Shown one piece after another: positions 1-64,000 of a stretch of 64,000 nucleotides of DNA. The notes under the pieces are model-generated. The model was not told where the DNA came from. It searched no databases and saw nothing but the letters and a program-made list of their open reading frames with translations. The translations under genes and the position numbers were made by a program. Source of the stretch: Enterococcus phage VRE9_4; sequence record PP680570.1. One strand, given 5' to 3'. Each line of letters begins with the position of its first letter. Position 1 is the stretch's first letter.

Positions 1-120
1 TGTAAACTATCAACAAAATCAGCTTCATTTACCGCAGCCATCTTAGGATGATCGAATAATGTTGGTTGTACATATAAAGCTCCTAATAACATATTAGCAA
101 TGTCTTTACGATAATACTTC
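1..120 (-). CDS. Hypothetical protein, N-terminal fragment. ATG is at position 120 and the gene runs off the window start.
   Basis: Minus-strand reading frame opens with MKYYRKDIANMLLGALYVQPTLFDHPKMAAV and has no stop before position 1. Same orientation as the downstream genes. Confidence 0.35.
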
Positions 121-126
121 ATTTTT

Positions 127-309
127 TTACTTCACTCCACTCATATCAATAGTAATTCTTTTAGTTTTATCTTCTTGTAAATCAGAAATAATTGTATCAA
201 ACAATTTTTCTAAATCATCTTTTTCTTTTCCCTTAATAAAAATTAATTCTGTCTGATTTGTGTCTGCACTGATATCTTTTACATAAATCCGAAAACATTG
301 CTTAAACAT
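127..309 (-). CDS. hypothetical protein (60 aa)
   Basis: ORF in the operon orientation. The stop overlaps the start of the upstream gene (302..802). Confidence 0.4.
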   Translation of the reverse strand: MFKQCFRIYVKDISADTNQTELIFIKGKEKDDLEKLFDTIISDLQEDKTKRITIDMSGVK

Positions 310-802
310 TTTTATTTTCCTCCTCTGATAATAAAGAATCTAAATCAATTAATTTTTCTAGTCGTTTAGTTTTTTGTGGAGGAACAACAACCTCTTTTGT
401 CTTATATTCTATTTTAGTAACCTGTTCTAAATGTTTTAGCCCTTTATAATAATCTCTTGCCTCATTATAAAAATAAGGAAGTAAAGCTATACCGCTTTCA
501 GGGGTTAATCGTTTCTTTTTAATATCAATTAAATAATAAAGTGTTCCCAAGAGACCAGATTCAGTGTAATTAAATTTTTCAGTAAATTCTTTAATCTGTT
601 TTTGAACGAGAGGATAATTAACCTTACCAGGCGTTAACTGTTCTAATAAATCAGTTATACCCGCTCTCTTGGCTCTTTCTTCCTGCATTGTATCATAACA
701 AGTTTTATGATAATATCCTTTGGAAGTATGTTCAAACAGTTCTTCTTCCCTGCTAAAATGTTGTCTACAATATTGACAAATAACTTTTCTTTGTTTAGCC
801 AT
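302..802 (-). CDS. hypothetical protein with N-terminal Cys/His zinc-finger-like motif
   Basis: 166 aa with CQYCRQHF...HKTCY near the N-terminus. An AGGAGG RBS lies upstream at about 812-820. Confidence 0.5.
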   Translation of the reverse strand: MAKQRKVICQYCRQHFSREEELFEHTSKGYYHKTCYDTMQEERAKRAGITDLLEQLTPGKVNYPLVQKQIKEFTEKFNYTESGLLGTLYYLIDIKKKRLTPESGIALLPYFYNEARDYYKGLKHLEQVTKIEYKTKEVVVPPQKTKRLEKLIDLDSLLSEEENKNV

Positions 803-866
803 TATATGTATCCTCCTTAAAAAAGAAAAGCGAGGAAGTTATTCCTCCTCGCTCATCAAATTAATC

Positions 867-1874
867 TTATTGTTGTGAAGCAGCCAAATCTTTCAAGTTC
901 GTAATTGCTAGATCTACTAATTCAGCTTGTTCAGGTGTAGCATCTGCTACTTTATTATCATGACCTAAAGCTTCATTTACAATTGTACGAATACGAGGAC
1001 CATAGAAATCAGCATTAGCTTCCATTAATTCTCCAGCAAGATTATTGAACGTTTCAATTAATTCTTCGATAGGAGTATCAATTTTATTGTATTTATGAAC
1101 TGTAGAAGAATTATCTGTTACAGAATCAACTCCAAATTGTTGCTCTAGGTGAGAAACTGCATCACTAATTGCTCCTACCAAATTATCATAATTAAATACA
1201 ATATAATCAGGAGTACTATCAAAACGAGAACCAGCGACAAAACGAGGTGTTCCTCGCATATATAGACGAGTTTCCAAACCTTCTTCTGTATTTACTGCTC
1301 GTGAATAACCAATAATATCAGCCATACGAGTGATAATTTTATTACCACGTTTATCTAATGTTGGAATAATTTGGTTATATTCTTCACCAGATTCATCTTT
1401 AAAGACTTTATCTTGAGAATGAGAAATCATAACTAATCCATAATCTTCAGCCATGATAGAACGTAATTGTTCATCAAATTCTTTTTCTACTAATTGATAT
1501 CCTTTACCATAAGGTAATTTCTTTTGATCTGCAATATCTGACGCACCATGTTGATTAACAATAAATTTTTCACATAGTCCGTATGCAATATCTACAGTAT
1601 CAATAATAATATTATCATACATTTCTTTGGCTTGATCTGTTTTTAACTGCCGTAGAACTTTTTTAAATTCAGACCAGCTGTTAATTGGCAAAGCTCTTAC
1701 ACCAGGAATTGCAGAATAACCTTTTTCAAAAGCCAATAGCAAAGACTTAGGAAATCGTGTTGCTGTAGTAGTTTTACCTGATTTAGGTTCTCCGTAAAAC
1801 ATTACTGCATATCCTTTTAAATCTTTAGAAACTTTATGAGGCTCAACATTAAAAATGTCAATTGTGTTTGCCAT
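867..1874 (-). CDS. RecA-like / Sak4-like P-loop ATPase (putative recombination protein)
   Basis: 335 aa with Walker A GEPKSGKTTTA at the N-terminus. A later hhhhD stretch (LVMISHSQD) resembles a Walker B. Position in the replication block is typical. Confidence 0.55.
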   Translation of the reverse strand: MANTIDIFNVEPHKVSKDLKGYAVMFYGEPKSGKTTTATRFPKSLLLAFEKGYSAIPGVRALPINSWSEFKKVLRQLKTDQAKEMYDNIIIDTVDIAYGLCEKFIVNQHGASDIADQKKLPYGKGYQLVEKEFDEQLRSIMAEDYGLVMISHSQDKVFKDESGEEYNQIIPTLDKRGNKIITRMADIIGYSRAVNTEEGLETRLYMRGTPRFVAGSRFDSTPDYIVFNYDNLVGAISDAVSHLEQQFGVDSVTDNSSTVHKYNKIDTPIEELIETFNNLAGELMEANADFYGPRIRTIVNEALGHDNKVADATPEQAELVDLAITNLKDLAASQQ

Positions 1875-1970
1875 TGTATCACTATCCTTTTCTCTTTTTT
1901 TTATTTTATTTTATTAATGTTTCCAACTAGGAAGAGAAACCGAAGCTTCTCTTCCTAAGTAGAGCATTAA

Positions 1971-2849
1971 TTAGAATTCAAAAGTTTTTGCTCTATCAAC
2001 TTTTGGTGCTGTATCTTTTTTAGATGTGTCAGCTGCAAATCCACTTTTACGTTGTTGATTGTCTAAAGCTGCAATTGAAACTTCATAAGCTTTACGTCCA
2101 TCTTGAATTGTTTTAAATAATTCATCTGTGATTTCTTTTGGTTCAATAGCTGCACCAGTAATTACATTTTCTCGTTTTGTACTTTCAAAGATTTCAATAC
2201 GAGTATCACCAAACGCTGATTCTGTTTCACGTTCTTCGTGAATTAGATTATTAATCACTTTACCCCATACTTCAATCAAAACTGGGTTTGTTTGACTTGC
2301 GTCAAGCTGAACAAAATAGTCGTAAGCAGCTTCAGTTTCAATAATAAATTTAGCTGGGAAACAAACGTCACGATAATCAAAGATATTTGCATTCAATACA
2401 TATCGTCCAGTAGGCTCATCTTTATAAATTTCTTCTACAGGTTGAGCTGTTAACAACAAGTCTGTTGTAAATTCTGCTCGAGGAACGCCTGTGTTTCGAT
2501 CATTTAAGAAGCTTGCTCGAATTTGAGTTGCTTCAATTAAATCACCAGCTTGATTTTTAAAAGCACTTGAACTAATAGAAGTTGTCGTCATATAATTTTT
2601 CCCAATAAATGCTTCTGGATTTTGTAACCAATTGCTGATAGTTGCGAACTGTTGATTTGTAGAACCATCTTTGTTCAATTCACGATAAAAACCTTGAAGA
2701 TTTACAGATTGGTCTCCAGTATTCAAAGTTAATGATCCAACCATTGCATTGTAAGGTTCACCAGAGCTTTTATCTTTATACTCTTTAACTGCGAAATCGA
2801 AATCCTCTAATGTACCTGAAATTTTTACTTGATTTTTAAAAGTTGCCAT
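1971..2849 (-). CDS. hypothetical protein, possibly ssDNA-binding/annealing
   Basis: 292-aa ORF immediately after the RecA-like gene with a strong RBS. The functional guess rests on gene context only. Confidence 0.45.
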   Translation of the reverse strand: MATFKNQVKISGTLEDFDFAVKEYKDKSSGEPYNAMVGSLTLNTGDQSVNLQGFYRELNKDGSTNQQFATISNWLQNPEAFIGKNYMTTTSISSSAFKNQAGDLIEATQIRASFLNDRNTGVPRAEFTTDLLLTAQPVEEIYKDEPTGRYVLNANIFDYRDVCFPAKFIIETEAAYDYFVQLDASQTNPVLIEVWGKVINNLIHEERETESAFGDTRIEIFESTKRENVITGAAIEPKEITDELFKTIQDGRKAYEVSIAALDNQQRKSGFAADTSKKDTAPKVDRAKTFEF

Positions 2850-2927
2850 AATTTAATTTCCTCCAATATTTGTTTATCTTTTATATTATATTAATATTAT
2901 AACCTATTTAACTAAAAAAGTCAAATT

Positions 2928-3329
2928 TTATTTTTTTGGACCAGACTCTTTCCATCGTTTTAAAGCTACTTGTAAACGATCATTAATTTCATATTCTTGA
3001 TAATATCTAACTCGTTTACAAACCATAATATCATTTCCTTTATATTCTGCTCCAAAAACTGGTGAACTATGTTTAAAAGATTCTTTGACTAAACCTTCTA
3101 AATCTTCACGACTAAATACTTTATAATATTTATCTAAAGCTTGCACAATACTTGTGTAGTCTTCCCAAGTCATCCCACCATCTGGACTAATTTGAACTCC
3201 TGTGGTATGAACACCTTTCTTGATTGGGAAAATTCCTTCCTTTTTAAGGAACGCATTTAAGTTTCGAGAAAAACTTTTAAAAATTTTCTTTTCTTGCTTT
3301 TCATTTTTTGTCATAATAAAATCCTCCAT
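2928..3329 (-). CDS. hypothetical protein (133 aa)
   Basis: Clean ORF with AGGAT RBS. Followed on the transcript by a TGnTATAAT promoter-leader motif at 3345-3380. Confidence 0.5.
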   Translation of the reverse strand: MEDFIMTKNEKQEKKIFKSFSRNLNAFLKKEGIFPIKKGVHTTGVQISPDGGMTWEDYTSIVQALDKYYKVFSREDLEGLVKESFKHSSPVFGAEYKGNDIMVCKRVRYYQEYEINDRLQVALKRWKESGPKK

Positions 3330-3400
3330 AAATACTTTTTAATATTTCTTATTTAACTTTATAATTAATTATATCATGTTGAACATAAAAAATCAAATTT

Positions 3401-3655
3401 TTAATTAGGAATAACAGCTTTACCTACAATGGCTTTTCCAACCACTGCGTTTGTTGTATCCTCTGGAGCTCCATCATCAATTGTTCGTTCAACATATCTT
3501 GTTAAATCAATATCTTCACTCATTATTAAACCATGTTTTGGACAATATAGGTCTCCTGATTTATCGTCTAATTTGCGATATACATTTCTCATAATTCTTT
3601 CTTCATCATAACAAATTGGACAAAAATTGTCAAGATTCAAATTTACTTTCATCAT
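3401..3655 (-). CDS. small zinc-ribbon protein with C-terminal GKAIVGKA repeat tail
   Basis: CPICYDEE...CPKHG zinc-ribbon motif. The C-terminus VVGKAIVGKAVIPN is shared with ORF 18975..19190. Confidence 0.5.
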   Translation of the reverse strand: MMKVNLNLDNFCPICYDEERIMRNVYRKLDDKSGDLYCPKHGLIMSEDIDLTRYVERTIDDGAPEDTTNAVVGKAIVGKAVIPN

Positions 3656-3710
3656 AAAAGATTCCTCCTTTTCTTATCTTTATAATTTAAAAAGGAGAAA
3701 TCATCCATTA

Positions 3711-3911
3711 TTATTCATCGTCCTCAATAACTAATTCCAATTCACTAGGACTACAATTACAATATTGTTGGAAACCATGATATTTACAATTTAAAGTTTT
3801 TTCTCCATGCTCATTTTTTTCAGAATATAAACGAACTAATTTATCCTTTTCCTGCTTACATACTGGACAAAAATATTTTCTAGAATAATATCTAATCATA
3901 TTACTCACCAA
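3711..3911 (-). CDS. small zinc-ribbon protein
   Basis: CPVCKQEKD...CKYHGFQQYCNC motif in 66 aa. Confidence 0.45.
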   Translation of the reverse strand: MVSNMIRYYSRKYFCPVCKQEKDKLVRLYSEKNEHGEKTLNCKYHGFQQYCNCSPSELELVIEDDE

Positions 3912-4161
3912 ATTCTCGTTTTAACATTAAATTAATTTGTTGAATATTAAAACCAGTTGTTAAAACTGTTCCATCTTCTCTCATTAGCACTGGTAATGAT
4001 AATACATTGCCTTTTTCTACTAATTCATTATATTTTTCTGGATCTTTTTCTTTATGAACACTTACGATATGCTTATTGTATTTTTGCATATTTTTAGTTT
4101 TTAAATAACCTTCCAATTGATTACAATATGGACAATTATCTTTTGATAGTTTATAAATCAA
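3901..4161 (-). CDS. nrdH: NrdH-like glutaredoxin (redoxin for class Ib RNR)
   Basis: 86 aa with a CPYC active-site motif near the N-terminus (NCPYCNQL). Sits directly upstream of nrdI-nrdF. Confidence 0.7.
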   Translation of the reverse strand: MIYKLSKDNCPYCNQLEGYLKTKNMQKYNKHIVSVHKEKDPEKYNELVEKGNVLSLPVLMREDGTVLTTGFNIQQINLMLKREFGE

Positions 4162-4170
4162 ATTATCTCA

Positions 4171-4671
4171 CTACTCCTTAATAAAATTATTAAACATTTC
4201 TAAATCTTCTTTATGCTCTTCTGGAATAAAAGTTAATTCAAACTTAATCTTAGGAATATCTTTCTCTAAAATAATTTGAATATTATCTAATGCTCCACAG
4301 AAATGAGTATAAATTGTAATTCCACTACCAAATAATAAAACTGGTTTGTTTATTAATACATCTCTATTAGAAATTACAAAAGATTTAATATTTTTAGGAA
4401 TCTTTCCATTACTCCATGTGTAAGTTCCTATAATTATTTTATCATATTCTTCTAAATTTGTCAAGTTATCTTTTGTATTTTTTATAATAAAATTAACATT
4501 TGGATAAGCCTTTACTATAAAATCAACAAAAGTTTTTGTATTCCCAGATAGACTCTCATAAACTACAAGCACTTTAGACCCAAGAGAGAGAGATTCTATA
4601 TGGGAAGGAATTGCTTTGGGAGGAGCTAATTTTACTCCACCCGTGCAAAATGTTTTTTCGTTATTATCCAT
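4171..4671 (-). CDS. nrdI: NrdI flavodoxin-like protein
   Basis: 166 aa with the SGNTKTF motif. Lies between nrdH and nrdF, the canonical class Ib arrangement. Confidence 0.7.
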   Translation of the reverse strand: MDNNEKTFCTGGVKLAPPKAIPSHIESLSLGSKVLVVYESLSGNTKTFVDFIVKAYPNVNFIIKNTKDNLTNLEEYDKIIIGTYTWSNGKIPKNIKSFVISNRDVLINKPVLLFGSGITIYTHFCGALDNIQIILEKDIPKIKFELTFIPEEHKEDLEMFNNFIKE

Positions 4672-5762
4672 TATAAATCATCCCAATTATTTTTGTCGTC
4701 TGTTGCTTTAGAATAATTTACTACACGATTTTCAAAGAAATCTGTTTTTGTATTATTGATATTATCTGAATCGTAAGTCTTAATCCAAATCATTGGATTA
4801 GTTAAAGCTTCAGTATAAACTTTGGTTAAGCCCAAGTTTTGCAACAGAATATTAGCACGCCACTCAATATAGTGTTCTAATTCTTCCATATCTAAAACAG
4901 CATAATCTTTATATAAATCTCGAGCTAATTCCTGTTCAGATTTAACTACCTTATCAAAGAACGCATAAACCCAATTACTAAAATCTTCACTCTCTTGGGG
5001 TGAAAGATGTAATTCAGACATAATTTGTCGTACAACTAACGTTTGGAAATAACTATGTTGTACTTCATCACGTTGGATCAACTGAATAATTTGTCCTGTC
5101 CCCAACATTTTTTTGTTTCGGTTTAATAAATAGAATGGAGTAAATCCATTTGTAAACCTAATACCTTCAAGTGCTGCCATAGCTGCTAAGGCTTTAGCCA
5201 TATTTAGCTTTGTTGGAGTTTCTAGAAAAGTTTCAAATGTATCCAAAATCATTTCACTTGAGCCAAGAATATATTTATCTGTTTTAGGGATTTCAAATAC
5301 TTCTTTCGCTTCTTCTTTCGTCATAAAAGTAGTAGCAATATAAGTATAACTTTCATTATGAATTGATTCTTGAGAAGCGATATAAGCCATAATAGCTTTG
5401 ATAGCAGGATTTTTAATATATGCTGCCAATTGACCGTCAATAACAGTAGAAATAGAATCTAGTAATACTAATTGAGAAATAGCTCGTTTATAGAAAGTTT
5501 TTTCAATGTCGCTCATATTATCTCGCCAATCTCTACTATCAGTATTTAACCCTACTTCTTGAGGAATCCAAAAATTTTGTTTTAGTTCTGAATATACATC
5601 ATACCATACAGGATTTTGTTCGTCCCAATATAATAATCCAGAGTGTTCTCCAAAAATTGATTCATTTGTATTTTCTGCATCTTTATTAAATAGTCTAATA
5701 TGTTTTTCTAACATTAAAATCTTCTCCTTTATGTTACTATGAATGATTTGTCCATTCATCAA
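4671..5762 (-). CDS. nrdF: ribonucleotide reductase class Ib beta subunit
   Basis: 363 aa with a ferritin-like R2 fold: conserved E/H iron ligands (EHSGL..., EGIRF..., QRDEVQH) and a C-terminal acidic tail. The start overlaps the nrdI stop. Confidence 0.85.
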   Translation of the reverse strand: MMNGQIIHSNIKEKILMLEKHIRLFNKDAENTNESIFGEHSGLLYWDEQNPVWYDVYSELKQNFWIPQEVGLNTDSRDWRDNMSDIEKTFYKRAISQLVLLDSISTVIDGQLAAYIKNPAIKAIMAYIASQESIHNESYTYIATTFMTKEEAKEVFEIPKTDKYILGSSEMILDTFETFLETPTKLNMAKALAAMAALEGIRFTNGFTPFYLLNRNKKMLGTGQIIQLIQRDEVQHSYFQTLVVRQIMSELHLSPQESEDFSNWVYAFFDKVVKSEQELARDLYKDYAVLDMEELEHYIEWRANILLQNLGLTKVYTEALTNPMIWIKTYDSDNINNTKTDFFENRVVNYSKATDDKNNWDDL

Positions 5763-5940
5763 TTGAATCTAACCATTCAGAAAAATCATTTGTCATTCGA
5801 TTTTCATCAGCAATAAAACAATCATGAAGATAGCTAATAACTTCATCTTCAGTTTTGTACCCTTTACTTTCAGCTTCCTCAGTAAGGTCATATAAATTTT
5901 GATATAAGACCTTACCATTTTCTGTAAATTTTGCTTTCAT
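5737..5940 (-). CDS. hypothetical protein (67 aa)
   Basis: Small ORF between nrdE and nrdF in operon orientation. Confidence 0.4.
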   Translation of the reverse strand: MKAKFTENGKVLYQNLYDLTEEAESKGYKTEDEVISYLHDCFIADENRMTNDFSEWLDSIDEWTNHS

Positions 5941-5943
5941 TTT

Positions 5944-6204
5944 TTACAAATCCTTTACATTAAAATGAATGTTCTTTTGCTTCTTATAAGCATCTAAATA
6001 AATTTCTTTTTTATCTCCATTTAAGGTTACTTCATAGTACATACCATCAGAAATTGCTGTAGACAAAAGTAATTTACTATTTTGTAATACCTTTGTACTC
6101 CAGACAATATACACATCTTCTAAGGTATAGTCTCCTTCTAAATTTTCATTAGAATAATCTAAGACCAATTTTTTAGCTGCCTCTACAAATAATTCATGTT
6201 TCAT
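5944..6204 (-). CDS. hypothetical protein (86 aa)
   Basis: ORF with RBS downstream of nrdE. Confidence 0.45.
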   Translation of the reverse strand: MKHELFVEAAKKLVLDYSNENLEGDYTLEDVYIVWSTKVLQNSKLLLSTAISDGMYYEVTLNGDKKEIYLDAYKKQKNIHFNVKDL

Positions 6205-6294
6205 TTTATTTCCTCTTTTCTTTAACCTTATATATTTATTATATCATAATAAATAAGGAATTTCAAATAAGAAATTCCTTATTTTAATTTTATA

Positions 6295-8724
6295 TTAAGC
6301 TGAGCAAGCAACACAATCATCTACACGAGAAGCGTCATGAGAACGAGTATAGTAAGAAGATTTAATTCCTCTAGACCAAACTTCCATATGAAGACGAAGT
6401 AAGTTTTTAACCTTAATATCATCTAAGATATATAAATTAAATGAAGTAGATTGATCTACCCATTTTTGACGTTCTGCGTTGTGGAGAATAGCCCACATAT
6501 GACCCAAATCTCTCTCTCCTTCAAACTCCATTAACATAGTTGGTTTATAATAGAACCATGTTTCTAAACTTAATTCTGGAGCAATAACAGGTGTACGAGA
6601 ATCTTTCTTACCATCAAAAAAGATAGTGTCGTAAACTGTGTCTGCCGCTGCAGTAGAACCAGCTAACAAGGAAGTAGAACCTGTTGGAGCAACTGCTCTT
6701 AAATATCCATTTCGCATACCTTTTTTAGCTTTGTAATAAACCTCTGCTCGATAAGCATCCTCAATACGATCTTGACAAACTCCTCGACGATCCAACCATT
6801 CTCCTGTATTCCATTGACTTCCCTCAAATAAAGGATAACTTCCTTTTTCTTGAGCTAAATCTGCCGACGCCTCAATGATATTTAGCATGATTCTTTCTTC
6901 TAGCCGAGCAATTAATTTAGTTGCTTCAACTGAATCAAAATGAATTCCTTGTTTAGCCAAAACTGCTGCAATACCTTGTTCACCAATCCCAATAGCACGA
7001 TAACGATTATTTGTATATTGGGCTTGTAAAACAGGTAAATTATTAACAGTGATAACTGCATCAGTAGCACGAACTTGAGTACGTAAAACCTGTCTTAATT
7101 TTTCAAATGCTTTAACATCATCGCTGGTTTGTGGTCCTTCGACAGAAAGGGTAAAATCTTTCAAAACATTGTTAAGAACAATAGAAGATAAATTACATGT
7201 TACAAAATCTCCACTTTGTTTATGGACAATAATTTCTCCTAGTTCATTAATAGTTTCTTTAGTCATAATTGTAGGAGATTGATTTTGTACAATCTCAGAA
7301 CACAAATTAGAGCAGTATACCATTCCTGCATGATTATTAGGATTATCTCTATTTGCAGTATCCCGATAGAACATATAAGGCAAACCAGTTTCTAGTTGAG
7401 AACGCATAATTTTTTTCATAATTTCAATAGCTGGCAAACGTTTCTTTAAATGTAAATCGTTATTATCTACAGCCTTAAAATAGTGATAAGAGAAAGCGTG
7501 ACGATCAGGATCTAGTGGTGATTTCCCATCCCATTTTTCTTTATCGTAGAAATCTTCCAGAGAAAAACCTAATACTTTTTTCACTTCGTGAGGGTCAAAT
7601 AAATACCAGTCTCCTCGTTTTTCTACTTGTTGCATAAATAAATCAGGAATAGAAGCACCTAAAAATAGTTCATGCGCTCGTTTAGATAGATCTCCTGTAT
7701 TTAAACGTAACTCTAAGAAATCTTCTATATCATAATGCCAAACATCCAAATATGCTGCAATAGCACCACTGCGAACTCCTAGTTGGTCTACCGAAACAGC
7801 AGTATTATTTAATTGTTTAAGCCAACCAACAATACCTCCTGCAGCACCGACATTTCCTCTAATATCTGAACCAGCAGCACGAATTTTACCTACATAAATA
7901 CCAATTCCTCCACCAGCCTTGCTTAGGCGAGCAGCATCTGTATTGTCATCATAGATCCCTTGTAAGCTATCATCTGTTGTTAAAATAAAGCAACTAGAAA
8001 ATTGTGCATCTGGTCGTCCAGCATTTGCAAATGTTGGAGTAGCCATAGTAACTTCTTGTTTAGATAGTACATCATATAATTCTTTTACATGTTGTAGTCT
8101 ATCTTGTGTTTCTTCTCTTAATAAAGAAATCGCAATTGTCATATAACGTTCTTGTGGTAATTCAAATACTGAACGTCCTTTGTCTTTAGCTCGAATAAGA
8201 TATCTTTCAGACATATTATATAAACCAGCATAAGTCAAAAGTAAATCTCGTTCTGGCTTAATATATTTACCTAATTCTTGAATTTCTTCTTTAGTATATT
8301 TTACAAAAATTTCTGGTTCAATAAGACCTTGTTCACCAAGAGAAGAAAGAAGACCAAAATAGTCGCCATATTTTGAATCAACATCATAGCTTCTATTTTT
8401 TGAAGCTCGTTTATACAACGAATTTAATAATGCTCTAGCTGCAACAAATTCAAATTGGGTATTGCCTAATTTATCAAAATCCATCATTTCCCCATCTTTA
8501 AAGTCCATGATTCTATCAATTGCATTTTGAATAATAACATCATTGATATCTCGGAAATCAATCTCTTGTCTACCCTGAATTTGTTTAATAACGCCCTTCT
8601 TATATGCTTCAAACGTATCTGGATGAACATCCAGTCCTTCCTTAAAGCTATCTAATTTATTAATTAATCGTTGTGGATCAAATTCCAATTTTCTCAATCC
8701 ATTATCTTTTACTACTACTGTCAA
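6295..8724 (-). CDS. nrdE: ribonucleotide reductase class Ib alpha subunit
   Basis: 809 aa with the catalytic NLCSEI motif and the C-terminal CxxC redox pair (...DDCVACSA). Part of the class Ib operon. Confidence 0.9.
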   Translation of the reverse strand: MTVVVKDNGLRKLEFDPQRLINKLDSFKEGLDVHPDTFEAYKKGVIKQIQGRQEIDFRDINDVIIQNAIDRIMDFKDGEMMDFDKLGNTQFEFVAARALLNSLYKRASKNRSYDVDSKYGDYFGLLSSLGEQGLIEPEIFVKYTKEEIQELGKYIKPERDLLLTYAGLYNMSERYLIRAKDKGRSVFELPQERYMTIAISLLREETQDRLQHVKELYDVLSKQEVTMATPTFANAGRPDAQFSSCFILTTDDSLQGIYDDNTDAARLSKAGGGIGIYVGKIRAAGSDIRGNVGAAGGIVGWLKQLNNTAVSVDQLGVRSGAIAAYLDVWHYDIEDFLELRLNTGDLSKRAHELFLGASIPDLFMQQVEKRGDWYLFDPHEVKKVLGFSLEDFYDKEKWDGKSPLDPDRHAFSYHYFKAVDNNDLHLKKRLPAIEIMKKIMRSQLETGLPYMFYRDTANRDNPNNHAGMVYCSNLCSEIVQNQSPTIMTKETINELGEIIVHKQSGDFVTCNLSSIVLNNVLKDFTLSVEGPQTSDDVKAFEKLRQVLRTQVRATDAVITVNNLPVLQAQYTNNRYRAIGIGEQGIAAVLAKQGIHFDSVEATKLIARLEERIMLNIIEASADLAQEKGSYPLFEGSQWNTGEWLDRRGVCQDRIEDAYRAEVYYKAKKGMRNGYLRAVAPTGSTSLLAGSTAAADTVYDTIFFDGKKDSRTPVIAPELSLETWFYYKPTMLMEFEGERDLGHMWAILHNAERQKWVDQSTSFNLYILDDIKVKNLLRLHMEVWSRGIKSSYYTRSHDASRVDDCVACSA

Positions 8725-8798
8725 ATAAATCTCTCCTTTTTTAATCCTGTAATCTTTATAAAACCCAATATATAGATATTTATACGAAATAAACCACC

Positions 8799-9281
8799 TT
8801 ATATAGAAGCATATTTAATCAAGGCAAGTAAGACATCTACCAGTCCATTATTACAATCAATAAATACTGATTCAGCTTTTCCTTCTCGTCCTATTACAGA
8901 AACCTCTTTTTTGTCTATATCTACAATCATAGCTGTATATTTTCCTGTGGTAGAATATAAAATAAAACCACTAGATTTTCCGTCCTTATCATGTTTAATG
9001 TATATTTCATCTTCACTATATCCTAAAGCATCTATAATATAAAAAACTATAGTTCTCATATTTGTTCCTGTTGTTTCCTTATCAAAATATAAACTCATAG
9101 ATGAAATAAAGTCTTTCTCATAAGAATGACAATCATAAAACATTAAATTTAAAGAATCTTTAGTTATTATAGGACTTACTTCTATTCTTCCTTTTGGAGA
9201 ATATATTTTGCCCTCTACCCTTAAAACTTTAGAGCGGCTAATTTCTTTTACAATTGCACTTACCTCTTCTAATGGTCTCAT
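8799..9281 (-). CDS. hypothetical protein (160 aa)
   Basis: Clean ORF. Confidence 0.5.
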   Translation of the reverse strand: MRPLEEVSAIVKEISRSKVLRVEGKIYSPKGRIEVSPIITKDSLNLMFYDCHSYEKDFISSMSLYFDKETTGTNMRTIVFYIIDALGYSEDEIYIKHDKDGKSSGFILYSTTGKYTAMIVDIDKKEVSVIGREGKAESVFIDCNNGLVDVLLALIKYASI

Positions 9282-9371
9282 ATTTTTTCTCCTTTTAAAA
9301 TCATTATAAAATAAAAATCCTTACTATATAAATTATAACATAGTAAGGATTTTTTGTCAAATTATTTATTT

Positions 9372-9956
9372 TTAGTACCAGCCATTAGCCATCCAAAAAG
9401 CTTGCGCTGCTTCCCATGAACCATAACGTTGAGCTACATAATTTTCTGCAACACGTTCCTGGTTTGCTGGAGAATGATCTCCATTTAGATAAGCTGAATC
9501 TAGTTGATAACGTCCGATGTAACGACCATTTGTTGCTGAGTATGAACCACCTGATTCACGTTGAGCAATCCATTCTTTTGCTGAACTTGTCCCTACTGAA
9601 GGAGCCTGTTCAACAACTGGTGATTGTTCTACTACTGGAGCTTGTTCCACAACATTTTCTTGCACAACTGGAGCTTCAACTACCGCCGCTGTTGCTGGAG
9701 CCTGAACCTCTCCATTGGTTGGAATCAATAATAAATCTCCAACAAAAATCATATTAGCATCACTAACTGTATCAAGGTTAGATTGATGGATCAAACTATG
9801 ATCTAATCCATATTTGTTACCGATAGCAGATAAAGTATCTCCTGCTTCTACTTCGTAATAAGTTTGTCCATCTTTTTGAATTTCTGCTGCGTGAACACCT
9901 GTTCCACCAATAAATAAAGCTCCTGCCAATAGTCCTGCGATAATAATTTTCTTCAA
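9372..9956 (-). CDS. secreted LysM-domain protein with C-terminal IsaA/SceD-like transglycosylase-type domain
   Basis: Signal peptide MKKIIIAGLLAGALFIGGTGVHA. LysM motif (YEVEAGDTLSAIGNKYG...). C-terminal GRYIGRYQLDSAYL...W...W lysozyme-like motif. Confidence 0.7.
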   Translation of the reverse strand: MKKIIIAGLLAGALFIGGTGVHAAEIQKDGQTYYEVEAGDTLSAIGNKYGLDHSLIHQSNLDTVSDANMIFVGDLLLIPTNGEVQAPATAAVVEAPVVQENVVEQAPVVEQSPVVEQAPSVGTSSAKEWIAQRESGGSYSATNGRYIGRYQLDSAYLNGDHSPANQERVAENYVAQRYGSWEAAQAFWMANGWY

Positions 9957-9960
9957 ATTG

Positions 9961-10290
9961 TTATTCTCCTTTTTCTTTTAGTTTTTCGTTAAGCAATGAA
10001 GCATATCCATTTGCTTCATTAAATTCTAAAAACTTAATTTTGGCAACACTTAAGCCAGTAAAACAATTTCGTTGAGAATCTACTAAAGCTTCTCGTTCAA
10101 ATTGTGCTGAATTAAAGTTGTCTTTTACGAAATCGAAAAATGGAAATACAATATCTCCATCTTCTGAAAAAGGAATGTCTAATAGAAAAGCCTCATAAAC
10201 CCAATCATCTAATGATTCCAATTTCTTATTTACAACTTTATACGCCTCTTTACCAAAAATAGTTTTTGTTGCTTCAACGATGTATTCCAT
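9961..10290 (-). CDS. hypothetical protein (109 aa)
   Basis: ORF with RBS. Confidence 0.5.
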   Translation of the reverse strand: MEYIVEATKTIFGKEAYKVVNKKLESLDDWVYEAFLLDIPFSEDGDIVFPFFDFVKDNFNSAQFEREALVDSQRNCFTGLSVAKIKFLEFNEANGYASLLNEKLKEKGE

Positions 10291-10357
10291 ATGAAATTCC
10301 CCTTTTCTTGTTTTAATAAAAAAGACCCTATTACAAAATTATTACAGTTAAATTACA

Positions 10358-10915
10358 TTAAAATAACCGTGATTTTTTCTTTGTAATTTTTACTGAAGTA
10401 TGAACTTTATTATCATCTTCCACAGTAATTTGATTATTTTTAACTACAACAACAGGGTATTGTTCTTCAAGTTTTTCTGCTAATTTTTCTACAAAAGGAT
10501 TTAGTTTTTTAGCCACAATAACTTCTCCTTCTGCAACTTGAGGACTTTTATGTCGAGTTACTTTTACCTCATAAAATGTGTCGCCATCTTTAATACCAGC
10601 AATACGTTTTTGAGAATCCAAAAGTTTAAATTCAATATCTTCATCCTCTTGGAGAAATCCAAATGCCATATTTGCTAATCCCCACTTATCTGCAGTCATT
10701 TGTTTTGTTGGAGTAGCACGACCTGCTTCGATTAAATAATCGTCCCAATTTTTCAGAATTTCATATTCAAACTCTTGATGTCTAGGATCTGGTTTCTTTA
10801 TGCCATTTTTCAAATTCTCTTTAAATTTTCTACTTGCGACAATAGAATTATAATACATAGACATAAATTTTCTATCCTCTGTAGTTTGTTGGAATGCACC
10901 GTATTTGTTTTCCAT
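10358..10915 (-). CDS. hypothetical protein (185 aa)
   Basis: ORF with RBS. Confidence 0.5.
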   Translation of the reverse strand: MENKYGAFQQTTEDRKFMSMYYNSIVASRKFKENLKNGIKKPDPRHQEFEYEILKNWDDYLIEAGRATPTKQMTADKWGLANMAFGFLQEDEDIEFKLLDSQKRIAGIKDGDTFYEVKVTRHKSPQVAEGEVIVAKKLNPFVEKLAEKLEEQYPVVVVKNNQITVEDDNKVHTSVKITKKKSRLF

Positions 10916-11004
10916 AAAATAAAAACTCCTTTTAAAATTCTTTTATTTCTTAACTATATATATATTATATCATTTTTAAATAAGTTTTTCAAATTAAATT
11001 AAAA

Positions 11005-11031
11005 AAGGCTGAGAAAAACTCAGTCTTTTTT
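11005..11031. terminator. bidirectional rho-independent terminator
   Basis: Hairpin GGCTGAG-AAAAA-CTCAGTC flanked by an A-run and a T-run, downstream of the minus-strand gene ending at 11041. Confidence 0.6.
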
Positions 11032-11040
11032 AATTAGAAA

Positions 11041-11295
11041 TTATTCTTCAACTTTTTCTTCGATCTCTTTTTCTTCAGTTGTTGCAGGAGATTGTAGTTG
11101 CTGAATAGCTTCAAGCAATTGTTTATTTACAGTTTCTGACTTAGCCAATAAAACTTCTTGCCTTGCTATTTCACCCATTGCTTGGGTAAGTAATTCTTGT
11201 GTCCCAGTTAATTGTTGTCGAGCAACAGCTAATTCAAATTCTGCTTGTTCTAATAGCTGTTCAACCGTTGGATGTTGACCTGTTTTATTTTCCAT
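11041..11295 (-). CDS. coiled-coil hypothetical protein (84 aa)
   Basis: Heptad-rich, Q/E/L-rich sequence. ATGA overlap with the upstream gene. Confidence 0.45.
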   Translation of the reverse strand: MENKTGQHPTVEQLLEQAEFELAVARQQLTGTQELLTQAMGEIARQEVLLAKSETVNKQLLEAIQQLQSPATTEEKEIEEKVEE

Positions 11296-11744
11296 TATTG
11301 TGTTACCTCCACTGATGTCTTTCCATCTTCTGAAATTGCAAAATGTCGAACTTTATTAGTCATATCTCCAGTACGATTTGCTCTAATACGTTCATACATA
11401 GCTGTTTTTCGGTCAATGAATGCTTGGATTTCATTTTGTAGTTCAGACTTCATTTGTTCTAAGGTTTCAAAAGTTTCATAATCCATTTTGAGATCTCCTA
11501 AATTATTGAGAATATCAATATAAGAACGTAATAAAGCAATACGAGTACCTACTTTTTCTGTTGCCATATCTAAATCATCTGGATGAGTCTGACTAATTCC
11601 GGTGCCTTTGACTATGTTACCATCAATCAGTTCTGCTGTAGTAATAACAGTCACTTTAGATACGACATTAATACCATCTACTTCTACAAACTCTGGAAAA
11701 GAATCAGATGTTATAATTCGTTCTAATACATTTTTAACTTCCAC
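11295..11744 (-). CDS. hypothetical protein (149 aa)
   Basis: Preceded by the TTGACT-17-TATAAT plus conserved leader AATTAATTATAAAGTTAAATAAGGAGG (minus strand, about 11750-11800). Confidence 0.5.
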   Translation of the reverse strand: MEVKNVLERIITSDSFPEFVEVDGINVVSKVTVITTAELIDGNIVKGTGISQTHPDDLDMATEKVGTRIALLRSYIDILNNLGDLKMDYETFETLEQMKSELQNEIQAFIDRKTAMYERIRANRTGDMTNKVRHFAISEDGKTSVEVTQ

Positions 11745-11800
11745 TAAAATTTCCTCCTTATTTAACTTTATAATTAATTATATCATCTTTAATAAAAAAA

Positions 11801-11947
11801 GTCAATAATTGTCTCGCCAAACACCTTTTATTTTTTTTCGTGCTTTTTGTCTAGTTAATGGATACCATTGTTCACTCTTAGCTTTTTTTAAAATTTGAGC
11901 TTCAATTGGAATCCATCTACCATCACTATCTTTTCTATATATTAACA
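11801..11947 (-). CDS. small basic hypothetical protein (48 aa)
   Basis: ATG at 11947 preceded by GGGAGAGAG RBS. Not in the supplied ORF track because it is under 60 aa. Confidence 0.3.
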
Positions 11948-11972
11948 TATTACTCTCTCCCTGTCAAGTAAA

Positions 11973-13274
11973 TTAAATTTTAATCCAAATATCTCCTTCT
12001 CTACCTGCTTTACCTGGATCAGTAACACTAAAGAAAATTCTAACTCCTTTAAATGATATATATGATTGTTCAGAAGATAATGCAGTATCTGTTAATAATT
12101 CACCATCACTCATTCTCAAATAGTGATAATATCCGCTTTCTGTTGGTTGTCCACTACCAGCATAATTTCTTGGGAATAAAATAGCTGCATCACGACTGCT
12201 AGAATAATTTCTAAAAACAAGCTGTCCAATACCATTCATTGCTCCACCATTAATATCAATGGCTGGTTTACGATTTAAATTACCTACATAAGTTAAGTTA
12301 GGCTCAGAAATTTTTAACGCTGGCATACCTAAATATCGTTTAGTATCTCCAATAGTCATTTGACCTGCAGGAATATGAATTCGTCCAAAATTCAATGTTA
12401 AAGAGCCACCAGTATTTCCGTCGACCCCACCAAAAATAATATCATTCAATTCTGTTCCGCCATTACCACTTGTCGCTATAACTAACGAATCTGTTGGGCT
12501 TGTTGGAAATTGAAAATCTAATCTTCCAAAACTATTTCTAATACTTAATGGGAGTCCGGAACGATCTGTATCTAATACAAGACTTCCTGTCATGGTTTGG
12601 TTTATAGTTTTATCTAAATAATTTTCATGTTTATGATTTACTGGGGCTAAATTTGTATGGGTGTGATTGATAGGTGAATATTTTGATTTCATTGTTTCTA
12701 ACAAAGTTTTACCAGCAGATGCTGCTAATGCTCTATCAGAAGCTGAACTATCTAATGTAGAAACTAGTTCATCTTTACGAACATATTGACTGAAATCAAT
12801 TCCACCTTCACTTGGAGATGCACCAGTCACTTCATAAGGAACAAAAGTACTACCATTCCAACCAAGCAATGTATTAACTTTTAAATTTTCTCCCAGTGTA
12901 ACATCTTTAAGTTCTCCAATAGAAGAGTTGGTTGATAATACTGATGCTCCTCCTACTCGCAATGCCCCAGTAAAATTGTTCCAATCTCCTTCCCATATAT
13001 TGTTTCCACCCTTAAGAGCTATTAAGGCTGCTTCTATACCTTGATCTTGAACAATTTTTGTAATCTCTGGCACCAAATCAGAAAAATCTGATACTGTATG
13101 TTTGTGACCTTTTTGAGAAACCTCTTTCCATGATTCGTTATTTTGTCCTGTAGCTACCCAAATAGCTCTAGGATTTGAACCTGTATCAATATAAGTTTGT
13201 CCATAATATTCAGCACTAATAGTTGGTTTACCTGTGCCGTATAACATATTTCCTCTAGTAATATGAATTGACAT
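11973..13274 (-). CDS. tail-fibre-like / receptor-binding-like protein
   Basis: 433 aa with His-rich HTHTNLAPVNHKH motif and G/N/S/T-rich beta-type composition. Unusual location among early genes. Confidence 0.5.
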   Translation of the reverse strand: MSIHITRGNMLYGTGKPTISAEYYGQTYIDTGSNPRAIWVATGQNNESWKEVSQKGHKHTVSDFSDLVPEITKIVQDQGIEAALIALKGGNNIWEGDWNNFTGALRVGGASVLSTNSSIGELKDVTLGENLKVNTLLGWNGSTFVPYEVTGASPSEGGIDFSQYVRKDELVSTLDSSASDRALAASAGKTLLETMKSKYSPINHTHTNLAPVNHKHENYLDKTINQTMTGSLVLDTDRSGLPLSIRNSFGRLDFQFPTSPTDSLVIATSGNGGTELNDIIFGGVDGNTGGSLTLNFGRIHIPAGQMTIGDTKRYLGMPALKISEPNLTYVGNLNRKPAIDINGGAMNGIGQLVFRNYSSSRDAAILFPRNYAGSGQPTESGYYHYLRMSDGELLTDTALSSEQSYISFKGVRIFFSVTDPGKAGREGDIWIKI

Positions 13275-13364
13275 TTATTTGTCCTCCTTTATAATCTTTC
13301 TCTTATGTATATTAAAAAGCTTTTAAACCTAATATAAAAAAAGAACCCTAAAAGATTAAAGGGT

Positions 13365-13877
13365 TCAAAAACTTTCTGACGTTTTTAGAAAAATAATACC
13401 ATTGGAAATAAATTTTTGTCCCCAATAAGTATCTTCTATTTCTTTATACTCATCTTGATTTACAGGAATTGGCAATGTACTTCTTACAATAGTTTGCTGT
13501 TTCATAATCTCTTTTTTTAAACGTTCCCTTTTTGTATATTTGGTTACCATATAAGGTAATATAAATATAGCAGGGAAAACTAAAAGCATTGAAAGCAAAA
13601 TTATAAGAAAAGAACGGAAAGTAAAAATAGAAGCTACTCTATCTTCTTGCTCCCATCTTTTGGCTGGAAGTAAAATTGATTGCTCATCAAAATTCCAGCG
13701 TTCAATTAATAAATCTCTTTTTTCGATTGCATTTCGAGCTTTTTCTAGTTCTACTTGATGCCGAACTAAAACTCTACTATTGAATAGCTCCACTTTTAAC
13801 CCTCCTAACCAATCAGGAATCCTGTGTTTTTCTATAAAATTCTTTAACATGCGAAAAACAAGCTCGTCCTCCTTCAT
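13365..13877 (-). CDS. membrane protein (170 aa)
   Basis: Central hydrophobic helix FLIILLSMLLVFPAIFILPYMV. Confidence 0.5.
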   Translation of the reverse strand: MKEDELVFRMLKNFIEKHRIPDWLGGLKVELFNSRVLVRHQVELEKARNAIEKRDLLIERWNFDEQSILLPAKRWEQEDRVASIFTFRSFLIILLSMLLVFPAIFILPYMVTKYTKRERLKKEIMKQQTIVRSTLPIPVNQDEYKEIEDTYWGQKFISNGIIFLKTSESF

Positions 13878-13889
13878 CTATCTGGTTTT

Positions 13890-14510
13890 TTAAAACAATT
13901 TAATTTGGTGTGAAGAACCTTTCACATAATTTACTACTAACATAGCTAATTTACCAGGATCTACATAAATAGAATTTAATCTATTATAAATGAAATTTAT
14001 TTCGGTTAGATTTGAATCTTTTGGCTCGTTTAATAAAAGATTATAATTTTCTGACAAGTGGTGTCCTAATCCAGAAATGTTTTCAATAAAGACTGAGGTG
14101 CCATCATAAGTATAATCAAAATACTTATTAGCAACTTTATCAAACCATAATACATCTTTCTCTGCTAGTAAATACATGTCTGGATCTTCTAACAATTCCA
14201 TGAAGAAAATAATAGAATCTCTCGCCACCTTATTTCCTGCTTCTCTTGGAAGAATATTGCCATATATACTATAAAAAACTAGATATAAATCTTCTTTAGT
14301 TTTTATAGAACAAGCTTCTTTGTCTTTTGCAGTATATTCTATTATATTATAGTTTATAAATGAATTTAGAATAGGTCCAATAGGTTTATCAGCCACAAAA
14401 AATTTAATATCTTCCATTGAACGATTTTCTAAATATTGATTAAAATATTCTGTATAGACCAAAGGCCCGCTACCAAAGATAGCAGGCTGTCCAGTAAAAT
14501 CTAACATCAT
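13890..14510 (-). CDS. hypothetical protein (206 aa)
   Basis: ORF in an operon with 4-bp overlaps. Confidence 0.5.
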   Translation of the reverse strand: MMLDFTGQPAIFGSGPLVYTEYFNQYLENRSMEDIKFFVADKPIGPILNSFINYNIIEYTAKDKEACSIKTKEDLYLVFYSIYGNILPREAGNKVARDSIIFFMELLEDPDMYLLAEKDVLWFDKVANKYFDYTYDGTSVFIENISGLGHHLSENYNLLLNEPKDSNLTEINFIYNRLNSIYVDPGKLAMLVVNYVKGSSHQIKLF

Positions 14511-14809
14511 AAAATCCCATCTCCTTCAGATTCTACATAGGCTTTAATAGCTGTATAGAACTCTGATGGTGCCTCAAAACCAGCATAATTTGCTACAACT
14601 AAACATTGTTGTACATAATCAATAAATCTATCAAAAATCTCTGGATTGTCCTTGAAATATTCATCAGTATCCTTTTCCATAGTAAAGGCAAGCTTTGCTT
14701 CGCCATCTTCTTCTAAGTATTGAATACCAACTTTTTCATCAACAATTAATTCAAAGAAAAATTTCTCATATTGTATATTGTCCAATTTTATCACTCCAAT
14801 TTCCTTCAT
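14507..14809 (-). CDS. hypothetical acidic protein (100 aa)
   Basis: ORF overlapping its neighbours by 4 bp. Confidence 0.5.
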   Translation of the reverse strand: MKEIGVIKLDNIQYEKFFFELIVDEKVGIQYLEEDGEAKLAFTMEKDTDEYFKDNPEIFDRFIDYVQQCLVVANYAGFEAPSEFYTAIKAYVESEGDGIL

Positions 14810-15785
14810 AGGTTTTTAACTCACAATCTCCGCATATAGGCATATCAGAAAAAGCGTTTGTTTTATCACAAGATAAACATTTTACTACAGATCCATATTT
14901 TAATATCTCAGATTCCTTTGGCTCTCCTATATATAAATTCTCTCTTTTCGATTTTATACCTAAAGTAAAATCATTATATACTTGACTTAAATTTGTTTTA
15001 TAAGTCTTTATATTATCATCATGGACTGAGACAAAATTCTCTCCAAGAGAAGAGAAGAAGGTGCCTTGTAGAGTATTTATTGTAAATTCTTCAATTCCAT
15101 TATTTTTATATGGATATTGCGTAGATAACATTGCTCCCTTATAGTCTTTTGAAAAAACTCCTAGACGTCTATAAATTTTTTTATCTACATATTCAACATC
15201 ATTAAAGTTAGGTTTTTCTGTCATAACATAAGTTAAAAATGTATAATTATCTAACGCTGCAGAATATCCTCCAGTATAATGTTCTCCCATCGGTTTATAA
15301 CATGTCGTCCATCCTCTGCCGACACCCATCATTATGAAATCATAAGGATGAACAGATATAACCAAATAACTGGATGGAAGTATATATGAATTCTTTATTT
15401 GAGAATACATTAATACGATTTCTTCTCCTAATTCTGGAGTTTGATTAATAACCTTAGATAATTTTTTGCCAGAAGAATGTTTATTCTCTATTAAATCTGA
15501 ATCATTTAATAGTCCTGCTAATTTAAAGAAGCCAGCATCTATTTTCCTGGTTTCTTTATATCGTTCCTTAAACTCTTTTTTAAAGTCTCTTTCTGCTTGT
15601 GTTTTTATAGCCTTTATGTTATCTATCTTAAAAACTAATCTTAGATTATTATCCATCATAGCAATTATTTCTTTTTTCTTTTCAGTAACTTGACTGAAAA
15701 AATTTTCATAATTATTATACGAAAAGAGACTAACCCCTTGAGAGAGGTTAATCTTTTCGTACTGACTTTTCATATTTTCTGTCAA
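14766..15785 (-). CDS. paralog family A member 1 (uncharacterized core domain + C-terminal zinc ribbon)
   Basis: Core motif SVHPYDFIMMGVGRGWTTCY...KKIYRRLGVFSKD...YP is shared with 16892..18091 and 19288..21159. C-terminal CLSCD...CGDC. Confidence 0.6.
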   Translation of the reverse strand: MTENMKSQYEKINLSQGVSLFSYNNYENFFSQVTEKKKEIIAMMDNNLRLVFKIDNIKAIKTQAERDFKKEFKERYKETRKIDAGFFKLAGLLNDSDLIENKHSSGKKLSKVINQTPELGEEIVLMYSQIKNSYILPSSYLVISVHPYDFIMMGVGRGWTTCYKPMGEHYTGGYSAALDNYTFLTYVMTEKPNFNDVEYVDKKIYRRLGVFSKDYKGAMLSTQYPYKNNGIEEFTINTLQGTFFSSLGENFVSVHDDNIKTYKTNLSQVYNDFTLGIKSKRENLYIGEPKESEILKYGSVVKCLSCDKTNAFSDMPICGDCELKTYEGNWSDKIGQYTI

Positions 15786-15797
15786 ATTTCCACCATC

Positions 15798-16871
15798 TTA
15801 CTTTCCGTCGTTATTTATAGCTTCAGTATAACGTTCTTTTTGTGATACGTCTTCTAAGTATTTTTCTCGACATTCATCGCACAAATGCGACAATACTTCA
15901 TTATCTGTATCAGACCAAGGAACGGTCCCTTTGTCTAAAAAGCAAAATTCGCATTGTTCAACTTCTTTTTTTTTATTACGACTTTTATAGGGAATAAAAC
16001 TCGTTTCATCATCGTTATAATTTAGATAATCCGATTCATCATAAACGTCTTCATCTCCCCAGTAACAATAAGAACCATTTTGGTAATAGTTAGAATATCC
16101 ATAATTACCATATCCAGCATAAGAATCTTCTTTATACTCATAAAATTTAGGATTTTGATATTGATCTTCTAAAATTTCCTTTACTTTTCTCTGAGTCTTA
16201 TACATTTCGTTAATATAAATACGTTCATAACATGTATGTTCATCCATATAGCCTGCAGATAAATTTACTCCTGCGAAACCAAATTCAGGACAAACTTGAC
16301 AAATATCTGTATAAGATCCATTGTGAGTTTTGAAACCAAAGCTGTTAATATATTCTTCAAAATCTATATTATCTAAATAATAATAGACAGACTCTCCAAA
16401 GCCTTTACGATCCAATTGAATAGCGAAATTAATCTCTGTCAAGGCTGTTTGCACATCTTCTCCAAAATAATTTTCTACATTTTTTGTAAAGAAACTAGAC
16501 CCAATAGTTCCAATTTCCTCATCCCAACAAAATAATACATGAGGACGATAACCTTGTGTTAGCATATCTAAAATGCTAAAAACCCCACAACGGTCATCCC
16601 CACCAATGCCATCGGGACACCATAAAACATTTTTTTCTTTATCATGGAAAATAGTTTCCTCTGTTGGAGCTACTGTATGGACTGTATCTAAATGAGCCAA
16701 CATAAGAACAGGAATATCTCCTTTAGCATAAATAAAACTACCATCAACACGATAAATATCTCTAGAATCATACATTGATTCTATTTGACCTAATAAATAA
16801 AAATGAAGTCCCTCTTGTGTCATTTGTAAAATGTTTTTGAAGGTTTGTAAACCTAATTCTTTCTTTTGCAT
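15798..16871 (-). CDS. M20/M28-like zinc metallohydrolase-like protein
   Basis: Motifs in order: AHLDTVH, GGDDRCG, WDEEIGTIGS. C-terminal CEFC...CDEC zinc ribbon. Preferred start is ATG 16871 (MQKKELGL) with a G-rich RBS; the track ORF extends to 16922. Confidence 0.5.
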   Translation of the reverse strand: MQKKELGLQTFKNILQMTQEGLHFYLLGQIESMYDSRDIYRVDGSFIYAKGDIPVLMLAHLDTVHTVAPTEETIFHDKEKNVLWCPDGIGGDDRCGVFSILDMLTQGYRPHVLFCWDEEIGTIGSSFFTKNVENYFGEDVQTALTEINFAIQLDRKGFGESVYYYLDNIDFEEYINSFGFKTHNGSYTDICQVCPEFGFAGVNLSAGYMDEHTCYERIYINEMYKTQRKVKEILEDQYQNPKFYEYKEDSYAGYGNYGYSNYYQNGSYCYWGDEDVYDESDYLNYNDDETSFIPYKSRNKKKEVEQCEFCFLDKGTVPWSDTDNEVLSHLCDECREKYLEDVSQKERYTEAINNDGK

Positions 16872-16891
16872 TTTATAAAATTCCCCCTTTT

Positions 16892-18091
16892 TTAATAATC
16901 CCAACCATCTTCGTCGTCCCAATATTCATCTTCGTCATAGTAAGCCTCTTCGTCAAAAAGACCTCCAGCTTCAATTGATCCATCAATAAAGAAATTACAA
17001 GTTGGACTTATAACTGAATCAACGCCTACTTCGAAACGAACATTGCATAATTCAGTTTCATCAGTTTCGTCATAAAAATCCTTATTGAAATGTTTTCTTA
17101 AAATATTTTCAGAATTATTTTCTCCTTCAACATTGTATTTTTGTTTGTCTAAAATAATCATTGGAACTTTACTCATAGCTCCATGTGTAATATCATTATA
17201 GTGAATTTCACTACTTTCTCTAATAGTATCTTCTGCATCAGAAGAATCAATAAATCCATAGGCAACATTATCTTCTCCAAAAGTATCTACAAATAATTTA
17301 CGTAAAGCTTTAGTATTATTTTTATTAACTCCTGGATATGAGCGAGATAAAAAGATAGCATCTAACTCTGTATTGAACATGCCCATTCTACGCCAAATTT
17401 TATCTGGGATACTATCTTGACTTCCTAAAATGATTTGACAAATAAAACTTGAACCATCTAGTAAATAAGAAACTGGTCCAGCCCCATAACAACCATCAAT
17501 AATAGAATGACAAGAAGACCATTCTCTGGTTTTGTTTACAGACATCATTAAAATATCAAGGGGATCAATAGAAACTTCTAAAACTCCACGAGCCAATAAT
17601 GATTCATTAAAAGCTGATAGATAAATTTGTATTTGGTTAACTAGTTTTTTATTTTTTAAAACACGCTTAAGAGATTTAGAAATTTTTGCTCCAGCTTGAA
17701 ATGATTCACCTAAAATTTCTTTATTTGTCATAAAACGGTTTTTTTGTAACTCTTCTAAAGAAAAACTACTAAAATAAAGTGCTATAATTTTCCCTTCGTT
17801 TTCTTCCATAGTCATTGATTTAACTTTAGACAAAAATGAAGAATAAAAAGCATCTTTAATTTCTGAATTTGACAATGCGTTTTCAACGCTTCCTTCTAGT
17901 CTTAGTTTGTTTCCAAATTTCTGAAAAATAGGAAATTTTGCTTGAGCCCAATCTCTTGCCCATGCTCGTCTAGTATCTGTATCGAAACCACCATTGATGC
18001 TATATAAAATATTATCAATTTCTTCCCAAGATTTTTTCATCATTGGTTCCATCAATTTTAATTTTTCTTCGATAGTATATGTTTTTTTCAT
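16892..18091 (-). CDS. paralog family A member 2 with highly acidic C-terminal tail
   Basis: Core motif SIDPLDILMMSVNKTREWSSCH...DKIWRRMGMFNTE...YP. C-terminus EEAYYDEDEYWDDEDGWDY. Confidence 0.6.
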   Translation of the reverse strand: MKKTYTIEEKLKLMEPMMKKSWEEIDNILYSINGGFDTDTRRAWARDWAQAKFPIFQKFGNKLRLEGSVENALSNSEIKDAFYSSFLSKVKSMTMEENEGKIIALYFSSFSLEELQKNRFMTNKEILGESFQAGAKISKSLKRVLKNKKLVNQIQIYLSAFNESLLARGVLEVSIDPLDILMMSVNKTREWSSCHSIIDGCYGAGPVSYLLDGSSFICQIILGSQDSIPDKIWRRMGMFNTELDAIFLSRSYPGVNKNNTKALRKLFVDTFGEDNVAYGFIDSSDAEDTIRESSEIHYNDITHGAMSKVPMIILDKQKYNVEGENNSENILRKHFNKDFYDETDETELCNVRFEVGVDSVISPTCNFFIDGSIEAGGLFDEEAYYDEDEYWDDEDGWDY

Positions 18092-18118
18092 TGCAAAATC
18101 TCCCTTTTTTTTATTTTA

Positions 18119-18361
18119 TTATTGTAAATTAAAATTTACTCCTTGCTCTGTTAAAAAATATTTTCGAGGAGTATCTGAAGTTTTGTCTACCAACCCTTTT
18201 TTATTCAATGAAGTCAATACACCTGGAACACCATTAGGCATCATAAATGCTAATTCTGCCACACGTTTAGAAAACACTGCATCTTCTTCTTTGTCAATAT
18301 GAGCTTCTTGTAAAGCTTTTAAAACTTGCGTACCTTTTTCTGTTAATTTAATTTCTTCCAT
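18119..18361 (-). CDS. small winged-helix-like protein (80 aa)
   Basis: ORF with RBS. Weak helix-turn-helix-like segment. Confidence 0.4.
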   Translation of the reverse strand: MEEIKLTEKGTQVLKALQEAHIDKEEDAVFSKRVAELAFMMPNGVPGVLTSLNKKGLVDKTSDTPRKYFLTEQGVNFNLQ

Positions 18362-18570
18362 TTAAAATCCGCTCCTATTTTTTATTTATTAACTCATTTT
18401 CTATAATATAATTATAACAAATTGAACTAACTTTTTCAAATTGTTATTTCTCATAAGCTATTTTATCTTTTTGTTTCTTTCATTTAACTTATAATTAATT
18501 ATATCATCTAATATATAAAAATTCAAATAAAAAATCCCAATCGTCTAGATTGGGATTAATTTTAAATAAT

Positions 18571-18912
18571 TTATGCGCCAGCTTGACTAACTGTAATTTC
18601 AATTGTAGATTGATCAGAAAGAGTAGCTGTTCCTCCAGTTACTTGACCACCTTCATTTGTTCTTAAAGCAATAGCTGTAATAGATTTTCCATCTTCCCCT
18701 TTTGCTCCAGGAACTCCTTGGTCTCCTTTAGGTCCTGCAGGTCCGACAGGTCCAGTTTCCCCAGCAGGTCCAGCAGGTCCAGTTTCACCTGGTTCCCCTT
18801 TATCTCCCTTAGGTCCTTTTTGCTCTTGTAAGAAATCTACTAAAGAAGCAAATGATTCCTGTGTCATAGTTTTCCCAGCGGCAAATAATGCTTTAATTTG
18901 TTCTGCGCTCAT
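18571..18912 (-). CDS. collagen-like (Gly-X-Y repeat) protein
   Basis: About 20 GXY triplets ([43 protein letters not shown]). Confidence 0.6.
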
Positions 18913-18974
18913 TTTATTTCCTCCTATTTTTTAAATATATTTGAGAGTTTATCTCTTTTTATTATGAAAAAGTC

Positions 18975-19190
18975 TTATTCTGCTTTTCCAACTTTTGCCT
19001 TACCTACTATAGCTTTTCCCACAATAGGTTCCTCACCTGAGTCCTCTTCTTTTTTATAAGCAATAGCTTTATCAGTGGGACAAATCATATAATAGAAATC
19101 TTCCATCTTGTTTTTACGATAATTGACAACCATATAATTTTCTTCATATTCTCGTCCGCAATGAGAACATACATAAATATCTTTTTTCAT
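18975..19190 (-). CDS. small zinc-ribbon protein with C-terminal GKAIVGKA repeat tail
   Basis: CSHCGREYEE...CPTD motif. C-terminus IVGKAIVGKAKVGKAE is a paralog of 3401..3655. Confidence 0.5.
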   Translation of the reverse strand: MKKDIYVCSHCGREYEENYMVVNYRKNKMEDFYYMICPTDKAIAYKKEEDSGEEPIVGKAIVGKAKVGKAE

Positions 19191-19287
19191 TCTCTTTCCT
19201 CCTTTTGGTAATCGCTAATATTATTAAAAAGACCTAATTTGAAACAATAAAATAAAGCCCTATTATAAAATAGGGCTTTAAATCATA

Positions 19288-21159
19288 TTATTCTTTTACT
19301 TCGTCAGTTAATAAGAAATCAATAAATTCTTTATTAATAGGATTGTCTCCAGTCAAACGAAATTCAAAGGAACTATCTTCAAGAGGCTCCCATGAAAAAC
19401 CTAAAGAATCTAAAATAATTTTAGTTTTTAATTGAAATTCTTCTTCCCGATTTTCACATTTGAAAATATAATCCTTTAAAATTTTAAAGCAATCTTTTTT
19501 AGATGCACCTAATTCTTGATACTGTCTGAAAGTTTCATTCATTTTCCAAGCTTCATCAAGAATGTTTGGCAATTCCTGAGAAAAGATTTCTTTCCATTCA
19601 TCAGAATTAATATCTTCTTCATCCTCATGATATTTTCCATCAACTCTCCAAATAAAGCAGTCATGGATACAAGCAGTTGCTCCATCTGACAATTCTACAA
19701 CATCTTCTTGAAGAATATAACTATCAAGAGTTTCACACCATGCAGCATCAGAATTCAAGATATATTCCTCTAAATAATCTGAGTAAGTAGCATCTTTTGC
19801 ATAAACCCAAGAGTCTTCTTTAGATCCAATGGCATGAACAGCTTCTTCACTCCAAATATTTTGTCCTTCTTTAGTAGACCAAACGGTTTCTTCTCCACAA
19901 TATTCGCAAACATAGACGATATCTCCAAAAATATCTAATACTCGAATACCATAATCTTCATCAAAACGTTCTTCACAACATGGACAGATTGATCTTGAAC
20001 CATAGTAGCATTCTTCACAAAGACCTGAGGAACTTGCAGGATCATCTTTAGAGCCACATTCGAGACAAACAAAAGTACTTTGTGCATTAATTGGGATAGT
20101 TTTACCTTCTTCAGCTTGGAAAATAACCGGAGATCGTAAACCTCGAATTGCATCATTCCAGTTGAAAGCATCTACATAACCATATTCATTACAATCTGAA
20201 CCATTTCTCCAACGAAAACGAGTTAAATTTTCTTCAATTTGGTTAATTTTCGCATTACCTTCCCAACCTAATAAAGATAAAGTTGCATTACTAATCATAT
20301 TTTGCAACCCATTATTCAAACGAGGATATCCTTTTTGAGATAAAAGAACTGGAACAGTTTCTTCTTCATAGTCAACTTCAGAAACGAACATCATTTGACG
20401 CCATACTTTTGGAGCTAAATAACCAAATTCTTCTAAATCTTTTTCCATTACAGTAAAACCAACAAAAGCGTCTGGTCCAACCATATAACCTAGTGTACCA
20501 TTGTTGTATTCACCTTCGTCAGGATGCATACATGAACGCCAACTATTACCATAACTAATTAAGAATAAATCTTCTGGTCTGATAGATAGAACAATTTTTC
20601 GTCCATCAAAATTTGCTCCCGAAGCAAAACTAGCCATCTCCCCACCAATAATTTTATTTTTAATATCAGAAACAGCTTCTTTTACTCCTTTAACTGAAGA
20701 AATGTTCTGAGCAGTTAATACCGACATATCAACTAAAGAGTTTAAAACTTTAGTTAAACGTTGTCCATGGAAAGGTAACATTTTAAATTCATCTTTCATA
20801 ATTACCTTTTTATTTTCAACTCTAATTTTGTCTAAAGTATTACAAACCGATGTTTTAAAAACGTCAATGAAATTATAAGAAATATTCAAACCACGTAAAT
20901 CAGAATATAATTCATCTTCTACATAATTTTTCATTTCTTCAAATGAAAATTCTTCCATAAAATCTTTGAAATCTTTAGGATCTAAAACAATTCTTCCATT
21001 TGTTCCATCAAAGATTTTTTGTAGATAAGAGTTTTTCATTTCCATTCCTTTTGCGTAATAATCTAAATATTGTGAGTCAGATAATGAACCCCACTCATAA
21101 AATTCATTAAAGATTTCTTTTAAATTTGCTTTAACCTCTTCAACGTTATAATTTAGCAT
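19288..21159 (-). CDS. paralog family A member 3 (623 aa) with multiple C-terminal zinc ribbons
   Basis: Core SIRPEDLFLISYGNSWRSCMHP...PKVWRQMMFVSEVD...YP. Cys clusters CLECG...CEEC...CPCCEE...CEYCGEE. Confidence 0.65.
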   Translation of the reverse strand: MLNYNVEEVKANLKEIFNEFYEWGSLSDSQYLDYYAKGMEMKNSYLQKIFDGTNGRIVLDPKDFKDFMEEFSFEEMKNYVEDELYSDLRGLNISYNFIDVFKTSVCNTLDKIRVENKKVIMKDEFKMLPFHGQRLTKVLNSLVDMSVLTAQNISSVKGVKEAVSDIKNKIIGGEMASFASGANFDGRKIVLSIRPEDLFLISYGNSWRSCMHPDEGEYNNGTLGYMVGPDAFVGFTVMEKDLEEFGYLAPKVWRQMMFVSEVDYEEETVPVLLSQKGYPRLNNGLQNMISNATLSLLGWEGNAKINQIEENLTRFRWRNGSDCNEYGYVDAFNWNDAIRGLRSPVIFQAEEGKTIPINAQSTFVCLECGSKDDPASSSGLCEECYYGSRSICPCCEERFDEDYGIRVLDIFGDIVYVCEYCGEETVWSTKEGQNIWSEEAVHAIGSKEDSWVYAKDATYSDYLEEYILNSDAAWCETLDSYILQEDVVELSDGATACIHDCFIWRVDGKYHEDEEDINSDEWKEIFSQELPNILDEAWKMNETFRQYQELGASKKDCFKILKDYIFKCENREEEFQLKTKIILDSLGFSWEPLEDSSFEFRLTGDNPINKEFIDFLLTDEVKE

Positions 21160-21461
21160 AAATGAAAAACTCCCTTTCTTTAACTTATATAAATATTATA
21201 TCATTTTAAAAATTACTTTTCAAATAATGTTTTTAAAATCTAAACTTTATTTGAAGTTTCGTTTCTAAAACTTGATTACAAAACTATTATATAATTTTAA
21301 AAAAAGTTTTTCAACCAAGAGCAACGAAAGGTTTAGCCTCTAGTCAAAAACATATTTGATTTTTTTTGTTTAATATATATTTTTATAAATATTTTTTTAT
21401 TTAAAAAGGAAGTTTTTTGTTCATGTATTACAAATCCGCTCCCCATTATCGCTCTCTTGGG

Positions 21462-21490
21462 TTGACTTTATTATATTTAATATATATAAT
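21462..21490 (+). promoter_or_regulatory. sigma-A-type promoter (TTGACT-17-TATAAT)
   Basis: Exact -35/-10 hexamers with 17-bp spacer. CGCTCTCTTGGG motif immediately upstream (21450-21461). Confidence 0.6.
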
Positions 21491-21518
21491 TAATATAGAG
21501 TTTTGAGTAATCTTAAGA

Positions 21519-21547
21519 GTAAAAATTCTTGACTTTTTGATTATTAT
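21519..21547 (+). promoter_or_regulatory. sigma-A-type promoter (TTGACT-17-TATAAT) with conserved leader
   Basis: Second tandem promoter followed by TAATTATAAAG...AAGGAG leader upstream of ORF 21608. Confidence 0.6.
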
Positions 21548-21607
21548 ATGTTATAATTAATTATAAAGATAAATAAAGAACTAAAATTTGAAGGAGTGTA
21601 TTTTTAA

Positions 21608-21976
21608 ATGAAAGAAGAAATTATTAAAAAATTTATGAACGCCTTAAACATTTCAAGAGAAGCAGCTTTGGAGTTATACGACTATGATGAACGAGTAGAA
21701 AAAAGTAATAAGCCTGTAGAAGGAGAAATTATAGTTAAAAAGACTCCTAAAACTTCAAAGAAAAAAGGTATTCAAAAAGAAGAATTAGATGCAATGAAAG
21801 ATTTGTTGTCTAAAATGTTCCCTAATGGAGAAGAGTTTAAAAATAATCAATTATCTCCATTATGCGAAGAATTAAATTTAACCAACAGACAAACTCCTTC
21901 AAGATTAAAAGCATTAAAAGAAGAAGGTTTCTTAGAAGACTTAGGTGGTTCACCTAAAAAATATAAGATTAAATAA
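21608..21976 (+). CDS. small DNA-binding-like protein (paralog of 56639..57046)
   Basis: C-terminal LTNRQTPSRLKALKEEGFLEDLGGSPKKYKIK is nearly identical to the C-terminus of the 56639 gene. Confidence 0.55.
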   Translation: MKEEIIKKFMNALNISREAALELYDYDERVEKSNKPVEGEIIVKKTPKTSKKKGIQKEELDAMKDLLSKMFPNGEEFKNNQLSPLCEELNLTNRQTPSRLKALKEEGFLEDLGGSPKKYKIK

Positions 21977-22060
21977 GACAGAATGTCTTGGTTTTTTCAG
22001 AGAAACTTTCTTATATTGAGTTTTAAATAAACTACCGATATAGGAGAGGATGAAAGTTTT

Positions 22061-24193
22061 ATGTTAAATGTAATGAAAAAAGATGGTCATATTGAAGTTT
22101 TTGATACGAAGAAAATTCAGGAGGCAATTTTAGCTTCTGCAAGGAAAATTCTTTCTAACGAAGAAGAATATGATATGCAGCAAAAAGCTTTAATTATTGC
22201 GAATGAGGTAACTCGTTTCTTAAATTCAACTGAAGATGAAAATGCAGTTATTATGACATCTAAAATTCATAATGTTGTTCTTGAGATTCTGTCTAAGGAA
22301 TGGGAAGTTGTTGGAGCTTCTTATGGGATGTATAGAAATTATAGAAAACAAATGGCTAAAACATTTTTAAAAAGTTATGAGGAATCCGAAACTGTTCTTC
22401 ATGATGGAGATAAAGAAAATGCTAACAAAGACAGTGATTTGAATAGTACAAAACAAGCCTTAATTGCAAACAATAATATGCGTGGTTATATGGAAACATT
22501 TGAAATGGATAAAGATTGGATTGAAGCTCATAAACAAGGTTGGATACACATCCATGACTTGGCAGAGCGTTATTTACGCCAGCAAAATTGTTGTTTGTTT
22601 AACATGGCAGGTTTATTAGATGGTGGTTTTCAATTAAATGGAACAGTTTATGCAGAACCTAAACATTTTGATTCTGCTATTAATGTAGTAGGAGATGTTA
22701 CTTTATTTGCTTCTGCACAGCAATATGGTGGTTTTACTATTCCTGAGATAGATACTGTTTTAGCTAAATATGCTGAAAAAAGTTATCAATCGAACTTAAA
22801 ATTTATTTTAGATAAATTTGGGAGTATTACCAATGAAAATATTATGGAAACGCTAGAACAAACAGCTTATGACATGACTGTTAGAGAGCTAGAACAAGGA
22901 TTCCAAGGCTTTGAAACAAAATTAAATACAATTAGTAATTCTTTAGGACAAATCCCTTTTGTAACAATTACTTTTGGCTTGGATACGACCCAATGGGGGA
23001 GAGAAATTTCTAAAGCTATTTTGAATGTACGAATTAAAGGAATTGGAGAAAATAAATCAACAGCCGTATTTCCTAAATTATCTTTTTTACATAGAGAGGA
23101 AATTAATGGAAGTCCAGAATCTCCTAACTATGACATTAAACAATTAGGAATTCAATGTTCTCGATTAAGACTATACCCTGATTGGTTATCACTAGATAGT
23201 GGAAACCTTGCAGAAGTATATGAAAGATCTAATCAAGTTGTATCTGGGATGGGTTGTAGGGCATATTTAAGTCCATTCTGGGATGAACAAGGAAACGAAA
23301 TTTATACTGGACGATCTAATATTGGAGCTGTTACGTTGAACCTTCCTAAAATTGGCTTAGAGTCAAAAGGAGATTGGAATAAATTTTTTGATCTAATAGA
23401 TAAATATTCTGATATTGTTTTTGCTATTCATGAAGATTACTATACTAAAATTAGTAAAACAAAAGGCTCTTCTAATCCTCTATATTTTTGTGAAGGTGGA
23501 GCTTGGACAAAAGTAGGCTATGATGAAGAAGTTGGAAAAATATATGAAGCTTCAACTGCTTCATTAGGATATATTGGAATTTATGAAACATTAAAAGCAA
23601 TGGATGTTCCAAAAGAGGAATATCTTAAATACGGAACTAAAATTGTTGCATATTTGAAAAAATTAACAGAAAAAGCTACAATTAATTATAATCATTTATA
23701 TGCACTTTATTCAACCCCAGCAGAAAGTTTGTGCTATAGATTCCAGAAAATTAATCGTAAAGACTATGGGGTAATTGAAGATGTAACTGATAGAGAATAC
23801 ATTACAAATTCTTTCCATGTTCCTGTATGGGAAGATGTTAGCGTTCCTGAAAAAATTGCTTTTGAAGCACCTTTCCATAAACTTGCAACAGGTGGGCGAA
23901 TTTCTTATAATGAATTTGTTTATGGAGTAGATAATTCTGTACTAGAACAAGCAATTAATTTTGCTATGGAAAAAGGAATGTATTATGGAGTTAACGTTGT
24001 TGCAGGAACTTGTAATCAATGTGGCTATAGTGGAGATTTTCATGATAACTGTCCTAAATGTGGAACTCATGATATTACCGTAGTAACGAGAGTTTGCGGC
24101 TATCTTTCCTTTGATCAGATTCATGGTGACTCACGTTATAATCCTGGTAAACAAAAAGAAGTTAAAGAAAGAGTTAAACATAATTTCAAATAA
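22061..24193 (+). CDS. nrdD: anaerobic ribonucleoside-triphosphate reductase (class III)
   Basis: 710 aa with C-terminal zinc ribbon CNQCGYSGDFHDNCPKCG and glycyl-radical motif RVCGYLS. Confidence 0.9.
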   Translation: MLNVMKKDGHIEVFDTKKIQEAILASARKILSNEEEYDMQQKALIIANEVTRFLNSTEDENAVIMTSKIHNVVLEILSKEWEVVGASYGMYRNYRKQMAKTFLKSYEESETVLHDGDKENANKDSDLNSTKQALIANNNMRGYMETFEMDKDWIEAHKQGWIHIHDLAERYLRQQNCCLFNMAGLLDGGFQLNGTVYAEPKHFDSAINVVGDVTLFASAQQYGGFTIPEIDTVLAKYAEKSYQSNLKFILDKFGSITNENIMETLEQTAYDMTVRELEQGFQGFETKLNTISNSLGQIPFVTITFGLDTTQWGREISKAILNVRIKGIGENKSTAVFPKLSFLHREEINGSPESPNYDIKQLGIQCSRLRLYPDWLSLDSGNLAEVYERSNQVVSGMGCRAYLSPFWDEQGNEIYTGRSNIGAVTLNLPKIGLESKGDWNKFFDLIDKYSDIVFAIHEDYYTKISKTKGSSNPLYFCEGGAWTKVGYDEEVGKIYEASTASLGYIGIYETLKAMDVPKEEYLKYGTKIVAYLKKLTEKATINYNHLYALYSTPAESLCYRFQKINRKDYGVIEDVTDREYITNSFHVPVWEDVSVPEKIAFEAPFHKLATGGRISYNEFVYGVDNSVLEQAINFAMEKGMYYGVNVVAGTCNQCGYSGDFHDNCPKCGTHDITVVTRVCGYLSFDQIHGDSRYNPGKQKEVKERVKHNFK

Positions 24194-24205
24194 AAGGAGA
24201 AATGT

Positions 24206-24499
24206 ATGAAAGAAAAGGAACAAGAGGTTATTGAAAAGTTATATGCTTATGTATCAGAAATGGATATTGTTTTAGCAGAAAAGAAACTACAAACAATTTC
24301 TTTAATACTTTTTATTCTTATAGGAGGATATTGTTTAATCTTTTCTTGCCCTGTATTTATTAATATTGTTTCTTTATCTGGCTTAGCTTATTTTGCTTTT
24401 ACTTTATTTGCAAATTTAATGCTTGAACGACTTTTGGATAAAGAAATTTCAAAAAATGAAGTTTTATTAGAACAAATTCTTAAAAATAAAGAAAAATAA
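24206..24499 (+). CDS. membrane protein (97 aa)
   Basis: Two hydrophobic helices. RBS AAGGAGA. Confidence 0.5.
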   Translation: MKEKEQEVIEKLYAYVSEMDIVLAEKKLQTISLILFILIGGYCLIFSCPVFINIVSLSGLAYFAFTLFANLMLERLLDKEISKNEVLLEQILKNKEK

Positions 24500-24520
24500 A
24501 AAGGAAGGAAGTTTTTTAAA

Positions 24521-24688
24521 ATGATGTTTATTGCAGTTTTTTGTGGGATTTGCGTCCTATTATTAATTGGTTCTGGAATGAAAGCAAATATAGGAAGAGA
24601 TACTACGAGATTAGAGAATATGGCTTACTTAATGTTTGCCATATTCTTAATTTTGTTTATCCTAATTTTAATTGGGGGAGCATAATAT
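24521..24688 (+). CDS. small membrane protein (55 aa)
   Basis: RBS AAGGAAGGAAG followed by ATGATG. Two transmembrane segments. Below the ORF-track size cutoff. Confidence 0.35.
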
Positions 24689-25208
24689 GGCTTATTTACA
24701 CAATATAAAAAAATATGATATGGAAAACAGTGGTTTAAAAGGAGCCTCGGTTTCTTTATGGTTTAACCATTGTCCACATCATTGCCCAGGATGCTGGAAT
24801 TCAGAAACTTGGAAAAGAAATGAAAACTTATATGAGGACAACCAAGAGGTAATAGAAGAGGTGCTCGATGGTCTTGATGGCGGACCGATGAGATTAAATA
24901 CTCTTGCTCTTTTGGGAGGAGACCCTCTTAGCCCTAAAAATATAAAAGATACATTAGAGATTTTATCAGCAGTTAAAGCAAAAAGACCAGAGACAGAAGT
25001 TATTTGTTGGACTGGTTTTACTTGGGAACAGGTAACTAAAAGTAAGCTACTTAAACCAGTATTAGAATATTTAGACGTATTGATTGATGGTCGTTTTATG
25101 ATAGACCGTAGAATCGAAGGCAAAAAATATGGCTCTGACAATCAAAGATGTATTGATGTGAAAAAATCTCTTCAATGTGATAAAATATATTTAATGGAGG
25201 GATTTTAA
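24687..25208 (+). CDS. nrdG: anaerobic RNR activating protein (radical SAM)
   Basis: CPHHCPGC (CxxxCxxC) near the N-terminus. Start moved to ATG 24687 with GGGGGAG RBS. Confidence 0.8.
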   Translation: MAYLHNIKKYDMENSGLKGASVSLWFNHCPHHCPGCWNSETWKRNENLYEDNQEVIEEVLDGLDGGPMRLNTLALLGGDPLSPKNIKDTLEILSAVKAKRPETEVICWTGFTWEQVTKSKLLKPVLEYLDVLIDGRFMIDRRIEGKKYGSDNQRCIDVKKSLQCDKIYLMEGF

Positions 25209-25516
25209 TGTTTAATTTTAATAAAAAAACAGAAAAAAGCTCTGTAAAAAAATATCGTAAAAAACCTGTTGAGGTAGAGGTATGGCTTTTTAACAGAGAA
25301 AATTTAGAAACAGCAGAAAGTTGGGTACGTAAGTATTCAGATAAAATGGCTTTATTTTCTCAATATGGTGGGGAAAAAATTTGGATAGAAATAAAAACTT
25401 TAGAAGGTGTAATGAAAGCTTCTGAAGGAGATTATATTATAAAAGGGGTTAATGGGGAATTATATCCTTGTAAACCAGATATTTTTATTAAAACTTATGA
25501 AGAGGTGACAAATTAA
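25208..25516 (+). CDS. hypothetical protein (102 aa)
   Basis: ORF with ATGA overlap with nrdG. Confidence 0.5.
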   Translation: MFNFNKKTEKSSVKKYRKKPVEVEVWLFNRENLETAESWVRKYSDKMALFSQYGGEKIWIEIKTLEGVMKASEGDYIIKGVNGELYPCKPDIFIKTYEEVTN

Positions 25517-26439
25517 TGTATGAAACAATAGTTATAGGTGGCGGACCAGGAGCGATGTCTGCCATTCTTTATTTATCTCGGCTTGGTTTAAAAACTGCGT
25601 GGATCTATGGTTATGGTTTTGGAGGACAAATTCAAAATACAGAAGTTGTAGATAATTATCTGGGGAAGGGGAAAATTTATGCCCCAATCTTAGTAAAAGA
25701 TATGTACTCTCATGTAGAAGACTTAGAACATATTACACAAATTTTTGGTATGGCTGAAGATGTTAATAAAATTGATGATTCAACCTTTGTAGTTACTACT
25801 GATATGGGAGAAAAAATTAGTGGTAATACTGTATTGGTTGCAACTGGAGCTTCTCCTAGAAAACTTGGAGTTAAAGGAGAAGAAGATTTTGCTGGTTTTG
25901 GCGTCTCTTATTGTGCTATTTGTGATGCTCCTTTGTTTAAAGATAAAGAAGTAGCAATTGTTGGTGGTGGACAAACTGCTTTAGAAGACGCACAAATCCT
26001 ATCTCGTCATGCAAAAAATGTATATTTAATTCATAGACGACAAGAATTTAGAGCAACAAATGCTGAAGTAAAACAAGCAAAAAATACTCCAAATATCCAT
26101 TTTCTCTTGGATACACAAGTTACTTCCATTATGGGAAAAGACGATGTTGATTTTATTGTTATTAATGAAAAGGGAATTGGTCATAGAACTTTATCAGTGG
26201 ATGGTATTTTTATAGCTATAGGACAAGTTCCTCAAACTGATTTTTTAACTGAAAACTTTGATTATATTTTACGAGATGGTTATGTAGAAACGATGAGGAA
26301 TAATAAGGTAGAAGATTTAGGCATTTTTGCCATTGGGGATGTAGTTTATGGGAATAATAAACAAATTGCTATTGCTGTAGGAGAAGGTGCAAATGCCGCA
26401 ATAGAAATTAATAAATATTTATCAGACCCTAATTTTTGA
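25516..26439 (+). CDS. trxB: thioredoxin reductase
   Basis: FAD motif GGGPGAMSA, redox-active CAICD, NAD(P) motif GGGQTALEDA. 307 aa. Confidence 0.8.
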   Translation: MYETIVIGGGPGAMSAILYLSRLGLKTAWIYGYGFGGQIQNTEVVDNYLGKGKIYAPILVKDMYSHVEDLEHITQIFGMAEDVNKIDDSTFVVTTDMGEKISGNTVLVATGASPRKLGVKGEEDFAGFGVSYCAICDAPLFKDKEVAIVGGGQTALEDAQILSRHAKNVYLIHRRQEFRATNAEVKQAKNTPNIHFLLDTQVTSIMGKDDVDFIVINEKGIGHRTLSVDGIFIAIGQVPQTDFLTENFDYILRDGYVETMRNNKVEDLGIFAIGDVVYGNNKQIAIAVGEGANAAIEINKYLSDPNF

Positions 26440-26494
26440 TTTTTTATGTATAAAATGTTAATATAAATATATAATAAAATAGGAGGACAAAATT

Positions 26495-27307
26495 ATGACT
26501 GTATATGCTATGTCAGATATCCATGGAAATTTTCAAGCCTTAGAAAAAGCTTTAGATTTCTTATTTAATAAAACAAAAATTTCTATTGGTGAGGATAAAC
26601 TTATTTTTCTTGGAGATTATGTTGATCGTTCTCCTGATGGATATTCTGTTTTAAAAACTATTTATGACTTACAGCAAAAATATGGAAAAGAAAACATTAT
26701 TGTTTTAATGGGGAATCATGATGAAATGTTTTTGGAGTGGTTAAAAGAGCCCTCTAATACTCTTCATTTAATTAATGATAAGCAATTAACGACTGTCAAA
26801 AGTTTTATAAAGCCTCTTAATAAGGGGTGGAACTTAATTTTTGATGGAGTAAATGCCATTTATGACATAAGTGATCCTAATAATCAAATTAAAGTTACAC
26901 AAGAAGTTATTGATACAATTAAAACAGAATATAAAGAATTATTAGATTGGTATCAAAACTTAGATTATTTTTATGAATATGGAAATGCCTTGTTTGTTCA
27001 TGCGGGTTTTGAAGAAGTGCCAAGTGGGCTCTGGACAGATTCCTCCAAAGACGAAATGACTTGGAAATACCCAGCTTCTCTTGGTTATACTCCGTGGAAT
27101 AGAGAAATTGTAGCAGGTCATATAATGACAAGAGAATTGCATCCAGAAGGAGTTCCCCAAGAGAAGAAAGATTCAATTTATAGAGATAAGGATCATATTT
27201 TTATTGACGGGGCTGCGCCGATTACAAATCATATTAATATTTTGGCTTATGATGAAAATGGTTATTTATACTATGATGCTGAGACAGGAGAAATTTTACC
27301 AGAATAA
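26495..27307 (+). CDS. calcineurin-like metallophosphoesterase (PrpA/ApaH-type phosphatase)
   Basis: Motifs DIHGN, GDYVDR, GNHD in canonical order. Confidence 0.7.
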   Translation: MTVYAMSDIHGNFQALEKALDFLFNKTKISIGEDKLIFLGDYVDRSPDGYSVLKTIYDLQQKYGKENIIVLMGNHDEMFLEWLKEPSNTLHLINDKQLTTVKSFIKPLNKGWNLIFDGVNAIYDISDPNNQIKVTQEVIDTIKTEYKELLDWYQNLDYFYEYGNALFVHAGFEEVPSGLWTDSSKDEMTWKYPASLGYTPWNREIVAGHIMTRELHPEGVPQEKKDSIYRDKDHIFIDGAAPITNHINILAYDENGYLYYDAETGEILPE

Positions 27308-27385
27308 CCTAACCTTTTTATTGTCATTATTAATTTTCCCTTTTTATTATCTTTAGCAGAGATAAATAAGGAGAGGAGAATTAAT

Positions 27386-27616
27386 ATGAGAATCAATGCA
27401 GATAAAATAAGAGAATATAGAGAAGAACATGGAATTAGCATCGATGAGATGGCTGAAATTCTTAATATAGATGGAGAAGCACTTTATGAATACGAAAGTG
27501 GAGTTCCATGGTTTGAAGAAGATGCCTTAACTATTTTTACGATTAATAATATTTGTGATAATTTAGATTTTATTGCTATAGATGTTGATGAATTATTTGA
27601 AGAATATAATATTTAA
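27386..27616 (+). CDS. small HTH (XRE-like) protein
   Basis: Helix-turn-helix segment EHGISIDEMAEILNIDGEALYEYESG. Confidence 0.45.
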   Translation: MRINADKIREYREEHGISIDEMAEILNIDGEALYEYESGVPWFEEDALTIFTINNICDNLDFIAIDVDELFEEYNI

Positions 27617-27812
27617 TTTTATAAAATTCAACTATTGGATTTCCTTTAGTTGAATTTTTTTATTTAAAATTATATAATATATATATAAGTTAATTAAGGA
27701 AGGAAGTTGTTTAATGAAAGAAGAAATTTTGAACATCCTATTAGTTGATTTAAAAGAAGATTTAGATAGAGAATTAATTGTAGCAGTAGACTTACTTTAG
27801 GAGGCGAAAAGT

Positions 27813-28259
27813 ATAAAAAAGACTATTAAGATTCATGTAGATGGAAGTTACAAACAGAAAGTTAATCCTAATGTAGCTGGTTGGGGCTTCTGCGTTGAAG
27901 CAGAAGAGCAAGAAGTTTTGTATACTGCTTCTGGTATCGTAAGCAATCCAGTCTCTAGACAGATTGACGGAGAAATTCAAGCCGCTAAGGAAGCTATTAA
28001 TTGGTGCCTTGAAAATATTATAGATAAAGTAAATACAAAAATTGAAATATATCACGATTATGAAGGCTTAGGAAAATGGGCTGATAATCTTTGGAAGACA
28101 AATAAACCCTTAACTACAGAATATAAACTTTTTGTTTCTAATGCTCGATTCTCAGGACTTAAGGTTTATTTCATATGGGAAAAAGGTCATAATAATAATT
28201 TTTTTAATGAAATTGCAGATGAATTAGCAACTTCTGCCGTTGAAAATTCTGTTGGTTGA
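27813..28259 (+). CDS. RNase H-like protein (start codon uncertain)
   Basis: In-frame N-terminal sequence KTIKIHVDGSYKQKVNPNVAGWGFCV, typical of RNase H. AGGAGG RBS at 27799-27804, followed 8 nt later by ATA rather than ATG. The track ORF starts at TTG 27918. Confidence 0.55.
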   Translation: MKKTIKIHVDGSYKQKVNPNVAGWGFCVEAEEQEVLYTASGIVSNPVSRQIDGEIQAAKEAINWCLENIIDKVNTKIEIYHDYEGLGKWADNLWKTNKPLTTEYKLFVSNARFSGLKVYFIWEKGHNNNFFNEIADELATSAVENSVG

Positions 28260-28291
28260 AATATCCAATATAAAAAATAGGAGGTTTTAAA

Positions 28292-29017
28292 ATGAATAAA
28301 GATTTATTAGTAAAAGGTGTAAAAAGTACAGTAAAAACAGTAGAAACAAAATTAAATAGAAAAGTTCATTCTGTATATTTGACAGGTAGTGTTCTTTATG
28401 GGGTTTCTACTCCCGAAAGTGATTTTGATTTTAAGGTCTATGTATACCCCACTTTTTCAGATTTATGCTTTAACGAAAAGCTCTCTAAAGAGGTGGCTGT
28501 CAATGAAAACAATGTAGAACATGTCTCTGTAAGAGATGTTCGATTCCAGTATGATGAGCTCAATAAATTGTCCCTCAATAGTGCCCACTTACTTCATCCT
28601 CCTCTTTTGGGGAAAAGATTATTTACAAAAGAACAATTAACACAAGTTTTAGAAGAGAGAAAAGATAATTTTCTTTTTAGTCTTGCTGGTGTCTCTTTAT
28701 CAGAGTCTAAAAATGAAGATTCAGGGAAAAAACTTTCAAGAATGTTATTGTTAGAAAATATGTTTACTACTGTTTTAGAGGATAAATTTACTCTAAATTA
28801 TTTCTTTGATAAAGATTCCTATAAAGAAGTATTGGTTAGAGAAAATCTTCATAGATATACAGACTTTGCTAAATTGACTCCTGAAGAATTGATGTTGACA
28901 GCCAAAGACTTTAAAAAACAATATAAGGTTGACTATAAAAAATTGGAGAATGTTTTAAAAAATCAATTATTAGAAACAGTAAAAACATTTTACAATGTAG
29001 GAAAGGAAGTATATTAA
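28292..29017 (+). CDS. minimal nucleotidyltransferase (Pol-beta superfamily) protein
   Basis: LTGSVLYGVSTPESDFDF matches the hG[GS]-x(9-13)-DhD[hE] nucleotidyltransferase signature. Confidence 0.55.
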   Translation: MNKDLLVKGVKSTVKTVETKLNRKVHSVYLTGSVLYGVSTPESDFDFKVYVYPTFSDLCFNEKLSKEVAVNENNVEHVSVRDVRFQYDELNKLSLNSAHLLHPPLLGKRLFTKEQLTQVLEERKDNFLFSLAGVSLSESKNEDSGKKLSRMLLLENMFTTVLEDKFTLNYFFDKDSYKEVLVRENLHRYTDFAKLTPEELMLTAKDFKKQYKVDYKKLENVLKNQLLETVKTFYNVGKEVY

Positions 29018-29214
29018 TGTTTAACATATTAATTACAAAAGATATGGTAATGAATGGAATTACAATCAAAAATGTTCCTGTTAAACAATTAGAAGGTAAG
29101 GATGCTCCTGGAATTACAAAAGGGGTTGCTAGTAAAATTCAAGATTTGGTTTGGAAAGCTAATGCTCTTAAAATTGATGTAATAGATTTTAGCTATAATT
29201 TAGGAAAAGAATAG
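29017..29214 (+). CDS. hypothetical protein (65 aa)
   Basis: ATGA overlap with the upstream gene. Confidence 0.45.
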   Translation: MFNILITKDMVMNGITIKNVPVKQLEGKDAPGITKGVASKIQDLVWKANALKIDVIDFSYNLGKE

Positions 29215-29226
29215 GAGAGTTTTTTT

Positions 29227-29598
29227 ATGATTATTTATTATGATGAAGGTTTAGTGGAAGATTATATAGACAAAAATATCGTTAAACCTGTATTAAAATT
29301 AATTGAACAGACAATAGAAGATGCTGGTAAAGATCCTTCAGAATGGGAATTTTTGAATTTATCTATTTCTTTAAATGATACTGAATTAAAGTATATTGAG
29401 GCTTTTGGAGAAAACAAATTTTATTTTCGGTTCATGGAAGAAAATATTCATGTGTATATTCGCAATAAAGAATTGTATATCACAAAAAAGAGAAGATCTG
29501 GAATTCAGCTTTCTGATTACTTAAACGAAGAAAATATGGAGCTAACAGCAAATCAAATTAGTGATTTTTTAGAACAATATTTTAAGGAGGAAGAATAA
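29227..29598 (+). CDS. hypothetical protein (123 aa)
   Basis: ORF with RBS. Confidence 0.5.
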   Translation: MIIYYDEGLVEDYIDKNIVKPVLKLIEQTIEDAGKDPSEWEFLNLSISLNDTELKYIEAFGENKFYFRFMEENIHVYIRNKELYITKKRRSGIQLSDYLNEENMELTANQISDFLEQYFKEEE

Positions 29599-30459
29599 TT
29601 GAACACATTAAAAATGGATCATTTTGTTGCATCTAGTATTTCTGAAATCCTAGACAATGGAGTTAATTCTTTAGGAGCTCGTCCTAAATACGCCTCTGAT
29701 GGAAAAACCGCTAATAGTAAATATATAACAGATGTATTTATCAAATTTTATTTAGATAAAGGAGAGTTACCCATTAGTAGATTGCGTCCTGTATATACGG
29801 GATTAGCTAGACAAGAGCTTTTTTGGATATACCAAGATCAAACATCTGATTTACAGCCATTAAGAGATAGAGGGGTTCATTGGTGGGAAGATTGGGCTCT
29901 AGAGGATGGAACTATTGGACAACGTTACGGAGCAACAGTTAATCGCTATAATCTAATTGATAGATTAATAGAAGGGTTAGAAAAAAATCCATATAATCGT
30001 AGAAATATTATTAATTTATGGCAATATAAAGACTTAGATGAAACAGAAGGTTTAATGCCATGCGCTTTTCAAACTATTTGGGATGTTAGAGAAGTCAATG
30101 GAGAAACGTTTTTGGATATGAGTTTAATTCAACGCAGTTCAGACTTTCTTGTAGCTGGTATGGGTATTAATCAAATCCAATATGTAGCATTACAAATGAT
30201 GGTAGCTAAACATTTTGGGTGGAAAGTAGGAACTTTTTCTTGGCACGTAATGAACTTGCATATTTATGATAGATATTTTGCTCAAGCTCAAGAATTAGTT
30301 ACTAGATTTAAAAAGATGAACCAAGAGAAGCAAAAAGAAATTGAGTTTTATTTAGACGTTCCTGACAAAACTAATTTTTATGATATAAAACCAAGCGATT
30401 TTGTACTAAATGGCTATTCCTCTGTAGGAGATCAGATGAAATTTGATATGGCAATTTAA
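29599..30459 (+). CDS. thyA: thymidylate synthase family protein (ThyA / pyrimidine hydroxymethylase-like)
   Basis: Motifs NPYNRRNIINLW, catalytic Cys in LMPCAFQ (canonical is LPPCH), QRSSDFLVAGMGINQIQY (canonical is RSCDV...FNIASY). TTG start after GGAGG. Confidence 0.75.
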   Translation: MNTLKMDHFVASSISEILDNGVNSLGARPKYASDGKTANSKYITDVFIKFYLDKGELPISRLRPVYTGLARQELFWIYQDQTSDLQPLRDRGVHWWEDWALEDGTIGQRYGATVNRYNLIDRLIEGLEKNPYNRRNIINLWQYKDLDETEGLMPCAFQTIWDVREVNGETFLDMSLIQRSSDFLVAGMGINQIQYVALQMMVAKHFGWKVGTFSWHVMNLHIYDRYFAQAQELVTRFKKMNQEKQKEIEFYLDVPDKTNFYDIKPSDFVLNGYSSVGDQMKFDMAI

Positions 30460-30569
30460 TAATAAATTAAGACACCTTAAATGGTGTCTTTTTTTTGTAC
30501 TTTTTGGCTATAGGATTTTAACGTATTTGAGCTAGGGAAGTCTCAAAAAATAAAAGGAAGGTGTAAAAT

Positions 30570-30884
30570 ATGTTTAAAGAAAAAGATTTACTTATTCCAA
30601 TTGGCGTATTTACAGTCGGGGAGTCTAAAGAAGATTATATCGAAATGGACCCGTATGAAAAAGGTACTGTTGACAAGTTAAAAGAATATAATGAAAATGG
30701 CGTAGTAGAAATGACTGCAGAAGGCGAAAAGAAAGATTTTGATGGATATTCAAAAGGAGATTTCTTCTCTTTTGGAGATAAGGGATTCCCAGTAGTTCGA
30801 AGCAATGAAATTTTTACTAAACTAAATGTTGATGGACAATTACTATCATTCCCTAATCATAAACTTATGGAAGGTGATAAATAA
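30570..30884 (+). CDS. hypothetical protein (104 aa)
   Basis: ORF with AAGGAAGG RBS. Confidence 0.5.
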   Translation: MFKEKDLLIPIGVFTVGESKEDYIEMDPYEKGTVDKLKEYNENGVVEMTAEGEKKDFDGYSKGDFFSFGDKGFPVVRSNEIFTKLNVDGQLLSFPNHKLMEGDK

Positions 30885-32110
30885 TGACTCGTTTTTATAA
30901 AGGAATCGCTGGTCGTCGAGGAGCTAATCCATCAGGAGTAGTTATTCACAATGATGCAGGCTCTGTTTATGCTAATGCTGCATTTTATCGTGGATGGTTA
31001 CCTTCTCATGATGCAGAAAATGGTTTTGCTCATTATTATGTAGCTAGCGATGGAACATTCCAAGCAGAAGATGAAATGAATATGGCATGGCATACTGCAA
31101 ATTCAACTGGTAATGCGTATTATATCGGTATTGAAGCATGTCAGTCAATGGGACCAGAAAATATTTTTCGACAAAATGAAGAAAATTCTATTAAATTAGC
31201 AGCCCAAATCTTAAAGAGATATGGTTTACAACCTAATAGAAATACTGTAAAATTGCACAAGCAATTTTCACCAACTTCTTGTCCTCACCGTTCTGTTGCT
31301 TTACATGGTGATGGATACGTAATGCAAGATTATTTTATTGCTCGTATTAAATCTTATATGGGTTCTAATCCAACTCCAGCCCCAACCCCAGCACCAAGTA
31401 CTGGAACTAGAAAATATAATATTGACCTAGTTAATATCAATTCAAAAGCTTTCCAAATCAAAGGTTGGTTTACCCCAGCTAAAGCTACGAAAGGTCAAGA
31501 TATTTGGGTTTATATTATGAAAAAAGGTGGACCAGAAATTGCCCGCTTTAAAGCGAAAAAAATTCAACGTCCAGACGTTCAAAAAGCAGTTTCAAATCCT
31601 AACGGAGCAGATGTTGGTTTCCAAGTAGATGCTCCTACACCAGAAGGCGTTCTAGGGAAAGATTTTGATTTGTTGCTTCGTTACAATAACGATAACAAAG
31701 AAGAAATTCGCACTAAAGAGCATTGGAAAGCTCCTGCATTAATTAACGAAGGATATCTAGACAAAGTTGCTGGAGATGCTAAAGGTGTTACATTTGCTGG
31801 ATGGCATCTAAATACACGTCAAAAAGATGGATTTAGACATTATCTATTTGTAACTGATGCAAAAACTGGAAAAGAATATGTACGATTCGATATTACAGGA
31901 GGGTCTTACTTAGCTTCTCCAGATATCGCTAAGAAATATGGTCCAGAAATCGCTCAACGTGGTAACTGCCGCTTCCATAATTGGTGCGCATTACCAGCAA
32001 ATCATCCAGCTAGAGGTAAAACTGTTAATATTATTAGCCGTTATGCTCCTGCAAAAGAAATTGATACAAAAACTTCTACAGACAAACTGTGGGGAACTTA
32101 TAGACTATAA
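30884..32110 (+). CDS. endolysin, N-acetylmuramoyl-L-alanine amidase (Amidase_2/PGRP-type) with C-terminal cell-wall-binding domain
   Basis: N-terminal amidase motifs (VVIHNDAGS...H...C), PTPAPTPAPS linker, C-terminal roughly 230-aa binding domain. Confidence 0.8.
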   Translation: MTRFYKGIAGRRGANPSGVVIHNDAGSVYANAAFYRGWLPSHDAENGFAHYYVASDGTFQAEDEMNMAWHTANSTGNAYYIGIEACQSMGPENIFRQNEENSIKLAAQILKRYGLQPNRNTVKLHKQFSPTSCPHRSVALHGDGYVMQDYFIARIKSYMGSNPTPAPTPAPSTGTRKYNIDLVNINSKAFQIKGWFTPAKATKGQDIWVYIMKKGGPEIARFKAKKIQRPDVQKAVSNPNGADVGFQVDAPTPEGVLGKDFDLLLRYNNDNKEEIRTKEHWKAPALINEGYLDKVAGDAKGVTFAGWHLNTRQKDGFRHYLFVTDAKTGKEYVRFDITGGSYLASPDIAKKYGPEIAQRGNCRFHNWCALPANHPARGKTVNIISRYAPAKEIDTKTSTDKLWGTYRL

Positions 32111-32214
32111 AAATAAGATTAAAAATACCCTTAGAAATAAGGGTATTTTTTTGCTTTTTATAGATAAATTTGTTATAATAATAACAAATAGAATTAAAAA
32201 AGGAAGTGTTTTTA

Positions 32215-32721
32215 TTGATTTATGCTGTAGCAGCAATTGGACCAAATGGAGAGTTAGGGCTAAATAATAAATTAATTTACCATTCTTCAGAAGATATGAA
32301 AAGATTTAAAACTCTAACTTGGAATAGAAATATTTATATGGGGTATAAAACTTGGGAATCTCTGCCAGTAGAAGCATTACCCAACAGGATGAATACAGTG
32401 GTTCTGGATATGGAAAGAGGAATATCGAAAAAACTCCAGACAGCTATGAAAAACAATGACAATTTAAAAGTTATAGACGAGTCCATGTTTCTTGCTCTCT
32501 TGGAGATTCATTCATTGTCTTCAGATATTATTATAATTATTGGAGGAGGAAGATTATATTCTCAAACTCAATATTATTGGGATAGGCTTTATTTAACCAA
32601 ATTTTATGAATCAAAATTAGCAGATACGTATTTTCCAGAAATAGATTATGATAATTATACCATGAAGAGTTTCCAAAAGCAAGAAGATTGTGAATTTATT
32701 GATTTTTATCGTAAAAAATGA
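32215..32721 (+). CDS. folA: dihydrofolate reductase
   Basis: IYAVAAIGPNGELGLNNKLIYHSSEDMKRFKTLT matches the DHFR signature. Start is TTG 32215 (9 nt after AAGGAAG) or GTG 32206. Confidence 0.75.
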   Translation: MIYAVAAIGPNGELGLNNKLIYHSSEDMKRFKTLTWNRNIYMGYKTWESLPVEALPNRMNTVVLDMERGISKKLQTAMKNNDNLKVIDESMFLALLEIHSLSSDIIIIIGGGRLYSQTQYYWDRLYLTKFYESKLADTYFPEIDYDNYTMKSFQKQEDCEFIDFYRKK

Positions 32722-32756
32722 TATAATTAATATATACTTAAAAAGGAGATAATAAA

Positions 32757-33158
32757 ATGGGAAAAATTGTAGAATATATTTTAGTTAATAAAGAATTAAA
32801 TATGAGTGTTGGTAAAATCGCTGGTCAAGTTGCTCATGTACAAACAGTTATTGATAATAAAATTTTTGAATTAGTTTCATCAGAAGAAATTCTTGACGAA
32901 GATATTATGGGTATTCGTTTTGATAAAGAAAAAGAAATAACCAATAATTATTATGATTGGTTTTATTCTGGATCTCAAACAAAAATTATCTTACGAGCCA
33001 AAGAAAAAGATTTGCTTAAAGCAATTGATATGGGAGCAGTATACATTAGGGATAATGGTTTAACTGAGATTCCTTCAGGTTCATTAACAGCTGTTGGTTT
33101 TTTCCCACAACCAAAAGATAATTTAGTAGATTTTACCAAAAAATTCCAATTGTTGTAA
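32757..33158 (+). CDS. peptidyl-tRNA hydrolase, PTH2 family
   Basis: KELNMSVGKIAGQVAHV and DNGLTEIPSGSLTAVGFFP align with the PTH2 catalytic core (DLxMGKGKIAAQCSHA ... DAGRTQIAPGS.TVLGIGP). Confidence 0.6.
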   Translation: MGKIVEYILVNKELNMSVGKIAGQVAHVQTVIDNKIFELVSSEEILDEDIMGIRFDKEKEITNNYYDWFYSGSQTKIILRAKEKDLLKAIDMGAVYIRDNGLTEIPSGSLTAVGFFPQPKDNLVDFTKKFQLL

Positions 33159-33173
33159 AAGGAGATTAATATA

Positions 33174-33758
33174 GTGAAAATTATCGCATATGTTTTAATG
33201 GAAAGAACTTCCTATAACCAAACTTTTGTAAAACTCGAATTTAATTTAAAAGGTGAATTTTTGAGATGGTTAAAATTTATGGAAGAATTTGAGTCTTTAG
33301 AATTAAATAATTTACCAGATTCTAGACTAGATAATCTAATCGAAAAATGGTATCCTGAAGAAGAAGAAGATATTTGTTATGATTTTGGTTTAATTGATAA
33401 TCATGGAGAATATGTAAATTATATGTATTCAAAAGATTTCTTTATAGAAACCCATGACGGACTATATAAAAAACTTAATACTAATAGTTTAGACCAATTA
33501 GAATATTCAAAACAAGATTTAGATCTTGCATATCGAACTATTATACCAAAAGCCTTAGAGGATTATACTTCTTATGTTTTAGGATTAAATCCAACATTGG
33601 ATGGGTTAATTCAATTTGGTAAACTTCCTGATTTACACAAATTTTTCCCTTCTTTGTATTCCTCTTTAGATTTAATTTTAAAAGTGGTTGATACTTTCTT
33701 GGCAAAAGGGTACGAGGTTATCAAAAATTCTGAAGGCTGGTTTGTTAAAGTGTTTTAA
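33174..33758 (+). CDS. hypothetical protein (194 aa)
   Basis: GTG start after AAGGAGA. Confidence 0.5.
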   Translation: MKIIAYVLMERTSYNQTFVKLEFNLKGEFLRWLKFMEEFESLELNNLPDSRLDNLIEKWYPEEEEDICYDFGLIDNHGEYVNYMYSKDFFIETHDGLYKKLNTNSLDQLEYSKQDLDLAYRTIIPKALEDYTSYVLGLNPTLDGLIQFGKLPDLHKFFPSLYSSLDLILKVVDTFLAKGYEVIKNSEGWFVKVF

Positions 33759-33825
33759 TTTGATTTTTTTGGAATAAGATGATATAATATTATTATAATA
33801 AATGATAAAAAGGAGAAAAAACATT

Positions 33826-34053
33826 ATGAAGAAAACAAAATTTTATGGAGTTGTCTCTACAAGTAAAAAAGTACGTGAGGTAGTGCGAACAAAAGATTCA
33901 AAAGGACGTTGGGCTTCTGAGGTTCAAGAAATTTCTCGTCCAATTGATATTTTAGTAACTTCTGATTTTACTAATCGTATTGATGCTTTAAATGATATTG
34001 AAGCACAAGCAGCTAAATTAGGTACACTAAAATTTACTAGTGCTTTTAAATAA
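33826..34053 (+). CDS. hypothetical protein (75 aa)
   Basis: ATG 33826 with AAAGGAGAAAA RBS. The track ORF begins earlier at a non-ATG codon. Confidence 0.45.
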   Translation: MKKTKFYGVVSTSKKVREVVRTKDSKGRWASEVQEISRPIDILVTSDFTNRIDALNDIEAQAAKLGTLKFTSAFK

Positions 34054-34129
34054 CATATAATATTGAAAGGGAATTTTTATAATTCCCTTTTTACATAGAA
34101 ATATAAAAATAAAGGAGAGTGGAGTTCCA

Positions 34130-34276
34130 TGAAAATTAAACCTTCTCACAAAATGAAATTGGATGAAGTAGGAGATTACCTACAAAAGGTTTCTCGTGGA
34201 GTAGGAACTATTAAGCCAAAAAAGGGTAAAGGCTCGTATAAAAGAAAGCCTAAACATAAAGGGAAGTGGGATTAAT
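34130..34276 (+). CDS. small lysine-rich protein (48 aa)
   Basis: RBS AAAGGAGAGTGG followed by ATG. KPKKGKGSYKRKPKHKGK tail. Below the ORF-track cutoff. Confidence 0.35.
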
Positions 34277-34505
34277 GGATAAAGATATAAAATATACGAT
34301 CTCAAGTGGAGGCGAAACAATTGGTTATTGGACGCAAGAAGAATATGAAATCTGGATGGCGAAGATTCATGGTACTCACGAATACTCTGAAGAAGAACAA
34401 AGAAAAATTGAAGAAGTTAGAAAAAGATTAAATAATATATCTATGATAAAAAATAGTGATGGTAGTTATAGATTTATTAAAGAGGAGGAAAACAGTGTCG
34501 ATTAA
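34266..34505 (+). CDS. hypothetical protein (79 aa)
   Basis: ORF with GGGAAGTGGG RBS. Confidence 0.45.
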   Translation: MGLMDKDIKYTISSGGETIGYWTQEEYEIWMAKIHGTHEYSEEEQRKIEEVRKRLNNISMIKNSDGSYRFIKEEENSVD

Positions 34506-35346
34506 TTTATTATATGGTAAACCAGTAGCAGATTCAATTTATAAAGATATTCATTATCCAAATAAAAAAGTTTTGCATATTTTCCAGGTTGGAGATCTAG
34601 AGGAATCTAATCGCTATATCAAAAATAAGATTAAAAAGGCTGAATCTTTAGGTATTCCAACTCAGCTACATAAGGCTGAAACTAAAGAAAAGGTCGGTAA
34701 AATTTTAGAAGAACTTGTATCTTTGACAAAGATTCCTAATCGAGATAAAGTATCTGGTATATTTGTTCAACTTCCTTTTGAATTTGATCGCTTTATGGAA
34801 GATACATTTTTGCGTGTAATTCCCCCAGAATTTGATGTTGACGGTTTAACACATTATAATTTAGGACGTCTACTAGATGGAAGCAGAACTGACCTAAATT
34901 TTGTCCCAGCAACAGCGCATGGGGTAGTAGATATGCTAAAATATTATAACATCCCAATAGAAGGGAAAACAGTAGGTATCATTGGTCGCTCAAACTTGGT
35001 CGGGAAGCCACTTATTCCTCTTCTTTTGGAAGAAAATGCAACTGTCATTAGCATGAACTCTTATACTGATAAAAAGAATTTAGCTTCTCTTAGTAAACAA
35101 TGTGATATATTAGTGGTAGCAATTGGAAAAGCTAACTTTATAGATAGTAATTTTATTAAAGATAATGCTACTGTTATAGATGTTGGCATTAATTTTGATG
35201 AGTCTGGAAAGTTAGTTGGAGATGTAGATTCTGATTCTTTGAAAAAAGAAGGTTGGAATGGTAATCTTTCTCCAGTACCAGGTGGGGTTGGACCTTTGAC
35301 AATTGCTAATTTAATGAGAAATGTAAGTATAGGAGCGTGGAGATAA
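34495..35346 (+). CDS. folD: bifunctional methylenetetrahydrofolate dehydrogenase/cyclohydrolase
   Basis: FolD motifs: GKPVADSIY, VPATAHGVV, GIIGRSNLVGKPL, PVPGGVGPLTIANL. GTG start after AGGAGG. Confidence 0.75.
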   Translation: MSINLLYGKPVADSIYKDIHYPNKKVLHIFQVGDLEESNRYIKNKIKKAESLGIPTQLHKAETKEKVGKILEELVSLTKIPNRDKVSGIFVQLPFEFDRFMEDTFLRVIPPEFDVDGLTHYNLGRLLDGSRTDLNFVPATAHGVVDMLKYYNIPIEGKTVGIIGRSNLVGKPLIPLLLEENATVISMNSYTDKKNLASLSKQCDILVVAIGKANFIDSNFIKDNATVIDVGINFDESGKLVGDVDSDSLKKEGWNGNLSPVPGGVGPLTIANLMRNVSIGAWR

Positions 35347-35594
35347 TGATGGATTATTTTAGTACGGAGCAGGTTAAAGATATTTTATCATTAAAAGATT
35401 TACAGGGTTATACTATTGATGCTATTTTCCGAGATGATACTCCAGACCAGGGATATAATAGTTTAATCAAAGTATTTTTGGGATTAGAAAATGTTTTTAT
35501 TTGTCAAAGAAAAGATTATCTTACTAAGGAAGATTTATATTCTGATAATGCTATGGTAGAATCTATTGCCAAAAAAATTAAAGAATGCCTGTAA
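35346..35594 (+). CDS. hypothetical protein (82 aa)
   Basis: ATGATG start after a GGAG RBS. Confidence 0.45.
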   Translation: MMDYFSTEQVKDILSLKDLQGYTIDAIFRDDTPDQGYNSLIKVFLGLENVFICQRKDYLTKEDLYSDNAMVESIAKKIKECL

Positions 35595-35667
35595 AAAGGT
35601 ATTCTTTAATTGAAATTTTTAATTTAAAATGATATAATTAATTATAAAGTTAAATAAGGAGGTAAAA

Positions 35668-36120
35668 ATGATAGAGTTAGCCTCTCATATTGTAGATGTG
35701 AGTTTAGAACATAAAAAATATATTTATCACTTACAGTTACAAAAAATCACGTATTATACTGTATTACAAGGACTAAAATTAAATTTAATAGATAAAGATA
35801 CCTTTGAAGAATTATATAAATTTGAGCTTGATAGATTTACACCATCAAGGTATGGTCCTCGGTCTGAAGCTATATTTCTTCGATATGGTGTTTTTGGAGC
35901 GGAAAGGATTTTTACTAATTCTTTTAGCAATTTTTGTCTAAGGGATATGGATTTTTCCCATTTAAATCCTATTATTCTTCCTCTTTTGGAAGAACAGACA
36001 ATGGATTTATGTAGAAAAAGTATGAAAAATCCTATTTTTGAAGAACGATTTAAAGATAATAAAGAACTTAGTATTGAAGATATATTTGAACTTAGCAAAA
36101 AATATTCAGATTTGAAATAA
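35668..36120 (+). CDS. hypothetical protein (150 aa)
   Basis: Preceded by the conserved TGATATAATTAATTATAAAGTTAAATAAGGAGG promoter-leader. Confidence 0.5.
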   Translation: MIELASHIVDVSLEHKKYIYHLQLQKITYYTVLQGLKLNLIDKDTFEELYKFELDRFTPSRYGPRSEAIFLRYGVFGAERIFTNSFSNFCLRDMDFSHLNPIILPLLEEQTMDLCRKSMKNPIFEERFKDNKELSIEDIFELSKKYSDLK

Positions 36121-36173
36121 AAAATATAAAATGATATAATTAATTATAAAGTTAAATAAGGAGGAAATTTTAA

Positions 36174-36704
36174 ATGAAAAAAAGTTTAGTAGGGTTCTCA
36201 ATTGTTGCAATGTTTGGTTTAGGTTTAGTAGGATGTACTAAAGGAGAAGTTCCTGATGAACAATGGAAAAGCGAAAATTCTACTGAACAGACAGTAGAAA
36301 GTAGCACAGTAGAATCGTCTGAGCAAAAAGAACCTTATAAAAAAGATGAGGTTCAATTATCTACACTAGAACAACAAGTTTTAGATGCTTTTCAACAAAG
36401 TTTTCAATCAACAGGACCGGTTCGTTTTGATTCTGTAAACAAATATTATATTATTACACCAACAGACCCTCAATTTACGCAAGAAATGGCAGCTATCATG
36501 GATGGCACATTAAGTTTAGATGTATGGACTAATTTAGTTCAAAATGTTCAACAAACATCCTTAGGTTTACAAGATACTCTTGGTAGTGGATATACAATTA
36601 TTATTGAAAATCCATTTGAAACAGGTCAGATGTTTTTGGCGGTAAGTGATGGAAAAGTTGTTTTTGATGGTTTAACAGAATATATGACTGGTCAAAACAC
36701 ATAA
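36174..36704 (+). CDS. lipoprotein
   Basis: Signal peptide with lipobox LGLVGC (MKKSLVGFSIVAMFGLGLVGCTKG). Preceded by the conserved promoter-leader. Confidence 0.6.
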   Translation: MKKSLVGFSIVAMFGLGLVGCTKGEVPDEQWKSENSTEQTVESSTVESSEQKEPYKKDEVQLSTLEQQVLDAFQQSFQSTGPVRFDSVNKYYIITPTDPQFTQEMAAIMDGTLSLDVWTNLVQNVQQTSLGLQDTLGSGYTIIIENPFETGQMFLAVSDGKVVFDGLTEYMTGQNT

Positions 36705-36705
36705 C

Positions 36706-36734
36706 TTGAAAAAATATGAATAACATGTTATAAT
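36706..36734 (+). promoter_or_regulatory. sigma-A-type promoter (TTGAAA-17-TATAAT) driving the tRNA-like/ncRNA block
   Basis: Hexamers at 36706-36711 and 36729-36734 with exact 17-bp spacing. No ORF follows. Confidence 0.55.
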
Positions 36735-36753
36735 ATTTATATAAGATAAAGTT

Positions 36754-36829
36754 ACTTGAGTGGTCTTAAAAAGGAAAGACGCATGGTTTAATCTTCCATG
36801 AAACGTTGGTTCGAGTCCAACCTCAAGAA
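36754..36829 (+). ncRNA. tRNA-like element with non-canonical (9-nt) anticodon loop
   Basis: Acceptor ACTTGAG/CTCAAGA (6 bp, 1:72 mismatch), D-arm GTCT...AGAC, T-arm GTTGG-TTCGAGT-CCAAC. Anticodon stem CATGG/CCATG encloses TTTAATCTT. Confidence 0.4.
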
Positions 36830-36905
36830 TACCAGGACTGGCTATCCTTTCACCTTATAGCTAGAGGTTGATAAAGATAAAGTGGAATTAACCACAGTTG
36901 GCTGC

Positions 36906-37029
36906 TCCCTAGGTTAAAGAAGATACCTATTGGGTCGGGGCATAAGCTAAGTTAACTAATAAACAACTTCTTTTGGTTAGCTTTTCTCACGAGTGATTGT
37001 TGAGGTTCAATTCCTTCTTAACCTATGGG
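36906..37029 (+). ncRNA. structured RNA module: 12-bp bulged terminal helix enclosing a T-arm-like hairpin (Y-RNA-like candidate)
   Basis: CCCTAGGTTAA (36907-36917) pairs with TTAACCTATGGG (37018-37029) with one bulged A. Internal TGAGG-TTCAATT-CCTTC T-arm mimic and AAGCTAA/TTAGCTT helix. No canonical anticodon arm. Confidence 0.3.
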
Positions 37030-37090
37030 CGGGGCAACACTCTACCGGAGATAAAAATATATAATTTAGTTTAATATTCTCGAGAACGGT

Positions 37091-37189
37091 TGAGATATGG
37101 CGGAAAGGTAGACGCAAGGAGAGTCTCCCCATTGGAGACCCCTGTGCATGACGATGCAGTGTAGGTTCGAATCCTACTATCTCAGTTAA
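37091..37189 (+). ncRNA. class II tRNA-like element with disrupted anticodon region (tRNA mimic or pseudogene)
   Basis: Perfect acceptor TGAGATA/TATCTCA, Leu/Ser-type D-arm TGGCGGAAAGGTAGACGC, variable-arm hairpin TGCATGACGATGCA, T-arm GTAGG-TTCGAAT-CCTAC. Extra nucleotides between the D-stem and the anticodon-like hairpin GTCTCC-CCATT-GGAGAC. Confidence 0.3.
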
Positions 37190-37246
37190 ACAGGGACTTG
37201 AGCTAATTCATTTTAGCCAGTCCTTATCCCGAAAGGGAAAAATAAT

Positions 37247-37275
37247 TTGACATTTTAAGCATAATATGTTATAAT
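37247..37275 (+). promoter_or_regulatory. sigma-A-type promoter (TTGACA-17-TATAAT) for tRNA-Glu
   Basis: Consensus hexamers with 17-bp spacer, 32 nt upstream of the tRNA 5' end. Confidence 0.6.
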
Positions 37276-37306
37276 TATTATATAATAAAGATAAGAAATA
37301 TAAAAC

Positions 37307-37378
37307 GGCTTGTTGGTCAAGAAGTTAAGACGCTCGACTTTCACTCGGGAATCACAGGTGCAAATCCTGTACAAGTCA
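37307..37378 (+). tRNA. tRNA-Glu (anticodon TTC)
   Basis: Cloverleaf: acceptor GGCTTGT/ACAAGTC, anticodon stem CTCGA/TCGGG with loop CTTTCAC, T-arm ACAGG-TGCAAAT-CCTGT. 72 nt. Confidence 0.7.
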
Positions 37379-37466
37379 TTAACATTATTTGAAAAAAATC
37401 TTTCAAAATGTTATAATTAATATGTAAAAAGAAATAAAAAACTTATTTTAAAAGGAGAGATTCATC

Positions 37467-37859
37467 ATGGAAAAACAAACTAAAGCAGATATGTATCGTA
37501 ACGCAGCAAAATTGTTGGAAGTAAATGCTCCTGAATATGCAGAAATGTTATTGGAAGATGCTCAAAGAATTGAAGCTCGTAACGCAAGTCGTCGGAATGT
37601 TGATACTAAAGTTCAAAAAGAAAATAAACACATCGCTGCTTTAGTAATTGAGTTTTTCCATAATGATGCTGAAAATGGAATCGCTTATGACAGTGGCGAA
37701 ATTGCAAATGCTGTTGGAATCGAAGTTTCTCCTCAGAAAATGTCAGCAATTATGCGTTTAGTTGGGGATGAAGTAGATAAGGTAAATCAAGCTACTAACA
37801 ATAAAGATCATATTGGATATAAAAAGAAAGGAACTGAATTAGTTTCTGATGAAAATTAG
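37467..37859 (+). CDS. small DNA-binding-like protein, family B (paralog of 53094..53483 and 58683..59096)
   Basis: Lys-rich centre and C-terminal VSPQKMSAIMRLVGDEV...IGYKKK shared with the two paralogs (TPQKMTPRLKGLVEEG; TPQKLTAIMKPLVDNE). Confidence 0.55.
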   Translation: MEKQTKADMYRNAAKLLEVNAPEYAEMLLEDAQRIEARNASRRNVDTKVQKENKHIAALVIEFFHNDAENGIAYDSGEIANAVGIEVSPQKMSAIMRLVGDEVDKVNQATNNKDHIGYKKKGTELVSDEN

Positions 37860-37880
37860 GACAAAATGTCCTAATTAAAT

Positions 37881-37903
37881 ATCCCCATATTTTATTGGGG
37901 ATA
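37881..37903 (+). terminator. rho-independent terminator
   Basis: ATCCCCA-TATTTTAT-TGGGGAT hairpin after the stop of 37467..37859. A second short hairpin TAGGACAAAATGTCCTA lies immediately before it. Confidence 0.55.
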
Positions 37904-37906
37904 CAC

Positions 37907-37981
37907 CAGGGTATAGGAGAATTTGGTTAATCCGCTGCATTTGGGATGCAGAGATTGTTGGTTCAAATCCAGCTACCCTGA
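37907..37981 (+). tRNA. tRNA-Pro (anticodon TGG)
   Basis: Acceptor CAGGGTA/TACCCTG with C1:G72 (typical of bacterial tRNA-Pro), anticodon stem CTGCA/TGCAG with loop TTTGGGA, T-arm GTTGG-TTCAAAT-CCAGC. Confidence 0.75.
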
Positions 37982-37988
37982 TTGAAAC

Positions 37989-38050
37989 AACGTGTTAGAA
38001 CGTTGGGCGTGAAGGGATTTATCCTATGAAGGGATTTATCCTAACACGTT
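37989..38050 (+). repeat. 10-bp inverted repeat (AACGTGTTAG/CTAACACGTT) enclosing a tandem duplication GAAGGGATTTATCCTA x2
   Basis: Direct reading. Lies between tRNA-Pro and tRNA-Asn. Confidence 0.6.
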
Positions 38051-38057
38051 TAAACAT

Positions 38058-38128
38058 TCACCTATGATGAAATGGTATCATGACTGGCTGTTAACCAGTT
38101 CTTGTAGGTTCGAATCCTGCTGGGTGAG
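38058..38128 (+). tRNA. tRNA-Asn (anticodon GTT)
   Basis: Acceptor TCACCTA/TGGGTGA (one G-U), D-arm ATGA-AATGGTA-TCAT, anticodon stem ACTGG/CCAGT with loop CTGTTAA, T-arm GTAGG-TTCGAAT-CCTGC. Confidence 0.6.
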
Positions 38129-38134
38129 TATTTT

Positions 38135-38217
38135 GCGAGAGTGGCGGAATTGGCAGACGCACTAGATTTAGGATCTAGCGTTTTCATAACGTGTGGGTTC
38201 AAGTCCCACCTCTTGTA
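38135..38217 (+). tRNA. tRNA-Leu (anticodon TAG)
   Basis: Class II tRNA: acceptor GCGAGAG/CTCTTGT (two G-U), D-arm TGGCGGAATTGGCAGACGC, anticodon stem CTAGA/TCTAG with loop TTTAGGA, long variable arm, T-arm GTGGG-TTCAAGT-CCCAC. Confidence 0.7.
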
Positions 38218-38226
38218 TAATAAAAT

Positions 38227-38310
38227 GGAGAGTCCCTGTTGGCTAAAGGAAGAATGTTTTGAAAGCATTTGGCGGTAACACGTCCAAGGGTTCGATTCCC
38301 TTACTCTCCT
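38227..38310 (+). tRNA. tRNA-Ser (anticodon TGA)
   Basis: Acceptor GGAGAGT/ACTCTCC, anticodon stem AATGT/GCATT with loop TTTGAAA, long variable arm, T-arm AAGGG-TTCGATT-CCCTT. Confidence 0.7.
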
Positions 38311-38420
38311 TAAAGAATCTTACAGCAAATATCATATGTTTAATAGGCTAATTCAAATATATTATATAAGATTCTTGAAGTTATTTTTAGCCGATTAAGA
38401 GATAAAGGAGATAAATAACT

Positions 38421-39932
38421 ATGACATTTTTAGATAATTTGAAAGAGGAAGCAACAGTTGGACGCACTTTTAATGGTGCAACCACTTATACTACTTCATT
38501 AAATGCTAATGTTGACTTTTTTGCATTAGGTGGGTCTATGCGATACCAAAATATTGGAGATAAGATTTCATTATTTGAAAAAGCATATAATGAAGACAGA
38601 GCTATTGCATTGAGAAACCTAGTTTATATGCGAGATATTCGTAATGGTGGACTAGGTGAAAGAGATATGTTCCACGCAGGAATTTGGTTCTTAGCTAAAA
38701 AGAAAGATGAAAAAGCACTTCATGTTATCATGGATAATGTAGCTGATTTTAGTCGCTGGGACGATCTATTTTTCATTATGAAACAAGACGAAAAATTGTT
38801 TGATTATGGACTAATTATCATTAAAACTCAGCTTTTGAAAGATATGGATAATATGCGAAAAGGCAAAGAAATTTCTTTATTAGGAAAATGGTTGCCTAAT
38901 ATCAATGCTAAAAACGAAGAACGAAGAGCTTTTGGTCTTAGAGTTGCTAATGCTTTAGGATACACTAAGCCTAGTGATTATAAGGTTTACCGAAAAATGT
39001 TGGTTAACCTAAGAGAAAAATTAGATTTAGTAGAAGTAAAATTAGCTGCTAAAGATTATGACTCAATTGATTTTTCTAAACTACCTTCTCGAGCAGGATT
39101 CAAGTATCGCTCAGCATTTTGGCGCCATATTTCAGATCGCTATTCTGAATTTTTGGAAGCTGTGAATAATGGCGAAGCTACAATGAACGGAAGTTTGGTA
39201 ATGCCAGATGAAATTATTAAAGCTTATGGATATCGAGGGTATTTTTCTTATGGATATTCTTCTTATGAAGAAAAACCTGAATTAGAAGCTGCATGGAAAT
39301 CTCTAAAAGATACTGTTAAGGGTTCTGATGAGAATGTAATTGTAGTCGCAGATACTTCTGCTTCTATGTGGGGTAAACCATGGGAAGTGGCTGAAGGTTT
39401 AGCAATTTATACTGCTGAACGCTTGGAAGGACCGTTCAAGAATAATTTTATCACTTTCTCTAGACGCCCACAATTGGTAACTCTACCAAGTAATTGTTCC
39501 TTACGAGATAAAATGAACGAATATTCTCGTCATTCTATTATCGAAAACACAGATATTGAAGCAGTATTTAATCTTATTTTAGATACTGCTATCAAGAATA
39601 ACACTCCAAAAGAGGAAGTTCCATCTAAAATTATCATTGTTTCAGATATGGAATTTGATCTTCAACGAGGAAATGACGTTACACATTTCAAACTTGCAAA
39701 ATCTCGTTTTGAGAACGCTGGTTATGAAATGCCAGATGTAGTCTTTTGGAATGTAAATGCTAGATTAGGAAACTTACCTGTTCGTTATAATGAACAAGGA
39801 GTAGCATTAGTATCTGGATTCAGCACAAATATTCTAACTTCCATCTTAAATGGGAAACTAGAAACTCCAGAAGCTATGATGTTAGAAACGTTATCTAATC
39901 CAGCATTTGACTTCATTGATGAAGCCATCTAA
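38421..39932 (+). CDS. Ro60/Rsr-like protein (TROVE-like N-terminal region + vWA domain with MIDAS)
   Basis: 503 aa. N-terminal FNGATTYTTSLNANVDFFALGGSMRY...RNGGLGERDMFHAG resembles TROVE-domain motifs. vWA MIDAS VVADTSASMWG and IIIVSDMEFD in the C-terminal half. Confidence 0.5.
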   Translation: MTFLDNLKEEATVGRTFNGATTYTTSLNANVDFFALGGSMRYQNIGDKISLFEKAYNEDRAIALRNLVYMRDIRNGGLGERDMFHAGIWFLAKKKDEKALHVIMDNVADFSRWDDLFFIMKQDEKLFDYGLIIIKTQLLKDMDNMRKGKEISLLGKWLPNINAKNEERRAFGLRVANALGYTKPSDYKVYRKMLVNLREKLDLVEVKLAAKDYDSIDFSKLPSRAGFKYRSAFWRHISDRYSEFLEAVNNGEATMNGSLVMPDEIIKAYGYRGYFSYGYSSYEEKPELEAAWKSLKDTVKGSDENVIVVADTSASMWGKPWEVAEGLAIYTAERLEGPFKNNFITFSRRPQLVTLPSNCSLRDKMNEYSRHSIIENTDIEAVFNLILDTAIKNNTPKEEVPSKIIIVSDMEFDLQRGNDVTHFKLAKSRFENAGYEMPDVVFWNVNARLGNLPVRYNEQGVALVSGFSTNILTSILNGKLETPEAMMLETLSNPAFDFIDEAI

Positions 39933-39970
39933 AATGCCCCCCTTTTCTACCTCTTAATTGAGGTAGTTAC

Positions 39971-40044
39971 GCTTCTTTAGCTCAGTAGGTAGTAGCGCCA
40001 GTCTGAAGAACTGGAGGTCCCTGGTTCGATTCCAGGAGGAAGCA
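39971..40044 (+). tRNA. tRNA-Phe (anticodon GAA)
   Basis: Acceptor GCTTCTT/AGGAAGC, D-arm AGCTCAGTAGGTAGT, anticodon stem CCAGT/ACTGG with loop CTGAAGA, T-arm CCTGG-TTCGATT-CCAGG. Confidence 0.85.
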
Positions 40045-40101
40045 TTAATTCAGCCCAGGAAAGTGCCAATACTATATTCGCTCTCTTGGGCTTTTTCATA
40101 T

Positions 40102-40130
40102 TTGAAAAAATATATTAATCATGTTATAAT
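40102..40130 (+). promoter_or_regulatory. sigma-A-type promoter (TTGAAA-17-TATAAT) for tRNA-Cys
   Basis: Consensus spacing. CGCTCTCTTGGG motif at 40079-40090 just upstream. Confidence 0.55.
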
Positions 40131-40162
40131 TAATCATAAAGTTAATTAAGAACTTTAAAAAT

Positions 40163-40236
40163 GTCCCTGTCGCCAAGAGGCTTAAGGCTATGGATTGCAA
40201 ACCCATAATACGTGAGTTCGAATCTCACCAGGGACT
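40163..40236 (+). tRNA. tRNA-Cys (anticodon GCA)
   Basis: Acceptor GTCCCTG/CAGGGAC, anticodon stem ATGGA/CCCAT (4 bp plus mismatch) with loop TTGCAAA, T-arm GTGAG-TTCGAAT-CTCAC. Confidence 0.7.
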
Positions 40237-40263
40237 TTTAAATAAAAAGGAGTCGATAATGGA

Positions 40264-40560
40264 ATGGATAAGGAAAAAATTAAAGAATCTTGGAGCTATT
40301 GTTTAACCCGAAGCACTAACATCAGAAAATTAGCTTCTAAAAATGAAGCTATTAGGAAAGATAGTTTAGAAAAAAACATTGCTACTAAAACTGCTTTAGA
40401 AATTTTAAAAGAGCAATTAAATGTTTTAATTGAGATGCTGGAGAAAATTGATTTAGAAGAAGAACTTCTCTTAACTTATCAAGAGAAAGCTGCGGTAGAG
40501 TATCTTATTGAAGTATATGAAAATCTTATTATTGTGAAAGAGGGGGAGCAACTTGACTAA
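40264..40560 (+). CDS. hypothetical protein (98 aa)
   Basis: ORF with AAAGGAG RBS. Confidence 0.45.
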   Translation: MDKEKIKESWSYCLTRSTNIRKLASKNEAIRKDSLEKNIATKTALEILKEQLNVLIEMLEKIDLEEELLLTYQEKAAVEYLIEVYENLIIVKEGEQLD

Positions 40561-41194
40561 ATTTATTACAAGTGATTGGCATTTCTTTCATAATAATGCT
40601 TGTGGTCCAGAAGGATTCATTTCTACTAGAAAAAAGTTTTCCTCTGTAGAAGAGATGAACGATAGTATTATTAAAACTATTAATCAAAAGGTTGGTAGAG
40701 ATGATACCATTATTCATTTAGGAGATATTGGCTTTGGTAAACCTAAAAAATTGTTTGAAACATTAGAAAAAATCAATGGACAAATTATTTTAATTAAAGG
40801 AAATCATGATAGTTCAAAATTATTTAAGTATATTGTAAATAATAATTATCATTATCCATATAGTAACCCTAAAAAACGTAAACAATCTCCTGACCGAGTT
40901 AAATTTTTAGTTGAAGAAGTTGGTTTAAGGGAAAAAATGAATGGTAAGGTTTACTATTTAACTCACTACCCATTTCAGTTAGGAGAACAACGTAAAAATA
41001 TGCGTTCAATTTGTGGACATATTCATGAGCAAATTGCTCCTGAGGCTAATATGATTAACGTAGGTATTGATTCTCCTGAAATTACTTCAAAGATTTCTAA
41101 TTTTGGAGAACCTCTTCTTCTGGAAGATGCAATAGAATTAGTTGATAAAAAATGGGAAAAATGGTATAATACTATAAGATTTTTGGGAAGTTAA
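40553..41194 (+). CDS. metallophosphoesterase (calcineurin-like)
   Basis: N-terminal SDWHFFH motif, GDIGFG, GNHD motifs. 213 aa. Confidence 0.65.
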   Translation: MTKFITSDWHFFHNNACGPEGFISTRKKFSSVEEMNDSIIKTINQKVGRDDTIIHLGDIGFGKPKKLFETLEKINGQIILIKGNHDSSKLFKYIVNNNYHYPYSNPKKRKQSPDRVKFLVEEVGLREKMNGKVYYLTHYPFQLGEQRKNMRSICGHIHEQIAPEANMINVGIDSPEITSKISNFGEPLLLEDAIELVDKKWEKWYNTIRFLGS

Positions 41195-41207
41195 TCTTCC
41201 CTTTTAT

Positions 41208-41297
41208 GGAGCTATGACTGAGAGGTTGAAGGTGACGCACTGCTAATGCGTTAGTCGACATAAAGTTGGCTCATGGGTTCGAATCCCATTAGCTCCT
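41208..41297 (+). tRNA. tRNA-Ser (anticodon GCT)
   Basis: Acceptor GGAGCTA/TAGCTCC, anticodon stem ACGCA/TGCGT with loop CTGCTAA, long variable arm, T-arm ATGGG-TTCGAAT-CCCAT. Preceded by terminator hairpin GGGAAG-TTAATC-TTCCC followed by TTTT. Confidence 0.75.
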
Positions 41298-41323
41298 TTT
41301 ATTAAAAATAGGGGGGTTTTTAT

Positions 41324-41539
41324 ATGTTCCGTACTAGTTTAGCATTTTTCTTATCTGCTCTAGCAATGATCGTAATTATGATTCTATTTGCTCCATTTCT
41401 GTTATATTTAATTTGGAATTTTGTAGTAGTAATAGCGTTTCCAGGATTGTTTACTCTAACCTTTTTCCAATGTTTTAGTATAACATTATTGCTTGCTTTT
41501 TTGAGAGCAGTTTTCACTAATAAAAAATCTAACGACTAA
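41324..41539 (+). CDS. small membrane protein (71 aa)
   Basis: RBS GGGGGG. Two hydrophobic helices. Confidence 0.5.
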   Translation: MFRTSLAFFLSALAMIVIMILFAPFLLYLIWNFVVVIAFPGLFTLTFFQCFSITLLLAFLRAVFTNKKSND

Positions 41540-41565
41540 AAAATTAAAGGAGAATGATATAAATA

Positions 41566-41706
41566 TGGCGAAAAAACAAAACACTACTAAAGAACCAGTT
41601 GAATTGACACAAAAGATTGATTTTACTGAATGGTTGAAAAAACAGGAAGCAGCCTTTAGAAGTAAAGTTTATAAAGAACATAAGAAATCTAAGCCCGTTA
41701 AATAGG
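41566..41706 (+). CDS. small basic protein (46 aa)
   Basis: RBS AAAGGAGAATG followed by ATG. Terminator hairpin AGCCC-GTTAAATA-GGGCT plus T7 (41692-41716) immediately after. Confidence 0.4.
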
Positions 41707-41778
41707 GCTTTTTTTCTTGACTTTATTTGAAGCATATGTTATAATATAAGTATAATAGAAATAAGGAGGAATATAACA

Positions 41779-42090
41779 TTGCCAGATAAAACTAATACAG
41801 TAGATGTTGAATATTTAACGTATTGGAAACTAACTCCAACAGAAAAAGATAGGCTAAAAACAGATTATGGTATTTCTAGAAATAAAGCTAAATATGATAT
41901 TGATAAACATATTGTTGTACCGCAACCAGTAAATGCAGAAGATTTAAATTTCTTTCCTGGTGAATTTGTAGCTTCTTTTGTTATCTACGAAGGACAAAAT
42001 TATCCAGTATTTTTAAAAATTAATGATCCTAATGAATACGTTGATTTACCAATTGAATCAACACCAAAAGGAGATGAGTTAATTGATTAA
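41779..42090 (+). CDS. hypothetical protein (103 aa)
   Basis: TTG start after AAGGAGG. Upstream TGTTATAAT extended -10. Confidence 0.5.
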   Translation: MPDKTNTVDVEYLTYWKLTPTEKDRLKTDYGISRNKAKYDIDKHIVVPQPVNAEDLNFFPGEFVASFVIYEGQNYPVFLKINDPNEYVDLPIESTPKGDELID

Positions 42091-42310
42091 TGACAAATAC
42101 GCCTTTCAACAAGAAATGAACGCCCGCACAAAATTAGTATTTAAAAATCCTATGGATGGAATTAATTTCTATGATATAGCTTTTGTTGAAGCTAAAAAAC
42201 TTGATAAAAAGCTTAAATCTGAAGGAAATCCATTAAAATCTTGGGATGATGAACGATTACTGTTGTTTTTTGAAGAAATCGCTAATAGATATAATGTAAA
42301 CATGGGGTAG
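42083..42310 (+). CDS. hypothetical protein (75 aa)
   Basis: Translationally coupled ORF. Confidence 0.45.
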   Translation: MINDKYAFQQEMNARTKLVFKNPMDGINFYDIAFVEAKKLDKKLKSEGNPLKSWDDERLLLFFEEIANRYNVNMG

Positions 42311-42429
42311 CGTATGCTGCCCTTTTTTGATTTTTTGTATATAAAGTGATATAATTAATTATAAAGTTAAATAAGAAATCTTTCCTTTTTCATAGAGAGT
42401 ATAAAGATATGTAGAAAAGGAGGGGTTGT

Positions 42430-42684
42430 ATGGCTATTAGAAAAGATTATAATTGGCTTTCTAGTGAATCTAATAAGAAAGCACTAGAAGAAAAACTTTC
42501 TTTCTTCAAAGAAAAAACTGGTCTTGATATAAAACATTATTACGACAAAGGAAATTTTTGTTCTGGTTTTGCTCATGACCATGTAGTGATAGAAGCAAAT
42601 AAGCAGATTTTTGCTATTTCAGACGATAAAACTATTTACATTAATAGGAATAATCATTGGGAGGTCTTTAAATATGAAAGTTAG
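42430..42684 (+). CDS. hypothetical protein (84 aa)
   Basis: RBS AAAAGGAGGGG. Confidence 0.5.
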   Translation: MAIRKDYNWLSSESNKKALEEKLSFFKEKTGLDIKHYYDKGNFCSGFAHDHVVIEANKQIFAISDDKTIYINRNNHWEVFKYES

Positions 42685-43021
42685 TTTAGAATTAAATAAC
42701 GTGGAACCAGGATTACTTGATTCAATTGTAAGATTAGTAGGAGATAATCAAGTAAAATTTGATATGACAGAAGAAGTAGAAGCCTCCTTAGAAGAAATTA
42801 TTTTAGATCCATCTTATTTATATCAAATTAATGGAGAATACCATTCTATTGTAGATATTGAACAAGATGCTCAGATTGTTATTTTTTCTGATGTATATGC
42901 AAACATTCGTACATTTTTCTTGGATACTTTGCAATTTTATAATATTAAAAGAATGGCAGACCCAAGTTTATTAGATAAGTTTTTAGAAAAACAAATTGAG
43001 CTTGATGGGGGACTAGAATGA
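42672..43021 (+). CDS. hypothetical acidic protein (116 aa)
   Basis: ATG 42672 (MKVSLELNN) overlapping the upstream stop. The track ORF starts earlier in-frame. Confidence 0.5.
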
Positions 43022-43281
43022 AAGTAATTACAGACCCAGTAAGTTCAACGCCGTATATAGTTTTGAAAGAAAATCCCAATATTCTTGCTCTCTTGGTTTT
43101 TAACAAAAATGTTTTTAGTGATTTGGATATTGTATATTTAGAGCCTGAAAAAGTTAAACATTTTCATGAAGTAGAATTAAATGATTTTTTTATAGAAATT
43201 ATGAAATTTACTCGAGAACGAGAAGGTAAAATAGTAAAAAGTATTGAATCATATAGAATTTTGCCAAAGGAGGATAATTAA
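43018..43281 (+). CDS. hypothetical protein (87 aa)
   Basis: ATGA-coupled ORF. Confidence 0.5.
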   Translation: MKVITDPVSSTPYIVLKENPNILALLVFNKNVFSDLDIVYLEPEKVKHFHEVELNDFFIEIMKFTREREGKIVKSIESYRILPKEDN

Positions 43282-43282
43282 T

Positions 43283-43534
43283 TTGAGAGAATATCTTGAT
43301 TTTATTATGTATAAGATTAATCATCTAATTGGACCAATTTTAATTGGAGGAATAGCTTTTGTTGCATTAATTGCTCTTGCTTGTCCGCAAATAGCTTCTG
43401 TTACTATATTTGGATATGCCTTAGTATTTTTAGTAGGATTGATAATTTCAGTTTTAGGAGTAGCTTTAACCAATACAATATATTTTCTTGTCGTAAAACA
43501 AGAACGAAAGAAAGAAAAGAGGCGAGAAAAATAA
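43283..43534 (+). CDS. membrane protein (83 aa)
   Basis: TTG start 9 nt after AAGGAGG. Two transmembrane helices. Confidence 0.45.
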   Translation: MREYLDFIMYKINHLIGPILIGGIAFVALIALACPQIASVTIFGYALVFLVGLIISVLGVALTNTIYFLVVKQERKKEKRREK

Positions 43535-43743
43535 TGAGAGATTTAGATTTGGAAAGCCTAGAAGAACATAAACCCCCACGGACAATTACAATTCCTGATG
43601 GGATTAATATTAAACTTGATTACTTTAAAAGGCAGAATGAGGATAAAAAACCAGTCACACTATCAAAAAATCCAGGATTGAGCGAATTAGAAAAAATGTT
43701 TACAGATCCTAATACAAAAATTTATGGATGGAAAAAAGACTAG
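43534..43743 (+). CDS. hypothetical protein (69 aa)
   Basis: ATG after AAGAGG. Overlaps the upstream stop (TAATG). Confidence 0.4.
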   Translation: MRDLDLESLEEHKPPRTITIPDGINIKLDYFKRQNEDKKPVTLSKNPGLSELEKMFTDPNTKIYGWKKD

Positions 43744-43762
43744 AAAAATCTAGTCTTTTTTA
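43738..43762. terminator. bidirectional rho-independent terminator
   Basis: GACTAG-AAAAAT-CTAGTC plus T6. Lies between convergent genes. Confidence 0.65.
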
Positions 43763-44445
43763 TTTTGCCAATATTCTTTTATACCTACATTAATTTCTTC
43801 TTCATCAGGAATGTAGATATCCCCAAAAACTTCTTCAATAGTTGGAAAATTACTTCTAATAATTTCATCTTTGACTTCAATTACAGCATATACTTTATAT
43901 TCTCCAAATTTACCTTTTTTCTTTTGACACGCTAATTTAACTAAACCCAATTTATCTAGTAAATCTAAAATAGAGTCCATAGCGTCATAAGCTGAACCTG
44001 AAGATTTTTTGCCCAATATTTCAGTAATTAAATAACGTTTAGTAAAGAAGAAAATTTTATTCTTATCTTGATAGTACCATTGCATTGCTCGAAGAAAAGA
44101 ATATATTGTGATAACATTATCTGTTTGTATTTGATATAGATATTTAAGTGTTTCTGGATGAATAGTAGTAAATAAATGTTTTATAGGAAGCTTCATTTTA
44201 TCATTTTCTTCCAAAATAAAACCATATTCTTTTAACTTATTAATTTGACGATTTATGGTTCGACTTGATACACACAATTCGTTCGCAGCCTCTTGACTAG
44301 AAAAGTCTTTTTTATTAATATATCTTGGCTCTCCCTTTTTCCCATTCCATTTAGAAATTACTTGTAAATACCCATATAATCTATCAATATTTCTTAAACT
44401 TGTAAAATCTTGTGTCGTTGGAATTTGATTTTTATGATTGTTCAA
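43750..44445 (-). CDS. HTH-domain DNA-binding regulator (231 aa), opposite strand to its neighbours
   Basis: Helix-turn-helix ELCVSSRTINRQINKLKEYGFI. TTG start after AAAGGAGG. Confidence 0.55.
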   Translation of the reverse strand: MNNHKNQIPTTQDFTSLRNIDRLYGYLQVISKWNGKKGEPRYINKKDFSSQEAANELCVSSRTINRQINKLKEYGFILEENDKMKLPIKHLFTTIHPETLKYLYQIQTDNVITIYSFLRAMQWYYQDKNKIFFFTKRYLITEILGKKSSGSAYDAMDSILDLLDKLGLVKLACQKKKGKFGEYKVYAVIEVKDEIIRSNFPTIEEVFGDIYIPDEEEINVGIKEYWQNKKD

Positions 44446-44573
44446 ACTTTCTGACCTCCTTTCTACTGAAATACAAAAAAATTAGGACAGTTTGTCTTGA
44501 GATACCCATTTGATTTTTTATATATAGCATGATATAATTAATTATAAAGTTAAATAAGGAGGGCAAACAGTAA

Positions 44574-45128
44574 ATGATATTTTTTATTATAGTATTTGCT
44601 GCAATATTTGTCAATATGTATCGGCGTGGACGAAAAGTAATTGATGAAGAAGATCAGGGCGTAACCTTTCTATTTTCTGTCGCTATTGGGAGTATATTTC
44701 AAGCTACTGCTATTTCTTTAATAGCTATATTTTTAACATTAAGCTATTATAAAATAACTAATAGTTATGAATTATCTATGGTAGTTACCCCATTGGCATA
44801 TATTAATTCAGAGCAAGACTATATTGTTCATAAAGATGGTGAATCAGATGAAGTTGATTTTTATACTTTTGCTACATTAGATGTAGATGGGAATACAAAA
44901 TTATATAAAAACATACAAATGAATGAAAATACTGATGTTGTTATAGATAATAAAACAAAAAGACCTAGATTAGAAAGAGCAGTGGGTTTAATCCCAACAA
45001 CCCCATGGACATATATTATAAGTTTAAATCGCAAAGAAGCTACTACTATTGGTTATAAATTAATAGTACCAGAAGGAACTGTTATAGAAATACATGAACA
45101 GGAGGAATTAGATGCGGGTGGAAAATAA
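44574..45128 (+). CDS. membrane-anchored protein (184 aa)
   Basis: Two N-terminal transmembrane helices. Preceded by the conserved promoter-leader. Confidence 0.55.
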   Translation: MIFFIIVFAAIFVNMYRRGRKVIDEEDQGVTFLFSVAIGSIFQATAISLIAIFLTLSYYKITNSYELSMVVTPLAYINSEQDYIVHKDGESDEVDFYTFATLDVDGNTKLYKNIQMNENTDVVIDNKTKRPRLERAVGLIPTTPWTYIISLNRKEATTIGYKLIVPEGTVIEIHEQEELDAGGK

Positions 45129-45312
45129 GGCAATTAAAGAACTAATTAAAGAAATGGATCAATCATTTGAAGAGTTTGAAAAGAATATGAGTTATACTTT
45201 ATCTGCAACGCCTCTTATTCAAGAAATTAAAGAAGCAATGGATCAGCAAAAAGAAACCCAAAAGAGCAAGAAAAGGAGCTGGCGTGATTGGTTAAAGAAA
45301 TTGTGGCATTAA
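45112..45312 (+). CDS. hypothetical protein (66 aa)
   Basis: Overlapping coupled ORF. Confidence 0.4.
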   Translation: MRVENKAIKELIKEMDQSFEEFEKNMSYTLSATPLIQEIKEAMDQQKETQKSKKRSWRDWLKKLWH

Positions 45313-45503
45313 TTACTGTTTTGTTTTTAGGTATTATTGGTGGTTTTATTATTTTGTTTAGCATAGTTGGGACGCTTATATTAGTACCGACCAATGTTAT
45401 TGGAATGGTCATTGTTATTATTGTTGGACTAGCTATGAGTAAATTATATTCAATTGCAGTTCAAAAAATTATGCCTTATATAAGTGATAAATTAATCAAC
45501 TAA
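45288..45503 (+). CDS. small membrane protein (71 aa)
   Basis: TTG start. Two transmembrane helices. Confidence 0.4.
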   Translation: MVKEIVALITVLFLGIIGGFIILFSIVGTLILVPTNVIGMVIVIIVGLAMSKLYSIAVQKIMPYISDKLIN

Positions 45504-45578
45504 GAGTGATTCTTAGTTGATTTTTCTTTTTTAAAATGATATAATTAATATATAAGGAAATGAAATGGAGAAAAGAAA

Positions 45579-46085
45579 ATGAATTTTTTAGATTTTATTT
45601 TTAAAAAATTAAACCCTAAAGAAGCACAAACTAAAAATATTTCTTTAAATAAAAAAGGTAGAGATTTAATAGTTAAATTATATACCGAAACAGAGAATGA
45701 AAATGATATTACGTTTAGAAAAATATTTCATTATGAAATAAGTTTATTAGAACATGGTTTAGAAATTTCTAAAATAGAAGAAACTTTTACTTATTTTCGA
45801 TTAGAATCAGAAGAAGATGAAAATAAAGCTGTTCGAGCTATTGCTTCGGGTTATTTTTATCCAGGAGTTTTCATAGGAAATCAAGGAGACAATCCTTATA
45901 TTAAAAATAAATTAAAAGAATTAGCTTACGAAAATGAACGATTAAAAAGATTTCATTGGGCTTTATATAATACAGAAATTTCTGGAATTCTTGATATTGA
46001 ACTTGAAAAGAAATTTAAAGATATTGATGACCCAGATAATCAAAATATAGATTCTATTGGATTTTTGTTTTGGAATAATAAATAG
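45579..46085 (+). CDS. hypothetical protein (168 aa)
   Basis: Preceded by TGATATAAT plus leader. Confidence 0.5.
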   Translation: MNFLDFIFKKLNPKEAQTKNISLNKKGRDLIVKLYTETENENDITFRKIFHYEISLLEHGLEISKIEETFTYFRLESEEDENKAVRAIASGYFYPGVFIGNQGDNPYIKNKLKELAYENERLKRFHWALYNTEISGILDIELEKKFKDIDDPDNQNIDSIGFLFWNNK

Positions 46086-46101
46086 AAAAGGTGATAGTCT
46101 T

Positions 46102-46218
46102 ATGTTGTTAAATATATTTTGCACGATAGGATTGATATTTTGTGGGTATATTTATATTATGTTTACAATCGAAGAATTTCTTAAAAGAATACGAAAACGA
46201 CCATATCGTAGAAAGTGA
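46102..46218 (+). CDS. small membrane protein (38 aa)
   Basis: RBS AAAGGTGA followed by ATG. One transmembrane helix. Below the ORF-track cutoff. Confidence 0.3.
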   Translation: MLLNIFCTIGLIFCGYIYIMFTIEEFLKRIRKRPYRRK

Positions 46219-46231
46219 GCTGATTCTATAA

Positions 46232-46432
46232 GTGATAGAATTTCTATTATTAATCTTTATTGCTATTATCGCCCCGATATTTCTTTTAATATCTTTGCTT
46301 CCTCTTGGAATAGCATTTATTTTAATGAATTTAGTACATTTCTTTATTTTAAAAGTAATAATGTTAGGAGTAGGTTTTTATTTAACAATAAAGTTAGGAA
46401 ATTTAATGGGAATGATTTTATTTATAGGATAG
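46232..46432 (+). CDS. small membrane protein (66 aa)
   Basis: Hydrophobic throughout. GTG start. Confidence 0.35.
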   Translation: MIEFLLLIFIAIIAPIFLLISLLPLGIAFILMNLVHFFILKVIMLGVGFYLTIKLGNLMGMILFIG

Positions 46433-46446
46433 AAAGGAATTTAAAT

Positions 46447-46587
46447 AATGGTAGAAGAATTAAGAAAAGATTTAGATAGTCTAATAAAAGACTATGAAGA
46501 AGAAATTGGATCTTCTTATTTTATTGAAGTTAAAATTTCAATAATTGATAAAGATTTTTACATGAAATTAATAAAGGAGGAAAAATA
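46447..46587 (+). CDS. small hypothetical protein (46 aa)
   Basis: RBS AGAAAGGAA followed by ATG. Below the ORF-track cutoff. Confidence 0.35.
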
Positions 46588-46590
46588 AAA

Positions 46591-46923
46591 ATGTTAATGA
46601 TTAGTGGTTCAAGAGGCAGTGGAAAAACTTTTAGTGCTTTATTATATGCTAGTAAAATGGCTTATCCTTTGGTGGTTAGAGATAAACGAATGGTTAAATA
46701 TGTAAGAACCTTAGCAAATGCAACGAATATTCCTTTAACTAAGGAACCAATTACCTTTAAAGAATATGCTAAAATTTGTAAAAGAGAATTTGGTGAATCT
46801 AATGATGAGTTAGAATTTGGTTATGTAGTTGATGAACTTCAAGATTTTGAGCAATCTTTTTCTGAAGTTGAATTATTTAATTGTCGAGCCTATACATGTA
46901 CTTTAGTAGAGAGTTTTTTTTAA
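46591..46923 (+). CDS. small P-loop-containing protein (110 aa)
   Basis: Walker A-like ISGSRGSGKTFS at the N-terminus. Confidence 0.45.
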   Translation: MLMISGSRGSGKTFSALLYASKMAYPLVVRDKRMVKYVRTLANATNIPLTKEPITFKEYAKICKREFGESNDELEFGYVVDELQDFEQSFSEVELFNCRAYTCTLVESFF

Positions 46924-46947
46924 AAATGAAAAATGAGGGAGATAAAA

Positions 46948-47142
46948 ATGACAATTGATCAGATAATTAAACAATTAGAATCTCTGCCAGAGGACGAAAA
47001 GAAATTAAAGTTATATGTTTGTGATATAAATGGAGACAATTATGAGATTGATTCTATTTCTCTATACGACGAAGAAGCTAAGCATAGTCCTACTAATCCT
47101 CTTGGTTTTAATTATTCAATCAAAAGAGGTACTGAAAAATGA
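46948..47142 (+). CDS. hypothetical protein (64 aa)
   Basis: ATG 46948 after GAGGGAGA. Confidence 0.4.
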   Translation: MTIDQIIKQLESLPEDEKKLKLYVCDINGDNYEIDSISLYDEEAKHSPTNPLGFNYSIKRGTEK

Positions 47143-47399
47143 AATATGTAGCAATTTTTATGCCAGATTTGCTTTACATGGATGATAAGATAGGGGACTT
47201 CCATTTCATCTGGAATCCCCAGACAAGAATGTTTCACCAGCGTAGTGATTCTGATACAACTTATCCACCACTTGTTATTCTTGAAGGTTCTGATTGGTTG
47301 TTGTTCTTAGTTGATGGACGTGATGGTTGGGGAGAAATTAAAAAAGCGTCCAAAACTCAATTTATAATTTCACAAATTGCTATGGAGGATCAGCTATGA
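47139..47399 (+). CDS. hypothetical protein (86 aa)
   Basis: ATGA-coupled. Confidence 0.5.
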   Translation: MKYVAIFMPDLLYMDDKIGDFHFIWNPQTRMFHQRSDSDTTYPPLVILEGSDWLLFLVDGRDGWGEIKKASKTQFIISQIAMEDQL

Positions 47400-47608
47400 A
47401 CGTAAACTTAAAAGCATTTTTAATTACCGCTGGACTAGTTTTGCTTGCAGCATTTTCATTTCTTTTTATAGTTCAGAATATGGCATTAGCCGGTAATTTA
47501 TTTATAATTGCTTGTTTGGTTGGCGCTGTTTATGTTTTATTTGGTATTGTAAAAGAAATATTAATATACAAAGAAAATAATAAAAATAAAAAGGATGATG
47601 AAAAATGA
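47396..47608 (+). CDS. small membrane protein (70 aa)
   Basis: Two transmembrane helices. ATGA-coupled. Confidence 0.5.
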   Translation: MNVNLKAFLITAGLVLLAAFSFLFIVQNMALAGNLFIIACLVGAVYVLFGIVKEILIYKENNKNKKDDEK

Positions 47609-48207
47609 ACGATTTTCTAAGTATAGGTTCAAAAGTTATCATTACTGTGGAGGGAATGTTCAAGAACGAAATAGGAACTGTTGAACAGATTTACTTTGAT
47701 GATTTAAGTGCTAGTGTTTTCTTAGATTCTTATGGAGCGCCAGAGATCTTTAGTTTTTCTTGTTTACGTCTTATCAATGATGATCGCTTACCTAGCGTAG
47801 AAGAAATGGTTAAAGAAGCCAAAGAAGTTCTTGCAATTGATAAATTTGAAATTGGTGGCAAGGTTGAGATTCTTACTGGAGAATTTACTGGTTCTATTGG
47901 AACAGTTAAATGTATTAATCAAGATAAGAACTCTGTCGATATTGTACTTCCAATTAGCACCACCTATTCTAAAACTCTTGATTTTAAACCAGATGAATTA
48001 GCTGTAGTTTATACTAAAGATAGTTTACCAATTAATGTCCTCAAGATCTCCGAACTTGAAGAAGTTCTTCGCTTGAAAAAGGATATTCAAACCAAGAAAA
48101 TTTTGCGAAAATCCACAATGAACAAGCTGAAAAATTCAAAAAACAACTTGAAGAATTTTACATCAAGCTTCAAGATAAGTATGGGGGCCCACGGCAATGA
48201 AAACTAA
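47605..48207 (+). CDS. hypothetical protein with duplicated G-K-V-x-I small-barrel-like motif (200 aa)
   Basis: Internal repeat: IGSKVIITVEGMFKNEIGTVEQ and IGGKVEILTGEFTGSIGTVKC. Confidence 0.55.
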   Translation: MNDFLSIGSKVIITVEGMFKNEIGTVEQIYFDDLSASVFLDSYGAPEIFSFSCLRLINDDRLPSVEEMVKEAKEVLAIDKFEIGGKVEILTGEFTGSIGTVKCINQDKNSVDIVLPISTTYSKTLDFKPDELAVVYTKDSLPINVLKISELEEVLRLKKDIQTKKILRKSTMNKLKNSKNNLKNFTSSFKISMGAHGNEN

Positions 48208-48484
48208 AGTAATTGCCATTTGCGCCACCATATTAGTAATACTTACTCTCTTGGGTTTATTATTTCTTCCAACACTTATAGGAATATATCCAATCTTAGG
48301 AGATTATATTTTTTGGACAGTTATGACTATGGCTAGTATATCTCTGATTGTTCTGATATACCAAGAAATATTATATAGATTAAACAAGCGTAAGAAAGAA
48401 AAAGAATTTGAAAAACTTCAACAGTATCTTTATAGCGATAAATCTGAAAAACCAAAGGTTAAAGGAATTGTATTCCATAAGTGA
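48197..48484 (+). CDS. membrane protein (95 aa)
   Basis: Two transmembrane helices. Confidence 0.5.
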   Translation: MKTKVIAICATILVILTLLGLLFLPTLIGIYPILGDYIFWTVMTMASISLIVLIYQEILYRLNKRKKEKEFEKLQQYLYSDKSEKPKVKGIVFHK

Positions 48485-48643
48485 GGACATATTTCTCGCA
48501 CATGAAAGTACTTTTGCCGACATATTTCGCGACTAAGTAATATATAGCGTTCCCTTCGGGAACGTAAATAATAGCCTTATATTTTACTCACTTCGTTCGT
48601 AAAATATAAGGTACTGGGCGGCTTCGTACGTGGTGATTTTTAT

Positions 48644-48672
48644 TTGAAATTTTTAGTTTTGCGTGTTATAAT
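48644..48672 (+). promoter_or_regulatory. sigma-A-type promoter (TTGAAA-17-TATAAT) with conserved leader
   Basis: Followed by TAATTATAAAGTTAAATAAGGGG and a TTG start at 48696. Confidence 0.55.
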
Positions 48673-48695
48673 TAATTATAAAGTTAAATAAGGGG

Positions 48696-49049
48696 TTGAA
48701 AGTGTTGAGGAAATATTTCATTGATTCACTATTAAGCGATGCGCCACGAGTTCGTGGTAGAAAAAGAATTATTTTTTATGTTGATGATGATAGTGCATTG
48801 GAAGAAGATTTATTGGAAGCCTTACAAGAATCTAAATTCGATGTTAAATGGCAATCTGGTGCTTCTCCAACACTTTTTAGTGCTATTGAAATGAATGGAT
48901 CAGTTGCGATTCTTTGTACTGAAAGAGAATCAATGGATAACTTTGTATTAACTTTTTGTGATTTAGATTCTGCTTTTTCTTGTGACCATGAAGAAGTCTC
49001 TCGTAAACTTAAATATAGGCTTTTTGCTAGGGCTTGGAGGGGTAGATAA
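48696..49049 (+). CDS. hypothetical protein (117 aa)
   Basis: TTG start after AAGGGG. Confidence 0.5.
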   Translation: MKVLRKYFIDSLLSDAPRVRGRKRIIFYVDDDSALEEDLLEALQESKFDVKWQSGASPTLFSAIEMNGSVAILCTERESMDNFVLTFCDLDSAFSCDHEEVSRKLKYRLFARAWRGR

Positions 49050-49050
49050 T

Positions 49051-49368
49051 ATGAGTATGTTACAATATTATTTATCGAATTTATTAAGACAATGCCGAAA
49101 AGATGGTATTTTTTATATACAATTTGATGTAAGTAATAATAGAAATGTAATGAAGAAACTATTATCTTCACTTGCGTCAATGGAAGGTTATAATATTATT
49201 TGGGGTGGTTCAGGATTTTCTCTTACAAACTACTGTCCTGAGATTGCTCAAACGATTGTTCTAGTTAAAGAGCAGACTGTATTTACAACTTGTCTTATTA
49301 GTCCTGAAGACGATCATTCTGTATATATTCCATTTCATTTAATAAGTAAAGTATTGGAGGAAGGATAA
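49051..49368 (+). CDS. hypothetical protein (105 aa)
   Basis: ATG 49051 after GGAGGGG. The track ORF starts earlier and overlaps the upstream gene. Confidence 0.45.
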   Translation: MSMLQYYLSNLLRQCRKDGIFYIQFDVSNNRNVMKKLLSSLASMEGYNIIWGGSGFSLTNYCPEIAQTIVLVKEQTVFTTCLISPEDDHSVYIPFHLISKVLEEG

Positions 49369-49610
49369 TGGCAATTAAGATAGTAGGACCCATTAAAGAA
49401 TTAACGGAAGGGGAAGATCGTATAGGTTGGATCTCTCCTGCAATGGATGTTTTTAAGGGTGAGATTTTTCAAAAAGGCGATTTTGAGAAAACAAAGGCTT
49501 GGAGGATTAATATAGAGACATACATTCCTAGGGCTAGTGGCTTTTCTTTTGCAAAAAGATGGGTCTTGAACACAGAAGATATTAGGTCTGATTGGTTCAA
49601 ACACGAGTAA
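49368..49610 (+). CDS. hypothetical protein (80 aa)
   Basis: TAATG overlap coupling. Confidence 0.45.
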   Translation: MAIKIVGPIKELTEGEDRIGWISPAMDVFKGEIFQKGDFEKTKAWRINIETYIPRASGFSFAKRWVLNTEDIRSDWFKHE

Positions 49611-49931
49611 AATCCTCCGTCTTGGTAAAAAAATGAAGAAAAATAAAAAAGAAAAAATCCGTGTGATAGACGGTTAAGACGCACAAAACCTAGCCTAGAG
49701 GACACATTAGACGGGAAAATATACGAAAAACTATTCAAGAGCGTCGGAAATTAGCGAAAATCCTCGAAAATCTTTAATCTTGAAATAAAAACCCTCAATG
49801 TTGAGATAAAGATTATTGAAAACCCTCAATGTTGTGTGGCACCCTCCAGTCACAGTTTAACGCAAGGCTGGCCCCGTCCTCCCTTACAGCAAACACGACA
49901 ATACGCGACAAACCTAGAAAGGATGATTTAT

Positions 49932-50309
49932 TTGAATAAACAGCTTAAAATGGCAGTAATCAATGAATATAAAATGGTATGCTACTATGACGATGGCTCT
50001 AGTGAGACTCACTACTCTGGCGAATGGAATGTAGACCAGATGAGGCTCCATGCAATTAAACAGGGCGCCGCCTTCGTATATGCAATATCAGTCCCTAATG
50101 GACACATAGTAGAATATTATGTTAATGATAAGCCAAAAGTGCAAAGCATATCTACGAGCGAGCTATTTAAATTTGGTATCGACAACACTGGGCTGGCCCA
50201 GCCCCACAACCCATGGAAAGAAGACAAGGGCATATCTATGAGCGAGCTCACAGAAACTGACAGTCCCTACTGGTGGCCCCAAACAAAGAGCAACGGCCCC
50301 ACTCAATAA
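49932..50309 (+). CDS. hypothetical protein inside a GC-elevated island (start uncertain)
   Basis: TTG 49932 lies 8 nt after AAAGGA. An alternative ATG is at 49950. The first roughly 30 codons of the track ORF lack an RBS. Confidence 0.4.
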   Translation: MNKQLKMAVINEYKMVCYYDDGSSETHYSGEWNVDQMRLHAIKQGAAFVYAISVPNGHIVEYYVNDKPKVQSISTSELFKFGIDNTGLAQPHNPWKEDKGISMSELTETDSPYWWPQTKSNGPTQ

Positions 50310-50339
50310 ATCCCATTCTTCTCTCTTGGGTGACAACGT

Positions 50340-50368
50340 TTGAAAAATTATATTCATAATGATATAAT
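50340..50368 (+). promoter_or_regulatory. sigma-A-type promoter (TTGAAA-17-TATAAT)
   Basis: CTCTCTTGGG motif at 50321-50330 upstream. Drives the 389-aa gene. Confidence 0.5.
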
Positions 50369-50507
50369 TAATATATAAATGAGATATGAAAAATAAATAA
50401 AAAACATAGGGGGTGGATATGTCCCCCTAGTTTACTCCCCCAGTTTCGGGAGGAGCATTTAGGATTTTCAATTTTCGTTTTTCAATTTTGAAAGGGGATT
50501 TTAGATT

Positions 50508-51677
50508 ATGAAATTATCACGACTAACTCAAGAAGATGTTATTAAAATTATAGAAGGCACTCCAAGAGCACAATTATTTCAAAAACAAAAATCTGGAGAA
50601 GGGTTCACATTAGGATTCATTCTTAATAGATTGGCTCGTAGTATGGTAGTAGCAGAAGATGGAGAAGAGTTTTCTACTTACCAAACTAATGGAGAAGATT
50701 TTTTAATTGGAGAGCGCTATAATGGAGCTACTAGTTTCTATGTTATGGCTGAAAAAGATGTTGACGGACATGACATCAATATTAGTCAATCTGATAGTAT
50801 CTCTAATTTAATCTTGTATCCCCAAATTTATACTCGTGAAGAAGCTAAGGTAATTGGAATGCGCCTGCGTAATACAATTAATGAATTATTAACTTATAGC
50901 TCTAACCTTACAGTAGAAACGAAAGTAGATCCATATGCAATTATTCAAAAAGGATTATTAAACTATCTAATGCCTAAAGAAAGTAGAGTTATTCCAGGCG
51001 CCTATGAATACATGTACAATAATTTAACAGATAAAAAGATTGGAGATATCGTTAGTCCTTTCTATCTATCTGAAGAAGTACGTGCAGGAGCTCCATTCTC
51101 TGTTAAGAAATCATTAGAAAAGATTGACCCTGAACTTGAAATTAAGAATCATGTTGGCTTATATGCAATCTGGTCATGGTCTCAACTATTTACTTCTATT
51201 GAGGAAACTGGTTGGGAAGGCTCATCTACATTAGATGACCTAGGTATTGATCGAAGCTTTATCCAAAAAACACTTGAAAAATTTGATGAAGATATTAAAA
51301 AACATATTGTAGAGATGCAATACGTATATACTTCACGCAAATATGTGAGCGAAGACCATATACGCGATCATCTGGCTAACCTTCAAGTCCCTACAAAGAT
51401 GGGTCCACTTGAGTATGGAATGGTAGCTAACTTTAGTGGTACTACAGGAGTTTATAATTTAGTATCTATTCTAGGCAAACATACACTCTCTAACCCTCGC
51501 CACATGAGAGGATTCCTTCAACCTGCAACTTATGAAGAAGCAATTGATGATCTAACTATTGGAAATATTATTTCAACTGAACCTTATGGACAAAACAAAG
51601 TTGTCTTTGACAGAGCAAGTAGTAGTGTGTCTCGTCATATCTTAAACAGCTTAAGCTATACTGAAGAAGAAGAATAA
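50508..51677 (+). CDS. hypothetical protein (389 aa)
   Basis: RBS GAAAGGGGA. Followed by terminator GGACCC-CTTGT-GGGTCT plus T7 (51684-51707). Confidence 0.6.
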   Translation: MKLSRLTQEDVIKIIEGTPRAQLFQKQKSGEGFTLGFILNRLARSMVVAEDGEEFSTYQTNGEDFLIGERYNGATSFYVMAEKDVDGHDINISQSDSISNLILYPQIYTREEAKVIGMRLRNTINELLTYSSNLTVETKVDPYAIIQKGLLNYLMPKESRVIPGAYEYMYNNLTDKKIGDIVSPFYLSEEVRAGAPFSVKKSLEKIDPELEIKNHVGLYAIWSWSQLFTSIEETGWEGSSTLDDLGIDRSFIQKTLEKFDEDIKKHIVEMQYVYTSRKYVSEDHIRDHLANLQVPTKMGPLEYGMVANFSGTTGVYNLVSILGKHTLSNPRHMRGFLQPATYEEAIDDLTIGNIISTEPYGQNKVVFDRASSSVSRHILNSLSYTEEEE

Positions 51678-52252
51678 AGGTAAGGACCCCTTGTGGGTCT
51701 TTTTTTGTATTAGGCAGGATAATTTATCCTCTCTGTTTTATTATAACATTTTATACAGAAAAAATCAAGGGGTGCTGAGTTTTAGGAAAAAATCCTGGCT
51801 TTACGAGGCAAGCCTTTAACGGGGAAAAAATCTAGCGTGGTGGTCGACATTAGGCTGGGTTCCGGCCGTGCGCGGCCGGCCAAAAAATAACACCCCATTA
51901 TGAGAGAATTCTAATTTTCACAAATTAAAATAACAGTTTTGGGATTTTGGTTTTTTATTCATGTTATTGAATATTAATTCAAGAAGCTGAAAAGCCCGTC
52001 ATATCAACGTTTTGGGACGGTGTTATTTTATAAATTAAGTTTTTTCTGTTATTTTACGTTTTTTAAATAACAAGAGAATTTTAATTTTTCACAAACTATT
52101 ATTAAAAAATAACAAAAAAATTATTAGAAATCTCTAATTTTACAATTTTAAGAAAAATTTGATTTTCAGAAAATTTCATGAAAACTTTCAAAAATATTTT
52201 CATTTTCATAGATTAAAAAATAGTGAGATTTCTCTCACCATTTTCTCATTTA

Positions 52253-53011
52253 TTAATTTTGAAAACTTGCTTCAAATTCTTTCATATTAATTTCAGCAAT
52301 TTTTTCAGAATGAACTTTTGTAGGGATACGCCAGCACATTCTATTTATTTTTCGATTCATTTTTTTGTGTTGTTTATAGCACCATGCCATTATTGCCACT
52401 TCTATATATACATCTGCCAACCCTGTATGTTCCTCTACAAAATCAGTTGTTTTCATCATCCAATTGTAAGCGACTTCTGCATTAGTTTTTAGGTTACCAG
52501 CTTTTGAATAGTAACCATTTTCAAACGCCCACTTTGGAAAACTTTTCTGCGAAAAAATTGTCTGGCAAGCCATATGCCAAATACAATTTATTTCTAAATT
52601 TTTTCCTACTTCATAAGGGAAGAAAAATGGATAGTTTGTCAATTCTTGCCATGTATTATTTAAAGCTTTGACAAAATCAAAATAAGCGTTATAGGCTGCC
52701 ACCGTTTTGATATTGTATTTTTCTATAATGTTAAGAATAACTCTTCTAACATATCTAAACGGCTTCACTTTCATAATTCCCTGAGAAATTTTTTCACGAT
52801 ACAAAGGCAATTTTGCATAGTAATAAGCGCTACGCATTAAAGCATCATCATCAAAAATTTCTGAAATTGCGAACGAATGTTCTTCATAGATATTCCCTTT
52901 TTTGTCAGCTACAACAAAACCTACATCGTAACATAATGGATTTTTTTCAACATCCCCAGCTGTTTCTACATCTAAAACTAAAATATATTTTTTTCTTTTG
53001 TCAATTTTCAT
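52253..53011 (-). CDS. DEDDh 3'-5' exonuclease (DnaQ-like), copy 1
   Basis: Exo motifs LVLDVETAG (I), AYNAYFDF (II), HTGLADVY (III). Confidence 0.7.
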   Translation of the reverse strand: MKIDKRKKYILVLDVETAGDVEKNPLCYDVGFVVADKKGNIYEEHSFAISEIFDDDALMRSAYYYAKLPLYREKISQGIMKVKPFRYVRRVILNIIEKYNIKTVAAYNAYFDFVKALNNTWQELTNYPFFFPYEVGKNLEINCIWHMACQTIFSQKSFPKWAFENGYYSKAGNLKTNAEVAYNWMMKTTDFVEEHTGLADVYIEVAIMAWCYKQHKKMNRKINRMCWRIPTKVHSEKIAEINMKEFEASFQN

Positions 53012-53093
53012 GCTTACCTTTTTCCACCTTTTTAATAAAATATTTTTTGAAAAAATTAAAGGCTAGGTTTTTACGCCTAGCCCTCGGCGTTTC

Positions 53094-53483
53094 TTAAATA
53101 ATTTTGTAACCCACTTTTTTCTTGTCGCTTGTTGCGATTCCTTTTTCTAGGATTCCTTCTTCTACTAAACCTTTTAGGCGTGGGGTCATTTTTTGTGGAG
53201 TGTAGTCAAACTCTAAAGCTTCATTCACTTCTTGACTTGTGTAAAATGTTTCTGGATCAGCTTCTTCAAAGAACCATTCTTGAATTTTTTGCATGTCTGC
53301 GATTTTTTCTTTGTTTGTCTTGCTTTGGCTAGGTTTGCGGTTAGCGTTACGTTTTTGAGCTTGTTCGCCTTTTTCTACGACAAAATCAATAACTTCTTGC
53401 GGTGCTTTTACATTTGACAAGATACGAGCAACTTCTGCAAATTTTTCAGCTACGACTAGTTTTTCAAATTGTGTTTTTTCCAT
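53094..53483 (-). CDS. small DNA-binding-like protein, family B, copy 2
   Basis: ATG 53483 after AAAAAGGTGGAATTTATC. C-terminal TPQKMTPRLKGLVEEGILEKG...KKVGYKII. Confidence 0.55.
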   Translation of the reverse strand: MEKTQFEKLVVAEKFAEVARILSNVKAPQEVIDFVVEKGEQAQKRNANRKPSQSKTNKEKIADMQKIQEWFFEEADPETFYTSQEVNEALEFDYTPQKMTPRLKGLVEEGILEKGIATSDKKKVGYKII

Positions 53484-53765
53484 GATAAATTCCACCTTTT
53501 TAAAATTTTGTTAGTAAGTTGTTCCCTTACTACTCTTTAAGTATAAACGATTTTCAATTATTTTGCAAGTCTTTTTTTTGCTTTATTAGAAAATTCTCAT
53601 TTAAGCTTAAAGAGTAACAAGTGAACTTCCCTCTTAAGTATATCATACTTTTTTTAACTTTGCAAGTATAAAGTTTATTTATTTTTCAAAGAACTTTTTG
53701 CAATCTCTTTCCTTATCTCTAATACTATTATAGCAAACTTGAAAAGAGATTGCAAGCATAAAGTC

Positions 53766-54392
53766 TTAAATAATTTTGTCAATCGTGATTTTTTTGATTA
53801 GTGTTTCAAGTGTTTGTTTGGTTGGTTCGACTAGTAAACGATAATCAGCATGTTTGAATAAACCGAAATCGCTCGCAGTATCTCCCCACGCCTCTATATA
53901 ACTATATTCGTTTGTGTTTATGTTCCACTGAATGCAATCATCTTTTTGTGATTCTGAAAACATGCCCTTAACCTTTCCAGTGAAACGATCATCTGCTTTC
54001 AAATATTCAGTTGCATAGTATGAACAGCCCAAAAAGTCAGCTAAATGTTTAATTAGAAAATCGCTCGAACCTGTAACAAGAACAACTTCAAAGCCTTGTA
54101 AAATTTTTTCTTTTAAATCGTCCAACGTTTCATACCAATTTTTCCCATTTTCTAAAAATTGAGAAACAAACTCTTTTGCATGCATTTCTTTTTCTGTTTT
54201 CCCTGTTATCTCGTTGCGATAATTTTCGGCAACGGCAACAATCAGACTTTCATTTTTAACATCTTTTTTCCATGCTTTAAAAGAGCCATCATCTTTTATG
54301 ATTCCTTTTTCAATTAAAAAACCCGCATGAGATAAAACAACGCTTTTCCTTGTTAGTGTTCCATCTACATCTGTTAGAATTAAATTTTTCAT
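53766..54392 (-). CDS. HAD-superfamily hydrolase (phosphatase-like)
   Basis: Motif I LTDVDGTLT at the N-terminus. Later VLVTGSS and GD...SD motifs. Confidence 0.65.
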   Translation of the reverse strand: MKNLILTDVDGTLTRKSVVLSHAGFLIEKGIIKDDGSFKAWKKDVKNESLIVAVAENYRNEITGKTEKEMHAKEFVSQFLENGKNWYETLDDLKEKILQGFEVVLVTGSSDFLIKHLADFLGCSYYATEYLKADDRFTGKVKGMFSESQKDDCIQWNINTNEYSYIEAWGDTASDFGLFKHADYRLLVEPTKQTLETLIKKITIDKII

Positions 54393-55209
54393 TTCTTTCG
54401 TCCTCCCTTTATCTTATATACTTATTATAGGGGATAAACGATAAAAAGTAAAGCATTTTACACATTAAAATTATTAAAGTTTAATGAGAATTGTTTCTAA
54501 TTTACACACAATTCACCAGGCGTTATTTTATAATTAAATAACAGCTTTTCTTCGGACACATGTTATTTTATAAACCTGTAAGCGCTTACAAACTGCGTCA
54601 GATCAAGCTTTCAATAGATTTTCAGAAATTTTCATTGTTGTTTCAATAACAGGCAAAAAAATACATGTGAAATAATTCACAAACATAAAATAACACCCAA
54701 GAGCAGAAAAAATAACACACTTTGGCTCGTGCGCACATTCACATTCTCTTGCTCTCTTGGAATGAAAAGGCTGTGAAAGCTTGGTATAATAGGCTTCCTG
54801 GGTTGCGAAAAAATTCACATGCATGGACTTTTGGGATATTAAAATAACATTAAAAAACAATTAAATAACGAGCCAAAAACTTGACAGGGATAAAATAACA
54901 CAGTAAAATGGCGCTCGCCAGCGAGCGGCCGAAAAATAACGTCCTCTATTTGTTATTTTATTCATTTCACAAACTTTAGTTTCAGGATTCTGTTATTTTA
55001 TTTTTGAAAATCATTTTTCAATTTATGAAAATGAAAATGAAAGCTTGATACATCAAGGTTTTGGGAGCCTCGCCCCACAATGTTATTTTATCTTCTTCCT
55101 TTGGGGCTGTTATTTTATTTTATACATTTCATAAACTTTACTTTTAAAATAACACGTATTTCTTTGTGAAAAAATTCACAAGCAAAATTAAAAAAAGATG
55201 AGAAGAATC

Positions 55210-55467
55210 TCATCTTTCAAAAATACGCCCTAAATTATAATCAATGTTATAATTAAAATCTGAATAGTCATTAACAACATCAACAAAGTTGAAAAACTCA
55301 ACTACTATTTTTTCGGCTTCTTCTGGCTCTAAACAACCACTCATAATTTCATCATTCAAAATTAATAAATCTTCAATTTTTCGATATAACACTGAAAACT
55401 CATCTTTATCATATACCTCAACTAAAAAAATTTTTCCTGTAGGCATTTTTACAATTACGTTTCCCAT
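55210..55467 (-). CDS. hypothetical protein (85 aa)
   Basis: Own promoter TTGACT-17-TATACT and RBS on the minus strand (55470-55535). Confidence 0.5.
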   Translation of the reverse strand: MGNVIVKMPTGKIFLVEVYDKDEFSVLYRKIEDLLILNDEIMSGCLEPEEAEKIVVEFFNFVDVVNDYSDFNYNIDYNLGRIFER

Positions 55468-55536
55468 TTAATTCATTCCTTTCCTTTACTATATATATAG
55501 TATAACATATAAGTAAAAGGGAGTCAACCCTTTTAC

Positions 55537-55794
55537 TTAATTTTCTTGATTAAATTTTTCTAATCGTTTTAACAAAATTTTTCCATTTATTTTAGCTATT
55601 AATTTGCCAATTAAACTTTTTGACATAGATAAATTTTTAAATCTGAAATAATAGAAATCACTTCTATTTTCTCCTTTTCTAAATTCATAAGCCAGCTTAC
55701 CATTTAAAATTTGATTGTGGAGAAAAATCTTTACTTCTGGGAAACTCTCAATAATATAATAGTTACCATTGTTTACAAAAACATTCATTTGCAT
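55537..55794 (-). CDS. hypothetical protein (85 aa)
   Basis: Own consensus promoter. See promoter feature 55827..55855. Confidence 0.5.
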   Translation of the reverse strand: MQMNVFVNNGNYYIIESFPEVKIFLHNQILNGKLAYEFRKGENRSDFYYFRFKNLSMSKSLIGKLIAKINGKILLKRLEKFNQEN

Positions 55795-55826
55795 TTAATT
55801 CATTCCTTTCTTAACTTTCTATAATT

Positions 55827-55855
55827 ATTATATCAAGGAAAGGGCTGTTTGTCAA
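55827..55855 (-). promoter_or_regulatory. consensus sigma-A promoter TTGACA-17-TATAAT (minus strand), with the -35 inside a hairpin
   Basis: Minus strand reads AGGGTTGACAAACAGCCCT...TATAAT...AAAGGAATGAATTAAATG. Confidence 0.65.
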
Positions 55856-56154
55856 CCCTTTTCCTCAATTTCTTTGATAATTCTTTTTTCGTCCTCTGGT
55901 AACATTTGAATAACAGTCTTTACTACTATAGTTTTATCTGTTTCATTACAGACATATAAGCGAGAACCGAAAACCCACAATTTAAATTCATTCTCTTCAT
56001 TTTTTGGCGTTTTCTTCCTTACGTTCTTAATTTGAAAATCGTTAAGAATTGCCGAACGAACTTGTCTATTATTCATTTGTTCTTTAGCTACTCTTTCTAA
56101 GTAGCGCTCTTTGGCGTGTTGTGTGATAATAACTTTTTTAGTAAATAAAAGCAT
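55852..56154 (-). CDS. hypothetical protein (100 aa)
   Basis: Own promoter TTGACT-17-TATAAT at 56155-56212 (minus strand). Confidence 0.5.
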   Translation of the reverse strand: MLLFTKKVIITQHAKERYLERVAKEQMNNRQVRSAILNDFQIKNVRKKTPKNEENEFKLWVFGSRLYVCNETDKTIVVKTVIQMLPEDEKRIIKEIEEKG

Positions 56155-56212
56155 TTGTTACAACTCCTTTCTATATTCTTATTATATATTATAAGGGTTG
56201 AAAAGTCAACCC

Positions 56213-56593
56213 TCAACCCTCAAAAAACTTTTTAGTAATTTTTTCCTTTACATTAATTTTTTCAATTTTTTCTTTTGCAGAAAAATCTGTCACGTCAATA
56301 CTGTGGATTCTGTGCTTGTCATTGTCACTAATAAAATTATTCGACCCGAAAAAATTATATACTTCTGTTAATTCATCAGCTTCATTATCCTCAAAAAATT
56401 CGACTAGTTTATAATCATATTCATTTTGAATTTTCCGTTTTCTTTTTGCAACTAAAGAACCTTTATAATATAATTTAACAGTCATATTATTAGTTAATAA
56501 GTTAAATTTCCCAGTGTAAACACAAAGTTCGTCCACTCCAATTAGTTTTACTTTCTTTTCTTCAAATGTTTTAAAAATTTGCATTTCGTTCAC
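56213..56593 (-). CDS. hypothetical protein (126 aa)
   Basis: Own promoter at 56614..56642. Confidence 0.5.
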   Translation of the reverse strand: MNEMQIFKTFEEKKVKLIGVDELCVYTGKFNLLTNNMTVKLYYKGSLVAKRKRKIQNEYDYKLVEFFEDNEADELTEVYNFFGSNNFISDNDKHRIHSIDVTDFSAKEKIEKINVKEKITKKFFEG

Positions 56594-56613
56594 TCCTTAT
56601 TCTTTATATTATT

Positions 56614-56642
56614 ATTATAACAGGTGGTAAAGGGTTTGTCAA
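56614..56642 (-). promoter_or_regulatory. consensus sigma-A promoter TTGACA-17-TATAAT (minus strand)
   Basis: Minus strand reads GGTAAAGGGTTGACAAACCCTTTACC...TATAAT. Confidence 0.65.
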
Positions 56643-57046
56643 CCCTTTACCTTATATTTTTTAGGACTTCCGCCTAAGTCTTCCAGATATCCCTTTTCTT
56701 TCATTTTTTTCAATCTGCTAGGGGTCTGACGGTTTGTGTATTTATCAGCAACTAACAAATGAAAATCTTTATTTTGAAAATACTCTTTGCCACCGAAAGC
56801 AATTTTCACTACATTGTTAAATAAGTCGTCAATTTCATCTTCTGTAATTTTTGCCTTTGCATTTTTAGCTTTCTTGATTTCTTTTTGTTCTTTTTCAAAG
56901 TCTGTTTTCTTGTCACTTTCAAACTTATCAAACTCTCTTAACTCGATAGCTTCGGCAAGATTCAACTCTAATTTTTCAACCATTTCATCAATTAATTTCC
57001 AATCATGAGAAGTAATCTTTTCGCCGTTAGAAAATGTTTCTTGCAT
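56639..57046 (-). CDS. small DNA-binding-like protein (paralog of 21608..21976)
   Basis: ATG 57046 after AAAGGAAAGGAATGG. C-terminal TNRQTPSRLKKMKEKGYLEDLGGSPKKYKVKG. Confidence 0.55.
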   Translation of the reverse strand: MQETFSNGEKITSHDWKLIDEMVEKLELNLAEAIELREFDKFESDKKTDFEKEQKEIKKAKNAKAKITEDEIDDLFNNVVKIAFGGKEYFQNKDFHLLVADKYTNRQTPSRLKKMKEKGYLEDLGGSPKKYKVKG

Positions 57047-57107
57047 ATAACACCATTCCTTTCCTTTACTATATATATAGTATAACATGAAAACTTTTTT
57101 GTGTCAA

Positions 57108-57353
57108 CTATTTTTCACTTTTTTCCCAAAGATAATTATCGCATGCCACAAAAAGACTTTCTAAAAATTTTAAGGCTTCAAAAAAAGGTTTTTGCATATA
57201 GTTTTTATAAATAGGATTTTCGTCAAAAGGCGTTGCCCAATTAGAAACATAATAGACCAATCCTTCCCAATCAGCTTTACCATAAAAATCGCTAATTTGT
57301 TCATCTGTAGAATTTTCTAAAATGGTATTAATATCTTTTTTCATTTTATCCAT
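57108..57353 (-). CDS. hypothetical protein (81 aa)
   Basis: Own promoter TTGATT-17-TATAAT plus AAGGAGGGGA RBS. Confidence 0.5.
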   Translation of the reverse strand: MDKMKKDINTILENSTDEQISDFYGKADWEGLVYYVSNWATPFDENPIYKNYMQKPFFEALKFLESLFVACDNYLWEKSEK

Positions 57354-57579
57354 TTTCGTCCCCTCCTTAACTTTCTATAATAATTATAACAGATAAAACT
57401 AAAAAAATCAAATAATAAATACATGAGTTTTAGGATATTTTTTCTCATTAAACTTTTAGAAAAAATTTTGATTTTTTTCTTGATATAGACCTAATTTTGT
57501 GGTAAAATTTCCGCCCGAAAACGGCAAATTTGCTCACTATTTCACAAGAAAGCTAAATAAAAAAAGGCTTTTCAGCCTT

Positions 57580-57828
57580 TTAAAAATGATTGCCAAGTAT
57601 AGAATACAAACCTCCCCAGCCAATAAAGAAAATATACAAAATACCAAGAAAACCGCTCAAAGTGAAAAATTTACCAGATATAATAATAAAAATAAAATAT
57701 ATAATAGGTATAAAAAACATAGTACCAAACAAAACCGATGATACAATCCCCCAAAAAAATAAGCTTGCTCTTTCTTTGGACTTTCTTTTCTTTCTATTTC
57801 TGATTTCAATTCTATTCATTCTTATCAT
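57580..57828 (-). CDS. membrane protein (82 aa)
   Basis: Basic N-terminus followed by two transmembrane helices. Terminator hairpin at 57563-57584. Confidence 0.5.
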   Translation of the reverse strand: MIRMNRIEIRNRKKRKSKERASLFFWGIVSSVLFGTMFFIPIIYFIFIIISGKFFTLSGFLGILYIFFIGWGGLYSILGNHF

Positions 57829-57869
57829 TCCTTTCTATAGTTATATTATAGCAAATAAAAAGAGTTGTG

Positions 57870-58591
57870 TCAACTCTTTTTATTATTTAAATTTTCTTCG
57901 TTTACAATTCGCCACGCTTGAGGATTAATAGAATAAGCATGAATAGGAATTTCTTTTTCTTGACTTAATAGACAATGTAAAATTTTTGTTTCATCTATGC
58001 TATCCTGTAAAGCAGTATGCTCTTCAATGTAACCTGTATCATTAAACAAAAATTTGTAAGTTGCTTCTGCACCAGTTTGATAATTTCCTTTTTCTGTCAA
58101 AAGGTTGTGAGTTTTTGCGAACTCTTTATATTCTGGCGTATTTAATACAGTATAAGCGGCAACTGGATAAATATCAATCAAAAAGAAATTATCAAAGAAA
58201 TCAAAATCCTTCCCTGAAAAAAAGAAATGAGTTTTTGCAATTACACGAGTGTCAAAACCTAAGTTATAAGCACCAATGTAAGCAACATTATATTTTTTAC
58301 AGTCTTTTTTAAGTTGTCCGATAATGTTCGCCCACTTGCTAACAATGATTCTTTTTTCAAGTAATTTTGTAAAATATATTTTTCCATCAACTACATTTTC
58401 ATCAATCAAGAAAGCACGTTTTTTATTCAACGCTTGAAATTTGAATTGTTCTACCATGTAAGAACGTTCTACTAAAATATTTCCCTTTTTGTCTGAAATA
58501 GCCCAACCAATATCGAAAACTGATTGATAAGGCATTCCCTCGCCTTCTTTTGTTGTTTCAGTATCTAAAATCAAAAATGTTTCTTGCATGT
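57870..58591 (-). CDS. DEDDh 3'-5' exonuclease (DnaQ-like), copy 2
   Basis: Motifs LILDTETT, AYNLGFDT, HTALQDSI. ATG 58591 after AAAAGGTGGAAAATTAC. Confidence 0.7.
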
Positions 58592-58682
58592 AATTTTCCA
58601 CCTTTTCAATAAATTTATTTGTTCCTTAACTACTATTTAAGTATAACAAAAGGGCTTGAGCTTGTCAAGCCCTTTTACTAAC

Positions 58683-59096
58683 TTATTTCAATTTGTAAGC
58701 TACTTTTTTATCCTTTACAACTTTTTCAAATTCTTCATTATCAACTAATGGTTTCATGATTGCCGTCAATTTTTGAGGTGTAGCACCAACAAGCCCAATT
58801 AATTCAGAAATTTCGTGCAATGTTAAGGCTGTTTCTGGTTCTAAGTCAAGAAATGCTTTTCGTACTTTATCCATATTTTCGGCTTTTTCTTTTGCTGTTT
58901 TGCTTACGCCTTTTTTACCACGTTTTGCCTTGTCTTGTTTCACTTGTTGAGTGTGCATAGCTTTCAATTTGTCTAATAATTCAATATCAACTTTTTCAAA
59001 TAAGTCAGTATTTAAAAATGTTTTGTCCTCGATTGCTTTGCTTACTACTTTAACCGCTAATTCCAATGCTTGTGCTTTTGTAATTTGTTTTTCCAT
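58683..59096 (-). CDS. small DNA-binding-like protein, family B, copy 3
   Basis: ATG 59096 after an RBS/leader identical to copy 2 (CATGATAAATTCCACCTTTTTAAAAT on the plus strand). C-terminal TPQKLTAIMKPLVDNE...KKVAYKLK. Confidence 0.55.
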   Translation of the reverse strand: MEKQITKAQALELAVKVVSKAIEDKTFLNTDLFEKVDIELLDKLKAMHTQQVKQDKAKRGKKGVSKTAKEKAENMDKVRKAFLDLEPETALTLHEISELIGLVGATPQKLTAIMKPLVDNEEFEKVVKDKKVAYKLK

Positions 59097-59258
59097 GATA
59101 AATTCCACCTTTTTAAAATATTTTTTTGTAACAATTTCTTATTACATTCTTAGTATAAAACATTTTGATTTGTTTGTCAAGTGTTTTATACTAATTTCTA
59201 ACAAGAAATTTTTGTTGTTTTCTTTATACTCTTATTATAGAGTATTGAGAAAGGCTTG

Positions 59259-59462
59259 TCAAGCCTTTTCCCAATTTTCTTTTAAGAAAGTAACAACGCT
59301 ATAACTTGTAATAGTTGTTAAGGCAATAAGTAACAAGCTTTGAATAGAGAAGAAACCAGTGTACAAAATAGCTTGATAAGTAAAGTAGAATGGTACTAAG
59401 ATACCTCCAGCGACTAAAATTCCTACAAAAACAATTAATAATACTAATTCAGATAATTTCAT
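59259..59462 (-). CDS. small membrane protein (67 aa)
   Basis: Two transmembrane helices. Own promoter. Confidence 0.5.
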   Translation of the reverse strand: MKLSELVLLIVFVGILVAGGILVPFYFTYQAILYTGFFSIQSLLLIALTTITSYSVVTFLKENWEKA

Positions 59463-59535
59463 TTTAAAACTTCCTTTCCTTTTCTATATATTAAGTATAT
59501 CATTGTTAAAATGTTTTGTCAATACTTTTTGTTAA

Positions 59536-59699
59536 ATAATTTCAAATTTTCTATTTTTAAATTCTTCTTTGAAGTCTTGAACGGCTTGTTCATAAGTATC
59601 ACCTTCAACAAAAATTTCTTCAATTTTAGGATAACCACTATCCAAACTAATTTCATCTAAGAATTTAACAAGTAAAATATATTTATTCATTTTTTTCAT
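59536..59699 (-). CDS. small hypothetical protein (54 aa)
   Basis: ATG 59699 after GGAAAGGAATG. Promoter TTGACA-17-TATAAT at 59700-59760. Below the ORF-track cutoff. Confidence 0.4.
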
Positions 59700-60146
59700 T
59701 CCTTTCCTTATCTTGATTCTATTATAACACGACTTAATTCATCTGTCAACACTTTTATCATTTTATCAGCTTTTTCTTTTCGGTCAATTTCTTTTTCTCT
59801 TTGGTTCTTTCTAGCAATCAATTTCAATCTTAAATATTTATTTTTCATTTTAAATCGTTCCTTTCTATAATTCTATATTAGCAAACCTCAATGCTTTTGT
59901 CAAGCATTTTATTAAATTTATTTTTTTATTTTATTTTTTGTTCCCTCCTTAACTTTCTATAATTATTATAGCATAGACCAAGAGGAAAGACAATAATAAA
60001 ACACTGTAATTTTAATTAGAATTTTCTCATTTTGTATGAAAGATGTAAGCGCTTTCATTTTATGGTTTCCTCCCTGTTTGCGGGGCGTTCTCACCTCTCC
60101 TTATATTTATATTATAGCAGAAAAAAATAAGCCCGTCAAGGCTTAT

Positions 60147-60557
60147 TTATAAGTTTTTCCATTTTTTTCTTTGTTCTCGATAGGTTTTTGCTGTTTGCTC
60201 TTCAGTATCATGATGAGCAACCATGTTTGCGCCGATGTTAGTTCCTTGAATTGTTTTTGTTTGTTTGATTTGTGCTAATTCATCTAAGTTTTTTTGCGAG
60301 TATTTTTCAACAGTTTTATATAAACTAGCCTCATTTAAAATTTTAATAACTTTTTTTCGTTTTAAGAAGAAAGTTTTGTATTCTTCTTCCTCTAATCTGA
60401 TAAGCTGAATTATTAAATTATCATCAAACCAATCCAACCTTACCTTTAAAACATTATACCCAAAGCATTTTTCAGGACTTACCTCGATCAATTTTACATC
60501 GTCTTCTTTTTTATAATGATATTTTTTGATATATTCTAAATCATTCATTCTTGTCAC
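60147..60557 (-). CDS. hypothetical protein (136 aa)
   Basis: Promoter TTGACT-17-TATAAT plus AAGGAGTG RBS. Confidence 0.5.
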   Translation of the reverse strand: MTRMNDLEYIKKYHYKKEDDVKLIEVSPEKCFGYNVLKVRLDWFDDNLIIQLIRLEEEEYKTFFLKRKKVIKILNEASLYKTVEKYSQKNLDELAQIKQTKTIQGTNIGANMVAHHDTEEQTAKTYREQRKKWKNL

Positions 60558-60721
60558 TCCTTATTCTTTATATATTTATTATAGCATGAGTTTTGGGACA
60601 AGTCAACAGAAAAACGCCAAAATAAATAAAAAAAATTTTCTATGAAAGCGCTTTCATTTTATGGTTTCCTCCCCCCTTACAAGTTCAGTATAACAAAAAA
60701 ATAGGGGTTTGTCAACCCCTA

Positions 60722-61144
60722 TTACTTAAATTCATTATATAAATTTTCTAATTCAATTTCTTTCTTTTTCTGTTTCTCTCTATCTTCCACACAATAAAAC
60801 ATATCTCTTACAAAAGGTAAGTCAATCAATCTGAGATTTCCTTTTTTATATTCTGATAACATTAATAAATTTTCTTTTTCTGTATCTTCTTCCCACTTAT
60901 CTGTATAATGATATTTTTCAGAATAAAGGATTTCTACTTTCTTCTTTTTTGAAAATATTTTTTTCTTTTCTCTAAAATTCATTAGTGAGATTTTAAATAA
61001 TCCTGTTCTCCATTGAGAAATAAAGACATTTTCAATTATAAGAAATTTATATCCCTCTATCTCTTCATGTAATTCTACTATCGCAGTTTTTTCATCTAAT
61101 TTCTTGATATATTCTTTTTGTTCTACTGTAAGCATTTCATTCAC
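60722..61144 (-). CDS. hypothetical protein (140 aa)
   Basis: Own promoter and AAGGAGTG RBS. Confidence 0.5.
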   Translation of the reverse strand: MNEMLTVEQKEYIKKLDEKTAIVELHEEIEGYKFLIIENVFISQWRTGLFKISLMNFREKKKIFSKKKKVEILYSEKYHYTDKWEEDTEKENLLMLSEYKKGNLRLIDLPFVRDMFYCVEDREKQKKKEIELENLYNEFK

Positions 61145-61196
61145 TCCTTATTCTTTATATTATTATCATAACAGAAAGGGATAATCCTGTCAAGGA

Positions 61197-61523
61197 TTAT
61201 CTTCTTAAAATTTTTCCAACAAACACATCTTGTCTTATTTGTTCAGCTTGTTCAAGATATATTAATTCAAATGAATCTTTATAGATACGATGATTTTTTA
61301 TATCTAAAGTCTTTTTTGTTGAGAAAAAAGCATCTAAAGCATCTTTTGAAGCCTCTGTTATATCTTCATCATAGAAATCTCCTTTCAATTGTTCTTTTAT
61401 ATATTCTGCAAAATCTTTATAAAGCGTTGTAATTAAAAGATGATGATTGCGTAAACGTTTTTCAGTTCTTTCAACCTCTTTCTTCATTTCATTAATTTTT
61501 TCTTTCATTTCTTTTTCTAGCAT
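61197..61523 (-). CDS. hypothetical coiled-coil protein (108 aa)
   Basis: Own promoter and AAGGAGTG RBS. Confidence 0.5.
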   Translation of the reverse strand: MLEKEMKEKINEMKKEVERTEKRLRNHHLLITTLYKDFAEYIKEQLKGDFYDEDITEASKDALDAFFSTKKTLDIKNHRIYKDSFELIYLEQAEQIRQDVFVGKILRR

Positions 61524-61691
61524 ATTTAGTCACTCCTTATTCTTTATAATATAATTATATCATAGTTATAGGATAAGTCAATAGAAAAGCGCCAAAAAGT
61601 TTAAAAATTTTTTTCAGTGAAAGCGCTTACATTTCTTTCCTCTCTTGGTACAATATTATTATAGCACAAAAAAAGGACTTTTGCAAGTCCT

Positions 61692-62177
61692 TTATACTAA
61701 TTCTTTTCCGATTACACTTCTTTTTAATACGTCAATTTTTTCTTTCATTTCTTCACTATCTAAAAATTTATTCAAGTTTTCTTTATTAAAATTCTTAGAT
61801 AATTCAAGAGCCAAAATTTCGCTATCTGTCAATGGATAGTTATGATTGTTTATTCTTCCGCCAACTACTGAAAAGCATACCTGTTCGTTAGTATCGAAAT
61901 CTATTAAATATATATCTAAAATTGAAACTTGAAGCCATGAAATAGCAGAATCAGCGTTTCTTACAATTTTTTTAGAAACTTCTTGATTTGCTCGAAACAT
62001 TATTACATCAGTAACTCGATTATTTATTGTTGTTACTGTTGTTTTTTTATCCATTAATTTTGGGTCATGATTGTATATTCTTCTTCTATACCATGCCTCA
62101 CTAATACTATAACCAATCATAAACAACATAAGACCTATTAAGACAGCTAAACAAATACTACCAATAACTATTCTCAT
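61692..62177 (-). CDS. membrane-anchored protein (161 aa)
   Basis: N-terminal transmembrane helix MRIVIGSICLAVLIGLMLFMIGY. Confidence 0.5.
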   Translation of the reverse strand: MRIVIGSICLAVLIGLMLFMIGYSISEAWYRRRIYNHDPKLMDKKTTVTTINNRVTDVIMFRANQEVSKKIVRNADSAISWLQVSILDIYLIDFDTNEQVCFSVVGGRINNHNYPLTDSEILALELSKNFNKENLNKFLDSEEMKEKIDVLKRSVIGKELV

Positions 62178-62248
62178 TTTAAAATCATTCCTTTCTTTTA
62201 ACTATAATTAGTATAACATGGTTAGAGGTTGATGTCAACCCCTAACAT

Positions 62249-62608
62249 CTATCTTTTTCTTTCCCAGTAGTATTTTTCAAGAAAATCACAAAAATCTGTT
62301 TTTTCATCAATTTTCCATACTATTTTAATTTCATTCGTATTATTGAGCAAACAAATTCTTTCAGTTATAAAGCCGAGAAAGTCATGAAATTTATTTGTGT
62401 CACTTGCTCGCTGTTTATTTCTAAAGAACTTTTTGGGAAGTTCTACATAACTACATCTTTCAGGTAACCAGCTAGTATAAGCTTTTAAATATAAACTTTT
62501 TTTGTTTTCATTCCAAAACATTTCTTCATTATATTGTGACTTTGTTATTACTTGTATAGGATATTTCTCATTAGTTTTTAAATTAACTATTTCAATAATC
62601 TCTATCAT
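62249..62608 (-). CDS. hypothetical protein (119 aa)
   Basis: Own promoter: TGTCAACCCC hairpin at about 62225. Confidence 0.5.
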   Translation of the reverse strand: MIEIIEIVNLKTNEKYPIQVITKSQYNEEMFWNENKKSLYLKAYTSWLPERCSYVELPKKFFRNKQRASDTNKFHDFLGFITERICLLNNTNEIKIVWKIDEKTDFCDFLEKYYWERKR

Positions 62609-62659
62609 ATATTATCATTCCTTTCTATATATCTAATATACCATAGTTTCGGGGTGGTG

Positions 62660-62896
62660 TCAATAAATATTTTCATTTAACCATTTAATAAAATCATTAT
62701 ACACTTGATGAATGTCAAATCTATTTTGGAATTGCATATTAAAATCATATTTATTTCGTAACCATTCACTAAGTGCATAGCTATCAACTAAAGGGCTAGT
62801 AAGCTCTTTCTTATATTTAGATAGGTACTTTCGTTCTAGTTCATATTCTAAAGCAAATTCTAAAATCTCGATAGCTTCAAGAGTTTCATTATTCAT
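62660..62896 (-). CDS. hypothetical protein (78 aa)
   Basis: Last gene before the repeat-rich non-coding end of the window. Confidence 0.5.
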   Translation of the reverse strand: MNNETLEAIEILEFALEYELERKYLSKYKKELTSPLVDSYALSEWLRNKYDFNMQFQNRFDIHQVYNDFIKWLNENIY

Positions 62897-63303
62897 TTTG
62901 AATACCTCTTTTCAATAGGTTTTAGGGCTATTCATCTAACCCCTATAAATAGTATAATATATAAAACCCTAATTGTCAAATGATTTTTAACATTAGACAA
63001 AATATTTTTATATACATTATGTATGTATATATGCATTCGATAACAGATGTTATTTTAATAGACTATCGAGAGATGTAAGCGCTTACAAAAGATTTACTTA
63101 AACAGATGAATTGAAAGCGCTTTATTTTACGTTTTAAGAGCTTTTCATATTATTTGGCATAATTATCTATTAAGCATTATAAAACCCAAGAGAAGAGCAA
63201 AGAAGTGTATTGTGGGCGCTATTATTAACTTTTATTAAGGTGTTAGAATAAATAGTCTTATATAAAATAACACTTATCAGTTATTATAACAAGTGTTATG
63301 TTT

Positions 63304-63527
63304 GGTGGCAGAGATGTGATGAGCTAATACATTGTGAAACATTTCACACATGTACAATCATTCATATAATAATTTATTCATATGTATGAATGAACAGATG
63401 TACATATATTCATATGTGGCAGAGATGTGATGAGCTAATACATTGTGAAACATTTCACACATGTACAATCATTCATATAATAATTTATTCATATGTATGA
63501 ATGAACAGATGTACATATATTCATATG
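63304..63527. repeat. 111-bp tandem direct repeat (2 near-identical units) with degenerate additional units downstream
   Basis: Units start GTGGCAGAGATGTGATGAGC at 63304 and 63415 and are identical through ...TTCATATG. Partial copies begin at about 63767 and 63877. Confidence 0.8.
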
Positions 63528-64000
63528 TACTCACTGCCAGTCTGTGAGCATTGTCACAGATGTAAGCGCTTACAACTCATTGACGCAAGGTGTCAAGCAA
63601 AGATACTTGGCGCACATATGTTCGGCTAGCTCCCAGCAACTTGATGAATAACAAAGGTTATTTAATTTTATAGTTCGGCATTTAAAATAACAAGTGTTAT
63701 TTAAACATACTTAAATACTTGAACAGATGTACATATGAACATATATTCATATATTGTGGCAGTAGGTACAGATGGACTAGACCAATCGTAACCCTAAACG
63801 ATTGTGAAATATTTCACAAGGATTCCACTCAACGTTAGAAATTAGTTGATATTATTAAATAACAAGTGTTATTTATGGTGGCAGCAACATAGACGAGTGT
63901 TATTTAATTAATAAGGGAGTTAGTGGTAAGGGATGCAGAGGTCGTTATTTAATTAGGTCAATAAGTTTTTACAATAGTAATAAAAGGCTTGTTATCATTA

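Follow-up and report, generated by a model that had tools for sequence, protein, structure and literature searches.

The closest known kind of element to the one described here is the PeSL (promoter-early stem-loop), the composite promoter/terminator cassette of the T4-like phages. A PeSL consists of a strong sigma-70 promoter and a stem-loop which can overlap the −35 element, and these cassettes act as terminators in vivo and bring about the shuffling of ORFans (PMC2839356, PMC4122927). A comparable arrangement was found in Enterococcus phage VRE9_4 (PP680570.1), of which a stretch of 64,000 nucleotides, here called the window, was analyzed. This phage is a member of the EF1/H1/VRE9 group of enterococcal phages and is 93–96% identical to phages H1, VRE9_1–3 and EF1/EF5. 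Phages of this type form a group apart from the phiEF24C/EFDG1 myoviruses and possibly represent a new family together with phAss-1 (PMC6435515, PMC10607447). A preliminary description of the region had proposed kinship with the Herelleviridae and a likeness to the modules of SPO1-like phages. The first was not borne out, as the records of the H1, VRE9 and EF1/EF5 relatives carry the taxonomy Caudoviricetes only, and Pfam and PHROG searches with the 18 products of the region gave no link to SPO1 module genes. The PeSL cassettes are the better comparison.

On the minus strand, between positions 55210 and 62896, 18 small ORFs (46–239 aa) occur together with 23 sigma-A-type promoter-like sites, each ORF having its own site 54–84 nt 5' of the start codon, or a tandem pair. 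The earlier count of at least 15 small genes with individual promoters is confirmed. Nineteen of the 23 sites match TTGACA-N-TATAAT at 11–12 of 12 positions (P55527, with 10/12 and an extended −10, is included), and TG at −15/−14 is present in 18. The 17-bp spacer, first described as exact throughout, was found in 22, the exception being 61581 with 16. Minus-strand sites of 11–12/12 number 17 in the interval 56–64 kb vs 0–3 per 4-kb bin in the rest of the window. Sigma-A-like promoters (TTGAAA-17-TGnTATAAT) are also present over the remainder of the window, so that a host-type promoter alone does not establish the array as the earliest class. The host-takeover appearance noted before does hold in that a dense array of small ORFans with sigma-A consensus promoters is what would be expected of an early region.

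In a typical cassette, the final codons of the preceding gene, often Lys-rich and A-rich, make up the 5' arm of a GC-cored hairpin with the TTGACA at its apex. The 17-bp spacer is composed of the hairpin's 3' arm, T-rich sequence and the TG belonging to the extended −10. Next come TATAAT or TATACT and a conserved leader of ~25 nt (..TATAGAAAG..AGGA..), which contains the ribosome-binding site and precedes the start codon. The reported leader conservation was confirmed, with the families AATTATAGAAAGTTAAGGAGG, ATATAAAGAATAAGGAGTGA, ATATATAGTAAAGGAAAGGAATG and TATAGAAAGGAATGA. Contrary to what had been stated, the hairpin is not placed immediately behind the upstream stop, since its 5' arm is coding; the stop TGA lies within TTGACA itself at five junctions (62663, 59262, 57873, 56642 and 55855).

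The −35 is enclosed by a hairpin at 13/23 promoters, corresponding to 12/17 gene junctions, and not in nearly every gap or for every gene as previously thought; with five of 17 junctions lacking one, insulation is not universal. The plus-strand example quoted in the preliminary description (~58650–58672) is correct, and four of its eleven listed examples (57041–57107, 57354–57440, 59463–59520 and 59700–59760) have no −35 hairpin, the second lying 3' of a separate stand-alone terminator (57562–57581). The array hairpins have ΔG values of −11 to −19 kcal/mol and z-scores of −2.3 to −6.2 against shuffles of the flanks. They are specific to the array, being found at 11/19 strong promoters there vs 1/30 elsewhere in the window (Fisher p = 2.5e-5). 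A clean T-run follows only about six of them (61686, 60715, 60139, 58668, 57873 and 55527) and is interrupted or missing at the others, so that many of the 13 may terminate inefficiently. That the same DNA could serve as terminator or attenuator hairpin and as −35 element is plausible.

Read 5' to 3' on the minus strand, to which all cassette and ORF coordinates below refer, the array begins with P62979 (62897–62979; TTGACA at 62979–62974, spacer 17, TATACT at 62956–62951, long leader), which has neither a hairpin nor a gene upstream. It precedes an ORF of 78 aa (62660–62896; phrog_36571, unknown function), the stop of which falls within the −35 of P62663 (62609–62663; TTGACA-17-TGgTATATT and leader TATAGAAAGGAATGA, no hairpin). 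After an ORF of 119 aa without family match (62249–62608), the −35 of P62238 (62178–62246; −10 TGtTATACT) is enclosed by hairpin TTAGGGGTTG-ACAT-CAACCTCTAA (62246–62221; −15 to −16 kcal/mol, no T-run). The following ORF of 161 aa (61692–62177; phrog_27977, unknown function) has an N-terminal hydrophobic segment. A tandem pair comes next: P61686 (P1; 61658–61697; −10 TGcTATAAT), with TTGCAA in the loop of a canonical terminator-like hairpin (AAAGGACTTGCAAAAGTCCTTT and TTTTTG), and P61581 (P2; 61524–61581; TTGACT-16-TGaTATAAT and leader ATATTATAAAGAATAAGGAGTGA, no hairpin). Between an ORF of 108 aa (61197–61523) and one of 137 aa (60722–61135), neither with a family match, lies P61193 (61136–61205; −10 TGtTATGAT), the −35 of which is enclosed by GATAATCC-TTGACA-GGATTATC (61201–61180) with a moderate T-run. 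P60715 (P1; 60687–60723; −10 TGtTATACT) has the canonical terminator-like hairpin AATAGGGGTT-GACA-AACCCCTATT with TTTTTG, its loop being part of the −35, and P60606 (P2; 60549–60606) shows TTGACT-17-TGcTATAAT and a leader without hairpin, ahead of an ORF of 133 aa with no family match (60147–60548).

Further along, P60139 (P1; 60111–60148; −10 TGcTATAAT) carries the canonical terminator-like hairpin AAATAAGCC-TTGACG-GGCTTATTT with TTTTCT. An orphan cassette without ORF, P59993 (59940–59993; TTGTCT-17-TGcTATAAT and AATTATAGAAAGTTAAGGAGGG), is followed by P59903 (59849–59908; −10 TGcTAATAT), where a weak hairpin (ATGCTT-GACAA-AAGCAT, −6.9 kcal/mol) encloses the −35. The next ORF, of 46 aa (59708–59848; phrog_36286), contains P59749 (59691–59749; perfect TTGACA-17-TGtTATAAT, no hairpin) in its 3' end. 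An ORF of 52 aa, or 55 aa with a start at 59699 (59532–59690; phrog_35080), precedes P59522 (59463–59522; TTGACA-17-TGaTATACT, no hairpin) and a hydrophobic ORF of 67 aa (59259–59462; phrog_36393), which ends in the −35 of the orphan P59262 (59234–59275). There, hairpin GGGAAAAGGCTT-GAC-AAGCCTTTCTC (−14.5 kcal/mol) encloses a perfect TTGACA-17-TATAAT. P59180 (59097–59180; TTGACA-17-TATACT, long leader) leads to an ORF of 137 aa (58683–59096; phrog_30233), a paralogue of 53094–53495. P58668 (58590–58677; −10 TGtTATACT), identical in 5/5 genomes compared, has its −35 across the 5' arm and loop of AAAAGGGCTTGA-CAAGC-TCAAGCCCTTTT (−18 kcal/mol, with T-run). The largest product follows, of 239 aa (57870–58589; phrog_20187), a paralogue of 52253–53011 that distant relatives also keep in their arrays; it shows DEDDh exonuclease motifs (DxE, NxxFD, HxxxxD) that are invariant and has a weak PHROG match to a polymerase-exonuclease family. 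The other PHROG matches of array products are to families of unknown function, and none of the 18 matched Pfam above the cut-off.

In the last part, the terminator-like hairpin AATAAAAAGAGTTG-ACA-CAACTCTTTTTATT of P57873 (57820–57884) encloses a perfect TTGACA-17-TGcTATAAT. A membrane-like ORF of 79 aa (57580–57819), divergent or missing in relatives, ends at a stand-alone intrinsic-terminator-like hairpin (57562–57581; AAAAGGCTGAAAAGCCTTTT and TTTATTT). P57411 (57354–57411; TTGATT-17-TGtTATAAT and TATTATAGAAAGTTAAGGAGGG, no hairpin) precedes an ORF of 81 aa without family match that is missing in EF1 (57108–57353). P57107 (57047–57107; TTGACA-17-TGtTATACT, no hairpin) begins 1 nt past the upstream stop, and its ORF of 135 aa (56639–57046; phrog_20625) terminates within the −35 of P56642 (56585–56651), where GGTAAAGGGTT-GACA-AACCCTTTACC (−17.8 kcal/mol, without clean T-run) encloses a perfect TTGACA-17-TGtTATAAT. 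Beyond an ORF of 123 aa (56213–56584; phrog_38179), P56209 (56155–56222; −10 TATAAT) bears TTGACT at the apex of GAGGGTTGAGGGTTGAC-TTTTCAACCCTT (−15 kcal/mol). An ORF of 100 aa (55852–56154; phrog_31205) likewise has its stop within the next −35, that of P55855 (55795–55868; leader AATTATAGAAAGTTAAGAAAGG), in which GGAAAAGGGTTG-ACAAA-CAGCCCTTTCC (−17 to −19 kcal/mol) encloses a perfect TTGACA-17-TGaTATAAT. The next ORF, of 85 aa (55537–55794), has no family match, is missing in VRE9_3 and lies elsewhere in VRE9_1. At P55527 (55468–55539; −10 TGtTATACT) the loop of AAGTAAAAGGG-TTGACT-CCCTTTTACTT (−15.7 kcal/mol) is the whole −35. The last ORF, also of 85 aa (55210–55467), is replaced in H1, and a stand-alone terminator-like hairpin (55193–55218; GAAAGATGAGATTCTTCTCATCTTTT and TTTAATTTT) closes the array.

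The stems of these hairpins are unrelated to one another in sequence and the loop register of the −35 differs (GACA, GAC, ACA, TGAC, TTGACT), which argues for selection on structure and against copies of one motif. Compensatory double changes, scored among orthologues at 93–96% identity, maintain the pairing in related phages: two pairs were found in the 57873 hairpin, one in that of 56642 (A:T to G:C, in H1), one in that of 60715 (T:A to A:T, in H1/VRE9_1) and one in that of 62238.

As with the PeSLs, breakpoints of gene gain and loss among five relatives were located in the cassettes. The cassettes account for 22% of the DNA and contain 21 of the 31 distinct homology-block ends (p = 7e-8). 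Purifying selection alone, through survivorship, would also produce an enrichment in intergenic DNA, and since the cassettes are nearly all the intergenic DNA of the array (22.1% of 26.4%), the enrichment by itself cannot separate this from cassette-mediated recombination. Stronger evidence for the latter than this statistic comes from hybrid cassettes and duplicated flanks. VRE9_3 has lost gene 55537–55794 and carries a hybrid of P55855 (left) and P55527 (right) with the crossover in AAAAGGGTTGAC, in the −35/hairpin. Gene 62249–62608 was lost in EF1 and VRE9_3 by cassette-to-cassette recombination, the crossover of the hybrid lying in the −10 and P62663 being the donor half. Insertions in H1 are flanked by duplicated leader sequence of 24 and 45 nt, and an unrelated 56-aa ORF takes the place of 55210–55467 in that phage, swapped exactly from start codon to stop codon. 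The orphan promoters can be read in the same way. P59262 precedes a 57-aa gene in EF1, which it would drive there and which is deleted in VRE9_4, so that the supposed tandem promoters 59262/59180 are the scar of a gene still present in relatives; P59993 is the scar of a gene still in VRE9_1 and VRE9_3, where this part is 135 nt longer.

Cassettes of the same design are also present in distant relatives from metagenomes. The exact pattern GGGTTGACAAACCC-N9-TGNTATAMT was found at 57 IMG/VR loci, with a chance expectation well below 1 by our own estimate, and many of these loci are small-ORF arrays with 15–27 strong promoters per 12 kb. Five encode phrog_20187, the family of the 239-aa array gene, and have the TATAGAAAG leader. 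The stop TGA within TTGACA is also found in distant relatives.

It should also be noted that perfect CcpA-cre-like and Rex-like palindromes cluster inside and around the array. Cre-like palindromes lie between P61686 and P61581 (61618–61631; TGTAAGCGCTTTCA), within a repeated unit of ~100 nt consisting of P1, SD, mini-ORF/cre and P2 (60643–60656; TGAAAGCGCTTTCA), and at 60044–60057 (TGAAAGCGCTTACA). A downstream non-coding control region (54393–55192) has eleven AAATAACA 8-mers, one cre-like palindrome (54577–54590) and three Rex-like boxes (54665, 54803, 55164). The upstream one (62980–64000), extending ~300 nt past the window in relatives, contains cre-like palindromes at 63074 and 63561, Rex-like boxes at 63332, 63443 and 63802, AATAACANNTGTTATT palindromes and a perfect tandem duplication of 111 bp (63305–63526). 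Beyond the array, relatives have ~1.3 kb of repeat-rich non-coding DNA, after which there is no sequence end but a divergent operon for a 620-aa protein, a further protein annotated 'sigma factor', PhoH and terminase. Nothing was found to indicate that the array lies in a terminal redundancy, a setting to which the preliminary description had likened it. The ends of related records fall at unrelated places: that of H1 at the equivalent of ~21.4 kb of the window, that of VRE9 in the terminase region, a few kb beyond the genes after the array. In EF1 and EF5 the array has different coordinates and opposite strands.

The mechanism suggested by these sequences is that described for the PeSL cassettes of T4-like phages. 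On entry of the DNA into the cell, host sigma-A RNA polymerase would fire from all array promoters, and the hairpin in the transcript of the upstream gene would terminate transcription at the ~6 U-run sites, or attenuate it and cap the 3' end at the rest. The dose of each gene would thus be set mainly by its own promoter, with no build-up of read-through along the array. Placing the −35 in the loop would let terminator and promoter share ~30 bp, giving a junction of only ~55–60 bp. The cassettes resemble one another and may thereby provide portable homology for recombination, by which single genes could be added, deleted, replaced or reordered. Matching the PeSL type, the array is a good new example of it rather than a new principle, and probably represents the hyperplastic early-gene block of a virulent EF1/H1/VRE9-type phage, in which each ORFan gene has a composite regulatory cassette.

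Eighteen ORFs encoding proteins of 46–239 aa lie on the minus strand of the VRE9_4 window between 55210 and 62896, forming a compact array which is a real and well-structured feature of the sequence. A consensus scan found 107 promoter-like matches in the 52–64 kb region, against 64 ± 7 in shuffled sequence, with nearly all of the strongest located on the minus strand of the array. When the entire window was scanned, 17 minus-strand sites with 11–12 of 12 consensus matches were found in 56–64 kb, compared to 0–3 per 4-kb bin elsewhere. For the 23 promoter sites tabulated for the array, the spacer was 17 bp in 22 cases, the −35 element was TTGACA in 15 and the −10 element was TATAAT or TATACT in 19. 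An extended −10 (TG at −15/−14) was present in 18, and 19 sites had either 11–12 of 12 consensus matches or 10 of 12 together with the extended −10. Each of the 18 genes has a promoter site of its own, with the start codon 54–84 nt from the −35 element; three genes are preceded by tandem pairs and two further sites are orphans. Leader sequences group into a small number of near-identical families with cores of TATAGAAAG or TATAAAGAATAAGGAG, and a Shine-Dalgarno (SD) sequence of AGGA or GGAG is found 6–10 nt upstream of the start codons. The stop codon of the upstream gene lies at −3 to +15 nt relative to the −35 element, and at five junctions its TGA forms bases 2–4 of TTGACA. The unit of −35, −10 and leader is here referred to as a cassette and named after its −35 position (e.g., P55855).

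A hairpin was found to enclose the −35 element at 13 of these 23 sites, corresponding to 12 of the 17 gene-to-gene junctions, with the other ten sites having none. The enclosing hairpins range from −11 to −19 kcal/mol, apart from a weaker example at 59903 (−6.9 kcal/mol), with z-scores of −2.3 to −6.2 against shuffles of the flanks. The loop consists of part of the −35 hexamer (GACA, GAC, ACA or TGAC) or of an entire TTGACT, its register shifting by 1–3 nt among cassettes whose stem sequences are unrelated. The 5′ arm is coding sequence of the upstream gene, and the 17-bp spacer is taken up by the 3′ arm and T-run followed by the extended −10's TG, so that approximately 55–60 bp suffices per junction. 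Six of the hairpins (61686, 60715, 60139, 58668, 57873, and 55527) have a clean T-run and the look of a canonical intrinsic terminator, with the T-run being interrupted or missing in the remainder. Strong promoters with a −35 hairpin account for 11 of 19 in the array and 1 of 30 in the rest of the window (Fisher p = 2.5e-5); this contrast, together with the shuffles, rules out a chance origin. Resemblance to the N4-type hairpin promoters or single-stranded DNA promoters (Frpo) was also considered, and was rejected because the hairpin leaves out the −10 element and spacer, and the fit of the elements is to the duplex sigma-A consensus. A search of the entire window against Rfam at the gathering threshold returned tRNAs only. 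A preliminary description of this region had reported a dense series of small genes with sigma-A promoters and a hairpin in nearly every gap. The former is borne out by the 18 ORFs, the 23 sites and the enrichment on the array strand seen in the promoter scan. The latter stands for the 12 junctions with a hairpin, but is too strong as a general statement, since four of the eleven gaps offered as examples have none.

The hairpins were compared with those of five sequences each 93–96% identical to the window, namely Enterococcus phages H1 (locus L001), VRE9_1 (L002), EF1 (L003) and VRE9_3 (L004) and a metagenomic contig (L040). Across these five loci and the window, the −35 element was enclosed by a hairpin in 37 of 76 distinct array-strand promoter contexts. 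Compensatory changes of U:A to G:C and A:U to G:C were seen among orthologues of the 57873 stem, with changes of A:T to G:C in the 56642 stem of H1, and of T:A to A:T and G:T to G:C among relatives in the 60715 and 62238 stems, respectively. This covariation supports a nucleic-acid structure, as judged from the alignments, over an operator for a sequence-specific protein. Centering of inverted repeats on a promoter element is characteristic of operators, and the −35 palindromes could in principle be bound by a dimeric repressor or shut-off protein. However, the stems differ wholly from one cassette to another while the loop moves in register, and orthologous stems vary by compensatory pairs in the manner of a nucleic-acid structure and not of a protein-recognition sequence. 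The operator hypothesis was rejected because the stems are unrelated and covary, and its probability is regarded as negligible.

Cassettes of this kind are already known from the T4-like phages as the promoter-early stem-loop (PeSL), described for RB49/phi1, T4/PST and KVP40/nt-1 (Arbiol et al., 2010, PMC2839356; Comeau et al., 2014, PMC4122927). The PeSL unit consists of a near-consensus sigma-70 promoter, a stem-loop which can overlap the −35 element and an SD sequence with start codon, and it borders ORFans in hyperplastic regions. Its promoter and terminator activities and its modular shuffling, including through mini-circles, were demonstrated experimentally (PMC2839356; PMC4122927); for the VRE9_4 cassettes, promoter and terminator activity is predicted from sequence. 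All of the features by which a PeSL can be recognized at sequence level were found in the array. Units of ~60–100 bp lie between small ORFans, each with a TTGACA-N17-TATAAT-type promoter, a stable stem-loop and an SD with start codon; the upstream stop codon is in or adjoining the unit; and the units are clustered within an ORFan-rich, hyperplastic region. A stem-loop over the −35 element represents one of the five PeSL subclasses, and it is within the cassettes that indels and replacements among close relatives have their junctions, some of the crossovers being in the loop. There are also differences. VRE9_4 infects a Gram-positive Enterococcus and is a member of the EF1/H1 group, a lineage that is unrelated to the T4-like phages and unclassified. 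The −35-in-apex arrangement dominates the array (12 of 17 junctions), whereas the stem-loops of phi1/RB49 commonly lie between −35 and −10 or over −10. The extended −10 (TGn) and the conserved TATAGAAAG leader are typical of VRE9_4, and five junctions have the TGA stop inside TTGACA. As the original PeSLs were defined in T4-like myoviruses and VRE9_4 is an EF1/H1-type Enterococcus phage, the cassettes are classed as PeSL-like and not as T4-family PeSLs. The array is best described, at the level of sequence, as a set of PeSL-like cassettes in a new host and a new phage lineage.

The gene content of the array differs among the six genomes despite their 93–96% identity. The ends of homology blocks were found in cassettes in 21 of 31 distinct cases, with cassettes making up 22% of the region (binomial p = 7e-8). 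The prediction of the PeSL model that indel junctions are located in cassettes holds in these alignments, although part of the enrichment is owed to selection against disrupting genes, since little intergenic DNA lies outside the cassettes. VRE9_3 lacks the gene at 55537–55794 and has in its place a hybrid cassette, the left part from P55855 and the right from P55527, with the crossover in the common AAAAGGGTTGAC (5′ arm and −35). The same gene occupies another array position in VRE9_1. In EF1 and VRE9_3 the gene at 62249–62608 is absent, leaving a P62663/P62238 hybrid with its crossover in the −10 element. H1 carries two extra genes bordered by duplicated leader sequence (24 and 45 nt), and its last array gene (55210–55467 in VRE9_4) has been swapped precisely from start to stop codon. 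The "two tandem promoters" of 59262/59180 mark the loss of a gene for a 57-aa protein kept in EF1, and the orphan cassette at 59993 that of a gene kept in VRE9_1 and VRE9_3.

These crossovers also bear on the possibility that the inverted repeats act as DNA, either as cruciforms or hairpins rendering the promoters sensitive to supercoiling or to the state of the incoming DNA, or as dedicated recombination sites, loosely comparable to the attC sites of integrons, at which cassettes are excised and inserted as mini-circles. One crossover lies at the hairpin apex and −35 element, a crossover in the loop and mini-circles were detected for the RB49 PeSL (PMC2839356), and the stems of 10–14 bp with short loops and AT-rich flanks would be suited to such a role. 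However, the second mapped crossover is in the −10 element, outside the hairpin, and the H1 insertions are bordered by duplicated leader sequence, both of which fit ordinary homologous recombination across shared cassette sequence. In addition, no recombinase gene was recognized among the array genes with Pfam and PHROGs, and extrusion of a cruciform would abolish the duplex −35 element. A function as DNA structures is accordingly thought to be quite improbable.

An alternative at the RNA level is that the hairpins are not terminators and instead serve as 3′-end, processing or stability elements of polycistronic early transcripts, shielding cistrons from 3′-to-5′ exonucleases or marking RNase sites, with the overlap of the −35 element being a mere by-product of compaction. 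Seven of the 13 hairpins lack a good T-run, the several junctions without a hairpin imply tolerance of read-through, and compensatory conservation would suit any role at the RNA level. On the other hand, six hairpins are textbook intrinsic terminators with a GC stem followed by 7–8 T in 10 positions, the array also contains stand-alone terminators of this type (57562–57581 and 55193–55218), and PeSL stem-loops terminate efficiently in vivo (PMC2839356). This alternative is considered unlikely. With the cassettes acting as combined promoters and terminators, it is expected that the host sigma-A holoenzyme would initiate at all of them right after DNA entry, with the hairpins carrying a U-run ending upstream transcripts within the spacer of the next promoter. 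Hairpins without a U-run may attenuate transcription or cap the 3′ end. Gene dosage would then be set mainly by each gene's own promoter, and the similarity among cassettes would provide homology for the gain, loss and reordering of genes. A proximal UP element may also be provided by the A-rich 5′ arm, which spans −45 to −38.

None of the 18 array proteins had a Pfam match above the cut-off, and all of their PHROGs matches were to families of unknown function, save for one weak polymerase-exonuclease match with a 239-aa protein (57870–58589, phrog_20187). By these searches the array products are ORFans, with a functional hint for the 239-aa protein alone. The DxE, NxxFD, and HxxxxD motifs of this protein are invariant in an alignment with five distant homologs, which is the signature of a DEDDh 3′–5′ exonuclease-like protein, and the weak PHROGs and Foldseek matches agree with this assignment. 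A sequence search of the PDB returned nothing for the single protein and one marginal match for a seven-sequence profile. The structural model, built from an alignment of two paralogs, was poor (pLDDT 46), and the hits obtained with it in Foldseek, namely exonuclease domains of family-B polymerases and QIP, had a TM of ~0.33 and are weakly supportive. It should also be noted that the gene is part of a duplicated minus-strand pair, 57870–59096 and 52253–53495, in which a 137/133-aa protein (phrog_30233/19455) is followed by a 239/252-aa member of phrog_20187; the paralogs are ~30% identical and that of the 239-aa protein is at 52253–53011. The exonuclease-like phrog_20187 family was also found in distant metagenomic arrays (loci L005, L007, L020, L031, and L058). 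Also in this part of the window (53766–54392, minus strand) is a gene for a HAD-family hydrolase (Pfam). Its EF1 ortholog carries the label "diguanylate cyclase/phosphodiesterase with PAS/PAC sensor," apparently in error.

The array shares with the early or pre-early promoter clusters of T4 and T5 the placement of very strong host-type promoters, used straight after injection in those phages, before small non-essential genes. T4 also has a DEDDh exonuclease, DexA, among such genes, comparable to the phrog_20187 protein of the array. The lineage and host are different, however, and nothing in VRE9_4 points to promoter tuning of the ADP-ribosylation type or to first-step-transfer DNA.

The region matches only Enterococcus phages H1, VRE9_1–3 and EF1/EF5, with genomes of 138–142 kb. 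With an average GC content of ~30%, the window encodes, outside the array, ribonucleotide reductases of classes I and III, an amidase and at least eight tRNAs. All close relatives are classified no further than Caudoviricetes; EF1 and EF5 have been grouped separately from phages such as phiEF24C and EFDG1 (PMC6435515), and they may share a new family with phAss-1 (PMC10607447). The early, host-takeover-like character and the dual-use hairpins suggested in the preliminary description are reasonable. Its assignment of the phage to the Herelleviridae is unsupported, as the relatives are filed as Caudoviricetes only and are treated in the literature as a separate group.

That description had further suggested that the array is an SPO1-type host-takeover module within the long terminal redundancy of a Herelleviridae-like genome, with the window ending near a physical end. 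The SPO1 module (Stewart et al., 1998, as cited in PMC12282133) and the Herelleviridae long terminal repeat (LTR) similarly contain ~20 small genes of mostly unknown function with content varying among relatives, many strong sigma-A early promoters with strong ribosome-binding sites, and a presumed first transcription by unmodified host RNA polymerase (ICTV profile, PMC7414437; PMC12282133). The dense, strong sigma-A promoters before small genes were found in the array. The LTR genes of CKA15, a member of the Herelleviridae, have their peak at 5 min, and gains and losses of genes are concentrated toward the genome ends (PMC12282133). In addition, ~1.3 kb of repeat-rich non-coding DNA follows the array, and the stored stretch of one IMG/VR relative (L019) stops within it. 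Against this, the relatives of VRE9_4 are not filed under the Herelleviridae, and searches with Pfam and PHROGs linked none of the 18 products to SPO1 gp37–gp60 or the LTR "tre" genes. No account of −35-in-hairpin cassettes was found in those SPO1-related papers that were consulted, Stewart et al. (1998) not among them. In H1, VRE9_1 and EF1, moreover, the sequence runs past the array and the ~1.3 kb of non-coding DNA into a divergent operon, with genes for a 620-aa protein, a protein annotated as "sigma factor" (VRE9_1), PhoH and terminase in the relatives, the terminase gene being reached in H1. The H1 ortholog of the "sigma factor" had no Pfam match, sigma domains included, and this annotation is accordingly not relied on. 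The record breaks differ among relatives and none is at the edge of the array, and no second copy of the array is present within the 64-kb window. A literature search for genome papers on H1, VRE9 and EF1 found no account of their termini or transcription. A location in a terminal redundancy is on balance doubtful. The metagenomic relative whose sequence stops in the array (L019/L040; IMGVR_UViG_3300045988_176702, 133,799 bp) is 94–96% identical; its stored stretch ends at the equivalent of ~55.7 kb of the window and the contig is 4–8 kb shorter than the isolate genomes. The array being repeat-rich and variable, this stop may reflect an assembly break.

Palindromes resembling binding sites of host regulators were also detected in and around the array. 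Six perfect 14-bp palindromes, TGWAAGCGCTTWCA, were found, all within 54577–63574, compared with an expectation of 0.8 even when one mismatch is permitted. They occur as TGTAAGCGCTTACA or TGAAAGCGCTTTCA at 54577–54590, 60044–60057, 60643–60656, 61618–61631, 63074–63087 and 63561–63574, and are identical to an ideal cre site, with TGWAANCGNTNWCA here being taken as the cre consensus of CcpA. A repeated unit of ~100 nt lies ahead of three array genes and comprises a hairpin-promoter (P1), a strong SD with a mini-ORF, a perfect cre-like site and a TTGACT promoter (P2), and the three further palindromes lie in two non-coding regions bracketing the array. These sites are kept in the five close relatives only (H1, VRE9_1, VRE9_3, EF1, and L040) and are absent from the distant metagenomic loci. 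The same two bracketing regions hold six palindromes of the form TTGTGAA-N4-TTCACAA, resembling a Rex box (also CRP/FNR-like), at 54665–54682, 54803–54820, 55164–55181, 63332–63349, 63443–63460 and 63802–63819, found nowhere else in the window and against 0.85 expected. They are kept in the close relatives and were also found in two metagenomic loci (L017 and L020). Another perfect Rex-like box is present in H1 (L001, 17161–17178), inside the first plus-strand ORF (H1_81) past the position of the window end.

It is tentatively suggested, as possible more than probable, that the early region is wired to the global metabolic regulators CcpA and Rex of the host and/or that the cassettes are mobilized as mini-circles; a phage-encoded protein binding the cre-like sites is equally possible. 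If CcpA and Rex bind, the phage would tune its early host-takeover genes to the carbon and NADH/NAD+ state of the cell. Bound CcpA could roadblock the P1 transcripts, or alternatively the sites could titrate the regulators. If the cassettes form mini-circles, this would amount to an integron-like gene-cassette economy in Gram-positive phages.

Other repeats were noted in the same part of the window. The 8-mer AAATAACA has 24 of its 27 copies at 50–56 kb and 62–64 kb, 22 of them clustered in three non-coding regions (51.7–52.2, 54.5–55.15, and 63.0–63.9 kb), often as TAAAATAACA and sometimes within the palindrome AATAACANNTGTTATT. Possible roles are as iterons or as targets of a phage DNA-binding protein. 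A perfect 111-bp tandem duplication (63305–63526) containing a Rex-like box and ATGAACAGATGTACATATATTCATAT repeats is present as a single copy in H1.

A second uniform promoter class, TTGAAA-17-TGnTATAAT, was found scattered in the nucleotide-metabolism and tRNA part of the window, at 6266, 10992, 18439 and 21223 on the minus strand and at 35610, 36112, 36706, 37389, 40102, 48644 and 50340 on the plus strand. The array promoters belong to the separate TTGACA class, and the TTGAAA sites may constitute a different temporal or strength class. The only −35 element with a strong hairpin outside the array belongs to the minus-strand site at 6266 (hairpin promoter 6232–6290, AAAATAAGGAATTTC..TTGAAATTCCTTATTT, −16 kcal/mol), upstream of the gene for the large subunit of ribonucleotide reductase. 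Eight tRNA genes (Glu, Pro, Asn, Leu, two Ser, Phe, and Cys) were predicted by ARAGORN on the plus strand at 36754–41297, several with a TTGAAA-class promoter upstream, and an additional tRNA was identified with Rfam at 36754–36829.

The exact pattern GGGTTGACAAACCC-N9-TGNTATAMT was found in 57 IMG/VR loci, some of them near-duplicates, so that the independent lineages are fewer than 57; with 21.5 specified bases, far fewer than one chance match is expected by our estimate. Small-ORF arrays (median ~85 aa) make up many of these loci, with 15–27 strong promoters per 12 kb on one strand, and a portion of their promoters have the −35 element within a hairpin. Five loci with a GC content of 34–43% encode phrog_20187 proteins and share the stop-in-−35 feature and the TATAGAAAG leader, with different stems. 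Megablast of two of the metagenomic arrays (L008 and L058) against known phages gave no match. This recurrence, with the features shared, indicates a habit of the lineage and not a local accident; by sequence comparison the cassette design would be lineage-wide and possibly wider still.

The array genes are listed only as hypothetical proteins in the H1, VRE9 and EF1 records, and recognition of the cassettes offers a practical route to annotating the early genes and transcription units of these therapy-relevant phages. The cassettes predict the sites at which accessory genes are gained and lost in EF1-group genomes, and may serve synthetic biology in Gram-positive bacteria as natural promoter/terminator parts of compact size. 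The PeSL idea, in which one short unit ends one gene, starts the next and offers portable homology, would be extended beyond the T4-like phages of Gram-negative bacteria to large Enterococcus phages of the gut, which form an unrelated lineage that has received little study, and to the metagenomic relatives of these phages. Should the cre-like and Rex-like sites prove functional, they would offer a concrete, testable instance in which a virulent phage reads the metabolic state of its host.
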